From assembly GCA_008632985.1 (NCBI GenBank), contig QPGO01000042.1:1-64000 (forward strand): DNA of 64,000 bases, given 5' to 3'. Of the stretch, positions 1-64,000 are shown piece after piece. The stretch is from Psammoneis japonica (taxonomy: Eukaryota). The notes beneath the pieces were generated by a model. That model saw nothing but the letters and a program-made list of their open reading frames with translations. It had not been told where the DNA came from and searched no databases. The translations under genes were made by a program, and so were the position numbers. Numbering within the stretch: position 1 is the stretch's first letter; each line of letters opens with the position of its first letter.

Positions 1-2945
1 TTCTCGCAGACAGGCAGCGTCAAGAACTTGTGGTCATGCATCACCTGAAGCGCCTCAAGAGCTGTAGCCTCTGGTAGCACTGATTCTGGGTGGGGCGTCA
101 TAACTTCCGATACCATCGTTTGCTCAAGCGGCAACCCTTTAGCAACTGCACGAGTCATCATGTCTTTGAAACCGAAGAGTCCGACCAACTGCCCGTCTTC
201 CACAACTAGTGCTGCCTTGCGGCGCTCCGCCATCAGTTCTCCGGTTTCCCTGAGGTCTGTTTCAGGGCTCACGACAGTCGCTGGTTTGTTGGCAAGCAAC
301 GTGCGAAGCGTGGGTGAAGCTTGGCCACCGATAGCCTGTGACAACAAAGGTCCCAACAATGCCTGAAGGGCTGCAGCCTGTGCACCACCTGCACCTTGTA
401 GGCTTGCCATTTGTGCGACGGCATCCTCCGCCACACTGCCTTGTTTCTCACGGGCGCGCTCGAGTCTTGAAATTGCGTCGTTCAAACATTTAGCAATGTC
501 AAGCAGACCTACGATAGCTCCGTTGTCATCTACAACGGGCAAGTGGCGGAAGTGGTTCTCTACCATTGTTGTCATTGCATCCATAGCAGGATCGGTCATG
601 GAGACGCACATCGGATTGGGAGTCATCGCAGCCGATATTAACGTCGACGTCGGATCTAAGTCCTTCGCAACAACACGACGAGTTACGTCTGTGTCGGTAA
701 TGATCCCGGCTAGCCCACCATCAACCCCTACTACCAACGAGGCGTCACCCCGCTTGTTCGCAAGCATTTGCGACACTGATAGGATGCTGTCTCCCGATTT
801 CGAAAGCAATGGCTTCTTCGGTCGGAGCTTCGACACAGGACGTTCGCTAGTGCCCGCGGCGCCAGTAGATTGCGGTTTAGCCCGCGACGAGCGGAAGGAC
901 CCTATGCCGGTGAGAGCACTATGTACGGATCTTGTCTCAGTACCGTCGTCAGCCTCCATGGCACAGCTGAAGACCGATTTCCACCCCTCAGCACCGCCAC
1001 AGCCCAATATTACATCCATGACATCAACCAGTCCGACAACTGAACCGTCTTTCTCGCAGACAGGCAGCGTCAAGAACTTGTGGTCATGCATCACCTGAAG
1101 CGCCTCAAGAGCTGTCGCCTCTGGTAGCACTGATTCTGGGTGGGGCGTCATAACTTCCGATACCATCGTTTGCTCAAGCGGCAACCCTTTAGCAACTGCA
1201 CGAGTCATCATGTCTTTGAAACCGAAGAGTCCGACCAACTGCCCGTCTTCCACAACTAGTGCTGCCTTGCGGCGCTCCGCCATCAGTTCTCCGGTTTCCC
1301 TGAGGTCTGTTTCAGGGCTCACGACAGTCGCTGGTTTGTTGGCAAGCAACGTGCGAAGCGTGGGTGAAGCTTGACCACCAATAGCCTGTGACAACAAAGG
1401 TCCCAACAACGCCTGAAGGGCTGCAGCCTGTGCACCACCTGCACCTTGCAGGCTTGCCATCTGTGCGACGGCATCCTCCGCCACACTGCCTTGTTTCTCA
1501 TGGGCGCGCTCGAGTCTTGAAATTGCGTCGTTCAAACATTTAGCAATGTCAAGCAGACCTACGATGGCTCCGTTGTCATCTACAACGGGCAAGTGGCGGA
1601 AGTGGTTCTCTACCATAGTTGTCATTGCATCCATAGCAGGATCGGTCATGGAGACGCACATCGGATTGGGAGTCATCGCAGCCGATATTAACGTCGACGT
1701 CGGATCTAAGTCCTTCGCAACAACACGACGAGTTACGTCTGTATCGGTAATGATCCCGGCTAGCCCACCATCAACTCCTACTACCAACGAGGCGTCACCC
1801 CGCTTGTTCGCAAGCATTTGCGACACAGATAAGATGCTGTCTTCCGATTTTGAAAGCAATGGCTTCTTCGGTCGGAGCTTCGACACAGGCCGCTCACTAA
1901 TGCCCGCGACGCCAGAAGCTTTCGGTTCAGTCCGCGACGAGCGCAAGGACCCTGTGCCGCTGAGAGCGCTATGTACGGATCTGGTCTCTGTACCGTCGTC
2001 AGCCTCCATGGCGCTATTGAAGACCGATTTCCACCCCTCAGCACCGCCACAGCCCAATATTACGTCCATGACATCAACCAGTCCGACAACTGAACCGTTT
2101 TTCTCGCAAACGGGAAGGGTCAAGAACTTGTGGTCATGCATCGCCTGAAGCGCCTCAAGAGCTGTAGCTTCAGGCAGCACTGATTCTGGGTGGCGCGTCA
2201 TCACATCCGACACCATCGTTTGCTCAAGCGGTAACCCTTTAGCAACGGCACGAGTCATCATGTCTTTGAAACCGAAGAGTCCGACCAACTGCCCGTCTTC
2301 CACAACTAATGCTGCCTTGCGGCGCTCCGCCATCAGTTCTCCGGTTTCCCTGAGGTCTGTTTCGGGGCTCACGACAGTCACCGGTTTGTTGGCAAGCAAC
2401 GTGCGAAGCGTGGGTGAAGCTTGGCCACCGATAGCCTGTGACAGCAAAGGTCCCAACAACGCCTGAAGGGCTGCAGCCTGTGCACCACCTGCGCCTTGTA
2501 CGCTTGCCATTTGTGCGACGGCATCCTCCGCCACACTGCCTTGTTTCTCACGGGCGCGCTCGAGTCTTGAAATTGCATCGTTCAAACATTTAGCAATGTC
2601 AAGCAGACCTACGATAGCTCCGTTGTCATCTACAACGGGCAAGTGGCGGAAGTGGTTCTCTACCATTGTTGTCATTGCATCCATAGCAGGATCGGTCATG
2701 GAGACGCACATCGGATTGGGAGTCATCGCAGCCGATATTAACGTCGACGTCGGATCTAAGTTCTTCGCAACAACGCGACGAGTCACGTCTGTGTCTGTAA
2801 TGATGCCGGCTAGCCCACCATCAACTCCTACTACCAACGAGGCGTCACCCCGCTTGTTCGCAAGCATTTGCGACACGGATAAGATACTATCTCCCGGTTT
2901 TGAAAGTAATGGCTTCTTCGGTCGGAGCTCTGAAACTGGGCGTGA
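1..2945. repeat. 1050-bp coding tandem repeat (~2.8 copies visible), each unit 350 aa with four CBS domains
   Basis: The sequence at 1, 1051 and 2101 is nearly identical and stays in exact register with no indels seen. Confidence 0.97.
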
Positions 2946-5900
2946 GTCAGTATCTTGATGAAGTGTCCTAGATATCTTTCCTTGCTTTTCCGCACCTTCT
3001 TTCGTTGATTTGGCCTCTGTTACAGAGCCCAGCATGGTGGAGTCGTTCCTTCTTCCGTTCTTGGGGGGAGCAAGGCCTTCTGCTGCCAGGATGCTTTGTC
3101 GGATTTTACGAGTCTTTTTTGACGATTTTTGAGCGTTTGCGCCACGTAGGTTCGAAGTGGAGACTCCTTCGTTATGCTCTTGTCTTGGAACGTTTTCTTT
3201 CTCGCGAACGGGTTTCGGTGCCTTGCTTCGTTCGTTTTCAAGCTTGATCTGCAGCTCCGATATCTTTCCGTCGATTGCTTCTGCTTCGCCGAATTTTTTC
3301 GCCGCAAGAGCCTTCTTCATCTCAATTTGTTTTTCTTTCAGTTGAGCCCTTAGCTCTGGAACGGTTGGCAAGGATGGCCGAAGGCTTTCCATGTCATCGA
3401 CAGCACCTTGGAGAGACTCAGCGAGTTTGAAATCCTTCGAGTTTACAGCTTTTGTCACGAGCGCTTTCATTGCATTGATCTCTTGTTCAAGTTCGATGCG
3501 CGACTCGAAACGTTTAACAGTACCATCTTGAAATTTTACAACCGGCGGTTCAGCAATAACAGGAGACATACTAGTCCTATCAAAAGCTTCCTCTTCCTTG
3601 GCTAGCTTGTTCTCGATGACTTTGATTTCGTCACTCAACTTGCCAGCCTTCTCGAAGTCCTTTGTAGCAATGGCGCTTTCTAGAATTGTATTCTTTTCGG
3701 TAAGCAGACCTTGAAGTTCCTGCGCTGTGGGAAACAAACCTCGAAGAGATTCTTTCTCTTCCAAATGCTGCTGCAGCGATTTCGCGGTGTCAAAATCCTT
3801 GGAATCTACCGCGTCCTGCAGTTTCTTCTTGAGAGTTGCGATATCGTTTTCCAGGTCAGAACGAGTCGCGTATGAAACGCCGACATCAGCTGACGATTCA
3901 TCGATTTTCCCTTCACTGTTGCATCCTTCTGCATCCATTGCTACTCTGAGTCTTTCTTTTGCGATGTCGATGCGCTCTTGTCCAGCAGCTGCAGACGCAA
4001 AATCTCGCTTGCTAGCGGCTAGAGCGACAGATTCTTCAGCCTCGCACAATTCAGCCTTTAGTTCCTCAATAGTAGGTAGATCAGATCTCTTCTTCTTCAA
4101 ATCTTCAAGCTTATCTTGAAGTGGACCACAATCCTTGTAAGCTTTGAGAGCCAAAGCGTCGTTGAGTTCTTTTTCAACAGCCTTAATTCTGGTTTCAAGT
4201 ACTGCTCGAGTCAGTGGCCTTTTCAATTCAATAGCGTCTCTCAGAGAAGCCCTGATCAAGGATTCAAAAGTTTACAACAAGGTTAGAACAGAGATAGCAG
4301 AAATGTTGCTACACCATAAGGTCATGATCAAAACTTACAGTCGAAGCTCAATTTCAGATGCAACCTTAAAGTCGTTTCGTTCAACGCATTTCTCTAGCTG
4401 GAACTCCTCCGCAACGAGCAATTTCTGCAATTCGTTGAAACTCATGTCTTCGTATGGGTCCTTTAGCTTCTTTGTAAGGGCAGCTGCAAGTTTTCTCCGT
4501 TGGAAAGACTGCAACTTTAGAACCAACCACTGCGCTAAAGCATACTGCCTTAGCTGTAGGCGCTTTCTGTAGCTGGCCGCGATCACCGTGGCGGCGTTGT
4601 CCAATCGATTCTTTTTGATCATGTGAAGCCTGAAACGAATCCAGCATATGACTAGAGCATTGGCCCGTCGCTCCGCAACGAAGCGTCCAAATCTTCCTAA
4701 TCTTCGCGCGGCGACGTGTACCTTCAGCCGAGCTAGCCTTTCCAGCTTGTCCGCAAGCTCACGCCTTAGAAATATCTTTGAGTGTCCAATTTGCCAGTCA
4801 TGGTCGGTGACTGTTAGGCGCTTGGAGAGCACCTTCACGAGCTGTGAAATTCCCGCACCCTCGCCGAAGTCTTCCGGGTTTAGCAGCATGCTGAATCGAC
4901 TGTAGAAGCTCTTGTGCTCCTCTCTCAATGCGTAGCCCTCGCGGCGGATGCGAATAGTTTCCATCATACCTGCATACCTCAATTGCCTGAGAACCTCCCC
5001 AGAATCGAAAAAGTTTGCTTCCTTATTGAGATTTGGCTTGATACACCTGATGTAGTGAGGCTGAGTACGCTCTAGATCGGCAATGAGTCTCTGCAGGGAA
5101 TATCGGAATTGAGAACCGACACTCACGCCGCGGATTGCGGAACGTCGCCCGCCTTCGGGATAAGAAGAATTTTCTTCACACGAAGTTGATTTGAAAATAC
5201 CCTTTGTCAGTGGATTTGAAGATTGGACTCCCAGATCCTTTAACTCGTTGCTCAACGTTTCCATATTTTTCTCGACGAACCCGTCGGCTGTATACTTCAC
5301 CTATGAACAGCGAATCAAGAAAGAGCAATAAGAAGAAGACTGTGATACAGTATCTGCTACATTGCAAGTTGAAACTTACTTCTCCAGCATAATGGATTAC
5401 AACAAACTGTCGATCTGAGCCGAATTTCGGCATCACGAAATTCTGGTGCCTACCACTGTTTAGATCCACCGCTTTCTTGGCCTTAACCGTACTGTTAGGT
5501 ACTCCGCCGAATAGACTGTGCAAATGGCTTACAAAATTCACATCTTTCTCTGATGCTGAGCCCATGCCACCCCATGCGTCGTCAAGGGTGTTCAGGATAC
5601 CAATGGTTCCTCCACCTCCTTCAATGAGCTCGAGACATGGGCGATTATCATTAAATGTGATGTATGTCCAATCCACACCTTCTGATGTGTATAGGTCCTG
5701 CTCTACCTCAAACAGATGTCGGTTAAAATGCCGCTGCAGTTTCTCATTGCAGTAGTTGATTAGAAAAGTCTCATATGTATTGACTTCGAAACACTCAAAA
5801 CCGTAGATATCAAGAACTCCGATGAAACCATCACTATCGCCGTCGCTCTTTGATTTCTTGATTTCATATGGGCTCGCATCAGAGCCGACCGAATTCGAAT

Positions 5901-7742
5901 CGTCATCCAAGCCATGCGATGAGGATGAAATGGTTTTGTTCACGCGATGCACAAGCCACACAAACAAGCTCGAGTACGCAAGCTTGGCAAGCGCGTCTCT
6001 TTTATCCGATGCCTGCGCAACACTTTGCGGCTTGTGAATCGTCTTCCCTCCGATAAAAAGTAGCTTGGTAAGAATAGCCTCTGACACAGCATCCTGAGAG
6101 ATTCCTAGTAGTTCACAGGCCTTGGCAAGACTGGGAAGGCTCTCCTCGCATATGCGCGCAGAACTTTCGTCGTGTTCGTGACCAGGATCATCTTCAGCTG
6201 AATTCTCACCTTTCTCTTCAAATTCGACATTCCCTAGATGCAATACTGCTGCTAAAACTCGAAAAATGGTTGACTGCTCTTTGAGGGTGAGCCCAATTCC
6301 ATTTAGGCACTCTTTGGTCTCGGCGAAGCCGGTGATATCTCTGCGACTCTTTTGTGCGTCACGGTTTCCCAGATACTTAAACTGCGACACCCCCCCTTCC
6401 AATCCTAGTTCCTCCAGCATTTCTTGACCAGCGCCTGAAAGGAGCTGGTAAAAGATGTGATAGTTCCTTTCACCTTCCACCTGGGTCGTGATCCTCGTTT
6501 TTTCCAACAAGTAGTTTGATATCGTAGCACCGGAAATATGGCCAGTGTCAGTGCTGAACGAGATTCGAATGAATTTGCCGAAACGAGAAGAGTTATCGTT
6601 TCGTAAAGTACGGGCATTTCCAAAGCTCTCTAAAAGTGGATTCGAGGAAAGAACTCGATCTTCGAGGGCAGCCATTAACTTTCCGTCGGGACTCTTGATG
6701 GGGCTCAAAACCTTGCTCTTTTTCGTAATTCGTGAGAGATACTGCATGATGATCTTGGTCGCCTCGGTTTTTCCAGCTCCACTTTCTCCACTGATAATGA
6801 TGCTCTGGCTGCGCACCTGACCCTTTCGTGCGGTGTTCTCCATAGTGAGAAGAGCATCTTCTTCTTCCATGTGAATCATATCTGGAACGGCAGATTCAAT
6901 TAATGCAGAATACGCGCGATCAGCAACTTCAAAGAGATGCGGCGGAGGCGCATCATAATCTCTCTCTGTTCCTGAACCCTTCCCTAGCTCTCTGCTGCGA
7001 TAGAGAGCCATCTTCTTGTCTGAATAGATTGATTCTCCTTTGCCGCATGAAATTTGTTTGTAAGGATTAATACTCATAAGGATGGGACCGGCGCTTGTGT
7101 AAATATCATCTCGCTTGTATCGAATACGAAGGGTATGAAGCAAGCTTGCCTCAGTGACGTGGGCAAGATGAAGGACGTCGTCCATCCCGATGTAGTCGTC
7201 GGGAGCAGTGAGGGGGATTAGCTTCGAGCTGTCAACGATCTTGTGTAAAGTTCCGTCCGAAGTCTTAACCAACGTCGGTGCTGCGGAAGGAATTCCACTT
7301 TCACCGTCAGCTTGAGTCCCGTCCAAAGTCTTGATTATGCTACAGGGCATGAATAGATGTTTCGATGAGTACAACAAAGGGTCGGCCATAGCTTCAGCTG
7401 TCATGGCGAACGCAAGGTCCTTCCTTATCGGAGTTGCAGAAGCATCTCGCCATGGTTTGAAAGGCGTGTCCGCAGAAGTCTCCTGCAGAACAAGCGACGG
7501 ATCAAAGAAGTATTCCACCTTCGCTTTGCCTGTCACCTGAACGAAACAACGCCAAATGCGAAAAAATACCGTTTCAGTGAGCGATGGCAACGCCAGGTAC
7601 ACGAACGCGTAGACTTCTACAGAATTTTTTAAAAAAAGGAACGTACCAAGTCGACAGCTTTGGCTTTTCCTCCCGTCATCGCATTCCGAGATACTTTCTC
7701 TTTGCCATTGGCCCTCGCTGGAGTCTTGTAAGGTGTCTCCAT
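1..7742 (-). CDS. Class-29-like myosin: motor domain, IQ/neck, UVR-like helical repeats, tandem CBS cassettes. 3' end runs off the window.
   Basis: Motor motifs are GESGAGKTE (P-loop), NDNSSRFGKF, DIYGFE and PHYIRCIKPN. ATG at 7742; GT-AG introns at 7537-7646, 5301-5379 and 4252-4338 join the frames. The last exon reads from 4251 towards 1 and encodes CBS pairs (GIITDTDVTRRVVA, HFRHLPVVD, HKFLTLPVCE). Confidence 0.92.
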
Positions 7743-8151
7743 GGCAAAACTCTTTTTGTGTAGGCCCTACTGTACAGTAGCCGGTCACTCGGTGAGAGGT
7801 CAGAGGTCAGCAGAACCAACAACAACACACGGGCGTTGGCACTGCTTTTCCGTTGCGATCATTTTTGTGATGTTTTTGAACAACAACAGGCAACGGGGAC
7901 GCACAATTTATCCAACCGTGTATGTATAAAATAACATCAAATAGAAGCTAATGACGTCACTATGACGCATACGTACTCAGGTTGCTTTGTCCGCTCGTCC
8001 GTGCGTCGTCTGACGAATTGGATTGGATTCGATTGCTGACACCTCTTCGCACCTTGCACCGCTGGGACCACACAGCTTGGATGATGGTGACACTCACACA
8101 GCCTGGGATCAACTTGAAACTGCCTTTGGTTGTCACGGGGTGACTAAGAAA

Positions 8152-9016
8152 ATGGGAAACAAGAATAGCTCCGTCGAACCTGGCAGTGTTACGCCTTCTG
8201 CTGCATTCGGGCGTTTACGAATCGATTCGCCTCACCGGTCCCCTGGGCATGGACGGCAACATCGGCAACATCGTGAGGCCCAAAATGATGCAGGGCGATT
8301 CACACGGAGGATGAGATCGGGAAGCTTGTCTGATTTAAGAGTCGGAGAAAGAAAGCCTTTACTTGCTCAACAGACGCCTATCACTGCCGGAGGTGCAATC
8401 CAAATTGAACAGCGGCAGTTGTCTGCGCTTCCATCTGGAGAGTCGATGGCCTCCATAGTAGCTCCTCCTTTGATAGTTTGGATAGGTCCAGCACTTCTCT
8501 GCGCACTTGCTTATGCGCTTTACAATATCTTCATCAAGAAGGGGTCTGCCTCAATTCATCCGATTCTAGGTATGATTCCGCCGAATTTGAGGAGTCACCC
8601 CGCCCATTCAGTTTCTCGAATTCTAACCCGTGCGTAATTTGTGTGCAGGAGGCGTAATTTTACAGTTTGTGGCTGCTATTCTTGGGTCAGTTTTGCTAAT
8701 CTTTATCATTGTTGATCAACACACGAACCAGAAGGACGACGATAACCTGTACTATGATAGTGATGGGATCAAGTGGGCGATCTGCGCCGGTGTAAGCGTT
8801 GGTGCCGCAGAAATCATGAGCTTCTTTGTGAGTTCTCTCGGCGTACAAGCAATGCAAAGTATTCCAGTTATCATTGGAGGCAGTGTCATGTTTGGAACGG
8901 TGCTTGGCTTTATTATCTTGAAAGAAACCTTGTCTCTCAGTGGTTGGCTCGGCGTCTTGATGATATCGGTTGGGATTAGTCTCGTTGGTCTCGATCCTGC
9001 GGCAACAGAGGGCTAG
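8152..9016 (+). CDS. DMT/EamA-superfamily membrane transporter
   Basis: ATG at 8152, intron 8570-8648. A hydrophilic N-terminus precedes about five TM helices ending in the DMT-type signature LGFIILKETLSLSGWLGVLMISVGISLV. Confidence 0.75.
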
Positions 9017-9941
9017 TTGCTGCGAGTACTGTAAGTTTACTCGTCTCTCTCCACATATCACAAACCAGCTAGAGTTGCTACTCAGGCACGCAATCATAAA
9101 CCCCTGGCGCATTCAATTCATATCCAAATGGGCTCGGTTTTTGTATACTTTACGTGTAGAACTAATCTAGAGTATCCATGAGAGTTAGACACAATTTGAA
9201 TTTGAAAATTCCGTAGAATCAGTGAAGTCAGAGGCTAGGACTATGGTACTCTTTCTACCCTCAGACTAAAAGAGCCTTTAAATCGCTTGCGAATCCTTGT
9301 TCAAACTGGTATGAAGAAACAGAACGCACCCTTCAAATTGAATGAGCGAGTATGGTACACGGTATGGCAGGTACCTGAATGAACTGCTAGAGTTTTGTTT
9401 TCCATGTGTTGGGGAGTGACGAAAGGTAAGAAGATTAGTAACTTGAAACTTGAAACCATCCACCACGCACTCCATCCAGCTCTAGAGTGGAGTAGGTGTC
9501 TGTCTGTTACCATACCGGTAGCCTACCACCCACATACAGCATCGGAGGTCTGTCGGTTGCCAGTTGCCAGTGAAACGACTTCCCTGTCGTGCGTTGCATT
9601 TTCAATTTTCGATATGTTTCTTCCCTCTTTTGATGACACCTTGGTATCATCACGATTAATGTTATTACAGCATTGAAGACTTGTCCAATTTATGGTTCTT
9701 TCTTCAATTTTGATATTGGCTAATCAGTATCGTCACAACTTATTCAAGTTCCGCATGCGTTCAAGGAACTTTGAGGTGATCTATTGCCTCAAATGATTTC
9801 GAAATTCGTGAGAAGGGAAATCGCAAATCCATCACAAAAATCTCTGACGCGAGTTGAGACAACATCGAGGTCATACAGTATTTGTGTTCTTGTTGAAGCG
9901 ATTGTATCAGAACTCGTTTTCATCATTGATTCGTAAGCACG

Positions 9942-12480
9942 ATGTCTCGCTCGGGCGGACTTTTCTGTGCTACTGTTGCCATGGTGGCGACTCTTGCTGC
10001 AGCTGATTGCCTTGCGAACTCTACCATGAACAAGTTTTTCGAGGATGCGAATGGTGGGGTGTCGATCCCACAGGAGGACTCTTGTTGCATGCAGGATGTA
10101 TGTAATCTCCCGTGTCCTGAAGTGGTGGGTGACCCTGGAGTTGGATACGCAATATCTGTTGGTCTGTGCATTGCAGTTTCTTTTCTCGTTGGAATTGCCA
10201 CGTATTTCGTCGTCAATGGCGAGGCTGAGAACTATTTCGTCGCTGGCCACTCTCTCCCGCTTTGGATTGTTGCCATGACGTTGGGTGCTCAGTCGGTTGA
10301 CTCGAATGCCCTTCTCGGGAATGTCGATCTGTCATACAAGTTTCACTTCTACGACGGTGCTGTCATCCCCATCGGCCTAGCGTTATCGTTGTTCCTCAAC
10401 GCAGCGTTCCTTGCAAGGTACATCAACAAGGAGACCGCTCTTACTCTTCCTGATGTGCTAGCACGTCGCTATGGAAAGGTTGTCGAGGTCCTCATTTCCA
10501 TCACTACGATTACTTCGTTTCTAATGTTGCTTGCAGGCAATTTGGTCGGTATGGGTGTCATCACTTCCTACGTGTGGGGCATAGAGGAAACTGCTGCTGT
10601 GTGGACCGCAGCTGCCATTGTCTGGGCCTACACTGTCAGTGGTGGACTTTTCTCCGTGGCGTATACGGACGTTCTTCAAGGGTTTATAGGATGGACGGGT
10701 TGCATCGTCTGCGCCTACTGGTTCATTGCAAATGCCGAGGAACCGGCGCCGCCGCCTTCCGTCGGCTTTCCTGATTACATCTATCCTGATGAGGAAATTT
10801 GCAGTCTCTACGATGGTGACGATTGTACCTATAAATCAGAAGAGTGCTGCTTCAACGTGTCAAAGTGGTGCTTCAACGACGACCCTGATAATTGTACCAA
10901 CACAGATGTGAGTGCAGCTCCTGTCCTTATCTGTTGCTTTGTATCTTCATTTCGCTTGGATGGATCCTCACACGAGTCTCCTTCTCTATTAACACCACAA
11001 AGAATGGAGCATATCCTATCGGCGACCAGCGCGTCTTCAGCGATCAAATGGGGAACCCCACCTCGTTGACTCCTTTCCCTAACGCCATTTTCTGGAACTG
11101 GTGCACCATCTTTATCTTGGGTTTTGGGAACCGTGAGTGCACATTGTTAATGTACCTTCTTTCGATCCCTGTTTTTCAAGGCAAGGATACGCACTTACCG
11201 TATTTCTTTCATTTTTCATAATTCTTGTCATTTCAGTTGGAGCTCTTGACTTCCAGGTCAGATGCATGGCAGCCAAGACTCCCTCCACAGCAACAATTGG
11301 ATGCGTCATGGCTGGCTGTTTCACTTTGTTTATCGGTATCCCGTTCTCCTATCTAGGGGCTATTACACGGTGAGTTGTGCTACGCAGACGAGAGAAACAT
11401 TGTTTTTGCAACAATAACGCAGTTTGCGTCTATTTGAGGCTGACACATATTCTGATCGTGGTTTCGTCCTATCACAGATACTATTATGGGCCCGACTCTG
11501 TCCGGGCTTTCTTTGAAACGGACACGTGCTCGGAGATCTTGGGCCTCCCAACTTGTGCCAAGTGGGTGCCCGACGAGAATGCCTTTGTCAAGCTCTTGAC
11601 GAACGAGGCTCCTGCTGTAATTGGAGCCTGGTGCTTGATCGGTATTGTTGCAGCCTCGCTGTCGACGGCGGACGGAGCTATTCTTGCCATGGGAACTGTG
11701 TTCTCTCACAACCTCATGAGACAGTTTGACGTCAAGTGGCCTGACCTCATCACGCCGGACAATCTGCTCTTGATGGCTCGTCTCTCCACGATCCCATTCA
11801 CGTTTGCTTCGACCATGATTGCTGCCTACTACAGGGATTCTGATTCTGCCGCTGGTGCGACAGGATATCTTCTCATTGTCGCATTCGACATTGTCCTTGC
11901 AACCGTTGTTGCGCCCCTGTTTGGGTGCTTCTATGCGAAGAATCCGAGTCCACGAGCGGCGTTGTGTTCCGTGCTTGTAGGTGCGATCACCCGCCTTGTT
12001 ATGGAATTCGCTCTGCCCAAGGACGGGCAGCTTTTGCTCCCTTTCAACGAACCCGAGTTTTATGATTACGGCCCAGCTGCCAGCGTGAACCTCCCTACCT
12101 TCGTCGATGGCGAGAATGGCACCGTTTGGAATCCGGATGAAGAGCCTTGCGACCAGAAACAGTTTGAGGATTACACGGGCGCCGATTCTCTTGCTGCCTT
12201 TGTTGGCTCGGTTCTCACGTTCGTCCTCATTCAAACGTGGGAGAACTGTCATGGAGGAAATGCCTTGTTCACTCTCCCCGGAATGGTGCCGTATGAGAAG
12301 GATGTTGGACAAGAAGATTTCCCTAAAGAGGAGGAGTCGGACGAAGTCACGAAAGAGAAGATGGTGGAAGGTGTCGAAGTTGAAGAGGAGCGTGACTCTA
12401 CTAGCGACGATCCACACGAACAGAGTCCAGATGAAGAGGGCTCTGGCGGAGCAGAACCGGTGAAAGAGGATGACGCCTAA
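9942..12480 (+). CDS. Sodium:solute symporter (SSS/SLC5 family, choline-transporter-like); substrate unknown
   Basis: SSS motifs are NYFVAGHSLPLW, YTVSGGLFSVAYTDVLQ and IVAASLSTADGAILA. Introns 10908-11002, 11133-11236 and 11370-11477 restore the frame. The start codon is uncertain. Confidence 0.88.
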
Positions 12481-12856
12481 GTTTGTATTTATTGTGCAAG
12501 AAGGATAGCTGAGGCAGAACGTTTGTAAGGTACATGTATTCATGTGTTGGGCGAAGAATGTTTAAGGGCCCACCATGTGATAGTTGTTGTTAAATTGTTA
12601 CGTAGCTTGTGTTCTAGTTGTGCTAAGTCCTTATTTTTACATGATCGTTGCGATCTGTTCAACTATTCTGCATTCACTTCACGAGGGCTCGCTTGGTTTT
12701 GGAAGAGCCTGAGCAGACAGACTCATTATGATGTCGAAATATGTACAATGCTACCAATAAACCGAGCCCCACACTCATTTGCTGAAATATCATAAGCCTA
12801 TCCACGACCTTAAGTCGTAGCGCCTACAGCCAAACAGCTTGACTCACTCGAAGAGA

Positions 12857-13540
12857 TCATCGTTGAGAAAGTCGCTTCGATGTGTGAATCGTTCGAGATA
12901 GAGAAGACATTGGAGATTTCCGACCAAAGAGCTGTTGGGCAACAACTTGAGCTGGTCCAGAGTAGGGCTTAGCGCCCGCCTTGACGGTCAAGTCTCGAAT
13001 CACACTAACCGCCGCAGGAGGAGCAAGGACAGAAGCAAAGAGACCTGTTCCTAGAAGGACTCCGATCGCAATGGAATGGCTCAGAACTCCCGATCTTGTA
13101 GCGTGCCCGGGATCGGTCGCGTTCACCGCCTCTGGTGAGGTCGATTCATGTCGCTCCTCTGCATTCAGCTGAACCGTCGTAGTACTGGTATGAAGCTTCT
13201 CGTACACCACGTCCCAGCCCAGCCATGTCCCTCGCCACACGAGAACACAGGAGAAAGCAATCGAATACAGAGCACCAAAGCGGAGCAATGATATAGGCAC
13301 CGCCCGTGGATGCCGCGCTACTTGTTTGCCGAAAGATTCAATGCGGGCTACGAGTCCCTGAGACGCAGCCATGCCAAAAGTACCGAGTCCGAGCGAAGCT
13401 AGTGCGGACTGCGCCGGAGATTCAGGAAACAGGTGATCGTCCAAGACATACCATGCACCTCGCCAAAAACTGGCTGCGCCCATGCCAACTGCGACATGAG
13501 TCAACACAGTCTTTAGTGCCTGAGGACGAAAGGGAGCCAT
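12857..13540 (-). CDS. Small membrane protein with two WRGxW motifs (Fuseless-like)
   Basis: The ORF has hydrophobic segments and repeated SFWRGAWYVLD / LVWRGTWLGWD motifs. It is divergent from the ureohydrolase gene. The start is inferred at MAPFRPQ. Confidence 0.6.
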   Translation of the reverse strand: MAPFRPQALKTVLTHVAVGMGAASFWRGAWYVLDDHLFPESPAQSALASLGLGTFGMAASQGLVARIESFGKQVARHPRAVPISLLRFGALYSIAFSCVLVWRGTWLGWDVVYEKLHTSTTTVQLNAEERHESTSPEAVNATDPGHATRSGVLSHSIAIGVLLGTGLFASVLAPPAAVSVIRDLTVKAGAKPYSGPAQVVAQQLFGRKSPMSSLSRTIHTSKRLSQR

Positions 13541-14080
13541 GATGACCCGGTATTTGCGTTGCAATGAGAATCGGAATGCAAACGAACCACCCATCGGAAC
13601 ACGCTTCTTCTTCTCAAAGATCGGAAGTTTGTGAGGAAAAAAACGAACAGAATTCTTTAGAGTGACTTCTCTCGGCGGGCACTTCTTTTATAAAAAATTA
13701 TACAAAAAACCGTGAAATCTCCGAATCAGGAGGGACACTATAATAAGATGACGTGTCCTTATTCATAAGTACCACGTCTCATGTACACGTCACTTCAACA
13801 TTCATACTCCGAGTCTCCGAAATTCAGATATTCGAGTTCGTAGATAAAACATAATTATATACATACATCATCTTCGGCATTGAATATATTTGAATCTGGA
13901 AGTACGAAGTACGTACGTACTGTACGTCGCGAGAATTTGCGCGTAAGTCCACGCGCAGACAACGGGCGCACCCCATCAATCAAGCATCACGAGGCTGTCG
14001 TCAGCTGTCAAAAGCGGATCAATCAAACATCAATGACACAAGTGACACCAGCGATCTTGGTCCATTCGTCAGCAATCACC

Positions 14081-15473
14081 ATGTCGTCTCTCGTTACTCG
14101 ACGCCTCCTCTCCAAGAAGCTTTTGTTGCGTCAAGCGACAGCACTACAGCAGACACGTAGCCATCACCCTGATCCTTTCAATCCAAAGGTGACGAAAGGA
14201 TGGAAGGCTGCTCTCAAGGTATGTGCTCGCACTCAATCTTCGACATCATCTGTCGTTTGTTTCTCACATTATCATTGTTACTCACCAACGTGAATTTTTA
14301 CAGGAAGCGGATCTACCTCGCACCAAATTCGACCAGGAGATTGCCGAGGGACTCGAATTGGGTCTCCCCGGCGCTTCTTCGATCGACGACAAGACCATCC
14401 CAACATTTTCGAGGGGCGAACTACCACACTTTGCTGGAATCAACACGTTCCTCAAGGCTCCGTACGTGGAAGATGCCAAACTGGTTGGAGAGTATGATGC
14501 GGCTGTAGTGGGCGTTCCGTTTGACGGGGGTTGCACCTATCGTGCGGGAACGCGCTTTGGACCTCAGGGGATCCGCCGCATCTCGGCCTTGTACACTCCC
14601 TACAACTACGAAAAGGGTATTGACCTTCGAGAACAAATGACTCTCTGCGACATTGGAGATGTCTTTACTATTCCTGCAAACCTAGAAAAGAGGTAAGTAA
14701 GCCTTGCTCCTTGTTGCTTTGTTTTGGATTCGAAACGTTGTGCCAGCTAACTTGCCGTTTCCCTACGTCGTTGTAGCTTTGATCAAATCTCGAATGCAGT
14801 TGCTCACATTGCATCCACAGGAACAATGCCGATCATCTTAGGTGGTGATCATTCAATTGGATTTCCCACGGTTCGTGGGCTGGCGTCGGTGACCAGCAAG
14901 AACATTGGCATCATTCATGTTGATCGCCATGCTGATATCCAAGAGAAGGATCTCGACGAACGCATGCACACCACTCCATACTTTCATGCCACAAACCTAC
15001 CCAACGTTCGCCCTCAGAATCTGGTCCAAATCGGAATCGGGGGCTGGCAGGTTCCTCGCCCCGCTGTTCCCAACATGATTGAACGGGAGACGAACATCTT
15101 TACCATGGATGACATTGAACACTACGGCATTGACAAGATTGCAGAAATGGCTCTAGAGCGAGCTTGGGATGGCTGCGATGCTGTCTACATGAGTTATGAC
15201 ATCGACTCCATTGAAGCCGCTTTTGTGCCTGGTACTGGATGGCCTGAGCCAGGTGGTCTGTTGCCTCGAGAGGCACTCAAGTTGGTAGGACTTGTCGCTA
15301 AAGAAGGTCTTTGCGGCATGGAGGTTGTAGAAGTGAGTCCGCCGTACGATCATGCTGACATCACATCCTTGATGGCTCTTCGCATTGTAGTTGATGCCTT
15401 GGGTGCCATGGTTAGTCATGGAACGCTTGGAAAACACAAGGACATTATTGACAAAGAATTTGTGCCGTTTTAG
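14081..15473 (+). CDS. gdmH: Ureohydrolase of the Ni-dependent guanidine hydrolase (GdmH/Sll1077) type, with a mitochondrial-type presequence
   Basis: Introns are 14219-14303 and 14693-14776. Arginase-fold ligands are GGDHS, DRHAD and DIDS. Long stretches match my recollection of Synechocystis GdmH: IPTFSRGELPHxAGINTF, GTRFGPQGIRRISALYTPYN, DLDERMHT and PGTGWPEPGGLLPREAL. Confidence 0.8.
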
Positions 15474-16317
15474 ATGAAGCTCAAAGTAGTGGCTTCGAAC
15501 CCTTTAGATACCTCCATGATGTGAATTCGACATTACTCGTAAATACACACACACTATCTCTCTCCTAAGCATTACTTGGTTTTGGTTCTTTTTTATCTGC
15601 GTGCAGCCAGCAGCTCTACTCTCTATTAGAGAGAGCTTGGCACTCCTGCACCTGTGTTCACAAGAATGTTGGCCCGCTTGGGCAAATTTGCTCATCGCTC
15701 AGCCCACACAACACACAAGTTCCACTTCGTCATCACATTGTTACCTCTCCATTGTGCCAAGTGGCATTCTTGTCCAAAAACGAAGGTGTGAGCAGCTGAT
15801 TTGCTCTCTTTGCCTTTGGCTTTCAATTGGGAGCAACAATGATGTCTCCGACGAGAAGTCAACTCGCTTGGTTGGCGGTCGTCTTCCTGTTGCTGTTCAC
15901 CTTTTTAACAATCACTCAGTCCATTGGCTCATTTATCACCTCACCCCAACATGCACCATCATCAAACAACATTTTGGAGGACAGGTGAGACTGTGGCAGG
16001 GGGGCTCCTGTGTTGGGTGGGCTGGTTCTGGCTGGCAAGTTTTCATGTTTGGTTTGATGCCTTTGGACATGCCTCATCGTAAATTCTCAAATTTGGCATG
16101 CTGGTTCTCCCTGCAGCTCAGGAGAGTGGTTTGGCACCCAGCATGGTGCTGGCTTTGGGTCATCTTGAGCTCTTCTTGACATGAAGGCCAGGAACAAAGA
16201 GATGGAAAAGCTTGGAATCACAAAGGAAATGTTGGAGATCATGGTGGGAAAGTGCGTGTGGCTGCCTTGCTGGTGGCATTGATGGACTGAAAGTTGCACA
16301 AAGGAGAGCCTGGAAAC

Positions 16318-18946
16318 TCAGCAGAGATTTGTTTGCAAGTTAGACAATGCCGCTGAGCAATCATGCGAGAAAGCACAAACAGCCATCGTGTCATCTGTGT
16401 GTGGCCCCAAAAAGGTCTGGCGAGTTGCGCACATGTTGCCCACCATCAGCAAGCCACCATTTGACCCACCTTGTGCAGCAAGCTTTGAGGGCTTGCATGG
16501 CTTCTGTGATGCAAGGTGCTCAGCAATGGCAACAAATCTTTGCAGCTTTTGTTTCTGCTTTCTTTTGGTGCGGCACAAAACCTCAAGCAAGACAAGCACA
16601 TGTGAGAACACTGCTGGGGCAGACCAAATGTGCAGGGAAGTGGGGTTGCCTGGCAAACACACAGGATTTGCCTCATGCTCCTGGGGACTGAACTTTCCAC
16701 CACCTCTGACATTTGCCTCTGCACATGCACCACCACACTCAAGCTGTGCAATTCCAAATGAACAAAGTGGGAGACACAGTCACAGGTGAGACTCTTCCAA
16801 AGAAGGCTGCACAGAAACAAATCTTGCGGGATGACAAACAGCAATCACTCACCGGCAGCAATGTGGTGCAAACAGAGAGCAATTTCAAAGCCACTGCAGC
16901 AGCTGTGAAGCAATGCACAGGTGTGCTGCCATCCACCACAACTCCTTTCTTCTTTGCTGAGAAGCAAGGTGCTTTTGTCCCATCCTTGCCAGTCGCTGTT
17001 TCCTGAGCAACTTCCAGATCAGAAAAACCATGTTGCGATGACAGGGCTTTTTTCTCCTGCATGTGTGGTTCAAGACAGTCTTTTTCTGGCTGTCCACCTT
17101 GAGATCCAACATTGCTGCAATTTGCCAAGCAGAGCTCACTTCACTGTGTGTGTCAACTTCCAGGGAGCCAGCAGAACTCACCACTTTTTTCCATGTGCAT
17201 TGACTGGAACAGGAATGCCAGATTGAGTTGATGCTGCCAAGTCACCCCCTGCCTTGCACGGAGCAGATCAACTCTCTTGGATCTTGTGGAACTCAAGCTT
17301 CAACTCTTGACATTGTCCAACAAAGACAGGACAAAACAGTTCTTTGTCACAATGCAGTTCTCAATGGCAGCTCTGTTGCCAGGCTTGAAGACAACATTGC
17401 AGGCACAGGCCTCCTTTCTGTTTGAGAGCAAATCCTTTGCACACACTGACACAAAGCACTGAGCCCTGCTTGCAATCCTCCTTTCTCAGAACAGGCTCCT
17501 GGTCAGATTGTAGATGGATGATCAACACATTGCCAACAAATGTTGCACTTGCATCATCTTGAACACATCAAGCTCCACAAAGTCTTGTCCTCTGCATTCC
17601 TCTGGCTGTGTTTTTCATGTCATCTGGAGCCAACAAATGTTCAAACTGAACTGTCTGAACCCATTTTTCTTGTCAGTGCAGAAAGTTGGTGCATGAGGGT
17701 GCACTTCATAAATTGGCCCTCCACAATGCCGCTGGTCATGCGCACGCACACTGACAGAGACATCATTTTGCTCACCCTCAACCACAACAAGGGCATCCTC
17801 CAGGTTCATGCCATGGACCTGCTTTCTCACTGCACGAGGGCATCCAGCCAGAATCTGTCAAGCTTTCTTCTCCAAAGTCTGTCCTGCTGACAAGAACAAT
17901 GTTTCTGCTCTTGCAGCTTGTTCTGGTCTCAGCGTTGCTGACAATGGAGGGATCTTGTTGTTCTGCAATTGGGAAATCACCTTCAAGAGGATCAAACTCC
18001 TCAACATGCACAGCTTTGGATCCACCTTGAGAGAGTCTCAGAAGTGACCAAGTCACCCGTTGGCCGTTGTTTGAAAACCAGTGGTGTGCTCCAGCCAGTG
18101 GTGGGTGGCACTGACCCCCTCCAAACCAACAACATGTCATCCTTTTCAGCGACAGTTCATCAACATCTGCAACAGTGCTCCACTTGTGGTTTGCAGAGTG
18201 GCAGGTTTGCATCATCATCTTTTGCCAAATTCCTTTGGGGTTCTGCAATTTGCACCGGGTTTTCAGAAAAGTTCAGAGCTGGAAATCATTTGATGCATGT
18301 CAGTGAGGAGTGCACAGTTGACGCTGCATTGCCCTCAAGTCCTTCCTGAAGTTCAGCAAGGAAAAGGGGCTCCCCCACTTCTGCATGGCCACATTGCCCA
18401 CAATGAGAGATGTGTTCTTCACTCTCAAGAGCTGCCAAAACATGGTCATGCTTGCCCACGCAGTCAGATTTGTTGAGATTGCCCAGAGCTTTTGGGCACT
18501 TTTCATCAGCTGTGTCTGCAACATGTTTCCATGCTGAACCAGAGTGATGCTTGTCAATCATTGAAATTTCCATGTCTGCTCAATGTTTCTGCCAATCTTC
18601 ATTGTGCATGGATGTTGACTCTGTTTCTTGACAGTTGTCAAGTCACAAACAACCAATTTTTTTGCTTGTTTCAAGTCACCAGTGTTGCTTCTTGTGACTG
18701 CATTTCTAAACATAAGTTTGCGTGCATTTTTTGAGTGCATGGTTGACGCTGCATTGCCCTCAAGTCCTTCCAGAAGTTCAGCAAGGAAAAGGGGCTCCCC
18801 CACTTCTGCATGGCCACATTGCCCACAATGAGGGATGTGTTCTTCACTCTCAAGAGCCACCAAAACATGGTCATGCTTGCCCATGCAGTCAGATTTGTTG
18901 AGATTGCTCAGAGCTTTTGGGCACTTTTTATCAGCTGTGTCTGCAA
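16318..18946 (-). pseudogene. Prolyl oligopeptidase (S9A) pseudogene, main body
   Basis: Degenerate motifs are GGSNGGLLM (catalytic Ser), KDGTKAPCF, LSQGGSKAVHVEEFD, TDFGEESLTDSG and VLAALESEEHI. There are many frameshifts and stops. Confidence 0.85.
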
Positions 18947-19157
18947 TGTGTTTCCATGCTGAACCAGAGTGACACTTGTCAATCATTGAAATTTCCATGT
19001 CTGCTCAATGTTTCTGCCGATTTTCATTGTGCATGGATGTTGACTCTGTTTCTTGACAGTTGTCAAGTCACAAACAATTAATTTTTTTCTTGTTTCAAGT
19101 CACCAGTGTTGCTTGTTGTGACTGCATTTCTAAACTTGTTAAGTTTGTGTGCATTTT
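18308..19157. repeat. 425-bp tandem duplication spanning the pseudogene/transposon junction
   Basis: gttgacgctgcattgccctcaagtcc occurs at 18317 and 18742. Confidence 0.92.
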
Positions 19158-19399
19158 CCCTTCTCCTTCCATTTGCAAGCTGTTTCCCTTCTGTTTTGCT
19201 CTGTTTCTGCCAAATCTGTCCTTTTTTCCCCACTGCACACACCACAAGCTGTCCCCTGACCTAAAATCTGCCAACACGGCAATGGCACACCCCTGTTGCA
19301 ATCCACTTTGTCCTGGTTAGATGTCTGACAACAACAAAAATGACCAGTGTGCTCTCTGCTGACATTTCCAAAGGTGTCTCCAGTGTTCTTCTTTCTTCC

Positions 19400-21560
19400 A
19401 GCATTTGGGCCTTGACAATGCATCCTCCTCTCCCAACCACTCCCTGAGTGACAATGGTGCCTCCAGCTCTTTTGATGCATCAGAGCCTCTCAACATTCCC
19501 TCAATTCAAGCACTGGGATTCATGTCCCTGTCTCTTCATGATGGTGATCCATTGTGCCTTTGCCTGGATGCCAGTGATCAAGAGTTTCAACCATCCACCC
19601 ACAATGATCTTTCCTCCGATGAATTGCCAGGGGGGGGGGGGGGTTCTTTAACAACAAAGGGGTCAATTCTCATCATGCACCACAGTGCAGAAGAACTTGG
19701 TGTTGGCTCTCTTGTTGCTCAAGACCCATCCAATGATGACATCTGCTGCAACAATGTCCTTTTCCCAGAGGAGGAGTTCAATGTTCTCTCAGCACAATGT
19801 TCTCTGTGTCATCCTCTTCTCTCCCCAACAAGGACAAAGACAATGATGGTTTGCACTGCAGATGGAAGAAGCTCAGCTGTTGCAACTCCATGCATTTGTG
19901 AAGCCAATGCTGCCAAGAAGCTTTGCCATGTGGAGGAAGAGTTGGCTGTGACAATGAAGAAGCAACATCTCTCCCATGGTTTGCACAAGGCTTTTTTTCT
20001 TGGGCTGGACATGCCTGTGGACTGTGAGTGCAAGTCTCCCTCCTGCTCTGCCACCTTGTGATGTGTGAAAGCCAAGCATGCCAATTGTGTGGGCCCAGAG
20101 CCCATTTGCTCCACAGTGCATGTGGGACCCAAGTTCCCCCCAATGCGTGTGCACCATTTTTCCTTTCTGCATCATGTGAGAAGGGTGCTCCGTGATCCCC
20201 AGGTTGTCCAGTCAGTGGTTGCACCATGAGAAGCACTGGCCCAAAACAAACAAGCACATTTGTGGCTCTCTCAACACTGGAGACTGGTGGAAGCAAGCAG
20301 AGCATGATCTCAAATGTTCCCTTGATGAACTGGGCAATGGCTGCCCCTCTGGGTCACACTTTGTTTGCCCAGTTGTGCTGTTTGACAATTCCACCTTTTG
20401 TGTCAACACAGGTCATGTGCAAGCAAACCAGTTCTTGCAACATTCAGAGAGCGCTTTTCTTGGTCTGGACTTTCTTGTGCACATCCAAGCTCCACAGCTT
20501 TCTTCACTTCCTTTTTTACATTCATCATTGCGGCAATGCCAACATTTTTAGGGTGGATTTTGTGAAGCTCTTCTCAAGATGCTTTTGAAACAAACTGCTA
20601 AAAACGCTGGTCATCAGCAAGATGTGCCACACCTTGATGTGTTGAATCACCACTGCAAGGACCTCATGGCAAGGGAATCAGAGAAGCACTTGCTGGAGGC
20701 AGGTTGGCTGCATGCACAAGAGGATGAGGCTCCTGCACCTCAATCATCAAATTGTGGATGCACAGACCCTGCCGTCGCTGGATTCAAACTGTGTGAATCT
20801 GCAATGATGGCTGCTCAGGCTGCAAACGTGGATGACAGCAACACCACATTGCCTGTAAAATGCAGAGACAAGCAGCTGCAGACACTGTCACATCCATTTG
20901 CTCCAGGCCATCATGGCAATGAGTGGTTTGCATCCTTGCTGGATCATGCAGAACATTGCAAAGCCTTTCCATTGATGTTGTGAACTTTCGCTTTGGATGT
21001 GATGCTCCAGGCCAAGCCAATGATGAACATGACATTCTAAGATGCCACCCAAACTTTCACCCCCATCCTTGGGAACAAAGGAGTTGGCATGACTGGGCAA
21101 TGGTGAACTGGGATGAGAACAAAACAAGCCATTTGGTCAACATGACATTCTAAGATGCCACCCAAACTTTCACTCCCCTGTCCTTGGGAACAAAGGAGCA
21201 GGCATGACTGGGCAATGGTGAACTGGGATGAGAACAAAACAAGCCATTTGGTCACAGCTCATGTGTTGTTGCAGGCAACCTTGAAAAATCAAACGATGCA
21301 ACACAAATCCACAGTTTGTGCAATCCAGTCACTTCAGAGCTTTGCACCAACCAAAGATTCACTTCTGACCTTTTTCTTCTGTGATGAAACAGAGTTGGGA
21401 ATCAGAGTTGTTGATGCTTCTGAGATTGTGTTGTCTGCCACCTTTGTTCTTCCATCAATGAGGTTGCCACAAGACCCCAGTCCAGTGCCCAGCAAGAAAT
21501 GTCCCAAAAGTTTGTCAACCAAACACAACAGACTTGTTCATCTGAGCAGCCAATGATGTC
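19400..21560 (+). pseudogene. Plavaka-like transposase remnant
   Basis: Motifs LNTGDWWKQAE, FVCPVVLFDNSTFC and CHPNF...WHDWAMVNWD resemble Plavaka transposases. The sequence is fragmented and the boundaries are approximate. Confidence 0.6.
21026..21254. repeat. ~113-bp tandem duplication
   Basis: aacatgacattctaagatgccacccaaactttcac occurs at 21026 and 21139. Confidence 0.9.
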
Positions 21561-24500
21561 AAATGGAGTGGGATCCTGGAACAGCATGCTGCAGCAATGT
21601 GCGACTGTCTGTGGTTAACTCGTGTGAGTTCTTTGGCAAACATGTGCTGGCAGAGATTGCAGCCGGGGGCCAACTCACTGTGGATTCCATGGGCTCCATT
21701 GCTGGCAAATTCTCAACTGTTTTCATCCTGTTTTCTTCCTGAAGGAACTGCCAAGCCATTCAAAAGCAGCCAATCAACAAGCAATGAATGAGATGCTTGG
21801 TCTCTTGGGAAAGCCTCTGTAGATCAGTTCTTTTTGCTGGCAACTTTCTTTTGTGTTCCACCATCATGCATGACACTCACCCATTGAGGATGGTGAAGGG
21901 ACCACATTCTTGATGGTGCAACTCTCCATTCTTTTTTTTAACACAGCATCATTGCCATTGTGTGCAGTGCACCATCCTTTGGAATTTTTGAACAGCTGGG
22001 CATTGAAGCACCAAAAACATGTCATGACGGCACGGTGAGTGAGGAAATCACCCCACTCACCATGCCATTCCACAGCACAGCACTTGCATTGTTGAAAGTT
22101 CTGCACATGACAGTGGCAATTCATGCAGCTGCATTCATGTGGAACAAGGGTGTCAAGAATCCTTTCTTGCATCGTTCCAAAATGTGTGTGGTGGCAAATG
22201 ATGTTTTTTCAGACAGACCCATGCAGCACTGGTCCTCTGGCAGTTTCCTCCAAACATGCATCAGTTGTGCAAGAGTGCAGTCCTCTTCATTTGGATTTAG
22301 TTAGAAACCTTGTGCCACACCATCAACTTTCACATGTGTTGCAGACAATGCAGTGGCTTGTGACAACAACACACATGTTTGTGTCAATGAGTTCTCCTGT
22401 TTGCATCAACGAATGTTGCCATTGAGTGTGTCATTGTTTGTTGCAGAGGATTGACTGGCTGGAATAAAAACATCCAAAAATCTTTCTGCAAGGTTGCTGT
22501 GCTCTTGCTGGCATCTTGTTGAGATCAAATGAATGTGTGGAGCAGTTGCTGCATTGCTGCTGCTCTCTTGTCATTGTCTCGTTGAGAATGTGACAACAAA
22601 AGTTTCACTGTCCATTGAGAATGAATGATTGACAACAGAAAAACCAAATCCACAGCTCAAACAGCCAGCACACCACCTCAACCAATGCTCCAGAGTCAAG
22701 TCAGGCCAGTGCAGCAAGTGCTGCTGTTGCATCTTCACTCCTTCATCCACACAACAGCAGCAGAATGACCATGGATAAAACAAACTTGGACAAGTCTCCT
22801 GAGTTGGCTGTCTTTTTGGATGACAATCTTGACATGCTCAGCCTGGATGGTGCTGATTTGTCAAAGGATTCATTGATGCCGTCTCCATGCAAAAGAAATC
22901 ATGAGTGTTGGAGGACATTGTTTGCCTCACCAGGTGATGCTCATCTGTCAACAGATGCCATCCTGTCCCCCCCCCCCCAAGTGTTGGTCATCAAGCAAGG
23001 AACCTCCAGCAACCAAGTGGATGGCTGTGTCAAGCAGATCCCCTCCGAGGGGAAAACATCCACACAAGAGTGGCCGTTGCCCCTTTTCACCAATGCTGCT
23101 GCACTGTGCAATCATCCAAAAACAGTAGAGCACTGTGCCAAAACTCTGTTTTTGGAGGACAACTGCATGTTTTTCATTCAAAGCAACCACAAGCAGGAGC
23201 TGGACAACACAAAGTTGGACAAGACGTTTGAAGTGACACACCGTTGGTGTCATCTCCAGTGCTTCTGGTGCTGCCACAGTCTTTTTGCAATCATGATGAA
23301 ATCAGCTGTTTGGACTTGGATGACTCCTCCTTGCAGGATGCATTGGATGGGCTGTTTCAGCCAACCAAGAAAAGTGCAGCTGCAATGGATTGAAAGGAGC
23401 GGTCTGCAAAAAGGAGGAAGGCCACCAACCACCAAGGTGCAAAGGAAATGCCAAGTTCATTTTGGCAACCAGAACAATGCAAGGTTGAGTGGCCCCATTG
23501 TGCACACTCCCAGAAAAGCAGACATGGGTGGGCTTGGCTCTGTCAAGCTCATCCAAAAGCATTTGGAATGTGAGGAGGACAAGGAGATGGAAAAGAGCCT
23601 GCCAGGTGCATTGTTGAGAGCTCAGACAAGGCAGTGCCAAACACATTCTGGAAGGCTTGGTTTGTTCACAAAGAGTTGATGGAGTGGCACAAGAGGTGGT
23701 GGGCAACCACCAGCAGATGGCAAAAGAGCCACCCAATGGAGATGAAATGTCATGCTCCATTGAGGATGACAACCTGCACACCACTCTCCTCACCATTGGA
23801 AGTGGCTGTGGTGGTGGGGTTGCTGGCATTCACATTGACATGCAGGGTGCATCTGTGGGATGAAGGGGATTGCCAGACTTCCATTGCAACCTCACCGACA
23901 ATGCAAACATTGCCTTCCTTGCATGTGTTCCAGTCAGAAGAGGTGTGTTGCAACCCATCTTGGTTTTGCAATGGGCAAAAACCATGACCAATTTCTGTGC
24001 AGAATCATTTTGTCATGGAGCAGCTCATGTGGGGACTTGCCTCACTCATTGAACAACTTGTTTGTCCGTGCAAGTGAGTTGAACAAATTGCTCAGGCCCA
24101 AGCCAGAGTGGATTGGCAATTGCAGCAAGAATGGAAAATGTGTTTTCCTTGCTTGGCACACCAAGCAAAACTTGCCAATGGTGCATGCGATAGATGAGGT
24201 GCACCAAAAAAAAAAACATGGAGCCTCATGTCCACTCATGATGAAGATTGGCAACAGACTGAATCAAATTCAAAAGAACAGGAATGAATGGTGTGACACA
24301 AGCAGCATGAGCTCTGAGGAGGATTGGATCCATCTGTGTGAGAAGTTGGGCAGGATGGAACCAGCTCATGACTGTGGTGAGGAATCCAAAATTTGGCAAC
24401 TTCAGGAAAGGCAATCATTGCAATGACAGTGCATGTTGTGAAGTGCAGCTGCAGACAACAGACAAGGTCACTGCAGTTGGAACATTGCAAGTGGACATGG

Positions 24501-24834
24501 CCAAAATGCATCAAACTCCAGTGGATCCATGAGCCTCATTGAACATGTCATCGTTGTCTTCCACAGAATCCTCTGGCTCCTCTGGCTCCATTGCATCCAG
24601 TTGCAACTTGTTGTCCTGAACAGAGGGTGGGAAATCAACTTGATCAACCAGGGCCAGGTTGCTGTTGCCTGTTCCCTCATTGCATGACAAAAAATCAAGA
24701 GTTGGTGCAATCAGAGTGTCCATCGTCAGAGCAGCTGAACCTGCATTTGCGGCAACAGCTGGCTGACTCAGTTCCTCCACCTCCAAATTGTTGTTTGATG
24801 AAACAAAGGCAAGCCCATGCCCTGAGTTGGGGTT

Positions 24835-25314
24835 CCCAGGCTCATTTGGAGCACCATCGAATGCCCTGTTGGAGCTGATGACAATGTTGCAACACCTCAT
24901 GAAATGTGCAATGTCCGGGGTGGCATGCTTCTGCTTGGATTTTGCCAACAGGACATTGGCAATGAAATGACCACCAAAACATGTGCATTCTTGAACAGCA
25001 TCCTGAGCAGCTGGATTGCTGCTTTCAGGTGCAGAGCTGGCACATCATCTCCATGTTTTGCAGGCCATCAATCACCCAGGCTCATTTGGAGCACCATCGA
25101 ATGCCCTGTTGGAGCTGATGACAATGTTGCAACACCTCATGAAATGTGCAATGTCCGGGGTGGCATGCTTCTGCTTGGATTTTGCCAACAGGACATTGGC
25201 AATGAAATGACCACCAAAACATGTGCACTCTTGAACAGCATCCTGAGCAGCTGGATTGCTGCTTTCAGGTGCAGAGCTGGCACATCATCTCCATGTTTTG
25301 CAGGCCATCAATCA
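24835..25314. repeat. 240-bp near-perfect tandem duplication
   Basis: cccaggctcatttggagcaccatcg occurs at 24835 and 25075. I noticed only one mismatch between the copies. Confidence 0.95.
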
Positions 25315-28127
25315 GATCATCCTCATGATGCCAGGACACACTGGTGAGGAGAAACTTGACAGCAATCAACTGGGTGAGTGCCTCCTGCATCATGGCGCTG
25401 TCTCTCCATGCAGTGGGTCACAGTCAGCCCATTGTTCTTGGCACAGCATTTGGTGACTTTGTTGTGGCTCTGCTCATGGTCTTGTTTCATTGGTGTTCAA
25501 GGGTGACAAAGGCAGACAGTGGCAGCAACAACAGGCAAGAACAAATCCACCCACAGAGATGGAACCATTTGTCCAAAGTGGAAGGCAGTGCAGAGACAGG
25601 CTGCATCACAACAATGCACGACAGTGCTGTTTTCCTCATCTGTCAATTCAAAGCCGGCAGGAGGGTTGTTGAACAAGTCAATGGGAGCATGCTGACCTGC
25701 AAAAGACAGATGAACCAAAAAGCTGTGGTGAGTGGTGCAGAGAACATTTGGAGAAAAGAGGGAAAGGAAAATGGCATCAACTTCAATGCTGGGGTTGGAC
25801 CCCTCCATGGCATTTTCAATTTGTTGAATGCACCATCAAGGACACCAGGAAACAAGGTGCTGTTGGCCTTTGGCAGTGGAATGTGATTGATTTGTGTTCA
25901 AAGGTGGGGTGCAAAGGCATTTCATTCTTGATTCATTGAGTTGAGGGCTGAGGGGCCAACCTTTTCCCAAAACTTTTGATGAACTTTGGATTTGTTGAAT
26001 TTGTTGTCAGTTGTCAGACTTGTCCTTGTCATTTTTTGGGTGTTTTGGGAAGACAGCTCCCAAAACATCCTTGCTGCAAAGGGACATTTGGAGGTCACAC
26101 CAGCATTCAGGAGTGAGTGGAAACTCATGGTGTTTTCTGTCTCTTGTTTGGACAGAAAACCAAGAGAGAATGGAAGAGCACAACCTGGCTTCAAGTTGCT
26201 CACTTTCTTTGTAAGGTTGGTCTCCAAAGATGTCATTTCACTGGCATGAAAGGCTGTTTCTGAGTGCACTTTTCCTGCAGCTGCTTGCACATCTTTTGTT
26301 TTGGTTTTGCAAAGGCCATGCATCCACCAGCGAAACAACAGCCACGTTCTGCAATCATCACCAGATGGTTCTTTTGGGTTGATGCCACAGGTGGCGTGGT
26401 GCTCAGAGGCTCTGAGCAGCGTGGGAGTCTTGCAGGAAGGGACTTTTCATTGCGCTCCTTGAGAAAGTTGAGATCTTCTTGTTGATCTGCAGGGAAACAG
26501 TTGTCCGACATGACGCTGTCGGAGGTGTCAGCTTCTTCATTGATGGAGGCTGCAGCAGCTGTGGCAGATCCTGGGTCACTGGCCCATGGAGCAGCTTTGG
26601 ATGAAGAGCCTTGATGTCACCAAGGGCGCTTGTCCTGGAGCCTTGCCTGGGCTGCCTGGGAGGACCTTGACCTTGCGCTTGAGCACCGGGAGCACCACCT
26701 CCACCACAGCCACCTGCGGCACTGGTGCAACTGGTGCTGTTGCAGCCAGCACCTTGTGGGTTCTGCTTCTTCCCTTTTCTTGGCAGCACAACTGGTCAAT
26801 GAACACACCAAATGGCAAAAAATGTTGGTTGAGGTCCCAGAGCCAGAAGTGTGCAAGCACCAGTGTAAAAATTTCAATCTTGACAAGAACACATCAATGT
26901 GATGAAATCAAACTCCTTGTTGAAGCAACACATGATGTGTGACATTGATGACCAAATTGTTGATCAAAGTTGTTTCAAATCACTCAAACCATCAACATGA
27001 CACAAACATGGGTTTTTAAACAAAATTGTGTTGCTGAAAAAGAAACACTGATGGAAATTAACTGACAGACAGGCTCTTCATTTTGCCCAAAACACAAATT
27101 GTTGCTGCTCCACAAGACACAAAAATGCAAACACAAGTTGCATCCAACATTTGACAATGAGAGCAGTGGGGACAGGCAATGGCATTGCAGAGGGAATGGA
27201 GGAAAATGTGGGACACAAGGTGAGAAAGAGAAGACAAGTGGCGAGTGCACGGAGCTCTGGCAAATGATGCAAGTGACCAGCACTTGTGCAAATCTTTGCA
27301 CACAGACATCTGGACTCGCAAAATGGAGGATGGGCAGCAGGGAGGGCACAAAGGTGAGCAGCAACAGAGTGTGAGACAAGCTTGCAAGAAACACAAGACA
27401 TGCAAAAATCTGATCATGCACGAAGTTTTCTCTTGTTGCAGCAGGCAATGCTTTGGCCTGCCAAACATGAGGAATGCAATGCAAGACAGATCATTGCAGG
27501 ACGATGTCATTGCCTGGTGCAGATGATCATGGAGAGAGCAAGCACAGGATCATGGAGAGAGCAAGAGTGGGATCATGGAGAGAGTGAGAGTGGTTGCAAG
27601 GGAGGGCACAAGGACCAAAACAGGACACCCATCATGCAGGGACTGCAAAGGATGACAGGAACTGGTGCAATGCAGATGAAAAACAAGGGTGGGAAGAAAG
27701 AAGCATTTTTTGTGCTCAGCAGTGCAGAAATGACAAAACAGAACATTTGCAAATCAGACAACAAGCAGCACACAGCCAATGCACAATCAGGCTGACAAGA
27801 CAATTGAACTCCATCATTGTCAGAAATGAACAATGTCAGAAAGTGGTTGTGAACACATGGTTAAGACAGAAAAAACATGCAATTGACAAGTTTCGTTGAC
27901 TCTCATTTCCTGCTAAAACCAGTGTTAAAATGAGCAGATGTGAGAAATTGTTGAGAATGTGTGCATGATGAGACTGATTTACATTGCTGTTAAATCCCAC
28001 TTGGAAGGTTGAAGAAAATTGTTAAAATCCCTTTGTTGACAACAAGCACATGTTGAGAATGCAGGATTCTGAACAAGAGTGTGAGAATTCTGAACAAGAG
28101 CCACAACTTTTTCCAGACGTGACTGCA

Positions 28128-28312
28128 CAAAGTTTGGTGTGGCTCATCACTCTCAACTTCCTCAAGACAAAGGTGTGGGTCTTCACTTGTGTTGTCTGCA
28201 CCAACCATGTTCACGACATGCCTGACAAAGGGTGCTGCACTGTTTTTTCTGCCACACTGTGAGAGGCTTTGACCAAAGTTGATGCAGGCAAGAAATGAGC
28301 TGCACTGTTCAT
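28128..28312 (-). pseudogene. Displaced 5' end of the prolyl oligopeptidase pseudogene
   Basis: EDPHLCLEEVESDE resembles the conserved S9A N-terminal motif (E)DPY.WLE. Confidence 0.75.
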
Positions 28313-28349
28313 TGTGGTGCATTTAAGCACACAGTTATGAAGAGCCTGT

Positions 28350-29750
28350 AAAGAATGGAAGGGGACAGCAGAAGGAGGCACGGCAGTGGCTGCAGTGACG
28401 GTGGAGAGCAGAATGGAGCAAAAACGCTGGATGTGTGGTGTTTGGTCAAAGGGACAGGGGATGTGGGAGCAGGAAGGGTCAAAGTAAATCGGAGGGCATG
28501 CACAGAGAGGTGGAGGACCACATTGCAGCCAAGGGCTTGGAGAGCCCATTGAGACAGAGAGGCAGTGCAGTGAGTGTTGCCAAAGCGGTTGGAGGACAGA
28601 CAATGCCATGCCTGGTCAGCCAATGGGAGAAGAGCAGACGGGGAGGACGAGACGCAGAGAAAGGCGGAGCAGGAGGCATCAGAGCATTGAAAGTCAGAAG
28701 GAGAGGACCAAGGAGGCTTGGGTTGAGACCGGATGGAGAGGCGAGTGCAGAGCCAAAGGGAAGGCAGCAAGCAAAGAAACCAAGACTGCCCAGGCGATCA
28801 ACAGTGAAAGGGAGAAGGAAGATGCCGTCATTGTTGAGCAAAGCAACAACAAGGGAACCATCAGCAGTGGAGGTGGAAGGGCCAAGAAACTTCAGTCTCG
28901 CACTCGCATGGTGTGCCTCAGTTAATTTAGGGGAAGAGGGAGCAGCCAGACCAAGGGGAGGGCAAGAAGGAGCTTGAGGTGCATTGACATCAATCGTGAT
29001 GCAGTGATGGTGGGAAGGGGCCAAAAGCGAGGCAGGGAGAGGGGCAGACATGCCAACGTCGGCAGGGCGAAGGAGGGGCCGGGAGGGGGGAGCAAATTGA
29101 GGGGTTCAAGATGGACATCTGCAGAGGAGTGGCAGAGCTGAGCAAGAGGCCCCAAAGTTTGGGCCAGGATGAAAAGGGTGTCACAAAGGCCATTGGAGAG
29201 CTTGGATTTGTGAGCGCCTTGGCAAGAGAAGGCTTGATTGCCACAGGCGTCATGGGTGGCATGGCCGCAAGAGCAGGGTGTGTTGACCAGAGAGGGGGGA
29301 AGAATGGGGAGGCGGAGTTTACATTGGATGGCAATGATGCAGACATCAGAAGAGAGGCAGGAGCTTTGAGAGCGATGGGAGAAGGAGTGGAGAGGTGGAC
29401 TGGCAAGGGGAGACAGCAACGAAGGCAAGGAGACTTGCACATCAGAGGGAGCATCAGCAAGGGTGGAGGCAACAAGCTGTTGTTGATGGTCATGACATGG
29501 CCAATGAGCCAAGCCAGGAAGAGTGGTGCAGATTTGACCAGCGCAGCTGGGGAGGCGGGAGAAAGGGTGGAAGCGGAGTCAAGGATCGGAGCACAGCGGC
29601 GGGTCAAAGCCGTTGCAGCCACCCAGAGTGCTCCCAACTTTCACAGGATGCGTTCCACTTGAATGTTTCACGAACTGCCTTTGCCCACAGCCTTGAAACC
29701 GCAGACGCGCATTGAAAATGAGACACAGCATAATCAGTGCACTCTGCCTC
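28350..29750 (-). mobile_element. 5'-truncated non-LTR retrotransposon remnant with a zinc knuckle and restriction-like endonuclease (CRE-like)
   Basis: Fragments include PCSCG...G(H)AFSC, RPADVG, ITIDV and LLPFTVDRLGSLG. The sequence is frameshifted and the boundaries are approximate. Confidence 0.65.
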
Positions 29751-30139
29751 TTCTGTTTCTCGTGCCACGGAGTGTTTTGGTCGCGGATTACGTCGACATG
29801 GTGGCGGTTTGAGTGCCGGCAAGTGCAGCACTAAGAATCGCACGTCTGACCGTTCAGTCGTGCGTTCCTCGCTGTTGGCTAAATTTTGTCAATGGTAGGT
29901 CTAGTAAAACGGCATCTATGAAGAATCTATCTAGGTGACGGAATTAGCGTGCCGAATGTGAAGAAGTCGCTTTAAATTTAATACAGTAAATGCAACCACA
30001 TAGTCAACAATAGTTTACACGACACTTTCAGCTTTGCGAAGCTTGTAGAACGCGCACGGACCATTATCGACCAAGCCTTTCGCAACGCGAAATAGAGAGA
30101 AGCTTTCCATGAAACCCTTAGGAATCTGAAGGAATGAAG

Positions 30140-30940
30140 TTAAGACTTAGGCGCATTTCGTTGCGTTGGTGACAGTCGAAAAGCTGGTGAAATGTCCGCA
30201 GGGTCAGTCACGTTGCGTTGAGCTTTTGCAGCGTTACCCCACCATTCCAACTGCGAAAAGCAACGATCCGCATAACTGTCCCACTTATCTTTGTTGTCTT
30301 CACCCCCTTGCACGCTTCCATCCTCCTCAAACACGTCTTGCGCAAAAGGAACATGAATCATAGCTGAAACTGGCAAGCATCCTAATTCGGAAAGGATGGG
30401 TCGTAGAGCAGAAGCAGCTCGCGTACCACCCCACTGGCCAGCCGAGTACGTTACGATTGCAGAAGGCTTAAAGCCAAAGATGGAAGATCCGAAATGATTC
30501 AACACGTTAAGAAGTCCCGGAGAAGGTGCATGGTTGTACTCAGGGGAAATTGCAACGTAGGCATCAGAAGATTGAAGCAACGCGTGAAGACGATCCAATT
30601 CGGGAGGGACCTTGCTTCGTGCATAGGCAAAATGAGGCTTTTGCAACAGAGGGAGATTTATTTGTCGTGCATCCAGTACGGTGACCTCATGTCCACGCTG
30701 CTCTAACGAAGACTTCACAAACTCATGCACTCGTGGGCCCAGAATTTTGGGTGGGCCGTCGGTGCGGGTTGTGCCCGTAATAACAGCAATATTTAGAGCA
30801 TGAGAGGAACGACAAAAAAGGGCAACAGCTAGTGCCTTTCTAGTACGGCGACTTTTATTCCCCATCGCCCGATGACGAAACATTGTGCAGAGACGGTGGG
30901 ACACGGCGCCAAAAAATGCTTTGCGCTGTGTCAAAATCAA
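30140..30940 (-). CDS. NADPH-dependent FMN reductase (flavodoxin-like fold)
   Basis: IAVITGTTR, SPEYNHAPSPGLLN and YSAGQWGG motifs. The start is uncertain (possibly 30883 or 30865). Confidence 0.88.
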   Translation of the reverse strand: MILTQRKAFFGAVSHRLCTMFRHRAMGNKSRRTRKALAVALFCRSSHALNIAVITGTTRTDGPPKILGPRVHEFVKSSLEQRGHEVTVLDARQINLPLLQKPHFAYARSKVPPELDRLHALLQSSDAYVAISPEYNHAPSPGLLNVLNHFGSSIFGFKPSAIVTYSAGQWGGTRAASALRPILSELGCLPVSAMIHVPFAQDVFEEDGSVQGGEDNKDKWDSYADRCFSQLEWWGNAAKAQRNVTDPADISPAFRLSPTQRNAPKS

Positions 30941-31280
30941 GAGAACCCGGACGTTGAGAAAGCTTACTTCCGCAAGATAGACCTCTACTCTAGACTCTAG
31001 AGTAGTAGCTACTACTAGCTAGCTAGAGTAGCTACTCTAGAGTAGAGAGTACTTCTAGCTAGCTCTCTAGAGAGTAGTAGTAGCTACCATAGAGCCTACT
31101 CTAGCTAGTAGTAGTAGAGCTCTATGGTAGCTCTACTCTACATATACCGTAGTAGAGCCCCCTCTCTAGCTATTAGAGTGGGTACCGTACTGCAGCTCAG
31201 CTGGAAGTAGCTGCTAGAGAGTGACTGTGTGCAAGAGCTTTTCTGAAAATAGTGCCACAGGTCGGAATAGAGTTCTCGAT

Positions 31281-32426
31281 TCATCTGTATGTTGAACATT
31301 CTGGCGCACAGCATGGATTGATACATCCTCGATCTTTCCCATTTTGAAAGTAGTTCTCCAATAACCCTTCACGTTCTGGCGAGAGCTCGTTAGGAAGTGT
31401 CCCACCTCTGTCGAAACCTTCAGCGATTTCGTAGAGAGCGTCATCGAGACTGGACATCAGAGGATCCCAATCAGACTTTGAGTGTTGACCTGTATTTTGT
31501 TTCGCCGCATTTTTCTTTTTTATCGTTGCAGGCAGGGTTAAATTGAATTGATCTGCAAATTTGTTCAAGGACGCGTCAAATTTTTCCAGGAATAGAATAG
31601 CCGAGAAACGTCGAAGCCTGCCCAGCGTGTATGAAAAGTCCTCTCTCGAGAGCTGAAATTTTGGTATTTGTGAACAACGAAAGCCACATATCATTCGCGT
31701 GTTCCAGTTATCTGGCTGTTTGCTATACCAATCGCGAAAGGTGTCGTCTCTTTTAGATCCTTTACCTATTGTTCTCATTCCTGCTGTTCGGGGTAGGGTT
31801 CTCATGACATGGCCATAATGAGAAAAGTACCGATCACGAGAGTTTCTTAGAGTCACCGTATAAAAGTAGCTTTCTGTGTCCATCGCTTCATACATCTCTT
31901 GCTCACTTGCAACAAAGTCAAATTTCGTAATATTTGCAAACGATCTTTGTGCTTCGATTGTATCATCACCTCCGCAACAGCGTTGGTCCCGCTGGACGTT
32001 GCAGTTCTTTTTAAAATTAGCACTTATCCCAGCATAGTTCATCAAAACACACATTTGTGTTCCACCCGACTTGTGAATATGTAGATAATAAATAACCTTT
32101 TCTGTAGCCCTTGTTCTCTTCAATCCACGTGAATCCAACCGGGGTGGTCTTCTCCACGCCCGACCGGCACGACGCATGGAAATCTCCCGAGGCTCGTTGT
32201 CTTGCAGAGAGAATCTAGGAGGCCGACGAGCGTTCTCCCGAGGCTCGTTGTCTTGCAGAAAGAATCTAGGAGGCTTGCTTATCGGCTTGTTTATTGGCTT
32301 GACTATTGCCGTGTCCTCCCTGTCCTGTAGAAAGTCAACGATCGCCATCAACTCCTGAGTTTGTTGTGTGATAGAATACAATCCAAGAGCCGGAAGAATC
32401 AGCAAGCACACAGTAAAACTCCGCAT
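31281..32426 (-). CDS. Type II membrane sulfotransferase-like protein
   Basis: It has an N-terminal anchor, a 5'-PSB motif (YLHIHKSGGT) and a 3'-PB-like motif (LRNSRDRYFS). A 51-bp stem duplication lies at 32183/32234. Confidence 0.75.
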   Translation of the reverse strand: MRSFTVCLLILPALGLYSITQQTQELMAIVDFLQDREDTAIVKPINKPISKPPRFFLQDNEPRENARRPPRFSLQDNEPREISMRRAGRAWRRPPRLDSRGLKRTRATEKVIYYLHIHKSGGTQMCVLMNYAGISANFKKNCNVQRDQRCCGGDDTIEAQRSFANITKFDFVASEQEMYEAMDTESYFYTVTLRNSRDRYFSHYGHVMRTLPRTAGMRTIGKGSKRDDTFRDWYSKQPDNWNTRMICGFRCSQIPKFQLSREDFSYTLGRLRRFSAILFLEKFDASLNKFADQFNLTLPATIKKKNAAKQNTGQHSKSDWDPLMSSLDDALYEIAEGFDRGGTLPNELSPEREGLLENYFQNGKDRGCINPCCAPECSTYR

Positions 32427-33101
32427 TGTCCGACAGCCGAATTTTAGTTTCCAAACAGTTATAAAAGACGAAGCAACTCATTCAATCGACAAAAGCAACA
32501 ATGTGCTCTTTCACAAAAACAGGCTGTTGTAAAAGGCCAGAACTGGGAACAGGTTTTGTACTTCTACGATCAAAACCTTGTCGAACCAGGGAGGACTACA
32601 CAAACCCAGCAGGCATAAAAGGCTTCTTTTTACCAAGACCTTGTCCAACAACAGAGAACTCTGTAGACGCAACAAAAGCCGAGCGTTTCACAGAGATCTG
32701 CGCCATGGCCGGCGGCGAATAATCATCCCAGAATGGCCAATGCGCTTCAGAATACCGGTACGACGAGCAGACGATCTTTTTTTTTTTTAAAGAGTTAGTA
32801 CGGATGCATGGACAGAAGATCGACGATTTTGACGCGCACCGCACCGCCCGCCCCCCGCCCGCGTCCATTCAAAATCACACGGTGATGAGGACCGCGAACC
32901 GCAAACCGCGATGACACAAAGAACGAACCAACAACCGCAACGAAATCAAACAAACAGGCAACAGACAAAAGGCTGCTTCTCATAGCAAACGACAAACGGA
33001 CGAGGGGCATAAGAGAACTTGCTTGGAACTCGTAGACAACCGTCCAATCACCAAAGAACAGAGCACGGATACGTTATCTTGGTTGAAGCACACAACTCAT
33101 C

Positions 33102-33791
33102 ATGAATGACTTGGATACAGCCGATGACTGGATCTCGGCGCTTGCAAAGCAGGCAACAAGTGGTCCTGAAGCTGCTGGCGTTGCTTCAAAGCAGGAGAGG
33201 ATTGAGAGGCGAAAAGCCAAGAAACGAAGGAGGCAGCAAGCTCGAAACGTTGGCTCTGATGCCTCCAGCGGCTTGAGGAAAAGTGCTGACAGTGATGGTG
33301 TAATTGACGCAAAGCGGAGTATGAGCAGACGCAGCGAGTTTTATCTCCAAAAGTTGGATGCTCAAATTGAAAGCGTTGTCACACATGAAAGACAGCAAGG
33401 GCAGGAATTCAGCCGAAAACGAAGATTATACCAAAGTCCCGACTCGTTGAAACGTGGAAAAGCTACATCGGAAACGAACAAATGGAGCGAGGAAACGATT
33501 CAGCCGCGGAAAAGAGATTACGGTGGATTGGGTATCGCCCGTCCAAGCATGTATTTGCCCTTGCAAGATGTTTCATTTGTTCCAAAGTTCGAGGAAGAGT
33601 TCGCACAACACATTCCTGGATTTTTTGGAAAGCAGCGCACAAAGGCCATGAAAAGGCAGCTGGATGGGAACATGCTTTGGCGTAGAATGGCGGAAAAGAA
33701 AACAAACAGCATCAAGGTAGACGGGAAGAAGCTCTCGGAAATGACTCCTGACCAGCGAGTAGACGCCATGATTAAGGCCGGCATGTTGTGA
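33102..33791 (+). CDS. Hypothetical basic protein
   Basis: 229-aa ATG-initiated ORF with plausible composition. I did not recognise a domain. Confidence 0.7.
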   Translation: MNDLDTADDWISALAKQATSGPEAAGVASKQERIERRKAKKRRRQQARNVGSDASSGLRKSADSDGVIDAKRSMSRRSEFYLQKLDAQIESVVTHERQQGQEFSRKRRLYQSPDSLKRGKATSETNKWSEETIQPRKRDYGGLGIARPSMYLPLQDVSFVPKFEEEFAQHIPGFFGKQRTKAMKRQLDGNMLWRRMAEKKTNSIKVDGKKLSEMTPDQRVDAMIKAGML

Positions 33792-34199
33792 GCGAGCATT
33801 AGAAATCCAGAGCTTGACGAGGCGACCCTGGACATTGAATATCATCTAGAGATTGAACACAAGGCAAGAAGGTGAAACGGCATATCAGGTCTCTTCAGGT
33901 GCTATATGTAAGGTTCGTGATCGGAGCTCTCGAGATGGAGTAGGGCCCTAGGGCTACCGGTATCACTACTATCCTTCGCGGCGTTGGCGAGTCTTCCCAA
34001 ATTTGACGAAAATTGACTTTTTTCGTTTTTACATTTTTGATTCTCAAATAGATCATTGGAAACCTACGAGTACGTAGACATAATATTTCATTCTGCCACG
34101 TCTGTCACACGTCAGATGAAAGAAGCACCAAAATCGCAAATCGCTCGCAGGCCGCAGTGTCCCTACCCCCTACCGGTATGGTACTTCTTCAATGGTAAC

Positions 34200-34805
34200 A
34201 TGGTCAATCGCTCTCCATACGGACTCTTTGTGATCGCATTGAGTGTTCTCTTCGCATTGAACGCTGTTTCTGAGGCTTTTGTTCCTGGATTGACAGTTTC
34301 AGCAATGAAACAGGACGGGGCGCAAAGAAAACTTTTCTCGAAGAACGACAATACCGTTGAAGCAGATGTCTCAGACAAGGTGGAACGCAAAACTATGAAC
34401 CCTTTCCGACTCGCTGTACTCAGGCTAGGCCTTACGGAACCTGCGTGGACGTCCTCATTTAATTATCAGAAAAAGGAAGGACTCTTTAGATGCGCTTACT
34501 GCGGCCAGGAGCTCTTTGACTCAAGCGCCAAATATGATTCAGGAAGTGGATGGCCGTCATTCTGGAGAACGAAAGAAGAAGGCGTCATCGTTCTGACTAG
34601 GGAATGGGATGGTCGAGTGGAATGCACATGCTCTAAATGTAAGAGTCATCTAGGTCACGTTTTTCTGGACGGACCAAGACCTAGCGAGGTTTCGAAGGAA
34701 TTGTTCGAAACGATACCAACATCGGATCCCAAAGGGATGAAAAGTTCGAATTTACCACGCTTTTGCATGAATGGCGCAGCGCTCACGTTTAGTAAACACA
34801 AGTAG
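34200..34805 (+). CDS. msrB: Methionine-R-sulfoxide reductase B, probably plastid-targeted
   Basis: CAYC and CSKC zinc ligands, KYDSGSGWPSF, HLGHVF and RFCMNG motifs. The signal peptide ends SEA|FVP. Confidence 0.93.
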   Translation: MVNRSPYGLFVIALSVLFALNAVSEAFVPGLTVSAMKQDGAQRKLFSKNDNTVEADVSDKVERKTMNPFRLAVLRLGLTEPAWTSSFNYQKKEGLFRCAYCGQELFDSSAKYDSGSGWPSFWRTKEEGVIVLTREWDGRVECTCSKCKSHLGHVFLDGPRPSEVSKELFETIPTSDPKGMKSSNLPRFCMNGAALTFSKHK

Positions 34806-34863
34806 TCCTATGTATGGATGAGAAAAAAATTCGCAGCATTGAACATGGATTACGTGTAGTCCA

Positions 34864-35808
34864 CTATTCCAAACCAGGCAAAGCTTGCTTCCTCATCAAT
34901 TCGGTTTTTTGAGCATCTGTCATTGTGTCTTTGATTAATTTGCCTGTGGAAGCAGCAGCAGCAGCCTTCGCCCGGTCATCATCCCAGACATCTTCACCTA
35001 TACCTAGTTTCGGATTGGAGAGAAACTCATTCTGAGCATCCTCACTCTTATACACACAACTCAACTGAGGTTGGTTCTTGAGGTCACCTACAAAGGCCCA
35101 CGTGTTCATGTTTGCCTTGCAGGCTCGCACTTCATTGTCGGTGATAAGTTTCTTGTCTCTCAACACTGGTACAACATTTGAAGGCCTTAACACACACGCA
35201 GGCTTTACGTCTGCTTGGGCGACATAAACGTTGAAGGGGTTGAATGAAACAAACACCCTCTGATCAAATGCCATAGCCGAAGCTCCCAACGAAGCGCACA
35301 GATTCGGATTGGGTGCCAATTTATCGACAATATCTCTCGAGGACAAATCTTTCGGGCTTGTGTTGATTGCGCTGTCCACAGTGACACCAAGGCCGATGCC
35401 CAGGATGAAAACCCCAGCAAGGAGGGCTTTAGAAACAGCATCTGGAAGCCGCCACCCCGATCGGCGTCCAAACGGAGAAGGCAAGTTCATTTCACCTCCG
35501 AATCCATCACTCTCACCCAAGTCATCTCGTCTTCTCCTTTGACGACGTGGAGGCTCGTAGTCGTCTTCATCGTCGAAATAGTACGCATCGTCGTCTTCGA
35601 AATACTCGTCCTCATCGAGATAAGACTTTTTCCTTGCAAAGTTGTTCGTCCACGGATGTCTCGTTCTATGCGTCAAAGTGGCGCCCGTAACTTTGTTCTG
35701 AACCAAAGTGAAATGTGGAACAGCGAATGCATCGGTGTGCACAAGCATGAATGCCGGTAGTACCAAAAGAGCCGTGATAACGGTTGCGTTGAGACGCAAA
35801 CACTCCAT
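34864..35808 (-). CDS. DUF3172-like protein (cyanobacteria/plastid type)
   Basis: Presequence TDA|FAVP, followed by LAGVFILGIGLG, CASLGASA, FNPFNVYV and CKANMNTWAFVGDL. Confidence 0.75.
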   Translation of the reverse strand: MECLRLNATVITALLVLPAFMLVHTDAFAVPHFTLVQNKVTGATLTHRTRHPWTNNFARKKSYLDEDEYFEDDDAYYFDDEDDYEPPRRQRRRRDDLGESDGFGGEMNLPSPFGRRSGWRLPDAVSKALLAGVFILGIGLGVTVDSAINTSPKDLSSRDIVDKLAPNPNLCASLGASAMAFDQRVFVSFNPFNVYVAQADVKPACVLRPSNVVPVLRDKKLITDNEVRACKANMNTWAFVGDLKNQPQLSCVYKSEDAQNEFLSNPKLGIGEDVWDDDRAKAAAAASTGKLIKDTMTDAQKTELMRKQALPGLE

Positions 35809-36456
35809 CTTGCCCACTCTATCTTGCAAACTTTTGAAGACAATGGCCGTCACTGATAAGAGGTTTTTCTTATGCAGCTCTATTACTGGTAGGTCTAGAG
35901 TCTTGCCGAACCTGCAAATCTCGACCAAAACAAGCCATTAGATACGGTAGACTACCGAACTGCGTCTTCAGTCTTTTGTGATCGGATGTTGATGGTTGAT
36001 GTATTGTCGCGCAGATCCAGCTGGACGGAAAGCGAAATAAAGGCTCATTACCTCGCCGCCTGACCGTGCCCGGAAGAAGATTAGACATTACTGTAGACTC
36101 CTCTCTTGGATGGAATGGTCGAAGACTCTAGCTAGAGAGAGAGGGTGAGAATGAGGGCTGTATTTGCTTTTTAGTTTACTCGCCTCTGCAGCGTTGCATC
36201 TTGCTTTTCATTGCACGAAAGACTTTTTCTCTCGAGAAAAGGGCCCTACTAGAATACCGGATCATAATCATGGCTGGACTTTCACTTCTCGCCCTGTGTG
36301 TCGATCTGAACCGCTACTCATTTATCTCGGAAAAGTATCAAAACTCCAACTAGCACGATACCATCGCTGAACAAAATTACGTCACACAGATGTTTCTCCC
36401 CGTCCTTAAGCGGGAGCTATGCGTCACACTTAAATCATCCCGAAAGAGGTGTGACA

Positions 36457-39124
36457 TTATGTTTCGTAAGGCGCAGATCCTTCCTCAGCCCCCTCTTCTT
36501 CTTCGATGATTCCCATGCTCTTCAGAACATCGTGACAAACTAGAAGCCTGGATGATACGGGGGACCACGGATCGATTCTAATGCTCCTACGAAATGACTC
36601 CGCACTCAATCTATATCGCTTTGTCTCATAATGCACTAAGCCGAGGCCATTCAGCGCTTGGAAGTGGTTGGGCTGTAACTCCAGCGTCCTTTCTGCAGCC
36701 TCAAGCGATGACTGCATATCACCAAGCATGAAGTGACACGTCGATTTCTTGTTCCAAGCTTCAGCGTAGCAAGGATCATCTACTACCAACTGTGAGAATA
36801 TCGACAAAGCTTTTTCTTTTTTCCCGTTCAGCAGGTCGGCTAATCCGTCGTCAAGCCTCCGTCGAATCTCTGGTTCCCTGTGAGCCTTCCAGATTTCCTT
36901 GATTGTTTCCTCTACAACCACAGCCTCATCCATACAGTCAGCCTCTCGTAACAAGAGGAACAAGTCCTCCAATGAAAAGGCACTTTTCACATTCAATGCC
37001 GTTGAGTCACGCAGAGCGAGGTGAAGTTGCTCTATCTCTTTCTGTTTTGAAGCAAATCGTCCGAGGACAGCTCGGTAAATGGCAAACTTTGCATAAGGAA
37101 TTTCGATTCCCTTGGTCGTAACTCACCTTGATAAAACTTAGAATTGAGGCTGTTTTATCGTCGTCGCCCAAGTCTTCAGCGTACTTAAACTTTAAAGGGG
37201 AAGAATTGTAAGGGCGAGAACGTTAAAGTTGTATTTGCGTCGAGCTATTGCAAGATGTACAACATACCTTAAGCTCTTCTGGTGGAACATATCTCGACTC
37301 AGATGGGCTGGCTTGCCACTCGGGTTCCAGATCAACGTCCAACAAAGTTCGATGCGGCGGACACAGTTCAAGATTTGCCTCACAAACATAACGGAACGGT
37401 CTTTCCCCACCAAAGACACGAACGCAGTCATTCTGATCGGGAATAATATGATAGAACGGAAGCTCCATTGGGTTCTCTATCTCTGTGAGACCGTCCCAAC
37501 GCGAAACGTCCACAGCCGGTTTCGGATCCCAAGCGACAACGACTCCCCGAAAACCATACTTCTTATGCACAACAACATCGCCAAGTGAATACCTTATTTC
37601 GCCAGCACGTTTGGCCATTTCTGATATGTGTCGATGCCACATCAGTTCCGACACTTCCATAGATAGACGGAGCAGCTTCTGCAAATGTTTGATTGCAATC
37701 TTCGTAGCCGACAGAGCAGCTGGCGATAGCCGGTCGTGCGTTGATACAACGTTTCCAATCGACAACGATGACAATCGTCGTTGGTATGAAGCCACCAATC
37801 CTTCACCACTTCCATCTCTCCCGATTTCATTGGCAATATATGCTTCCAGCTTTGTGGCGAATTCTTTCACTCCGTCAACTACTCTTGCTCCGGCTTCGGC
37901 AACAGGCTCTGAATCCTTAGGTGAATCGCCACCATCAACTTCGCCAGCAGCAACTTCAAAACCATCAGATGGATAAATGAAGCGCTTTGCTTCATTGGGA
38001 ATAAAGCGGTTGTGGTGCGCATCGAATCGATCAAAACTATGAGGAATCCAGTTGCTACGAACCCTACAAAGACTGGTAATTAGAGAGGTGAGAGCTACCA
38101 CAAAAGGCATGGAGTAAAGCCAGGTCAGTGTGACACAGAGCAACGCACCTCTTGTCTTCGACAGGTTTCAGATCAGACTGAACAGCCACAGGAATGCCCG
38201 ATTGATCGTTCGTCTTCCTCGTGCCACCTAGCAAGTGGGCGTCTCCCATGTCGATTAAAATAGAATATTCGATCTCTTCCTCTTTCGGTGAGTCTGCAAC
38301 GGGCATATTTGAAGTGTAGTCTTTCCGGGTGAGGGATGTCGGCACGTCCATTTCAAGGGATTCGTTCTGGTTTTCTCTTGTTCTACGCCAGTCTAGGATG
38401 ACGCCTCTCCATCGATCCCTTTCATGCTGCACAACTGACAATGATGAAACGGAAAGTGGGGTAAATCAACAGAATACATTTTGCATTCAACGACGAAAAA
38501 TCCTTCCTTTAATATCTCACCTTGTCCCACAGAGTATAAAACACCAGTTCGATCTACATGCGCCTCTCGCTGTTTCTTGATATCTTCCAATGCCTCTGTA
38601 AGCTCATTGACCGACTTGAGAGTTTCCAACGCGAGCGAGGTTCTTTTCTTTGTTTCGCCATTTTCTTCAGTGGAACCGCAATTTAGACGGAACACAGCGC
38701 GAAAAAGCCCCCTCAAATCCGAAGAACTCCTTATTGGTATCGTCAACTGATGCGACTCAATTATCGACTTCTTCGGGAGGAGCCCTCGAATGAATTCTAG
38801 CTGAGGATCAATGTCGTCATCGTGTCGGCCGTCATCAGCTAAGGCTTTTAGACCCGTTTGAGAAATTGATTCAGGTGCGGCTAGATGAACCGGCGGGACA
38901 AAAGACGAAAGAGGTATTGTTTCGTCGGTTTCTTGACACCACCTTAACAGACCACGGTAAAGTGTCCGTCCCAATCGCCTCCTTCTAGCCCCTTCGCTCG
39001 CGCTTGCAAATCTGCGAATTGAACGAGACGATTCACACTGACTTTTCCCAACAAAACAGAGCGCAGAAAGCGATCGAAATGGCCGCTGAGACCTCCTCAA
39101 AACTACTGAATAAGGTAACGGCAT
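36457..39124 (-). CDS. Protein with two YccV/HspQ-like domains and C-terminal TPR repeats
   Basis: YSVGQVVQH..WRGVILDW, YSLGDVVVHKKYGFRGVVVAWD and TPR motifs (AEAWNKKS, HFQALNGLG). Introns at 38435-38520, 38064-38148, 37190-37267 and 37042-37126. Confidence 0.8.
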
Positions 39125-39409
39125 ACTTATGCTGAAACTGGAGCGTCGTCGTTGTTAGAAGTTTCGATAGAAGACAGTTAGTGAATGTTATCCATTACCG
39201 GCACCGGTATTATGCATGCAGCATGTTATGTTCAATGTCCGTCCATCGCGCGCTACTCTCGGCACATGGGAGTTGGGAGGTCACGTGCCACTTCTCATGT
39301 TTCTCCACCGAATTGAGAATTGAGAATGAAGATACAGTATCCTAAATTCGATTCCGTAGACGTGAAGGATTTAGTTCCAGTGATGTCGAAGAACAAACAA
39401 AGATGCTTC

Positions 39410-40465
39410 ATGGTGGAGCGAAAACGGGGGCTATTCACGTTGATCTACTTTGGCTGTAGCTTTGTGTTTGCTTTTCACTTCCCAACTACACAGCTCGCTG
39501 CGTTGCAAATCGGACAGCAAAGGCAGACATCACGAAATCGTAGGAAACGGCAAAAATGGACCTGGACTCGGGAATCACATAGTAATAACGGGCCAGTGGG
39601 ACAGAAGTTTGTTCTCCCTGTTTTTCCTCTTCGCAAAGCCGTGAAGCTACCTTCTGATACACTGACTCTAAATTTGTACGAGGAAAGATACCTTGAGTTG
39701 GCGGAATATGTCCTGCGCTCCAACGAAACAGTTTTTGGTGCTCTCTATTGTTCCGACAAGCCCCAAATTATGAAAAGGAGTGGTCCTGTAGTGCCAATGA
39801 TAGAACCTGGTGATGTCGGAGTTATTTGCTATGTCATTGACAATGATGAAGGAATGGTCCCAACACGAGGTGGAGAATTGCGTCGACGCATCAAGCTTCA
39901 AGGTGTTGCGATTGACCGGTTTGTAATAGATCGCGTTTTGCACGACGGCTATGGCGGGGGCACCGCACCGGAAACGTCCGGTATCACACCTCTACCATTC
40001 ATATTGGTAGAGGCATTGACGCTGAATGACTCATCTTCGGCAACTGGCAAGAAGCTCACTACACTGGAACGAAAACTCTTTGACAAGTTTGCCAATGACG
40101 GGGAACTGCTGGGGGCAGGGGGCAAGAGCTTCTCCGATCATGTTTCGCTGGAGGATATTTTTTGCGTTCTTCCATCTGATTTGAAAAATGAAATCATGGT
40201 GATGAAACCTGAGACCGTCCGTTTCGACAACATTCAAAACGGTCTTTCGCGCACTCAGCGGGTGCTCAAGGCACGCCTTGACGAGGAAGGCAAGCGGCGA
40301 GAATTTTATAGTTTTGTTTCGGCAACGAATTTGCCTATCGAAATCCCCACCAAGTCGCGATTGAGATTGCTAAGATTAGTTTCAACAGAAGCTCGGCTTC
40401 AGTTCATCGACCGAATTTTCCAGTGCCGCTCATTGCTTTCAAGGATGAAATCGTTCTGGGAATGA
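39410..40465 (+). CDS. LON substrate-binding (N-terminal, PUA-like) domain protein
   Basis: LPVFPL..VKLP...LNLYEERY and C-terminal LLRLVSTEARL. The start is uncertain. Confidence 0.75.
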   Translation: MVERKRGLFTLIYFGCSFVFAFHFPTTQLAALQIGQQRQTSRNRRKRQKWTWTRESHSNNGPVGQKFVLPVFPLRKAVKLPSDTLTLNLYEERYLELAEYVLRSNETVFGALYCSDKPQIMKRSGPVVPMIEPGDVGVICYVIDNDEGMVPTRGGELRRRIKLQGVAIDRFVIDRVLHDGYGGGTAPETSGITPLPFILVEALTLNDSSSATGKKLTTLERKLFDKFANDGELLGAGGKSFSDHVSLEDIFCVLPSDLKNEIMVMKPETVRFDNIQNGLSRTQRVLKARLDEEGKRREFYSFVSATNLPIEIPTKSRLRLLRLVSTEARLQFIDRIFQCRSLLSRMKSFWE

Positions 40466-40866
40466 TTCAAGGCCATTGGAGCAATTTTCAGATGAGTGGT
40501 ACTAAACTAGAAGTGTTGAAGAGATATTTTTCTGTAAGTTCAAAGCAATTGCCCGCTAGCGTAGCTGTAGCCTCTCTCTACTACTAGAGTAGAGAGAAGT
40601 CTAGCTAGAGTAGCTAGTAGTAAGTAGTCTAGCTACTAGAGAGAGTTCCTTTTTTCGGCATCATGCCAATACGGTGGTTCAAAGTGCGGAGAATCCGTCG
40701 GTCGATCGATCGATCGATCGACGCGCAGACCACCTTTTTTTTTTGACCTAGCCTACCGACGATACGACACTGACCTCCTCGCACTTGTCACCGCTCACAA
40801 CACGCGTCGCAGCAGCAAGGAGCATAACACAACCGCAAATACTTTGGCCAACTGAAGATCGACGCT

Positions 40867-42818
40867 ATGAACACACGCCATAAACGATCCATTCGCATGT
40901 CGATTGCACGCGCCTTCGTGACTGGAATGCCGCTCCTCGTGCAGATTTCAAACTCGCAGCACCTCTACTCGGATTCTTTCCCCACCAACGATGAGTACGA
41001 CTTCACCATACTGGATCCCAATACAATCTTCGGGTCACCCTTTGGCGGATTCAGCCGTGCCACACGCAGCCGTTTGGCGTCGTTACCGCTTCATTTCCCA
41101 GCGTTGCCAAACTCGTCTCCGAAGCAAGACGATGAGAATTACTATACTGTGCGGGATGGGCAGGGTCGCCGCTTTGTGTGTCGGGTTTACCACGAAGATG
41201 AGCTCGATCCGAAAAGTTTACCTGATTCCATGTTTAACACAGCTGTCGAAAAGATAGCAGCTTCGTCAGAAGGTGAAAAGTCGTCACAGCAAGACGAAAG
41301 GTCAGAGAAGAAGGATAGAGGCGCATGGAATAAAGAAAATCCTAGCAAGACATCTGGCGCAGAAGGCAAAGTCCATAAAAATGGGGAAAGCGAAGTAAAG
41401 ACAGAGATTTCCAAGTCGAATTCTGCAAATAGAGAAATGGGCACACATGCTCTCTCTGCGAAGGAGCGAATCGAGCAAGAAATCTCTAAACTTGATGGAG
41501 TATGTGCACAGGTAGGTGAATCAGGTTTTGCTTTTTGTTGGACTGCTTCAGAATGCTCATCCGTTGCTCTTCCCAAAGATTCACCGCGGTTGGTGGAGCT
41601 ATGAATGGTGTCATGGCGATATTGTGTCACAGTTTCACATTCACGTTGAACAGGTACCGGGAGAGGAAACGTCGACGTCGCTATCTGTCCAGGACGTGAC
41701 GAATATTGGGAAGCTAGCGTCTAGGCACGTGGAGGTGTTTGAAAATCCGAATGATGTAGTCGATGGCATGAGGAAAATGGGGAGGGTTGTAGATGCCTTC
41801 GAAGATGGCGATGTTTGTCCAGAAACGAATGAGCCACGCCGGATTGAAGTGGAGCTGCAATGCTGCTCAATCCAGAAAATGAAGCAACTAAAAGGTGGCG
41901 TCCTTTATAAAGGAGAACAGGTTGTATCAGACATAGCATCCATGCTGTCTCTGAAGGAAACTGATACTTGCGTTTATCATGCAACAGTGTGTACTCCAGT
42001 CCTGTGCGAAGGCGCGGCGGAGGTTTTCGGTGACGACCACTTTGGTCTTGCGTCTATGAAAGATCCTGTGATTCAAAAGGTAAAGAATGCGCCGCCGAGA
42101 AAGGAAAACGAATCGATACGAGAGACAATAGAGCGTACCTTGAATAATGTTTGTCTCATTAGTGGCAGTGGAGGGTGGTAAGTTTGTGATAAGCGAATTC
42201 GAATTCGTTCGACTTCCACTTCTTGTCAGATAAGGTAACCTTGTTGCACTTGTGACCAAATTGTATCCTAGGTGGGTTTATGAGTTCTGCCACCGACGAC
42301 GCGTCAGGCAATACCATGAGAGTACTTATACGGATACAACCTCTGGATTGCTGACTAAAATTACTGACACAGAGTACATACTTGGTGCTTATACTGCGGG
42401 TGACATTGAAGGGTTTCCCAACGAAGAAGAAGCGAACCACGTGGTGAGTCCCGCAGGTGGAGTTAGTGGGAATCGAGCCAACCAGAAGACTAGATCCAGG
42501 TCCAAAGGAGGAAACGGCGCATATTTTGTACAAGAATATCGCCATGGTGATGTATGTGACGACGAGGATGTTACAGAGGCAGCGGTAAAGGCCGGAACCT
42601 TTGGGACTGGTGGGATTGAAAGGTCCATTTCCATTCGCTTTTTCTGTGGTCCAGAGTTGGAGCTTGTCCGTGTCAACGAAGACAGTACATGCCATTACGT
42701 TGCGGAGGTGACAATTCCCGACTTGTGCTACCACCCACTGTTTAAGGCACCTGTACAGAAAAAGCAAGTTGTGAAATGTTTGCCGGTAGATCCTTTTAGC
42801 GAGAGCCTGCTTGCTTAG
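40867..42818 (+). CDS. OS-9/Erlectin-like ER lectin with two MRH domains
   Basis: GWWSYEWCHG..VSQFH and GWWVYEFCHRRRVRQYH, two GDVC motifs, and E.STCHY. Introns at ~41512-41578 and ~42178-42272. Confidence 0.85.
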
Positions 42819-43066
42819 GGGATGCCGATAACAATAGAACATGCCGTGTGCAACGTACACGTAGGTATACTTTCAAGTGGAACGCCTCGTTGATTTGCGA
42901 TTACCATAGACTGCAGTGAACAAAACTAGCTTCGAATCCTCGTCCAGTTTCCACTTGTACCAAGAACGTGTAGGTGCGTTGGCGCTTTCAGAAGTCCCCG
43001 CAAGATGTAACCGCGGCCAGCAGAAGACCAAGGGATCATACACTAAGACTCACTCACTAGAGCTGC

Positions 43067-43243
43067 CACGAACTGCGGAAGAAGAGCGGGATAGAGCGAC
43101 TGGTGCATATTGCATATGTTAGAAACAGTGGCAAGGGGGAAAATGCCGCTGGTAGGCTGCTATTTATAACTGTCGTTGTTTCAAGGAGGTACTCTTTCTT
43201 TCCACCAAATAGTTAGAGCTATTCTGTAGTAGAGACGTCGGCT
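43067..43243. repeat. ~177-bp dispersed direct repeat, copy 1
   Basis: Aligns without gaps to 49266-49442 (cacgaactgcggaagaagagcggg...gtagtagagacgtYggct). Confidence 0.95.
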
Positions 43244-43616
43244 GGTATCTAGAAATCTGGAGGAAAGAAACGTTCTTCACTATTTTCAATCGTCAGCTCT
43301 TTATTTTATGCTCCCGGCCTTTCTACTCTCTACTCTAGCTAGTAGCTACCGGCACTCACAAATAGCGAGAGCGATCGATTCGTCCGGCCGGCAGTTCGTT
43401 CTTTCGAGAGAGATTCCTTGTCGCCAAAGAAGCAAAACAAATCTGGCTTTTCGCATTTGTGGTTGTGTGCCCTTGCTTTTCCATTTGAACTTAAATGATT
43501 CGATCCATTTCGTACCCAACTCTTGCGGACAACCGCAACGACCACCCGCAGTCAGTGAAAGACAAGCAACACGCCGGACTATGAGATTCCAACCTAATAC
43601 TTCAAATTCATTTCTG

Positions 43617-45717
43617 CTAATGAGCCACTTTTTGAAACAAGTGTCGACGTTGATTTTCAAAGTCTTCCTTATTGGACGAGATCATGACGGCGATAAAGGC
43701 TACTCCCGCCCAATAATGACGCGACGTGTCCTTTTGCAGGGCATGTTGATCTTGCTTGTCCTTGGGAATGAGTCCAAGTAACAAGAGAGGGACAGGTCCA
43801 ACGAGACCACACAAGAGCGACCACACACCGTCAAAGTTTCCAGACGCAACGGTTTCCGACGACACGTCCCACACTCCGGTAAGAGCAGTGGATATATCAA
43901 AGGCAAGTGAGCCAGCCAAGTTGCTCCACGTTGTCAACATTGCGTACGTGGTTCCTTCACTTCCCGCTGGACACAGTCCCAAATACATGATGCACATGGG
44001 AAGAAACTGGACAGCAATCACAAACTCCACCAGAATGTCGTCACCCATGTTGAACCAAATATCCGGAATCCCGATACGCCGATTCCACCTAAAGACTAAA
44101 ATGATTTGTCCCAGCGCAATGATAGTGGCCAGTGTCGTGCACCAAAAGTACACAATTCTCCAATTGGACGCAAAAAAGAATTTCTTGTACGCCATGATTC
44201 CAAGCCATGCCATGATGCTCCCACCAATGCTCATGATACCAATTTTCCACGCTTCAAAGTCCAGTCCCTCGACCAAAAAATTCATCCATGCGGCATTGGT
44301 GAGTTGGAGCGCATTGTAAACGTACACAAAAGTCATGGGCTGCCAAACGGATCGTAGTTGGACCGTGTGAAACAAATCTTGGCATTGTACGACAAAACTT
44401 TTTGGGGCGCAGCCAGTTTCCAATTCCAAGAGATAGGGAACGACGGGAAGCAAAAAGAGCAAGGCAAAGACGCCATTGATGAAAAAGACGACATTGATGG
44501 GCAAGTACCAATCCCACGTTTCCTTATTGTACACCAATGCCCCAATTGTAGCTCCAATGGTGGAACCAAAGAAACGAATAATATAACCCGTACTGGTACT
44601 TTGCATGGTGCCTCTTGATTCGTCCGGCTCGTACCGCGATCGTTCCACAATGAGCGCGTCCGTCATGACATCGGCCAGCATGTATCCAGCCGTTTGTGTA
44701 AACACAAATAGAGTACACCATTGAATGTTGGGTTGTGGTGTCATGGCCAAAATGAGATTGCTACCAATGTACACACACCAACCAATCATGAAATAGGGTT
44801 TTCGTCGCAATCCCGAAATGGGAAGACAGTCCGATAAGAACCCGTACAAGACCTTGAAGCACCACGGAACCGCCACTGTGAATAAAAAGTAAAATAAGTG
44901 GGAATGTCAGAATGTTTCAGCATAATTCTCGCATCAAATTAACACTCCAACCACAATCTCTGTAACGACAATCATACTACACACTCACTGACGGTAAAGA
45001 GCACATTGACTTGTGCGGCCGACGCATCCAAGTCTTGAATAAAGTACACAATCAGTGGCGTTCTCAAAAGCTGCAGTGCCACACCTATACAAAAGTATGA
45101 TATGGGTATTGCCAAACTGGGAAGCGAATAAAAGCAGTACATCCATTCCGGTGTTTCGCCCGATCTTTGAGACTCTGTTGTTGTTCTGGATTGAGCGGCG
45201 TGTAAATGTCTAGCCCAAACCAATTGTGCAAGTAGACCGACGACTACGCAATGTATCCGTCTTCGAGTGGACCATACCATCGTTTCGTAAAACGTCGTCC
45301 ATCGTATGCATGACAAATGTAGTAGGGACCCTCATAGTAGGGTGCACGTTGCCCGTGACAATCAAACAATTGTGGTGTTTCGTCTGTAATACCGTCAAAA
45401 CTGGTAGATGTTACTGACACGACCGACGCGGTATCATTGTGTGTCAGAGGAGGAGGAGAGTACGGGCGTTGTCGTTGTTGTTGTTGTCTTGGTGACATGA
45501 AGCCAATTCCAGTTGCCGTGCCGTCGTTGGGAAACGCATGAAACGCGTTGCTCGGCTCGTCATGTTCGTCTTCCTGACTCGTCATGGAGGAAACACCCAA
45601 TCGAATGGCTAATCGTGTCGCTTCAGCATTAGCAGCGGCGAGTTCATCCTGAGGTTGTTGAGAAGTCGTTCGACGGGGACCTGATTCGCCAGGTTGCAAA
45701 GCATCATGGTTCTTCAT
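43617..45717 (-). pseudogene. Folate-biopterin transporter (BT1/MFS), probably pseudogenised
   Basis: BT1 motifs are PWCFKVLYGFLSDCLPISGLRRKPY, ADVMTDALIVE and CPAGSEGTTYAML. Intron 44876-44988. There is an in-frame TAG at 45244-45246, a 1-nt frameshift near 45160 and an abrupt C-terminus. Confidence 0.75.
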
Positions 45718-46020
45718 TATTTACTACTCCTGCCGCCTTCAAACTCAATTTCACTGTTTGCGGCTTCTGCTTGGAGTTGCGTCTGGTGCTCAAAGCTTCT
45801 GCCAACTGCATGGGCTCGTTTCTCCGAAGGTGCGGAAAAGGACACCGAACTGCAACACGGCAAGGGAACAAACCAGACCTCCCAGTTGGGAGTGGGGAAC
45901 TAACAAACAACAAATGCGCTGATTCTTATCATCTTGAAGAGAAGACTCGGTCGCCGAAAAGTATTTCATCTAAAATCTAATGACGTGAACATCACATCAC
46001 CATGACATCTTCAACCATAT

Positions 46021-46184
46021 CTACGTGGGCATAATACCAGCTCTACACATTTCTACATGAAATCCCGCAGCATGCGTGGGCATAATACCAACTCTACACA
46101 TTTCTACATGAAATCCCGTAGCATACGTGGGCATAATACCAGATCTACACATTTCTACATGAAATCCCGTTGCCTACGTGGGCA
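46021..46184. repeat. 51-bp tandem repeat (3.2 copies) carrying TACGTGGGC
   Basis: cgtgggca occurs at 46024, 46075, 46126 and 46177. Confidence 0.95.
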
Positions 46185-49100
46185 CGGTATATTTTCAACG
46201 GGGCATCATCATGGTACAAAGATCCCGTGAAAATTGTACGTGGGCAGAGGATTGGGCGGGTGTACCGGTTCAACGCAGACCTACAAGGGCAGCGCTTTTG
46301 GTGCGGCACTAATTCCACGTAGTCTACGTGGGCGGAACACGCCAGCCGGCCATTTCTCGCGGGCGCGACGATCATTGCTCACCCAAAATCTCAAACCGCC
46401 GCACCGCCTGCCTCTTCGATCGCTGCAAGCACCATGTCATCTGCCTCCCAAACCACCGCCAACGCCAGCAGGAAGCGTTCATCGGATGCTGGCTTGCATC
46501 ACGGCAGCAGCATCGCTGGCGCTGCCATTCGTCGTCGCACCGGATTGTCTCCGGGCCGTTTCGCCCATGTCGGATCGTCTCCTGGAAGAAACGGCCATGC
46601 TGCGGACGGAACAAACAGGTGTCAGACACCAGTTTCCCAGCGTTTTTACAGCAAAGCAATCATGTGACAATTTCGCACAATTTCAAAAAAAGATGAGGTT
46701 GAACCGAAAAATGCGACAGATGCTCACAAAAGTGCGACGCAACACGAGAAGCGACAATGGCGTCCATGTGGGGATGAAAACAACATCCACACTAATTTGA
46801 GGCATGCATGCATGACAATGCAAACGCAACAAATTTAACTGATGCACCATTTGGCTCACTCGTGTCCGTCCAAGTGCTCCAATCGACCATTCGAGATGAC
46901 GCCATTGTCATCAATGTTCCGCACAGTTGCTGCGCGTAATTCACGTAGAAAATTGCAAAAACAGCTGGTGACAACGACGCCCTGAATTCAACTGCAACCT
47001 GCATGCACGGTCAATGTGGGCACATGTCTGCAATTGTCGCCTGCCAAACGACACGTCTGGCGCATTAGTTGCGTGCAAATTGATCAATGGCGTCACCGGT
47101 GGCACGCCATTGTCAGCATCGAATGCCGTGCAAAAAGCACGGGGAGGACAGAAATCGACTCTTCTGTCGCATTTGTCTGTCTGTCACCCGTTTGTCTCGT
47201 AGAATCTACGTGAAAGTTCCCACACTTTACGATCTGTCCATGCTGACATTGTCATCTGACAACTGTTCATTCCTCTGACAACCGTTTGTTCTGCGCGTGG
47301 CGTGCCATCTCGTCTCCTGGAAGATCATCATCTTCTGTGTTTTCGAGCCGCATGGCCGGCTTTGCTGGCCTGGACAGCACAAATGAAGACAACAGTCTCT
47401 TCGACGCCTCTGTGCCGCTTGCAAGCCTCGAGTTCCAGACTTCGGGGCAGTCCAACGTTTCATCTGCCCTCGGAAGCCTGATTGACGGGAGCGTTGTGGA
47501 CGACGCACGCGACGATCAAGTCGAGCAAGACGACGGTGAGCAAGACGGTGAGCAAGTCGATGAGCAACAGTCCGTGTTGTCAGAAGTGGTCGCAGATCTC
47601 GCCACGGAGCTTGTCACCAAGTTCTTGCCGAATCGAAAGAGCACGTTCGCTCTGGTGGGCAGCGACTGCTTCGAAAAGGAGCTGTGCCGCATTGCGGATT
47701 TCAACGCCGCTCCAGTTGCAGAGGACCATGTCAAGAGGATCTCTTCATCACCTCGAAACAGCCTGATCGCCCGAATGGGCCTGCCAAACATGCAGACCGA
47801 CGTTGTTGTTTTGACTGCGAATCAGGCGAAGTGGGAGAAGAATGCCAAAACCTGCAAGGAGAAGATTGCGTCCTGCATCGAGAAAGAGCACCTCCTTGCT
47901 CCTTTGCTCGAGTCATCCCATGAAGCCTTGAAGGAAGCAAACGAAAGCCATCAGGCTCTTCTCTTGAAGCAAAAGGCACGTGTCTCCGCCCGCACGCAGT
48001 GTGAGGAGCATTTCAAGCGCAACAGCCGCCGGGCGAAGCTACGAATTGTTTTCAAATCTTTGAATTCAATTTTTATGGATGATTGCAGACCAGCTCACAG
48101 ACTTTTTCTTTGCTTGACTCCAGTGGTCCGAAGACGTTGAGATGAATTTTGTCTGCAGCAAGCTGTCTTTGTTTTCCTACGAAGATTGCATGGGCATGGG
48201 TCGGGACGAGGCGTGCGATGTGGTTCGCATTTGTCAGGTCTTCCGTTACGAGAAAACCAAGTTTTTCCGTGCCCTTTGGAGATTTCCCTTGGAAGGCTTC
48301 ACTCTAGAGTCGTGGATGGACACGCATGGCAACCAACCAGCCCTCCAGGCAGGGAAGGGCAATTTTTCCTCACTCTTCGTAAAAGAGCGAACGGCCCACT
48401 TTCTAGGATTCCCCACTCCCAAACATGTCAGGGCTTGCCGCGAGAAGGCAGCCAACGCATCCACCACTGCATCGACCAGCAACGAGGCCGCTGTGGCCAC
48501 CACCGGGTCCGCCACTGCTTCGACCAGCAACGCAGCCACCAACGTTTCTATCGAAGCCCAGCTCAATGACATGGATCAAGGGGGGCTTGATGCTCTCATC
48601 GCCAAAGCCATTGCAAAGAGGCGTGCGATGGACCAACCCTCCACAAGCGACCCATGAGCTCCACCTGTCTCCCTCTGGATGTTTGAGCTCCTCCGACAAC
48701 ACTGCCAAGCAACGCTGGCACGCAAGTGACGTAGAAGACAAGAACCAGTCTCTCACTCAGGCTGGGTCCACTCCACAGCTCCAGCAGAAGACACCATCTC
48801 ATTGCACAGTCCTCACAAAGATCGTATTGCTGTATGCTTGTTTCTACAACAACTCCAAAATTATTTATTTCTCCCGACTACAGCAAAATTCAATCCATCA
48901 TCACCGTCGTCAGCACCGAGTTATGTGGAATTGTCGCACCATCCGTCCCTTTGACACACCACGTGAGTTCCAGTCGGGTGGCAATCCAAACACTGTCCCC
49001 GAGTTCCGTGCCATCAGTGTTCCAGCAAGTGCACGGGCGATCCTTGACCAAAATGCGGATGGTCCGTCCAATGCGTCTCAGTCTTTCCGTCACCAAGACT

Positions 49101-49265
49101 TGGTGTGTTTTGGAAAGCGTCGGGCAGCCGCATTTGCTTGTTAAAAAGACGGAGGTTGGAAAACAAACAGCCTTTAGTTGCGATTCAAAAGCCTTGTGAG
49201 TCAACGTGATGCATCCCGCTACCGTGGATGCGGCGGCTCCCGATGCAGCAGCGACGACCACCCAG
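46021..49265. mobile_element. Unclassified repeat or transposon-like segment with a Tyr-free ORF (47352-48657, probably spliced)
   Basis: It has terminal tandem repeats and strong TpA depletion, and contains no recognisable host gene. I did not identify a transposase motif. Confidence 0.4.
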
Positions 49266-49442
49266 CACGAACTGCGGAAGAAGAGCGGGACAGAGCGACT
49301 GCTGCACATTGCACATGCCAGAAACGGTGGCAAGGGGGGAAATGCTGTTGACAGGCTGCCATTTATAACTGTCATTGTTTCAAGAAGGTACGCTTTCTTT
49401 CCACCAAATAGCGAGAGCTGTTCTGTAGTAGAGACGTTGGCT
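49266..49442. repeat. ~177-bp dispersed direct repeat, copy 2 (TpA-mutated)
   Basis: Aligns to 43067-43243. Confidence 0.95.
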
Positions 49443-50040
49443 ACCGGTGCAGCACTCTGGCAGGTGATTTTGGATGAGAAGTTCCTGCCAGAGCATGTCA
49501 GTTGTGGCGGCCACGAACTGACGAACGAACAGATGGCCCTCCACTCTCTACTCTAGAGCTCTAGCAGCTAACACCGGTAGAGCAGATAGATGCCGGTAGA
49601 AGTAGGTAGATAGAAGTAGATACGGTAGATAGTCTCTCTCTACTCTCTCTCTCTAGAGTAGCTACATAGAGAGAGAGTAGATAGATAGATGGGTGAGATG
49701 ATTACCGTCTGACATGCGTCAGATAGATCGATGCTTTTGGTGTTATGTTGTTTGGTGCAATGTTTGCTGACACGTGGAAGTAATACCGTATGGTACGCAG
49801 AGCGAGGAGCGAGCTCGCTTCTCGCTTCCCCTTCTCGCATCTCACGTGATGCGACATGTTGCCACCATGAACTGCGGGACGTCTATCATACGAATACTTT
49901 GAACTTGTGCTGTACAAGTACAACACAGGACGTGAACCGCTGATTTCGACTCTACTTGACCGTGCTACCAGCACTTGTAGCGAAAAGCTAAACTCAACAC
50001 GAATCATCTGTCGAGACTTCTGAGCGCAGAACCCAGCAAA

Positions 50041-52331
50041 ATGAGCGGAATCAAATCGTTGTTCTCCATGTCATGCGCCGCGACCGTGATTATGTGCTTG
50101 TACGTGGCTATGGCGTTTTTGAACCTCTATAAGCTCATGTATCCGTTGTCCTTGATGGATACTTCCTCCCAGTTCTCATCCAGTGTTGGGACTTTATGGG
50201 ACGAAGCGTCGAGCATGCGCATGAAAGTATACGTGAGCTCGCAAGAGAAGTTTCGGCTAGAGTTTCTGCGGTATGAATTCGATGCACCACAAAACGAGGA
50301 GGGCGAGATTCCGTCCAACTCTGACGTTGCTTTGCTGTGGAAGGAAGATATTCGGGAACCGTCACTTGCAAAGTCCTTCTTGTTGTGTCAGAGCGATGTG
50401 GACGACTCTGCGTGCAAGAACGATGCTTCTTTCAAGTATGCTTCGGATTGGTTGGGTGACGTGGAACGAAGTCATGGACAATACGGAGCTGGTGGTATTT
50501 CGGCAGTACTCTCGTCCGCAGGGGAAGGCATCGAGTCAACAAGTGTGCTTTTGAGCTTGTATCTCGCACAACGAAGCAGGTTGGACGACTCTTTGCTGCA
50601 ATCGGCCACAAACCAAAGGTTGACGAGAATGAAGACCAGGCAGATTCCAGTTCGTCCAGCCCGACAATTGTGAGAATATCGCCATCCTCGCCTCTCTGGT
50701 CTGCCTTGCACAGAAACGAAACGATTCATGTTCACGTTGTGTTGACCAGAAATGACCAAAGCGACGCCTTTGAAAGTTATGAAGAGGCAGCTAAGTCTCT
50801 GATGAGGTCGCAAAGGAGCCACTCACTTCTGTTGGGGCATGTCAATCTCATCAAGTACGACATTCCACACCATATTAGTCAACCCGGTCGGTTGCTCTAT
50901 CGTGATGTCCTTTATCTTGTTAAGCGCTTCGTTGTGCGCGCTACTGATGACTCAACTCCTCCTCCTTGGGACATGGCGTACGCAAAGCCAGAAGACTACA
51001 ACGCATATCGGCAGGCTCTTACTATGAAAGCAGAGGGATCTGGGTATCCTTACTGGAAACCGCAAGTGTCAGTCAAATATGTTAATGAAGATGTGCGCTA
51101 TCCGGCGGAGCTGGCCCATATATCTGGAATGGACTTGGTTCAGTTGAGTGGTAAGACCCCTTTACATCCCACGGGCTATGCAATGCTGCCAGGTCTACAT
51201 GTTGACGAGATGGGACTGACGAGTGAGAAGTACATCCCTCTGAACAGTACTATTACTAGTTTGCCGCTTAGAGTTTCCTTTGATAGGAATGATGCGGTGG
51301 ACCACAGCCGACACACAACTGCTACAGCTGGTGGTATGAGCACGGCTCGATGGCGACTGCTTACCCACTTATCAAAGTCGCTCGAATCTCAGAGAAGTCT
51401 AGGATTTGAGCAATCAGATATCGATGACGTAAGACGCCTGATTGCCGACACCAACGTGACTCTGCTAACGATTACGATGCTTGCCAGTGCGCTTCATCTC
51501 CTATTTGAATTTCTAACGTTCAAAAACGAAGTTTCGTTTTGGAGCCGAAACAAGGACTTGACTGGTCTAAGCGTTCGTGCTTTGTTTCTCGACATGTTGA
51601 GCCAAGTGATCATTTTGTTGTATCTCGTCGAGCAGGACAGCTCGTTACTCATGACGATCCCAACTGCTGCTGGTTGCATGATTGCATTGTGGAAATGCCA
51701 CAAGGCCGCGGGTTTCAAATTTGTCCGTTTTGATGATACCGAGACAAATCGAGATGTTTCTTGGTGGAACGTTTTGCCTCGAATGATTGGGTATGAACTT
51801 CGCGCAACTCGTCTTGAGATTGCTGTTGAGAAAAAGGATAAACAGAAGAAGGGCAACTCCGTCGGTACAAAAACGACTGATCTCAAAGCGCTGACCATTG
51901 AAACGGATAAACTTGCCACACGGACCCTTGGGGCTGCATTGATTCCCGTTGTCCTTGTATACACGTTGTATTCATTCATCTGGGAAGAGCATACGGGATG
52001 GTACTCCTGGCTCATCACATCGGCATCATCGGCGGTCTATGCGCTTGGCTTCGCGCTAATGACGCCTCAGTTATTTCTCAACCACAAGTTGAAATCCGTG
52101 AGCCATCTCCCTTGGCGGGTGCTGATCTACAAGTTTCTCAACACTTTCATTGATGACTTGTTTGCATTCATAATTCGCATGCCGACAATGGCCAGGATAA
52201 GTTGCTTTCGAGATGACGTCGTCTTCATAATGTGTCTTTACCAAAGATGGCTTTATCCTGTTGATACGTCAAGACCAGTTGAAGGGGGTGACGGGGCTGC
52301 GTCTGTGGACGAAGAGAAAAAGAAGAAGTGA
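50041..52331 (+). CDS. CLPTM1-family membrane protein, with an apparent frameshift near 50560
   Basis: LHLLFEFLTFKNEVSFW, MTPQLFLNHKLKSVSHLPW, NTFIDDLFAFII, FRDDVVF and YQRWLYPVD. Confidence 0.88.
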
Positions 52332-52630
52332 AAGTTCTAGTAGTTTAGAACCTGACTGAGTAGTTTTGGAACAATAATAGATAATAGTCTTCAACCTGTT
52401 TCGTGCCTTGCGTTGCAAAACGTGAGGTTGTCGCTGTGTCTGTTGTATGGGTGCATGGCTCCCAACGTCACGTCGCGTACCGGTACCATCGATACTACGT
52501 AGATTTCTACGTACGTGCGCAGGGTAACAAAATCACGCACATTCAACCGTCGCAGTCTGTCCCATCCAAAACACACTGACTTTGCACTTCGCACATCACA
52601 AAAAACAGAACACGAGACCTTGAAGAGACA

Positions 52631-54512
52631 ATGACCCCCGATGACGGCAACACGACCCCTTCGAGAAAGCGAGACACAAATATTCCTCTTCTGACAAGTG
52701 CATTTCTGGCCGCACTGACTACCGGTGGAACCACCTATGCGTTTGGATTGTATGGATCGGCATTAAAGAGGTCTTTAGAATTGTCGCAATCCCAGCTTGA
52801 TACAATATCGTCCGCGACGTTTTGTGCTGGTCTGTTGAGCTGGGCTCCAGGAATGTGCGTAGATAGGTTCGGCCCGCGTTGTTCCATATCAGCTGGTGGT
52901 ATTCTCGGCGCTGTGACTCTGCTTTTGTATTGGGGAGTCGCAACGACTCGAATAGAAGTGGCTCACAGCCTCGTTGTGCCGACATTATCATTTCTGGGTA
53001 TTTGTGTTTTCGTCGCCACCGCTTTGGTTACGGGGAGTGTATTCAAGATTATTGTCGGCACATGTGGTGCTGGAACAAAAGGATCTGCTGTAGGAGCTGC
53101 CAAGGGATACGTTGGTCTTGGCGCCGGTGCGTATGCATGTCTGTTTGCAGCTATGCGCGGCCCCAACGGATCAGACCTTGACTTTCTGCCCATGGCGGCA
53201 TTCTTCGCTGTAGCCGCTGCAACAGTGCCATCGCTGTGTTTTCTTCCTTCAAAAGAAATACTGATGAAGCGGATTGATGCTTCGACACCGCGTCATTTCA
53301 GAGTAGTCTACGCAGGCTTGATTTCACTTGCAACATTAGTGATTGGCACTTCGCTTCTTGAGCTGTACGAAACCCCCGGCGGAGCTGACAATAGCTCTAG
53401 GCACCGAAGCTACGGTATGATCTTTTTGATTGTCATAATTTGGTTTGCGCCAATTCTTTCGATGCTTTGTTTGCCGACTGCAACGCACAGCGTTCTTGTA
53501 AGCGAGGACGACGATGTAGATGAAGCACAAGGAGTTGCTCCTGCTGACAAACCCGTAAAATCAGGTTTCACCGAGGTAAAAACGTCAAGAGACCTACAAG
53601 CTTCTGAAAACCTCGATGATGATCATGATGATGATAGGAGCAGTAGTAGTCGCGGAGACAGCGAAGTTGAGGAGGGCGTAGAACTGCTTACACATGACCC
53701 GGAGGAACCGTTGCCGCGTCGTCGTCAAGAGCAATACACCCTCAGCCAGATGCTTCGTACTGTCCCTGCATGGCTGCTTTTGTGGACCTTTGTTATCCTA
53801 GGAGGGGCTGGAACAATCATGACAAACAACATGGGGCAGATGGTGGAGGCTCTTGAAATGCCACCGGTGACGGCTAGTGCAAGCCTCGCGCTATTTAGTG
53901 TCGCCCAAGCTGCTTCGAGAGTCATTACTGGGGCTGCGTCTGAAGCAGCACTGAATTGGGATATTGGATGTGGTTTCAACCATGGAGTTCCTCGCCCAGC
54001 CTTTCTTATTTTGGCCTCGATCGCTTCGTTCGTGGCGCACTTGCTTCTGGCGGTCGCCACTTCCAGAGTTGTGTTTGTATTTGGAGTGACGCTCTCGGGA
54101 GCTGCATTCGGTATGATCTGGCCATTAATGGTCCTTACCGTTGGAGAATGTTTTGGATCCAACAATGTCGGAGCTAACTACATGTTTTATGACGGAGCCG
54201 CTTCTGCGATAGGTGAGTTTCGGTTATTCGGAGAAGAACTCTGCTGCCTATTCTTATTCCTAACAATGTTTCTTCTCTATCTTGATGGCAGGCACAATTC
54301 TACTGTCAAAATTTCTTGCTCAGGAAGTGTACGAGGATCACATTCAATCGAATGGAGCTGACGGCGGCGACGAACGCACCTGCTATGGCATGGGTTGCTT
54401 CGCGATATCTCATCTTGTAGTCTCTGCTCTCTCGATATCTTGCATCTTCTCAAGTGCCGCAACTGTTTACACAACGAGACACGTCTATCAACGGAACGAA
54501 CATACCTGCTAG
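52631..54512 (+). CDS. MFS transporter, nodulin-like/Mch1 type
   Basis: GTTYAFGLY, GSAVGAAKGYVGLG and FGSNNVGANY motifs with ~12 TM segments. Intron 54213-54291. Confidence 0.85.
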
Positions 54513-55369
54513 ATCATGATTTGTTGCACTTGGTTTTTGGTGTCACAGTTATGTATCCTCGTACAATGCTTCTAGTCCTTTGCTATCGAAAATGATTCAT
54601 CTACTTATACCTCTGGTGCTTCGTGATGCTTCACTGTGGCGTGTGGATGGGTGCATCCGAGACATTGAGAAGAAATGACCTGGCGGTGAAATGTTTGTTG
54701 AAGAGTTTGTGAAGGAGTTGCTGATGAAGCCAACAGCAGTTGGTTGGTTCCAATAGTGATCATAGCCAGCATGACACCAACGGGTATTTGACATTGACAG
54801 GACGAAGCAAAGGACTAGTTTAACAATGTTCCCATATAGGAGTCTAGTACTTTGCACCAGAAAGAAACAATAGAATATCAGTGACCTGTCAAACGAGTCA
54901 AATGCGTGGCTAAACTCTCGACTATTCTCTACTACTAGCAAGGCCCTAGACTCTAGCTAGAGAGGGCCCTACTCTACTGTAGAGACTAAAGTAGAGAGAG
55001 TAGGTAGCTCGTACCATGCGACGGTGCGAAAGCAGACTGTACAAGAAGTAGGAACGGCACGCACGGGGCCGTCATCATCTGACGTCTGCTTTCCCAGCTA
55101 TGTCGAAGTTGTGGTAGTCTATTGTGTGATGTTGTGCTGTTTGATGGATGTGAACTGTGTTTGCCGTTGAACTTCGTCCAAACTTCAGCTTTCGCAATAA
55201 GGCAGTTTCGTGCAGCATTTGTTTTGTTGACCCGCTGAACTGACTTCTGGCATCACCCCAATCGACTGCTCTGGCGGCTAAGCACTGCCCGAGTGAAAGT
55301 GTGAAAACCGGCATCTCAAACCCCAACCTACCGGTACTTGATGGCCAACGTGTGGGCGCCTGGTCTCCA

Positions 55370-56557
55370 ATGATTCGCTCACTCTCTGTCATTGTGATCT
55401 CTACGGCGGCAGTCATAGTCTCTGGGTTTCCCTTTCTTCGCCCCCTTTCTCAGAGGCAACTAAATTCAGTGGTACCACCCGTGAAAAGCCATAGCCACAA
55501 AGAGCTAGAAGGTGTGATATCAAAATTGGACGTTCAGGTATACGACAATGCATTTTCTCGATCAGCTTGCGAACAGATACATGAGCTGGCGATTGATCAC
55601 AGCGTGAGGGGAAATGATGGATCGAGTATATTTTTCAGACCGCCCCACAACGAGAGTCAGCTAAGCCCCCTTGAGAGTATCATCCACAGTGCTTTGGCGT
55701 GTTTGAACGATACATCGAAGACAGTGGAGTACTGGTCTCGAATAGAGTATATGAACATAGATACCCATGCAGATATTGACGAAGTCGAGCTAGAAGACGA
55801 CGGAACCCTTCGATGCCCCGAGGTAGGCCACGTGCTCTACCTGCAGGTCGACCGAGGCTTAAGGGGACCTACTTGTGTGTTTCCAAAGAAAAGGATTGGT
55901 TGGTGTCATAAAAATAACAAGGACAAGGAATTTGTGGACCTGATTACTGTACCTCCCGTCCAGGGTCGTATTCTTCGATTTCCTGGTAGCGCCTTGCATG
56001 CCGTACCTCGGCCAGCACATCGTTGGTTGCTCCCGCAAGAGGAAGAAGAAGCTCTAAGGCTTAACGAGCAGCAGCTACGGTGGGATGACAGCATACTCGA
56101 CGAAGACGACGAGGTTACAAGTCATGAAGATAGCGAGATTGAGACAGAGCGCGAAGAAGAGGAATGCGAAAGATCAGTTCTTCTCTTCAACACCTGGTCA
56201 GAACCACCACCCCGTGGTATTAACAGGGACTATGCGACTGGTGCAGTGCCATTGGGAATCGAGCTTGACGAAGACGGTGATCTCCTTGAACTTCAAGAGC
56301 AACAACGAGTATCTGAATGGGAGCGCAATTTTGGTAAAATATGTTGTAATCCAAAATCGGAGTGGTTGCTGTTACCCATAAATGCATCCGGAGATGATTC
56401 TTACAACCACGAGGTGAGAGTGAACCTCATGGGAAAGCGAATTCGTCGACTGTATCCAACGAAAAGAGTTAGGCTCAGTGGTCCGGACGGTCTTTCGCAA
56501 GCCCTAGAGGAGGAGAGCGTTGTGTCATGGTTGCGTCTTGCTGATAACGGTGTTTAG
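55370..56557 (+). CDS. Hypothetical protein, possibly with a 2OG-Fe(II) oxygenase-like fold and signal peptide
   Basis: Long ORF with EYWSR..THADxDE, LHAVP and RSVLLFNTW. The start is uncertain. Confidence 0.6.
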   Translation: MIRSLSVIVISTAAVIVSGFPFLRPLSQRQLNSVVPPVKSHSHKELEGVISKLDVQVYDNAFSRSACEQIHELAIDHSVRGNDGSSIFFRPPHNESQLSPLESIIHSALACLNDTSKTVEYWSRIEYMNIDTHADIDEVELEDDGTLRCPEVGHVLYLQVDRGLRGPTCVFPKKRIGWCHKNNKDKEFVDLITVPPVQGRILRFPGSALHAVPRPAHRWLLPQEEEEALRLNEQQLRWDDSILDEDDEVTSHEDSEIETEREEEECERSVLLFNTWSEPPPRGINRDYATGAVPLGIELDEDGDLLELQEQQRVSEWERNFGKICCNPKSEWLLLPINASGDDSYNHEVRVNLMGKRIRRLYPTKRVRLSGPDGLSQALEEESVVSWLRLADNGV

Positions 56558-57022
56558 GCCTTTTGGTTTCTAAAGTCTATGGCCTGGGCCGGTTCTTCTG
56601 CTCGCTGTAGCACCAAAGACGTGCTGATTTAGTGAACATAGCTTTCTTGGGTCAACATCGACCTCGCAACAAACAGGATTCGTTTTCCTTAAGAAAGCTA
56701 GAGCTAGCTACTCAAACAACGGCCGAAAGCTTGGGGTCATGCTCCTATATCCAACGGTGGCTTTGGCTGACACGTCTCCTGCCTACAAACGGCCTAGCTC
56801 AAATTGTCATAGTTCGTCAAAATAATGCCATTGATATGGAATGCTTTCATACAGTAACGTACTCTAAGTTCGTAAGGGTCGCCACATCCGTCTGATGGTT
56901 TGGGCGTATCGTGGGTCATTCACGACGAACAGCGCAGAGTTGAATTGGCAGCTAAGCAAAACACGACATTGATTTGTATTACAAGAAGCGCTTCCATTAA
57001 CCAAGCGCATTGTCTATCACAA

Positions 57023-60000
57023 TTAAGCCAGAGATGATTCAACCGTGACGCCTTCACCGCGGACCAGAACTCCCAGGTCGTACACGACCGGTTCACCAGA
57101 AGACGCCAACAGCTCCTTTGTCGCATCCACGTGTTCTGGCTTCAGAATCAAGACCATTCCCACACCACAATTGAAAGTCCGCAACATTTCTCTGTCGTCC
57201 AATCCACTGGCATTTTGCATCCATTTGAAAACACTTGGAAGCGGCGGGTGATCATTGATCTTTGCCCCCAGTCCATCAGGGAGGCTGCGAGGAAGATTCT
57301 CAAGAAGACCGCCACCAGTGATATGCGCTAGTCCGTTGATTAAGTTCTGTTTGATCAATGGTAGGCAGCATTTCACGTATACCTTTGTCGGTGTCAGAAG
57401 CGAGTCCGCAACACTCCCAGAGTCTGCATCCCACGGACAAGGACTTAGATAGTCAAGTTTCTCGTTCTCCAAAAGTTTTCGAACGAGACTGAAACCGTTG
57501 CTGTGTATCCCGCTGCTAGGAAGACCGAGCAACACATCGCCTTCCGCAATATCCTTCGGGAGAATGCGGTTTCTGTCGACGGCACCAACGCTGAAACCAG
57601 CAAGATCGTAATCACCCGGTGCATACATGGATGGCATCTCTGCAGTTTCACCGCCTATGAGTCCGCACCCAGCTTGTCTGCAACCTTCCGCAATGCCTTT
57701 CACAACGGCCGCGGCCTCGTCAATCTCAAGGTGTCCAGTGGCGTAGTAATCCAGGAAGAACAAGGGCTCTCCTCCGGCCACAATCAGGTCATTGACACAC
57801 ATTGCAACTAGGTCAATCCCGACAAAGCCGTGCTTTCTCGTTGACTGCGCGATGCGAAGTTTCGTCCCGACACCATCAGTGGCCCCAATCAATACGGTGC
57901 TAGCACTGTCATAACCTGCAGCTGCAAGATCAAAGAGTCCGCCAAAGCCGCCAAGGTCGGCATCACAACCGAGCCTTCGCGTACTCTTGCACGCTGGTTT
58001 GATCAAGTCGACAAGCGCGTTGCCAGCATCAATGCTCACGCCAGCGTCCTTGTAGCTTATCACTTCGTTTCCACAGTAGAGCTCGATTGCCTCGATAAAA
58101 GCTTTACCCTCAAGAGGTTGCACTTTGGCCTTCAACGACTCGGCAGTCTCGCCGGCTTCGACCTGTCATTCCAAACAAAGGTGAGAGATTGCGAACTGCC
58201 GGGTTCTACACGTGACGCTTATCATACCTTTACTGTTTTCTGGACAACGATCGGGCCACCGTCTACTGCTTCAGTTACTTGATGAATCGTACACCCACTT
58301 TCATCCTCTCCGGCGTCTATTACAGCTTGATGAACCTTCAGTACATCCGTCAATACGTCATGTAAGGAATTCGGTTGTGAAAGTTCACAACAAAGCAGTC
58401 GACTTCATCCACTTACCGCAAGGTCCATGCCCCCAGCATGCTTGGGGAGAAGAGAGGGATGAACATTAATGCATCGTCCAGCCCAGTAGTCAGTGAATGG
58501 TTTCGATAGTATTCGCATATAGCCAACCAGAAGAATAAAATCGACCCCGGCACTGACTAATGTTGCGGTACACTCCGCATCATACGAAGCACGAGACAAC
58601 CCCTTAGAAGAGATGAACTTCGTTGTGACTGACGAACCCAACTTTCTGCCTTTGTCAAGAATGGGAGCAGTTTCCTTGTTGCTAAGCACAGCAACAATCT
58701 CAGCGTGAAGTTCACCGGATGAACATGCCTCGATGACAGGGATTAAGGCAGTTCCTCGAGTTGAGCCCAGAACACCAATACGTAGCTTTTTCTGGATCGC
58801 CTGTTTCGCGATATCCGTCCTAAAGTGCATCAGGGACTCACCACCTGGCCCCTTGAAATCTAATTGGCGAACCCCCTCATAAGCGGACTTCAGTGCATTC
58901 TTTAGATTTTTTCCCATACCAGTTACTGCGAGAACACGCCCACCCGAGCATTGTGTGACACCGTCACCTAGCTTGGTCCCAGCATGATACACTTTCACGT
59001 TATCGATGGAGTTGGCATCACCAAGACCTGTAATTTCCATACCTTTAGGATACTTCTCAGGATAACCCTTTGCTGCACACACGACGGTAGCAGCGGACGT
59101 GTTTTCGGTGAATCGAACATCAACAGTCTCCAGTGTACCGTCACAACACGCCGTGAAAACTTCATACAAATCCGTTTCGAGGAGTGGAAGCACCACCTGC
59201 GTCTCTGGGTCGCCAAAACGACAATTGTATTCGAGCATAGACGGACCAGTCGGTGTCAGCCTGTCACAAGGCACAACATAATTAGCATAGGTTCGAAACG
59301 AATCGACTACTCCAAGCCTGTCATGGTAAAAGTGCCACTTACATTATTCCGGCATAGAGTACACCCACATACGGTGTTCCACGCTCCGCCATCTTTTGAA
59401 CAGTTTTGATGCACATTGCCTCGACCTCCTTCTGCAACGCCGGCGTGACACATGGAGCGGGTGCATACGCGCCCATACCTCCTGTGTTCAATCCCTCATC
59501 ATTGTCAAGTGCGCGCTTGTGGTCCTGTGCTGCTGGCATGAGCACCGCTGTCTTACCGTCGCAAAAGGCAAGGCACGACGCTTCTGGGCCGGTCATGAAG
59601 GATTCAATGACGCAGGTATCGCCAGCGTCGCCAAAGGCCCGGTCTGACATGATCTCCTTGACAGCAGCAATCGTTTCAGCCTTATTATTCGGAATGAGAA
59701 CTCCCTTTCCTGCAGCCAAGCCGGATGCTTTGACCACTTGGCGATCGCTTTCGTCGAGGGATTCAACATAGGCGATCGCTTCGGCAGCGTCTGTGAAGTT
59801 GCGGTACTTGGCTGTTGGAATGTTATGTTCCTGGAGAAAGTCCTTTGTGAACGCCTAGAATGAAAACCAAAGAAGATTATACAATGGCAGGACTGGAGAG
59901 AATTCTAACGGGATGCGAGATATAAGGAACATACCTTGCTGGCTTCAAGCTGGGCAGCAGCTTTCGTCGGTCCAAACGCTCGGACTGCAGGGCATTTCAC

Positions 60001-60827
60001 CTTTAGTACATCAACAAGTCCATCGACAAGGGGCGCTTCTGGTCCCACCACGACCATGTGTGCACCAATACGTTCGACAAGGGCAATGACCGTGGCATTG
60101 TCCTGCTTTCCATTCACACCTTCAGCGTTTGAGATCTTGCCTCCTTCTGTAGCTGTCCCGCCGTTTCCAGGGCAACACACGACGCTTGCCACAAGAGGTG
60201 ATTTTGCTAAGGCAACTGCCAGAGCGTGTTCACGACCACCAGAACCAACAACAATAACAACATCCCTTCGCTTGGTAGGACCCACCACGTCCTTGGCTAC
60301 GAGCTGGTCAAGGTCCCCAAGAGCTAGGAGAGAAGCAGCAGCAATGGCCGACCGAGCGTCTGCATCTCCCGAGAGCGCAGCCAACACACTGTCAATGGTG
60401 GTGGTTGCTCCGACCAGAGCTGATGTCTTGGGGTCGAAGATCGCCACCACAGTGTTTGTGTTGAGAATCTCAGCTCTCACCGCGGCGGCTTCAGAACTGG
60501 ATCCCACATATTCAGTGGCTGTTGGGGGCAAACAGTACAGAAATAGATTCGAGGGATTTTTGTCCGGCTGCGCATCATTCTCAAGAAATATGCGATAGGG
60601 AGCCTGGTTAAGGCCGAGAGATATATTCTGCGAGCGAACGGGAACAATCCTTTCGATGCCTCCTTCTTTCACGGACCGTGTCAGGACATCAAGAACCTGA
60701 AAGCAACAAAAGTACCGCGGACTACAATTAGTGTAAGAATTGAAATCATATCAGTTTTCCACATAAGACGTACCGCGGTTGGAGCTCTCGCCCCAAATCC
60801 TACAACCGTTGCAGTCTTTGACGACAT
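57023..60827 (-). CDS. Multifunctional purine biosynthesis enzyme: N-terminal extension + GARS (PurD) + GART (PurN) + AIRS (PurM)
   Basis: PurD motifs are GSGGREHAL, GPEAPL, KASGLAAGKGV and EYNCRFGDPE. PurN motif is INVHPSLLP. PurM motifs are SYKDAGV, TDGVGTK and GGETAEMP. Six GT-AG introns, including 60697-60773, 58336-58416 and 58163-58227. Confidence 0.95.
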
Positions 60828-61180
60828 GGTGGTGATGATTTGATTCGTTTGTTGTCAGAAGATGCGTAAGCAAGATGCATGATGGATGCGATGATGGTGG
60901 TGGCCGTCGGCCGTTGTTGTTGGCCGGATCTTTTTGTGCACCGGGAGACTTACGGACAGAATGCAACTGGAATCTGGAATCCAGGTAACTCAAGAATTTT
61001 AATCTAACCGACCGCGCGCCAACTGGAACTCAAAAGGCTGTGGGGCCCACCACGCGCCAAAAACTTCAACAAGGTTCTCTTCAAAGAAAAGAATTCGCAT
61101 GGTTTGGTCGCATTGATGTGTTGAGGAGCCGCTGCATTCTACAAATCCTTGACTGCTGGCTTTTCCTTTTCCCCAAGACT

Positions 61181-61846
61181 ATGCGTTATGCCGCCATCAT
61201 ATCAAGCGCTTTCTTTCTGTTCATCTCAGTTTCGACAGCGTCAATGACTGACAGAGCTACAGGGATCACATTTGCTCCTCGAATTGATGACACGAAAGAA
61301 CTGATTGGAGTAGGCTGCCGTAGGAAAGGCCCCATAAAGGTGTACTCGGTTGGCGTTTACTGCGCAACTCCTCTAAAGGAAAAGCTTTCGAGCGTGTCAC
61401 GGAAAGAAGAGAACGGTAGGAAAGCACTGGATACTCTCTGCGAAGGCGCAAAAGATTTTTTCGATGCACCAGAACGCGACGACGGACACGAGGAGGGGAG
61501 ATCGACATCATTTCTACTTCAAATGAACTTTAGGGTTGGATCAGAAAAAATGGCGTCCGCCATTGCGGAATCAGTTTCTCCCAGGCATCTTGGAGATCCT
61601 TCAGAAGTGGAAGAACTCAAAAAGATGATTTTCAATGGAGTCGAAGCCAAAGGTGTGGCGGGAAAGGGTACCGCTATCCAGTTTGACTGTTCTGCTCACG
61701 GATTGGACGTTTCCGTGGACGGGAAAAATCAAGGAAATGTACCGAGCGAAAGACTGGCGAAGGCTTTCTGTGATGTGTATTTAGATGACAATACTGTCAG
61801 CCCGTCGCTTCGGAAAAGCTGTCTGGAGAACTGCTGTGCTCCTTAA
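61181..61846 (+). CDS. Chalcone-isomerase-fold (fatty-acid-binding-like) protein
   Basis: DRATGITF, LIGVGCRRKGPIKVYSVGVY and AFCDVYLDDNTVSPSL, with a signal peptide. Confidence 0.82.
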   Translation: MRYAAIISSAFFLFISVSTASMTDRATGITFAPRIDDTKELIGVGCRRKGPIKVYSVGVYCATPLKEKLSSVSRKEENGRKALDTLCEGAKDFFDAPERDDGHEEGRSTSFLLQMNFRVGSEKMASAIAESVSPRHLGDPSEVEELKKMIFNGVEAKGVAGKGTAIQFDCSAHGLDVSVDGKNQGNVPSERLAKAFCDVYLDDNTVSPSLRKSCLENCCAP

Positions 61847-61966
61847 GCACCCGTATTGGAGTTCCACAGTCGCTACGTACTGTAACCAATCAGTTTTACA
61901 TTAACTTTGTTTGCGCTACCGCTCGTGAAAACTCTCGGTGGCGTTTCAGTCATTAGGGCCCTACAT

Positions 61967-63537
61967 TTAAAGCTCCATTGCGTCGTTTCGCTCCGCAACA
62001 GCCGCTCTTTCCTCTTTCCATGCTTGCGCTCCAAATAACTCTCTTCTAATCTCAGGCGTGATTTTCGGGTGGTAATGCTTCTTCACCACCAGACGAAGTG
62101 CCTCTCTCGCCTCTTCTTTTAACTCGTTCTTGTATCGTTGAGCAAAGACCAAAAGGCATTGGTGCCACAAAACAGGCAAAGCTCGGTCGTCGTCCACAAA
62201 ATCCGCAAAATGTCGAACCAAACTTCCAATTACTGGCGACGGCAACGAGTACTTCTTGTTCAAAAGCGTCTTTATGAAAATTGACGCCGCACCACTATAC
62301 TCCAACTGTGCCAGCTTGTGAATGGCAACTGCAGAATGGTGGACAGGTATCGACACCCGTTGCAGCACAGAGGCGACAATAGCTGCTTCACGCAAGGTGC
62401 AGTTTTCCTTACAGAGGGGCAGAAGAATACCTTTGAAGAATGCAGCGGGCTTGTACACAGCCTTCTTAAGTGCCATATAGTAGTGGTAATTGAGCTTTCG
62501 GTTTGAAACAATATCTGCACGGACGCTGTCCAGCAACACCAAATTGTAGAACCGCTGAGCCATTTTCGGATTCAAATTTGAGGCAAAGATGCGCGTGGCA
62601 GCAAACATCGCCTGTGGAGTCCACATGTCTGGCCGAGTCAAGTACAGGACTTCCTCCCAGTTACTCAAAGACGGGATTACTTTGAACGCCTTTGGCAGCT
62701 TGCCAGAGGTGTAGCGGCTTAATATCTTGCCAATTTCGGTGTAGACCTACAATCCAAAGCGGCAACAGAAAACAAGTCAATGTCGCCATGCGGGAAACTT
62801 TGGGGTATCATAGTCAAAGGCTTACCTCGATCACCTTTGGGGGTAGATCCACCCCGATCTCCTCGTTTTCAACAATATCTCCTCGCTGCCTTGCTTCGTT
62901 CTCTTCGATCTTTTCGAGAATAATATCTGCAAGAGTGCGTCGTTCTTCTCCAGTATTCTGCATCATTGACGCTACGACCGCCTCCTCTTCTGCAGACAAT
63001 CCCGGCGCCCCTTCTACAACAGCGACATAACCCCCATCGCGGTGAATGACGCTATAGTGAAAAGCGCGGACAAAGCCAAAGGTCAGGTCTTTCATTCATT
63101 TTTGATTGCTTTCATTTCATGCTCCCCTATCTGTCCGAATGCACTTACTCATCATCATCGTCGTCGAAATTTACAGACCCTTCGTCTTGTTCTTCTTCCT
63201 CGTCACTGCTGTCCATGGTGGAAGCCTCTAGCTGCCGACGACGAGCGTCGTTGTCAGCAGCAGCCGCCGAGGCACGTCTTGCCGCTTGCGCTTCCTCCTC
63301 TTCAATCTCCAACTGTTGCTCCCGACTCAGCTCTAAAATCCTCCGAGAAGTTTTCTCATCGTACAAGTCTCCTTCGTTCTGTTGGTCCGTCAAGTGTTTG
63401 TATCGACGCTTCGCCCTTGTTCCCGCAACAGCAAACTTGCCTCGATCTTCGTCCTGTTGGATTTGCTGTCCAAGTGGGACATGACGAATAGACTGGCCCT
63501 CGAGAGCAGACGAACGGATTTTCTTTACTTTGGGCAT
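61967..63537 (-). CDS. BYSL: Bystin/Enp1 40S biogenesis factor
   Basis: [49 protein letters not shown] and LPVLWHQ, with two introns. Confidence 0.93.
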
Positions 63538-64000
63538 GGCTTTAGGAAACTCACAAACCCTTCTTGTCTTCTTTCTCTCGCCACTGCAAAGAAAACGGCA
63601 AAGGGGACGAATCAAATGATAAAAGTTTGGTGGTTTGGGTGGTCGTGGTCTGTGGATGATGGTCGGCGGTGGCAGTTTGAGGATCACCCGCCCGCGCGAT
63701 GGGATTTCTGCCCGCGCGCGCGCGCGATAAAACCATCGGAACGTCTGTGCGGCCGGCGGGCCCGCGTCGTTCGCAAAAGTAGCTACTCTCTCTACTACTA
63801 GCTCTAGCTAGAGGGCTACCGTACTACATACGGTAGAGTAGAGGCACGCATTGACTTTTTCCTTTTTCCCACACTGCGGTATTCATAGCTACTACTACTC
63901 TCTAGTAGTAGGGCGTAGAGTAGAGTAGATAAAGAGGAACTTCTTGTTGCCACACAACGAGCAGTGAAGAATCCAGCTACCATACGAAGTAGCTACTAAC

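Follow-up and report, generated by a model that had tools for sequence, protein, structure and literature searches.

Genes at the locus

The window, by which we mean the whole stretch of 64,000 nucleotides that was analysed, covers positions 1-64000 of one contig in the 91-Mb genome of Psammoneis japonica (597 contigs). Four adjoining genes occupy positions 8152-15473, as the sequence-only reading had proposed, and when spliced by coordinates all of them are intact, with GT-AG borders at every intron and zero internal stops:

8152-9016, + strand: EamA-like DMT gene, exons 8152-8569 and 8649-9016 (261 aa, ~5 TM; Pfam EamA)
9942-12480, + strand: SSS (SLC5) symporter gene, exons 9942-10907, 11003-11132, 11237-11369 and 11478-12480 (743 aa; Pfam SSF)
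12857-13540, - strand: Fuseless-like membrane protein gene, single-exon (227 aa; Pfam Fuseless, PF15993)
13541-14032: intergenic region of 492 bp from which the Fuseless-like and GdmH genes diverge
14033 (or 14081)-15473, + strand: GdmH-type ureohydrolase gene, exons 14033 (or 14081)-14218, 14304-14692 and 14777-15473 (423 or 407 aa; Pfam Arginase)

The 492-bp region between the two diverging genes is a possible shared promoter. For GdmH the ATG at 14081 may be the start; it gives a protein of 407 aa, similar in length to that of Fistulifera (408 aa). One copy of GdmH and one of this SSS were detected in the genome, and the nearest named homologues of the window GdmH belong to pennate diatoms, Fistulifera (88.7% identity) and Phaeodactylum (85.5%). 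Rfam gave zero matches across the whole window and zero at gathering scores in four algal loci. HypA/HypB-like nickel chaperones had been described as missing from the window, and indeed no long frame of this kind occurs among the frames listed.

When the catalytic exons of the hydrolase were compared with solved structures, the top matches were 7ESR/7OI1 and 9FEK (E 9e-87 and 1e-86; 1e-63 and 2e-60) while the next-best ureohydrolases reached E 1e-29 and 1.5e-16, and E. coli-type agmatinases gave ~1e-20 against 1e-86 for the guanidinases. According to sections of PMC11410670 the entries 9FEK, 7OI1 and 7ESR are guanidinases; the PDB titles of the Synechocystis and Nitrospira inopinata entries read probable or putative "agmatinase 2". 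Exon 2 aligns free of gaps to 9FEK 30-158 and 7ESR 23-150, the N-terminal extension beyond the arginase domain is present, and the signatures ERMHT (at 253), GTGWPEPGG (at 344) and PTFSRGELPH can be identified in the translation. The specificity residues given in those sections, Thr105, His222, Trp313 and Glu344 in N. inopinata numbering, correspond to T140, H256, W347 and E377 in the window protein, and the metal ligands H182, D207, H209, D211, D299 and D301 (PMC11410670) to H217, D241, H243, D245, D333 and D335. In an alignment of 254 rows (253 homologues of 340-500 aa and the window protein) each of these ten residues is kept in 252-254 rows. The Phaeodactylum orthologue scores 148 with the agmatinase profile TIGR01230, below the cut-off of 174.3. 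By family the window hydrolase is a GdmH-type guanidinase of predicted activity, and the earlier preference for GdmH over agmatinase is borne out by the top matches, ten out of ten key residues and the score below the TIGR01230 cut-off. It is probably a metal-dependent enzyme with nickel as its metal.

The SSS protein matches PF00474 with 73.3 bits (cut-off 22.8) and has the choline symporters SLC5A7/CHT1 and bacterial sfCHT (8J74, 9RWS) as nearest solved relatives (E 1e-21 to 3e-25). In CHT1 an aromatic cage is formed by W62, Y91, W141, W254 and W406, and alanine substitution in it abolishes choline uptake according to the part of PMC13220886 concerned with these residues. The aligned residues in the SSS protein are S118, L146, L196, A368 and L542, the last two coming from a weakly scored block. 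A conserved Arg (R260/R374) aligns in both proteins, whereas the SSS protein differs from CHT1/sfCHT in the five replaced aromatics, in a conserved Asp/Asn in TM1 and in conserved loop cysteines; the conservation of D120, N122, D370 and D547 reaches at least 95% over 90 rows. The acidic pocket residues would suit a guanidinium cation, and the protein, from an algal subfamily related to CHT1, is a candidate guanidinium importer. Choline as its substrate, which the sequence-only reading had counted as evidence against a guanidine cluster, was rejected, all five cage aromatics being replaced, and so was urea, the match to DUR3 reaching E 5e-6 only.

The Fuseless-like protein, whose gene stands head-to-head with GdmH, scores 43.2 bits with PF15993 (cut-off 25), and its counterparts in the four algal loci tested also exceed the cut-off. 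It is a helical membrane protein in which the motif WRGxWxxxD is present twice, His154 is near-invariant in the family, and it is about half as long as the animal Fuseless proteins. Among Atlas clusters the top ones are Fuseless, with scores from 0.89 downwards, to be taken as a lead only. The structure model is a helical bundle (pLDDT 76.5) for which Foldseek gave zero matches at E <= 0.001, the best Z being 8.5 over a 68-residue hairpin and the hits generic helical hairpins only. The family has a synaptic role in animals, and we know of no link to nitrogen metabolism. The protein could perhaps be an accessory membrane component, its most likely role being that of a further cation route, for guanidinium or nickel.

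Conservation of the gene neighbourhood

A metagenome scan with search patterns taken from this diatom gave 434 confirmed GdmH loci, the best 80 of which were kept and fell into 26 groups at 93% nucleotide identity, the largest with 33 loci. Among these best 80 of 434, many of them short, SSS was found beside GdmH in 31, the Fuseless-like gene in 37, a mitochondrial carrier (PF00153) in 39 and DMT in none. For groups whose upstream flank measures 3.5 kb or more, the numbers are 12/12 for SSS, 10/12 for the Fuseless-like gene, 9/12 for the carrier and 0/12 for DMT. The linkage is above chance because none of 69 other long window frames, used as control, matched any of the 80 related loci (best 80 of 434). 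The 12 groups are non-independent, five being Micromonas-like. Five are diatom-like: L007 (with Skeletonema), L013 (99.5% identical to Leptocylindrus), L016, L079 and L083. Other informative groups are one of Bathycoccus and one which matches Micromonas commoda by cluster membership, and four further groups are Micromonas-like by GC and, where included, by tree position. Gene order and orientation differ among the algal loci but membership persists: in relatives SSS usually lies upstream of GdmH on the opposite strand, while here the divergent partner is the Fuseless-like gene.

Both SSS and GdmH were listed in seven named assemblies, in which further paralogues may exist. They are linked in four, as inferred from equal record sizes together with locus tags, and in the other three (Fistulifera, Mayamaea and Seminavis) the listed copies are on different contigs. 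In Phaeodactylum SSS B7GCN8 and GdmH B7GCN5 share a record of 441,226 bp, Cyclotella cryptica has the pair linked twice (HJC23_001250/001251 and 003881/003888), a Bacillariaceae MAG has SGBAC_012080/012081 linked, and in Bathycoccus prasinos both genes are on one record of 976,262 bp. The synteny which the sequence-only reading had suggested as a check extends beyond the source species, SSS and the divergent membrane protein being kept near GdmH in diatoms, Bathycoccus and Micromonas.

The four-gene module as first proposed stands for GdmH, SSS and the divergent membrane protein and falls for DMT, which is absent at 80/80 of the best algal loci (of 434) and at 80/80 bacterial loci. EamA is the sole Pfam match of the DMT protein, not the SMR/Gdx family, and its first TM helix is free of acidic residues, none occurring at positions 99-161; SMR/Gdx guanidinium exporters have a glutamate in TM1. 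A role as the module's Gdx-like exporter was rejected on these grounds, and the DMT gene is a real gene but probably a bystander. With DMT set aside, the guanidinase cluster is a real and conserved eukaryotic one; it comprises three genes in this genome and, counting the mitochondrial carrier, which the sequence-only reading could not see, four in most relatives.

The nearest bacterial GdmH relatives have 71-79% identity and come mostly from alphaproteobacteria and one SAR324 genome. At 9 of 11 bacterial GdmH loci, picked out of the 80 nearest, Rfam identified a guanidine-I riboswitch that lies upstream and shares the strand of the gene. SSS, Fuseless-like, carrier and DMT genes were found beside GdmH in 0 of the 80 nearest bacterial loci, and a bacterial origin of the entire cluster was rejected for this reason. 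In a GdmH tree of 53 rows (L084 dropped; L079 and L083 left out) the named eukaryotic and metagenome rows join SAR324, apart from 15 proteobacterial rows (100/97), with no clean match to the species tree. Being midpoint-rooted and made without characterised GdmH or SpeB rows, this tree gives no ground for naming a donor or for saying which way transfer went. In PhaeoNet the closest affinity noted for both GdmH and the carrier is to green algae.

Location, nickel supply and expression

The orthologue of the mitochondrial carrier (SLC25, PF00153) is unlinked to GdmH in this genome, on contig C5; its identity is 52-61% while the next paralogues have ~30%. In Phaeodactylum the carrier orthologue J23672 lies on chr_26, as does GdmH J40880, which is mitochondrial by HECTAR, MitoFates, MitoProt and TargetP according to entries in the supplement of PMC6779911. 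The window GdmH has a presequence with six basic and zero acidic residues before HHP and most eukaryotic homologues are alike. In bacterial homologues too there is an extension rich in Arg, in which R precedes HHP by two residues, so the motif alone is no proof of mitochondrial targeting. A linked SLC25 carrier fits a mitochondrial enzyme, and such a location is likely for GdmH.

A genome-wide search of this assembly for HypA gave zero matches over the cut-off. Elsewhere in the genome there are 14 CobW-type matches; among 12 inspected none has the UreG motif and the intact ones have a CxCC motif. In Bathycoccus-type loci (23 of the best 80 of 434 loci, 2 of 26 groups) a membrane protein gene with the motif HxxxGPDH is located directly upstream of GdmH. 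Its product has zero Pfam matches and resembles, as we take it, nickel transporters; the homologue in this genome is on contig C195, unlinked to GdmH. Family searches of this assembly detected neither urease nor UreD or UreG, which could be explained by an incomplete assembly or by intron splitting. Without urease 2/3 of the guanidine nitrogens could stay as urea and, if its absence is real, this species would gain one ammonium per guanidine, barring another urea route. In Phaeodactylum urease is localised to mitochondria and GSIII-GOGAT is placed there too, according to passages of PMC6779911.

Induction under nitrogen starvation, suggested by the sequence-only reading as a check, did not come out clearly in Phaeodactylum. 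The values for GdmH J40880 were 175/175/115 without nitrogen and 101/155/123 on ammonium, those for urease 101/109/124 and 13/27/112, so that the response of J40880 to nitrogen removal is weak compared with urease and the urea transporter. J40880 is strongly expressed at night and shares a dark-up module with the urea transporter J20424, and in three datasets it is in a separate co-expression module from the carrier J23672.

A putative guanidine module in marine algae

The reading we prefer, to which we give a probability of roughly two in three, is that of an algal guanidine module with Na+-coupled uptake, mitochondrial import and hydrolysis to urea and ammonium, in which substrates, metal and location are all predicted. 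SSS would bring guanidinium across the plasma membrane together with Na+, and a dedicated SLC25 carrier, whose gene belongs to the cluster in most relatives and is unlinked here, would pass it on into the mitochondria. A matrix-targeted GdmH, assigned to its family by sequence, would split guanidine to urea and ammonium, and where urease and GSIII-GOGAT are both mitochondrial, as in Phaeodactylum, the alga might assimilate the nitrogen in place. The Fuseless-like protein would be an accessory membrane part of the module, with DMT outside. A more specific version, put forward tentatively, has a compartmented scavenging cluster in diatoms and Mamiellophyceae, with a Na+/guanidinium SLC5 symporter from the choline-transporter branch, a mitochondrial guanidinium carrier, a mitochondrial GdmH and, from the repeated Trp/Asp motif, a Fuseless-family conduit for guanidinium or nickel.

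A true guanidinase could also serve a module that mainly clears internally made guanidine and so protects respiration, nutrition being secondary and SSS salvaging a guanidino compound, leaked or related. The weak answer of the Phaeodactylum gene to nitrogen removal and its strength at night would fit, as would the urease missing from this assembly, with two nitrogens of three possibly left in urea, and the guanidine-producing dioxygenases that parts of PMC11018352 describe in plants and green algae. Since the tightest partner (12/12) is a Na+ symporter of an importing family and J40880 is in the dark-up module with a urea transporter, we regard this as unlikely. That the neighbours supply nickel, with SSS, the carrier or the Fuseless-like protein taking the part of GhaA/GhaB and bringing Ni or a Ni chelate to GdmH in the mitochondria, draws on the failure to find HypA in this assembly, on the HxxxGPDH protein next to GdmH in Bathycoccus-type loci and on the near-invariant His154. 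It appears improbable, because SSS, carrier and Fuseless-like genes are retained in the loci that have this candidate Ni transporter, the conserved set of SSS lacks His and Met in the TM1 pocket segment, and the cargo of SSS and SLC25 proteins is typically organic solutes.

The linkage might instead be historical, a block which spread between algal lineages and is now decaying, with SSS transporting something unrelated, for example choline or a different amine. The green-algal affinity of GdmH and carrier in PhaeoNet, the departure of the GdmH tree from the species tree, the linkage lost in three named diatoms and the choline transporters as nearest characterised SSS relatives all agree with this, but membership has been kept while order and orientation were reshuffled between lineages, no further window gene co-occurs and the choline cage is absent, which makes it distinctly improbable. 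An agmatinase in a cluster for polyamine metabolism has on its side the database names and the reaction AGMT_m, which the diatom metabolic model assigns to J40880; against it are the E-values and the TIGR01230 score given above, the specificity Thr and Trp and the zero flux through AGMT_m in the model, and we consider it very improbable indeed.

Guanidine catabolism has so far been characterised in bacteria. Funck et al. 2022 (Nature) reportedly name heterokont algae in their abstract among the probable GdmH carriers; a literature search, from which that paper stood apart, found nothing on algal guanidine use or this gene cluster, and diatom papers still handle J40880 as agmatinase. The occurrence of the cluster in both diatoms and tiny green algae points to an ability of major marine algae to take up guanidine and split it in their mitochondria. 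If so, abundant marine primary producers (diatoms, Bathycoccus, Micromonas) compete for nitrogen from a pool left out of models, and the diatom "agmatinase" of urea-cycle schemes and genome-scale models is mis-assigned. The cluster also puts forward candidate proteins for guanidinium import into a eukaryotic cell and for guanidinium transport into mitochondria, and it offers a way into the Fuseless family, for which the conduit, if true, would be the first molecular function. The question is directly testable, since Phaeodactylum tricornutum is genetically tractable and has the orthologues of enzyme, symporter and carrier on a single chromosome.

When compared with gdmH-ghaA-ghaB and the ABC importer sll1080-82 of Synechocystis sp. 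PCC 6803 (7ESR/7OI1), the algal cluster shares the enzyme clade, the specificity Thr/Trp, the metal ligands, the N-terminal extension and the clustering with an importer. It differs in being eukaryotic, with introns and a probably mitochondrial enzyme, in having SSS in place of ABC and in the added SLC25 carrier and Fuseless-like protein; the HypA/HypB-type genes of the gdmH operon and a riboswitch were not found in it. With the guanidinase operon of Nitrospira inopinata (9FEK), as described in portions of PMC11410670, it has in common a guanidinase and a single secondary transporter without known Ni chaperones, but here the transporter is SSS rather than an APC permease, the riboswitch is absent and there is a second, organellar transport step. 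The nitrate and urea assimilation clusters of Mamiellales, as outlined in sections of PMC2944026, likewise consist of physically clustered genes for nitrogen transport and assimilation; the guanidine cluster differs from them in its substrate and in being common to green algae and diatoms.

Spread of GdmH homologues

Vitrella has two homologues of the predicted guanidine hydrolase GdmH, and others were identified in Ectocarpus, in a haptophyte and in a taxon whose name is truncated to 'Tetr' and taken to be Tetraselmis (P0092, P0107, P0261, P0040 and P0038), so the enzyme is not confined to heterokonts. A match is also located on a 1,556-bp contig (L104) assigned to a Bacteroidota MAG, where 231 residues are spread over 822 bases; this spacing suggests an intron, and the contig is probably a eukaryotic contaminant in the MAG.

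Possible nickel-related neighbours of GdmH

When analysing Bathycoccus-type loci, a gene encoding a membrane protein with the motif HxxxGPDH was found immediately upstream of GdmH. The protein has no Pfam match and is presumably nickel-transporter-like; a homologue is present on contig C195 of the Psammoneis japonica assembly, without linkage to the cluster. In one of 26 groups of GdmH loci (L058) a GTPase gene is situated ~8 kb upstream of GdmH, probably by chance.

L025, 34–1566 (-): HxxxGPDH membrane protein
L037, 7725–8696 (-): HxxxGPDH membrane protein
L184, 1387–2343 (-): HxxxGPDH membrane protein
L058, 557–1513: CobW/COG0523-type GTPase

The surrounding window and the rest of the genome

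Window 3–7400 (-): large myosin gene, motor-domain motifs seen
C5, 860430–861359 (L099/L100): orthologue of the cluster's mitochondrial carrier
L003 (C229), 1270–3033: arginase-family domain and start of an amidohydrolase domain

The myosin gene is divergent from the DMT gene. Shortly after GdmH a CpG-depleted stretch begins, with CpG observed/expected falling to 0.10–0.17 and TpG and CpA at ~1.8 (window 16001–28000), probably decayed repeats that were once methylated.

Whole-genome family searches detected no urease alpha, beta or gamma domains, TIGR01792, UreD or UreG, a surprising absence for a diatom which may reflect gene loss, assembly incompleteness or genes missed by the search. In this genome the mitochondrial carrier orthologue lies apart from the GdmH cluster, and the L003 gene, a single open frame of 587 aa in which the two domains are joined, looks like HutG fused to HutI, both enzymes of histidine degradation.

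What the first reader, a model, noticed from the sequence alone, without database searches (positions are those of the whole stretch)
15640..29750. 14-kb domain with near-total loss of TpA (and CpG): an apparent RIP-like hypermutation of opposite polarity (TpA->CpA/TpG)
Seen: the island has sharp edges and is saturated with CA/TG. I found no TA dinucleotide at all in 16343-17510, whereas flanking genes are full of TA and CG. Conserved Tyr codons of recognisable proteins read Cys or His: DPY->DPH, PYF->PCF, SYKS->SCKS, HPNY/WYDW->WHDW. That means TAY->TGY/CAY. Established: 5mC deamination explains CpG->TpG/CpA but cannot remove TpA, and fungal RIP creates TpA. Inference: a second, repeat- or heterochromatin-targeted process drives A:T->G:C transitions at TpA on both strands. 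Candidates are a DNA adenine deaminase, an adenine or thymine modification, or biased repair in methylated chromatin. This could be an undescribed genome-defence system; I cannot check the literature.
Basis: partly seen in the sequence, partly recalled or inferred. Interest (0 to 1): 0.9.

Follow-up and report, generated by a model that had tools for sequence, protein, structure and literature searches.

The report
TpA-erasing hypermutation island in a diatom-like alga
A 14-kb block of dead repeats and a dead gene copy in a diatom-like alga has had almost every TA and CG dinucleotide mutated to CA or TG, the long-term footprint of a TpA-specific hypermutation so far reported only in one 2026 preprint on a distantly related alga.

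Summary
Between 15630 and 29785 there are 49 TA against about 569 expected at flank density, and 134 CG against about 817. GC content is unchanged, and the CA+TG gain (+80/kb) balances the TA+CG loss (-85/kb).

The sequence is real: contigs from a public run match it exactly at single-copy depth.

The direction TA->CA/TG is supported in three ways:
- A paralogue that also appears in transcript-like contigs keeps TA where the island has TG or CA (10 of 11 sites).
- The prolyl-oligopeptidase pseudogene reads Cys or His where homologues have Tyr.
- Repeats inside the island differ by CA<->TG doublets (5 of 22 events), against 0 of 84 mismatches in a control repeat.

The process is specific at the trinucleotide level. 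ATA, GTA and CTA fall to 3-6% of flank density, but TTA/TAA only to 26%, and TTAA is almost spared.

A second 3-kb domain (46.3-49.4 kb) has lost TA but not CG, so the two losses are separable.

The process is not wholly undescribed. A 2026 bioRxiv mutation-accumulation study in Bigelowiella natans found hypermutation confined to TpA (TpA->TpG/CpA) in silent integrated viruses. This window appears to be a second, saturated case in a stramenopile. The effector enzyme remains unknown.

The parts
15630..29785 (.). TpA-purged domain (the island)
   Evidence: Change-points. TA 49 observed vs 569 expected. TA o/e 0.05 and CA/TG o/e 1.84/1.73.
15885..29540 (.). CpG-depleted domain, nested about 250 nt inside the TA edges on both sides
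   Evidence: Change-points. CG o/e 0.16. TCGA falls from 5.3 to 0.1 per kb; GCGG falls from 2.7 to 1.0 per kb.
16405..18522 (-). Near full-length pseudogene of a prolyl-oligopeptidase-type serine peptidase (Peptidase_S9) with frameshifts and TGA stops; Tyr codons read Cys or His
   Evidence: Pfam PF00326, E 2.4e-7. tblastn with 56 homologues; P0124 residues 79-663 of 793 are covered. Tyr tallies. Low copy: exact contig 15665-18377 at depth 67.5, plus one diverged paralogue.
18706..21241 (.). Multi-copy unclassified repeat block
   Evidence: Summed contig depth 380-883 against about 60 in the flanks. No Pfam family found.
23144..29483 (.). Multi-copy unclassified repeat block; includes a weak, sub-threshold Cation_ATPase_C-like ORF at 24826-25344
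   Evidence: Summed contig depth 200-1345. PF00689, E 2.6e-4, 21.3 bits, below the 27.3-bit cut-off.
18308..19157 (+). Direct repeat pair D1 (18308-18730 and 18733-19157, 94% identical) whose copies differ by CA<->TG doublets
   Evidence: 4 CA<->TG doublets, 3 CG<>CA/TG, 2 TA<>CA/TG, 4 other transitions and 3 transversions.
24835..25314 (+). Tandem duplication of 240 nt, 239 of 240 identical; young, made after the purge
14024..15525 (+). Left flank gene, arginase/agmatinase family, spliced in transcript-like contigs, with normal TA and CG up to about 100 nt from the edge
   Evidence: PF00491, E 3.4e-59. X2 contig skips two GT..AG introns, 14216-14302 and 14690-14775.
30140..31018 (-). Right flank gene, NADPH-dependent FMN reductase family, with normal TA and CG
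   Evidence: PF03358, E 2.7e-25; composition.
46330..49360 (.). Second domain: TA-depleted (TA-free 47228-48040) but with normal CpG; holds three ORFs without Pfam family or detectable homologue
   Evidence: (TA 6-12 per kb inside against 45 per kb outside).
49266..49442 (+). Copy of a 177-nt repeat at the edge of the second domain. It has 6 TA where the outside copy (43067-43243) has 14
   Evidence: 20 mismatches. All 8 TA differences have the TA in the 43-kb copy.

Best explanation
The island is a block of multi-copy repeats plus one dead copy of a host peptidase gene. It sits in the nuclear genome of a stramenopile alga, most likely a diatom. Two context-specific transition processes have mutated it in place, nearly to saturation.

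Process 1 is a TpA-specific A:T->G:C hypermutation. It turns TA into TG or CA, hitting either strand independently at each site. Its effective target is the trinucleotide VTA (= TAB on the other strand), so TTAA is nearly immune and TTAB/VTAA are half-protected. It is confined to a domain with edges sharper than about 130 nt, and it does not need CpG loss.

Process 2 is ordinary CpG->TpG/CpA decay of the kind caused by 5-methylcytosine, in a slightly narrower nested domain.

Shown here: the composition, the polarity, the trinucleotide rule, the in-place and post-duplication timing, the regional confinement and the separability of the two losses.

Inferred: process 1 is the same kind of targeted hypermutation measured in Bigelowiella natans mutation-accumulation lines (TpA->TpG/CpA in silent integrated viruses), acting here on silenced DNA as a genome defence. 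The chemical step is probably deamination of adenine to inosine in DNA at T-A-B by a nucleic-acid adenine deaminase (ADAT2/TadA-like or other). The enzyme, the trigger and the chromatin state are not shown.
For: Composition. Only TA- and CG-containing trinucleotides are depleted. Relative to flank density: ATA 0.03, GTA 0.04, CTA 0.06, TTA/TAA 0.26, and CG trinucleotides 0.11-0.20. All other trinucleotides lie at 0.77-1.30, or are the CA/TG gainers at 1.54-1.84.

Mass balance per kb: TA -36.9 and CG -48.3, against CA +41.4 and TG +39.0.

Surviving TA: 43 of 47 lie in a TTA/TAA context, against 655 of 1874 in the flanks (p 8e-16). TTAA drops only from 1.5 to 1.0 per kb.

Polarity:
(a) 36 differences to a paralogue were listed, out of about 130. 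The paralogue is present in both the DNA-like and the transcript-like run. Ten are paralogue TA -> island TG (7) or CA (3). That is 10 of the 11 TA in the reconstructed stretch, and 10 of the 16 A/T->G/C transitions. Four more are CpG->TpG/CpA. All three half-blocked sites (TTAC twice, CTAA once) changed on the strand the rule allows.
(b) Tyr of the best homologue, P0124, aligns to Cys 12, His 4, Tyr 1 and other residues 10. Of 5 columns with conserved Tyr, 3 read Cys, 1 Trp, 1 Leu and none Tyr. In the control flank myosin, Tyr aligns to Tyr 1126 times and to His 14 times.
(c) Other genomic copies carry T, giving TA, where the window has the C of CA at 19749 (3 contigs) and 19766 (2 contigs).

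In-place timing: 5 CA<->TG doublets among 22 difference events in island repeats, against 0 among 84 mismatches in a control repeat.

Sequence is real: exact contigs cover island parts, for example 15665-18377 with 0 differences at depth 67.5, against 58-60 in the flanks.

Not a genome-wide equilibrium: flank DNA outside long ORFs has TA o/e 0.79 and CG 0.98.

Separability: the second domain, and its 177-nt repeat with 14 vs 6 TA and 8 vs 8 CG.

Strand symmetry at saturation: CA/TG runs test z -0.29.

Precedent: bioRxiv 10.64898/2026.01.13.699255, Results and Discussion read. 231 of 302 new mutations lay in two viral regions. Of these, 230 were A->G or T->C, and the authors state that all of those fall on TpA. 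[quoted passage not shown] The island passes that paper's window thresholds (rho TA <= 0.43; rho CA+TG >= 1.52).
Against: No enzyme, modification, chromatin or de novo rate data exist for this organism, and no genome was available to search.

Only 36 of about 130 paralogue differences could be seen, and the ancestral state is inferred from a paralogue and from distant homologues (about 30% identity).

A foreign or viral origin of the island, which is central to the B. natans story, is not shown. No viral or transposon domain was found, and part of the island is a host-type pseudogene.

Adenine deamination is only one chemistry that gives A:T->G:C at TpA. Because TA is palindromic, composition cannot tell whether A or T is the base attacked. 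As I recall, known ADAT substrates include A at the +1 position, so they do not predict the observed protection of TAA.

The run that supports the sequence may be the sample the assembly came from, and its platform is not on record.
Confidence: 0.6

Rival explanations
1. The same regional TpA->CpA/TpG process, but the attacked base is thymine or a mismatch, not adenine. Two versions. (1) A thymine modification at TpA in silent chromatin (5-hydroxymethyl- or 5-formyl-uracil type) mis-templates G. (2) An over-active T:G / A:C mismatch-correction pathway fixes replication errors towards C:G at TpA, as very-short-patch repair is thought to deplete CTAG in E. coli (recalled).
For: TA is palindromic, so fit 'T->C at VTA' as well as 'A->G at TAB'. 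CA and TG are randomly interspersed at each site. That looks like slow, site-autonomous decay of a symmetric mark rather than processive enzyme tracks.
Against: No thymine modification was found for diatoms in the one search made; the 10 listed of its 15 hits were dinoflagellate papers. In B. natans the mutations come in bursts in only some lines, which suits a regulated enzyme better than constitutive repair bias. Nothing here tests either chemistry.
Confidence: 0.22
2. One dual-specificity deaminase (ADAT2-like enzymes are reported to deaminate both A and C in DNA) makes both changes, TpA->TpG and (T)CpG->(T)TpG. On this view CpG loss is not due to 5mC.
For: Both losses share almost the same domain. 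CG loss is strongest after T: TCG/CGA is at 0.11 of flank density and TCGA falls from 5.3 to 0.1 per kb. The preprint cites DNA A- and C-deamination by amphioxus and trypanosome ADAT2.
Against: The second domain lost TA with no net CpG loss. The CG domain is narrower than the TA domain. All four NCG contexts are depleted by 76-91%, and non-CpG TC is barely changed (TC o/e 1.01 vs 1.14). CpG methylation of diatom transposons is established (passages of PMC2806351 and PMC9998398).
Confidence: 0.08
3. RNA-level A-to-I hyperediting of repeat transcripts (ADAR-like, on dsRNA), followed by reverse transcription and reintegration or RNA-templated repair.
For: A->G with a 5' U preference is typical of RNA adenosine deaminases. 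Much of the island is multi-copy.
Against: AA is not depleted (o/e 1.16 vs 1.12). Both strands are hit equally and are interspersed within tens of nt. Low-copy pseudogene and unique edge sequence are purged too. The domain has two sharp edges that do not coincide with repeat ends. ADARs are, as I recall, confined to animals.
Confidence: 0.04
4. Inherited composition or selection. The block came from a TA- and CG-poor source (foreign DNA), or TA and CG were selected against.
For: The repeats and the second-domain ORFs have no detectable relatives, so a foreign origin cannot be excluded.
Against: A paralogue in the same genome, and other copies of the repeats, keep TA at the very sites. There are CA<->TG doublets between copies. 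Conserved Tyr is replaced in a frameshifted pseudogene, which selection would not do. The CA+TG gain balances the TA+CG loss.
Confidence: 0.03
5. Sequencing or base-calling artefact on modified DNA.
For: The platform of the supporting run is not on record, and it may be the assembly's own sample.
Against: Exact k-mer contigs up to 2.7 kb cover the island at the same depth as the flanks. The pseudogene also carries frameshifts, and copies differ by doublets. The paralogue in the same runs has normal TA.
Confidence: 0.03

Closest known systems
TpA-targeted hypermutation of integrated viral DNA in Bigelowiella natans (bioRxiv 10.64898/2026.01.13.699255, 2026; Results and Discussion read)
   Same: A:T->G:C transitions confined to TpA, giving TpG and CpA on either strand. 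Confined to discrete silent regions. [quoted passage not shown] No CpG involvement is needed (compare the second domain here).
   Different: The lineage differs: a stramenopile against a rhizarian. Here the purge is saturated (TA o/e 0.05, against rho 0.45 for the NCLDV region). It is accompanied by CpG decay. It covers a host-type pseudogene and unclassified repeats rather than recognisable viruses. No de novo rate is available here.
Fungal repeat-induced point mutation (RIP)
   Same: Local, near-saturating transition hypermutation that inactivates repeated DNA and leaks into adjoining unique sequence.
   Different: RIP is C->T at CpA and creates TpA with AT enrichment. Here TpA is destroyed and GC is unchanged. 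RIP hits both copies of a duplication, whereas here the paralogue is intact and a tandem repeat in a gene is untouched.
5-methylcytosine-driven CpG decay of methylated transposons (diatoms methylate transposon CpGs: PMC2806351 and PMC9998398, passages)
   Same: CG->TG/CA in all four NCG contexts inside the island.
   Different: It cannot remove TpA. The second domain shows TpA loss without CpG loss.
TCG-biased RIP-like hypermutation in basidiomycetes (PMC3318451, search listing and abstract only)
   Same: CG loss here is strongest in TCG: 0.11 of flank density, against 0.16-0.20 for the other CG trinucleotides.
   Different: The bias is mild, and all CpG contexts decay. TpA loss is not part of that process.
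Very-short-patch repair and CTAG depletion in E. coli; Pol-eta WA-motif mutagenesis in somatic hypermutation (both recalled, not looked up)
   Same: Both are precedents for T->C or A->G changes concentrated at TA-containing motifs.
   Different: VSP acts within CTWGG. Pol eta also mutates AA, which is not depleted here.

Membership tests
B. natans-type TpA hypermutation | Changes are A->G / T->C transitions | tested here: met
   Paralogue polarisation: 10 TA->TG/CA among 36 listed differences. Tyr->Cys/His. Caveat: only 36 of about 130 differences were visible.
B. natans-type TpA hypermutation | Changes fall on TpA only | tested here: met
   Apart from CG, only TA-containing trinucleotides are depleted. 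10 of 16 polarised A/T->G/C transitions lie at TpA, which holds about 13% of A/T positions.
B. natans-type TpA hypermutation | Either strand is hit, giving both TpG and CpA | tested here: met
   CA +41.4 per kb and TG +39.0 per kb; randomly interspersed.
B. natans-type TpA hypermutation | Footprint: clusters of at least 3 consecutive 1-kb windows with rho TA <= 0.43 and rho CA+TG >= 1.52 | tested here: met
   13 consecutive 1-kb windows (16001-29000) have TA o/e 0.00-0.13 and CA and TG o/e of at least 1.50. Island-wide values are 0.05 and 1.84/1.73.
B. natans-type TpA hypermutation | Target is silent DNA of foreign (viral or transposon) origin | tested here: inconclusive
   Multi-copy repeats are present, but no viral or transposon domain or viral relative was found. 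Part of the island is a host-type pseudogene. Silence could not be assessed.
B. natans-type TpA hypermutation | Measured de novo rate about 1000-fold above background, episodic between lines | not testable with these tools
   Needs mutation-accumulation or pedigree data.
Fungal RIP | C->T at CpA, with a rise in TpA and AT content | tested here: not met
   TpA is lost and GC is unchanged.
Fungal RIP | Triggered by duplication; all copies are mutated | tested here: not met
   The paralogue keeps its TA and CG. The CBS-gene tandem repeat is normal. Unique edges are purged.
5mC-driven CpG decay | CG->TG/CA with a CA/TG gain | tested here: met
5mC-driven CpG decay | The region carries 5-methylcytosine | not testable with these tools
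   No methylation data were available.
ADAR-type RNA hyperediting fixed by retro-copying | A->G after U or A on one strand per copy | tested here: not met
   AA is not depleted. Both strands are hit within tens of nt.

The most novel reading that the evidence does not exclude
TpA-directed hypermutation is an old genome-defence pathway shared by stramenopiles and rhizarians. It has a defined trinucleotide specificity: VTA/TAB is hit and TTAA is spared. It is mechanistically independent of cytosine methylation and can run to saturation over whole chromatin domains, including host genes caught inside them. Its effector would be a natural enzyme that edits A:T to G:C in double-stranded chromosomal DNA.
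Probability: 0.4. Interest if true: 0.85.

Novelty: new member of a known kind. Interest (0 to 1): 0.7.

Why it matters
If the reading holds, the TpA hypermutation seen once, in one rhizarian alga, is not a curiosity of that species. It also operates in the lineage that includes diatoms, major primary producers with many sequenced genomes.

That gives a second system in which to find the effector. A natural activity that converts A:T to G:C in chromosomal DNA would interest both genome-defence research and base-editing work.

The window adds three testable points that the preprint's main text does not give:
- a trinucleotide rule (TTAA spared);
- separability from CpG methylation decay;
- collateral destruction of a host gene copy.

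It also warns annotators. TA-purged DNA has only TGA stops, so it throws up long spurious ORFs and 'orphan genes'.

Tried and rejected
Whole genome: none is held, so there are no genome-wide profiles and no search for deaminase or DNMT genes.

Transposon or viral identity of the island:
- Pfam on 90 ORFs of at least 75 aa (whole island) and 99 ORFs of 45-74 aa (18501-29800 only) gave only Peptidase_S9 and a sub-threshold Cation_ATPase_C.
- The ORF 21146-21553, next to the WHDW motif, had no homologue among longer proteins.
- Viral-contig scans with 22633-23676 and 47349-48137 found nothing.

Other repeat copies from metagenomes: a degenerate 39-nt pattern gave 0 hits.

The second-domain ORF 47349-48137 had no homologue at E <= 1e-3 among proteins of similar length.

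The organism therefore rests on two named diatom hits among 120 listed myosin hits, best identity 67%. A plastid-type presequence with Phe after the signal peptide agrees; that motif is recalled.

Expression of the island: no RNA holder was listed, and transcript-like contigs over the island were only those of the diverged paralogue. This is no evidence either way.

Strand-clustered tracks: none at saturation.

Nucleosome-like periodicity of surviving CG: there is a spike at 160-180 nt spacing, but the best Rayleigh power is 4.7 over 65 periods, which is not significant.

Earlier scan notes: nothing relevant.

Literature. Searches with diatom + RIP / hypermutation / dinucleotide / CpG depletion / 5-hydroxymethyluracil and with RIP-like + A-to-G returned no report of TpA loss in diatoms among the listed papers. 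Passages read in PMC9998398, PMC4504042 and PMC2806351 do not mention it. The library covers open-access papers and bioRxiv only.

Full report
**1. Observation**

- From 16001 to 29000, every 1-kb window has 0-7 TA (o/e 0.00-0.13), 3-18 CG (o/e 0.06-0.30) and CA/TG o/e of 1.5-2.06.
- Ordinary flank windows have TA o/e 0.36-0.97 and CG o/e 0.60-1.20. The 0.60 is the window that straddles the left edge.
- GC stays at 0.44-0.51 throughout.
The longest TA-free run is 2021 nt, from 24191 to 26212.
- Two-rate change-point fits place the TA edges at 15630 (support 15630-15760) and 29785 (29690-29895).
- The CG edges are at 15885 and 29540, about 250 nt inside the TA edges on each side.
- In the 14,130 nt between the TA edges there are 49 TA against 569 expected at flank density, and 134 CG against 817.

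**2. The sequence is real**

No whole genome is held. One public run (X1) holds 93% of the sampled words of 20000-26000.

Its contigs match island parts exactly. For example, 15665-18377 has 0 differences at depth 67.5, and four shorter contigs have 0-1 differences. Flank contigs have depth 58-60.

X1 may be the assembly's own sample and its platform is not recorded. Even so, long exact k-mer contigs at single-copy depth argue against a base-calling artefact.

A second run from the same sample (X2) behaves like a transcriptome. One of its contigs skips two GT..AG introns in the left flank gene.

**3. Organism**

The flank genes are compact and intron-poor. They include a DUF3172 plastid-type protein, a BT1 transporter and a fused purine-synthesis gene.

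Among the 120 listed hits of the flank myosin, the only two with organism names are diatoms: Pseudo-nitzschia multistriata and Cylindrotheca fusiformis. The best identity is 67%, so the species itself is not in that database.

The DUF3172 protein has a signal peptide followed by Phe. I recall this as the mark of complex red-plastid targeting.

I therefore call it a stramenopile alga, most likely a diatom.

**4. What the island contains**

*Pseudogene.* 16405-18522 on the minus strand is a nearly full-length pseudogene of a prolyl-oligopeptidase-type peptidase.
- Pfam PF00326, E 2.4e-7, on one ORF.
- tblastn with 56 homologues of at least 500 aa from the representative search covers residues 79-663 of the 793-aa homologue P0124, across three frames and with in-frame stops.
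- This segment is low-copy. Apart from the exact contig, only one diverged paralogue maps, at about 83-88% identity.

*Repeats.* 18.7-21.2 kb and 23.1-29.5 kb are multi-copy. Summed contig depth is 200-1345, and 1025 contigs were laid, 516 of them below 90% identity.

*No classification.* 189 island ORFs showed no transposon or viral domain: 90 of at least 75 aa over the whole island and 99 of 45-74 aa from 18501-29800. Two homology searches and two viral-contig scans found nothing. The repeats remain unclassified.

*Unique edges.* Sequence contiguous with the flanks is also TA-poor at both edges: 15665 onward, and 29184-29731 (records 2 and 8).

**5. Two specific processes**

Relative to flank density, strand-symmetrised trinucleotides behave as follows:

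| Trinucleotide class | Island / flank density |
|---|---|
| ATA | 0.03 |
| GTA | 0.04 |
| CTA | 0.06 |
| TTA/TAA | 0.26 |
| the four CG trinucleotides | 0.11-0.20 |
| trinucleotides without CA/TG | 0.77-1.28 |
| TCA/TGA | 1.30 |
| other CA/TG-containing | 1.54-1.84 |

Per kb, TA falls by 36.9 and CG by 48.3, while CA rises by 41.4 and TG by 39.0. This is what conversion of TA and CG into CA/TG predicts if the island began with flank-like composition.

AA, AT and TT are not depleted. That excludes general GC-biased conversion and AA-hitting activities.

**6. Polarity**

(a) *Paralogue comparison.* One search listed 36 of about 130 differences between the island and the paralogue, which is present in both X1 and X2. 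They divide as follows:

| Class (paralogue -> island) | Count |
|---|---|
| TA -> TG | 7 |
| TA -> CA | 3 |
| CpG -> TpG/CpA | 4 |
| positions forming one TG/CA doublet | 2 |
| transversions | 7 |
| other transitions | 13 |

- The reconstructed paralogue stretch has 11 TA and the island has 1.
- 10 of the 16 A/T->G/C transitions sit at TpA, which holds about 13% of the A/T positions.

(b) *Tyrosine.*
- P0124's Tyr residues align to Cys 12, His 4, Tyr 1 and other residues 10. The HSPs overlap in part, so some positions are counted twice.
- Of 5 columns where at least half of at least 8 homologues have Tyr, the pseudogene reads Cys 3, Trp 1, Leu 1 and never Tyr.
- In the control, flank myosin against 56 of its homologues, Tyr aligns to Tyr 1126 times and to His 14 times.

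(c) *Other copies.* At 19749 and 19766, other genomic copies (3 and 2 contigs) have T where the window has the C of CA, which makes TA.

(d) *Timing.* Copies of repeats inside the island differ by CA<->TG doublets. D1 has 4 and D3 has 1, together 5 of 22 difference events. The 1.9-kb tandem repeat of the CBS-domain gene shows none among 84 mismatches. Doublets are expected if an ancestral TA or CG was resolved independently in each copy. The mutation therefore acted in place, after duplication.

(e) *Not an equilibrium.* Flank DNA outside long ORFs is richer in TA (o/e 0.79) than the ORFs (0.54), with CG at 0.98. The island is not simply neutral DNA at a genome-wide equilibrium.

**7. A trinucleotide rule**
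- 43 of the 47 TA that survive in 15742-29731 lie in TTA or TAA, against 655 of 1874 in the flanks (binomial p 8e-16).
- TTAA is almost untouched (1.5 -> 1.0 per kb). TTAB/VTAA drop to about a quarter. VTAB drops to 0.0-0.2 per kb.
- The simplest reading is that each strand is mutable only when the T of TA is preceded by A, C or G. Equivalently, the A must be followed by C, G or T.
- All three half-blocked sites in the polarised set (TTAC twice, CTAA once) changed on the permitted strand. The number is small.
- At saturation, CA and TG are randomly interspersed: runs test z -0.29, dispersion 0.83-0.99. The two strands are hit independently, site by site.

CG loss is strongest after T (TCGA 5.3 -> 0.1 per kb) but affects all contexts.

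**8. The two losses are separable**

A second domain, 46330-49360, has 6-12 TA per kb against about 45 per kb outside. It includes 812 nt without any TA. The largest TA-free gaps elsewhere in the flanks are 241 nt and below. CG o/e there is about 1.0.

A 177-nt repeat has one copy at the edge of this domain (49266-49442, 6 TA) and one outside it (43067-43243, 14 TA). All 8 TA differences have the TA in the outside copy, and CG is 8 against 8.

The three ORFs in the domain have no Pfam family. The one tested has no homologue. Its 297 codons contain no Tyr.

The context rule is weaker here: 17 of 34 survivors lie in TTA/TAA, p 0.07.

**9. What is known**

Searches combining diatoms with RIP, hypermutation, dinucleotides, CpG depletion or 5-hydroxymethyluracil returned nothing on TpA loss among the listed papers. 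The passages read in PMC9998398, PMC4504042 and PMC2806351 do not mention it either.

PMC9998398 does say that diatom DNMT4 enzymes group with fungal RID and that their function is unknown.

A search for TpA + CpA + TpG + hypermutation found bioRxiv 10.64898/2026.01.13.699255. I read its outline, Results and Discussion, and ran one term search. It reports the following for Bigelowiella natans mutation-accumulation lines:
- 231 of 302 new single-nucleotide mutations lie in two integrated viral regions, at about 6e-7 per site per generation.
- 230 of the 231 are A->G or T->C, and the authors state that all of those fall on TpA.
- The mutations occur only in some lines.
- The authors propose DNA adenine deamination by an ADAT2-like enzyme, as a hypothesis only.
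- The main text has no occurrence of CpG, trinucleotide or diatom.

**10. Interpretation**

The island is best read as the saturated long-term footprint of the same kind of TpA-specific hypermutation, now in a stramenopile. Ordinary CpG decay is superimposed on it, of the kind expected in methylated diatom repeats.

It is not RIP-like in the sense of duplication sensing:
- the paralogue is intact;
- unique edges are hit;
- a tandem repeat in a live gene is not hit.

A chromatin- or silencing-defined domain fits better, but that is an inference.

The chemistry is open. Composition cannot say whether A or T is the attacked base, because TA is its own complement. I rank the options as follows:
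1. Adenine deamination first. There is the precedent hypothesis, and the U33-A34 context of ADAT/TadA substrates, which I recall.
2. A thymine-side or repair-bias mechanism second.
3. A single dual A/C deaminase third.

RNA editing plus retro-copying, inherited composition or selection, and artefact are each disfavoured by specific results above.

**11. Limits**
- One window and no genome.
- Only part of the paralogue differences were visible.
- Homologues used for the Tyr test are distant, at about 30% identity.
- Expression and methylation states are unknown.
- The origin of the repeats is unknown.
- The run supporting the sequence may not be independent of the assembly.

Noticed in passing
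window 46330-49360: A second, smaller domain that has lost TA (812 nt with none; 34 TA in 3.1 kb) but has normal CpG. It holds three ORFs with no family or homologue, one of them 297 codons without a single Tyr.
   Followed up: partly
window 43067-43243 and 49266-49442: A 177-nt direct repeat, 88.7% identical and 6.2 kb apart. The copy at the edge of the second domain has 6 TA against 14 in the other. All 8 TA differences point the same way, and CG is equal at 8 vs 8.
   Followed up: yes
window 24835-25314: A 240-nt tandem duplication inside the island, 239 of 240 identical (repeat finder rounds this to 100%). It is therefore younger than the purge. It lies in a weak P-type-ATPase-C-like ORF.
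   Followed up: partly
window 15630-29785 (ORF lists): TA-purged DNA has no TAA or TAG, so only TGA stops remain. Long overlapping ORFs appear in several frames and on both strands: 64 ORFs of at least 100 aa overlap 14000-31500. This is a trap for gene prediction and a possible source of 'orphan genes'.
   Followed up: no
window 1-2943: The CBS-domain gene contains a tandem repeat of about 1050 nt (95.6% identity over 1892 nt) with normal TA and CG. It served as the control showing that repetition alone does not trigger the purge.
   Followed up: yes
window 15885-29540: Distances between surviving CG sites show a spike at 160-180 nt (44 pairs against about 22 in neighbouring bins). A periodicity test was not significant.
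   Followed up: partly
window 15654-15665: The public run's contigs break within about 25 nt of the left TA edge: one contig ends at 15654 and the next starts at 15665. The cause is unknown; a repeat boundary or a polymorphism are possibilities.
   Followed up: no
No homologue could be found, so its family is unknown.
   Followed up: partly

Follow-up and report, generated by a model that had tools for sequence, protein, structure and literature searches.

Island 2, a TA-depleted domain at about 46326..49360 of the window (the whole 64,000-nucleotide stretch of DNA that was analysed), contains a single gene, which belongs to an unnamed family and is interrupted by a high-copy repeat. The domain extends from just upstream of the start codon, across a 720-bp element, to about 700 bp past the stop codon. 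It is bordered on the left by repeats on the + strand (46020..46335), comprising three 51-bp tandem repeats and more copies of a TACGTGGGC-type motif, and this border is dense in TA, with 21 occurrences in 46001-46250. A second and larger TA-poor region, referred to here as the big island (island 1), occupies 15950..29750.

The gene is encoded on the + strand in several pieces. A putative first coding part (46434..46618) opens with an ATG at 46434 and shares its frame with 47247-48140. It may belong to the same family gene, as its frame and the 15-nt repeat described below suggest; its comparison with the family N-terminus gives BLASTP E values of 0.28-8, which are not significant, and the family profile finds no match in 46434-46618. 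The interval 46619-47323, which has GT..AG ends and is in frame, might be spliced out. The main coding part (47324..48092) matches the family profile with an E value of 9e-55, retains six invariant family residues and contains no Tyr. It is followed by a frame-shifting stretch of 31 nt (48093..48123, + strand): the homologous frame is +3 up to 48092 and +1 from 48118, and the relatives read ..P W.. ungapped at this point. These 31 nt are an insertion that breaks the frame or else an intron of very small size. The C-terminal coding part (48124..48657) matches the profile with an E value of 2e-12, and each of its two Tyr codons is a TAC with G as the next base.

The interruption lies between two exact copies of a 15-nt direct repeat, TCGTCTCCTGGAAGA, at 46575..46589 and 47310..47324 on the + strand. 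The copies are 735 bp apart and in the same codon phase, and the pair resembles a target-site duplication. They enclose an inserted repeat element of 720 bp (46590..47309). Its ends are inverted sequences of 18 nt (46609-46626 and 47274-47291) that match by eye at 16 of 18 positions, and it also has a tandem motif at the end and an inverted pair in its interior. The inner part of the element, 46633-47192, is high-copy in the public run X1, where its summed depth is 1175-1584 vs about 58. The flanking DNA at 47.4-49.2 kb has a depth of 58 in the same run, equal to that of its ordinary neighbours, a single-copy depth.

The gene's only relatives are unnamed metagenome proteins. Ten of them were retrieved by an exhaustive protein search with the 47247-48137 translation, and a word-based search gave no match at near lengths. 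Pfam holds no family for the frames of the window or for 11 family members; a SOAR match in one member (E 0.0046) was taken as chance. The top score in the protein atlas, 0.88, is below the 0.9 lead level. Metagenome contigs queried with a narrow alignment and with the single relative P0002 gave no confirmed locus for the family, and an alignment search of the viral contig collection gave no relative. In a second run, X2, one contig omits 113 nt with GT..AG on the gene's strand, a cDNA-like behaviour; coverage by this run is zero over 47401-49200 against 30-75 in the neighbouring DNA, and this zero is not taken as evidence on expression. With 297 open codons and all six invariant residues in place, the frame 47247-48140 may still be under selection for its protein.

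Depletion of TA and the direction of change

Island 2 contains 28 TA where about 121 are expected, with CG at background level. Over 46340-49330 the observed/expected ratios are 0.17 for TA, 0.96 for CG, 1.38 for CA and 1.36 for TG, compared with 0.58-0.64, 0.95-1.00, 1.12-1.17 and 1.09-1.16, respectively, in three background blocks. The preliminary description of this DNA had reported that 47230-48039 is free of TA and rich in CG, and that a 284-aa open reading frame at 47286-48140 lacks Tyr. The list of TA gaps bears this out: the TA-free stretch (47230..48039, 810 bp) is flanked by TA at 47228 and 48040, the string given as an example of its CG content, cgacgcacgcgacgatc, sits at 47501-47517, and the enclosing stop-to-stop frame 47247-48140 (297 codons) has no Tyr. 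At the background rate of 0.040 TA per bp, a run of this length has a chance of about 9e-15, and the longest TA-free run outside both islands measures 241 bp. One X1 contig covers 47193-51000 with the same TA-free sequence and 10 differences, though X1 may be the assembly's own data. The domain itself had earlier been delimited at 46340..49330; it stands, with edges now placed slightly wider, at about 46326, the last dense TA, and at 49360-49364.

The depletion is not driven by codon use, since 46340-47227, which is mostly inserted repeat and non-coding DNA, is equally poor in TA (observed/expected 0.16). GC content rises by 4.6 points, from 48.6% in the background to 53.3% in island 2, corresponding to about 140 extra G+C vs about 93 missing TA. 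Relative to the coding strands of 12 other genes, island 2 has 28 fewer TA and 32 more CA per kb with TG unchanged; the loss of TA thus appears mainly as CA on the + strand (T>C). Within the domain lies one TA-rich patch (48825..48922), 170-265 bp after the stop codon, where 7 TA in 98 bp amount to a normal or high density.

A 177-bp repeat provides a comparison across the right edge of the domain. Its left copy (43067..43243, + strand) lies outside island 2 and carries 14 TA, while its right copy (49266..49442, + strand) straddles the edge. Up to 49360 the right copy has CA in place of TA at all six sites; from 49364 onward, six of eight TA are kept. Of the eight TA that the right copy has lost, six have become CA and one TG. 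Every TA of the right copy is also present in the left copy, and 17 of the 20 mismatches between the two are transitions. The right edge of island 2 therefore falls between 49360 and 49364, sharp to 4 bp, at a point that coincides with no feature. The preliminary description had named equal freedom from TA in all copies as an outcome that would speak for selection; the copies do not show it, since the one outside keeps its 14 TA.

Protein comparisons agree with the repeat pair. Tyr makes up 2.3% of residues in 12 other proteins of the window and 0.6-3.1% in 18 family relatives, against none in the frame 47247-48140. The family profile, for which 10 relatives were used, has Tyr at eight positions; the window retains Y at one of them and shows H, H, H, C, F, F and N at the others. 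This Y, like the gene's only other Tyr, is encoded by TAC followed by G. The F, F and N replacements need a transversion and would not be produced by a pure transition process, and F is present in three of nine relatives at one of the replaced positions. Judged from the few sites on which its direction rests, these 8 Tyr positions and the 14 TA sites of the repeat, the TA loss is mutation and not codon use or selection. The earlier proposal that the loss is mutational and uncoupled from that of CpG is thus supported both by the repeat pair and by the relatives, whose Tyr residues correspond to H, C, F or N in the window.

Sequence context determines which TA are lost. In the island 2 core (46340-48820), RTAY is absent where 28.4 are expected, and YTAR is seen 5 times vs 19.1 expected; in the big island, RTAY is likewise absent (148.6 expected). 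The flanks rank TA loss from RTAY (gone) through mixed contexts to YTAR (slowest). TA abutting CpG is exempt from loss: YTACG and its complement occur 10 times in the core vs 5.2 expected, with the remaining TAC/GTA seen once vs about 46 expected. RTACG is absent from the core (6.1 expected). One site of the 177-bp repeat runs counter to the flank rule (CTAT>CCAT), and the exemption of TA before CpG is not explained by a simple single-strand deaminase rule alone.

The big island and changes at CpG

In the big island (15950..29750) both TA and CG have been erased, with observed/expected ratios of 0.05 for TA, 0.14 for CG, 1.84 for CA and 1.77 for TG. It holds a prolyl-oligopeptidase pseudogene, in which C and H stand at the Tyr positions of solved homologues, and tandem duplicates. 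The tandem copies at 18308-18730 and 18733-19157 differ by four adjacent CA<->TG swaps, a number reached in 0 of 20000 simulations with 20 random transitions. Each swap indicates an ancestral TA or CG that mutated separately in the two copies where they stand, a sign that the TpA process operates in the big island too. CpG retention is lowest at TCGA (0.03) and TCGG (0.04); this preferential loss is found only in the big island, as the island 2 core contains 18 TCGA vs 13.2 expected (ratio 1.36). No clear switch in CA/TG polarity is seen along the length of the big island. A genetic code with TGA=W was rejected for this region, with no evidence of another code, and the six frames that open under such a code do so simply because TA is absent.

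A second process, at CpG, acts in island 2 as well. Between the window and the X1 contigs, 13 differences fall in island 2, and in 11 of them a CpG is gained or lost, with changes in both directions; nearby, at 43.4-45.5 kb, the count is 2 of 18 (Fisher P 1e-4). X1 is perhaps the source data of the assembly and hence weak as independent support. CpG in island 2 is thus hypermutable, though not yet depleted. Of 17 differences at 43.4-45.5 kb, 7 take away a TA in the X1 version. The preliminary description had taken island 2 for an early stage and the big island for a late stage of the process. That reading gains circumstantial support from the CpG differences and from the in-place CA<->TG swaps, which do not establish a time order or a single shared process.

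Proposed origin of the island and alternative accounts

Island 2 is probably a chromosomal domain, about 3 kb long, in which a DNA-level, region-restricted process has mutated nearly all TpA to CpA or TpG. In per-kb and 200-bp profiles the change is confined to the domain; it affects coding, inserted and non-coding DNA alike, and depends on sequence context. TpA would be converted to CpA or TpG via A:T>G:C transitions, most likely through deamination of the adenine in 5'-TA-3' on either strand, which would then be read as G at the next replication. Deamination would favour an A that precedes a pyrimidine; a C in that place would block it if it belonged to a CpG, probably a methylated one. Silencing of a locus marked by repeat insertion may be the trigger. 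Decay of CpG by deamination of methylated C would constitute a second and slower process in the same domain, only begun in island 2 and complete in the island at 16-29.7 kb.

A broader reading is put forward tentatively, as one that may well not hold. Diatom-like algae might possess a two-step eraser of domains that acts on marked loci, such as repeat-hit or dead genes: a fast DNA-editing removal of every TpA by A:T>G:C change, which senses neighbouring CpG as the exempt TA suggest, then a slower, methylation-dependent loss of CpG, with the last TA going afterwards. The end product would be DNA without TA or CG and with twice the normal CA and TG, as in the 14-kb island. Island 2 would have completed step one and be starting step two, and the X1 version of 43.4-45.5 kb would be starting step one.

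The same outcome could have arisen from a different chemistry, an account we consider unlikely, in which the mutations are a by-product of chromatin-specific base modification or repair and not of an adenine deaminase. For instance, a TET/JBP-type dioxygenase might turn thymine in TpA and 5-methylcytosine in CpG into mispairing formyl bases by oxidising their 5-methyl groups, or error-prone patch repair might operate in methylated DNA. Formyl-uracil and formyl-cytosine mispair, and the T-hydroxylases of kinetoplastids and dinoflagellates prefer TpA. Thymine and 5-methylcytosine are both 5-methylpyrimidines in self-complementary YpR steps, so that a single class of enzyme could account for the conversion of both dinucleotides, TA and CG, into identical products in the big island. 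The exemption of CpG-adjacent TA suggests recognition of a duplex in which a neighbouring CpG is sensed, not a single-strand rule, and the loss in island 2 is mostly T>C on the + strand, both of which would fit. However, island 2 keeps its CpG, so one enzyme for both dinucleotides would need that CpG to be unmethylated or only recently methylated; the literature found on hydroxymethyluracil concerns dinoflagellates and kinetoplastids, with none on diatom DNA.

Selection in place of mutation is improbable. Under this account TA (UpA in RNA) is harmful, for instance by attracting nucleases or transposon insertion, and suppression of UpA and CpG in cytoplasmic RNA is described as a known selective pattern (PMC3829696). 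In extent the domain roughly coincides with a single transcription unit, as it starts about 100 bp ahead of the ATG and reaches some hundred bp past the stop codon, and a long reading frame with invariant family residues persists. Yet the inserted repeat and the non-coding parts are as depleted as the coding parts, and depletion is not limited to the mature transcript. The gene carries a 720-bp insertion and a 31-nt frame break, and its conserved Tyr are mostly swapped for their transition neighbours H and C, with seven of eight profile Tyr positions replaced. The CpG exemption and the RTAY>YTAR hierarchy are without evident selective meaning, the edge lies inside a repeat and at no feature, and the pseudogene in the big island shows the same loss.

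Two further accounts are very improbable. In the first, the change ran the other way: RIP-type C>T mutation at CpA added TA to the comparators, and the TA-poor state of the island is the ancestral one. The repeat pair by itself is symmetric and would allow this, as 6 of 11 CA in the island copy correspond to TA outside, all on one strand, as after one round of RIP. Of 11 transitions between the window and X1 at 43.4-45.5 kb, 9 place A/T in the window and G/C in X1. Against this, ten relatives from other sources have Tyr where the window has none, the prolyl-oligopeptidase remnant has lost Tyr that solved homologues keep, and the DNA around the outside copy has an ordinary TA content, which makes the island the outlier. 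In the second, equally improbable, the gene is foreign (viral or horizontally acquired) and was intrinsically TA-poor on arrival. Its family is without a Pfam domain and is otherwise seen in unnamed metagenome proteins only, and GC exceeds the background by 4.6 points; but the relatives have an ordinary Tyr content (0.6-3.1%), the depletion extends into a repeat whose other copy is TA-normal, and the viral contig collection holds no relative. We know of no genome with a TA observed/expected ratio near 0.05-0.17. Least believable is a sequencing or assembly artefact, for instance modified bases that are consistently miscalled: some base-calling errors at modified sites share the dinucleotide specificity of the pattern, but the X1 contigs, which were built from exact 31-mers, contain 80% of sampled words and span 47193-51000 with 10 differences, the tandem copies of the big island have CA in one and TG in the other in the same context, unlike systematic error, and the protein changes are coherent with those in the DNA.

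Region-restricted hypermutation of TpA, the preferred explanation, offers several mechanistic handles in island 2: the flank hierarchy, the CpG-adjacent exemption, the 4-bp-sharp edge and the link to a repeat insertion. The exemption of TA beside CpG hints at cross-talk with cytosine methylation. Such islands remove Tyr codons and TAA/TAG stops and inflate spurious open reading frames, and they will mislead both gene prediction and composition-based screens for foreign DNA.

Comparison with known systems

Literature on TpA/CpG depletion, RIP, hypermutation and genome defense yielded no report of TA-free islands in diatoms. Methylation-driven decay of CpG has one counterpart in island 2, where 11 of 13 differences from X1 are CpG<->TpG/CpA, as for methylated CpG; such decay, however, leaves TpA alone, and the CpG of island 2 is not yet depleted. 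RIP, found in Neurospora and other ascomycetes, is a closer parallel in that it produces a genome-defence-like, region-restricted burst of transitions at one dinucleotide, often strand-coherent within a patch. RIP leaks from repeats into adjacent single-copy genes, and island 2 may be likened to such leakage, from a high-copy insert to a host gene. In contrast to island 2, where TpA is destroyed (0.17) and GC rises by 4.6 points, RIP changes C to T at CpA, creates TpA and lowers GC. RIP acts on duplicated DNA; in island 2 the inserted element is high-copy in X1 and the flanks are at single-copy depth.

The RIP-like TpCpG hypermutation described in Pucciniomycotina (Horns et al. 2012, PMC3318451) recalls the big island, which loses TCGA and TCGG most, so that a C between T and G is the one that mutates most readily there. 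Island 2 differs in keeping its CpG (0.96) and in showing no depletion of TCGA, and the Pucciniomycotina process, in the form described there, is without a TpA arm. Many diatoms are reported to carry DNMT4, an enzyme related to fungal RID, whose function is given as unknown (Hoguin et al. 2023, PMC9998398).

By analogy, the closest known case to island 2 is the TpA-restricted hypermutation of Bigelowiella natans (Mettrop et al., bioRxiv 10.64898/2026.01.13.699255), a chlorarachniophyte in which TpA-only hypermutation was first reported, in 2026. According to this preprint, de novo mutations occur only at TpA, 230 of 231 being A>G or T>C, at a rate about 1000-fold above that of the rest of the genome, and they fall in two silent viral inserts. 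The genome contains 124 TpA-poor, CpA+TpG-rich clusters that are rich in unannotated genes, and an ADAT2-like adenine deaminase acting on DNA is proposed as the cause. As the preprint describes the B. natans case, the two systems have in common transitions from TpA to CpA or TpG, discrete regions in an otherwise ordinary genome and a raised GC content. Finding it saturated in a diatom-like lineage, far removed from B. natans, would mean that such hypermutation is widely distributed among algae and able to reach completion.

The two cases also differ. The host here may be called diatom-like on a lead from its nearest PurM cluster, which is Bacillariophyta, and B. natans is a chlorarachniophyte; the target is a repeat-interrupted gene, for which no viral relative or Pfam family was found, in place of the viral inserts described in the preprint. 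TA observed/expected is 0.17 in island 2, and zero over 810 bp, compared with the 0.45 given for the B. natans viral region. With a CA+TG ratio of 1.37, island 2 lies below the preprint's cut-off of 1.52, which was set on the B. natans genome, and the big island (0.05; 1.84/1.77) passes both of its cut-offs. CpG is hypermutable inside the same domain here, with 11 of 13 differences in island 2 altering a CpG; the B. natans type, as reported, has no excess of G:C>A:T in its region, a feature that island 2 does not match. The CpG exemption and the flank hierarchy are seen here, while the words CpG, trinucleotide and flanking are absent from the main text of the preprint. Relative to B. natans, what looks new in the present case is thus the saturation of the process in a diatom-like genome and its CpG-linked exemption.

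The TA-poor domain and its gene

Long uninterrupted frames and a high gene density characterize the window, which encodes a myosin head, a CBS-repeat protein, BT1, DUF3172, CLPTM1, an MFS/nodulin-like protein and PurM. The protein-atlas cluster closest to PurM consists mostly of Bacillariophyta (score 0.94), which serves merely as a lead. Three tandem 1050-bp units, about 95% identical, lie at 1-2943 within a minus-strand frame of 1423 aa with CBS domains. Island 2, a TA-poor domain with normal CG, has its boundaries at about 46326-49360. Over 46340-49330, observed/expected ratios are TA 0.17, CG 0.96, CA 1.38 and TG 1.36, compared with 0.58-0.64, 0.95-1.00, 1.12-1.17 and 1.09-1.16, respectively, in three background blocks. 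About 93 TA are missing, and GC is 53.3% against 48.6% in the background, equal to about 140 extra G+C. Consecutive TA at 47228 and 48040 leave 47230-48039 without any, an 810-bp gap (P about 9e-15 at the background density of 0.040 TA per bp); outside both TA-poor islands, the longest gap in the window is 241 bp. The frame 47247-48140 contains no Tyr in 297 codons. The TA gap, the abundant CG and the Tyr-free main frame, all reported in a preliminary description, are thereby confirmed, and the TA and CG ratios support its view that TA loss is uncoupled from CpG loss.

Both margins carry additional features. Three 51-bp tandem repeats lie directly upstream of the left edge (46020-46335), together with six copies in all of a TACGTGGGC-type motif with an ACGTG core; these repeats may be a promoter or boundary element. 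Towards the right, a 98-bp patch with 7 TA (48825-48922), located 170-265 bp past the gene's stop, may be a selectively kept 3′-end signal or a later insertion.

An exhaustive protein search with the 47247-48137 frame found 10 relatives (best E 4e-19, 32-35% identity), all unnamed proteins of metagenomes or sequencing runs. No Pfam family matched, and the viral contig collection yielded no relative. A profile built from the ten relatives was run against the window's entire set of 1553 frames at least 25 aa long; its only matches were 47247-48137 (E 9e-55) and 48118-48654 (E 2e-12). In tblastn, the two longest relatives align in frame +3 to 48092 and then in frame +1 from 48118/48145. The two frames form one gene with a 31-nt break at 48093-48123, which a frameshift or else a very short intron would explain.

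An exact 15-nt direct repeat at 46575 and 47310 (735 bp apart, same codon phase) flanks a 720-bp segment with inverted 18-nt ends and internal inverted repeats. In contigs of the public sequencing run X1, summed depth over the segment's inner part (46633-47192) is 1175-1584, compared with about 58 in ordinary neighbours. We read this segment as a high-copy mobile element inserted in the 5′ coding part of the gene, where it could act as an intron. The frame starting at ATG 46434 is that of 47247-48140, and splicing of 46619-47323 would be in frame, with a GT inside the element's left inverted end and an AG from the duplicated 15-nt target. Similarity of 46434-46618 to the family N-terminus is not significant, so this stretch is taken only as the gene's putative first coding part.

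Mode and context of TA loss

Four lines of evidence bear on how TA was lost. At the eight positions where the family profile has Tyr, the window encodes F, C, H, H, N, Y, H and F; four replacements can be reached from TAY by one transition (to CAY or TGY), and three require a transversion. The kept Tyr and the gene's only other Tyr are both TAC followed by G, and the relatives contain 0.6-3.1% Tyr. The second line is a 177-bp repeat with one copy in ordinary DNA (43067-43243) and another, at 88.7% identity, spanning the right edge of island 2 (49266-49442). The outside copy has 14 TA, including every TA of the island copy. The latter has CA at the first six sites (49291-49360), and at the remaining eight (49364-49429) six TA persist, with TG at one further site and GA at another; transitions account for 17 of the 20 mismatches. 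As the fate of TA switches between 49360 and 49364, the edge is sharp to 4 bp, inside a repeat that is featureless at that point. Thirdly, the inserted element and non-coding parts are depleted like the coding part (TA observed/expected 0.16 in 46340-47227). Finally, some copies of the element in contigs of X1 and X2, a second public run, have TA at sites that read TG or CA in the window; one example is 47183 (G>A, in contigs with about half of the local depth), another a loose end at 47222.

Taken together, these comparisons show that substitutions removed TA where it stood; they speak against codon usage, RNA-level selection or a foreign base composition as the cause. The mutational origin proposed in the preliminary description is thus supported, and the equal TA-freeness of all copies that it named as a sign of selection is not borne out, given the TA-containing outside repeat.

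A strand bias in the products of TA loss is suggestive. In the island 2 core (46340-48820), CA, TG and TA occur at 97.5, 74 and 7 per kb, compared with 65.5, 81 and 35 on the coding strands of 12 other genes. With CA raised and TG not, loss on the plus strand appears almost wholly as TA>CA, in agreement with the 177-bp repeat (6 CA:1 TG) and with Tyr>His (3) versus Tyr>Cys (1). Along island 2, however, the CA/TG ratio varies in patches, between 0.8 and 2.6 in 250-bp segments.

Surviving TA have a distinct context. CpG adjoins 11 of the 28 TA left in 46340-49360, compared with 11% in the background (P 1e-4). Against expected core counts from background densities, YTACG and its complement are found 10 times (5.2 expected), RTACG 0 times (6.1), all other TAC/GTA once (about 46), RTAY 0 times (28.4) and YTAR 5 times (19.1). 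The big island, a stretch at 15950-29750 depleted of both TA and CG, has 0 RTAY (148.6 expected), 26 YTAR (100) and 18 of the mixed classes (270). These counts fit a single-strand rule in which the preferred target would be the A of 5′-TAY-3′ or, equally, the T of 5′-RTA-3′; RTAY would present it on both strands and YTAR on neither. There is a single exception, in that a site is spared if its Y forms the C of a CpG. A CTAT>CCAT change in the 177-bp repeat runs counter to the rule, which is therefore a preference, not a law.

CpG state and the big island

CpG density in island 2 is at background level. In its unique parts, the window and X1 contigs differ at 13 sites; a CpG is gained or lost at 11 of these, with CG only in the window at five and only in X1 at six, whereas for a random transition a CpG would be affected at 31% of positions (P 9e-5). 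At one further difference, the window's TA at 48040 is TG in X1. Over 48511-51000, on the same 20-kb X1 contig, no difference is found among those listed. In the 43.4-45.5 kb neighbour, CpG-type differences are 2 of 18 (Fisher P 1e-4 versus island 2), and X1 removes a TA of the window (to CA or TG) at 7 of 17 differences (P 2e-4).

At 43340-45479, X1 contigs with 17 differences have ~2x the depth of their neighbours; their TA losses include a TAG stop changed to TGG and a Tyr changed to His (frame 45244-45720, minus strand). Junction contigs of X1 link the two 177-bp repeat copies (49401 to 43247, 43345 to 49543). The X1 contigs may represent an allele or a paralogue, with change in either direction, and a second, partly TA-eroded copy of 43340-45479 may exist. 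An X2 contig skips 113 nt with GT..AG ends on the minus strand (44876-44988), an intron of the BT1 gene; X2 is recorded as ‘DNA?’ and, given this skip, behaves like cDNA.

Across the 14 kb of the big island, observed/expected ratios are TA 0.05, CG 0.14 and CA/TG 1.84/1.77, and summed YR steps are at background level. Among the 109 frames at least 70 aa long, only one passes the Pfam threshold (Peptidase_S9, E 2.4e-7). This prolyl-oligopeptidase remnant (16321-16779, minus strand) aligns to solved prolyl endopeptidases across the GGSNGG serine motif, with C and H where these have Tyr; its continuation sits in another frame, which marks it as a pseudogene. Tandem duplicates occur at 18308-19157, 24835-25314 and 21013-21254. 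Aligned to each other, 18308-18730 and 18733-19157 show 24 differing columns, which include four adjacent CA<->TG swaps as well as CG/TG, CA/CG and CA/TA differences. Four swaps were reached in none of 20000 simulations of 20 random transitions each, so ancestral TA or CG was resolved independently, in place, in each copy. CpG retention is lowest at TCGA and TCGG. Among the remaining TA, 40 of 44 are TAA or TAG on the plus strand, and TTAA is retained best (0.66). Just to the right lie palindromic matches (30986-31137) and the window's only kilobase with TA observed/expected near 1 (31001-32000, 0.97).

The preliminary description placed island 2 early and the big island late in one process. 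This series is plausible but circumstantial: the CpG-type differences in X1 and the CA<->TG swaps of the big island favour it. If the X1 copy of that neighbour is under attack, the TA arm would be at its start there; island 2 would then have completed the TA arm and begun the CpG arm, and the big island would have completed both.

Proposed mechanism and known systems

Regional DNA editing of TpA is the most likely mechanism of TA loss in island 2. Repeat insertion and silencing would mark the domain, and a slower decay of methyl-CpG would follow within it. Adenine deamination is the favoured chemistry of TpA editing; its main rival would be oxidation of thymine or a by-product of repair.

Island 2 carries a signature like that of TpA hypermutation in Bigelowiella natans. 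In mutation-accumulation lines of that species, according to the main text of a 2026 preprint, two silent viral inserts mutate ~1000-fold faster than the remaining genome, with A>G or T>C in 230 of 231 changes, all of those at TpA; 124 TpA-poor, CpA+TpG-rich clusters with many unannotated genes are described, and an ADAT2-like DNA adenine deaminase is proposed (10.64898/2026.01.13.699255). That main text makes no mention of CpG, flanking context or diatoms (10.64898/2026.01.13.699255). Fungal RIP is a functional analogue with opposite chemistry, as it converts C to T at CpA and creates TpA. A process in Pucciniomycotina is described as targeting TpCpG (PMC3318451). DNMT4, a relative of RID, the enzyme of RIP, is reported in many diatoms (PMC9998398); its candidacy is restricted to the CpG arm.
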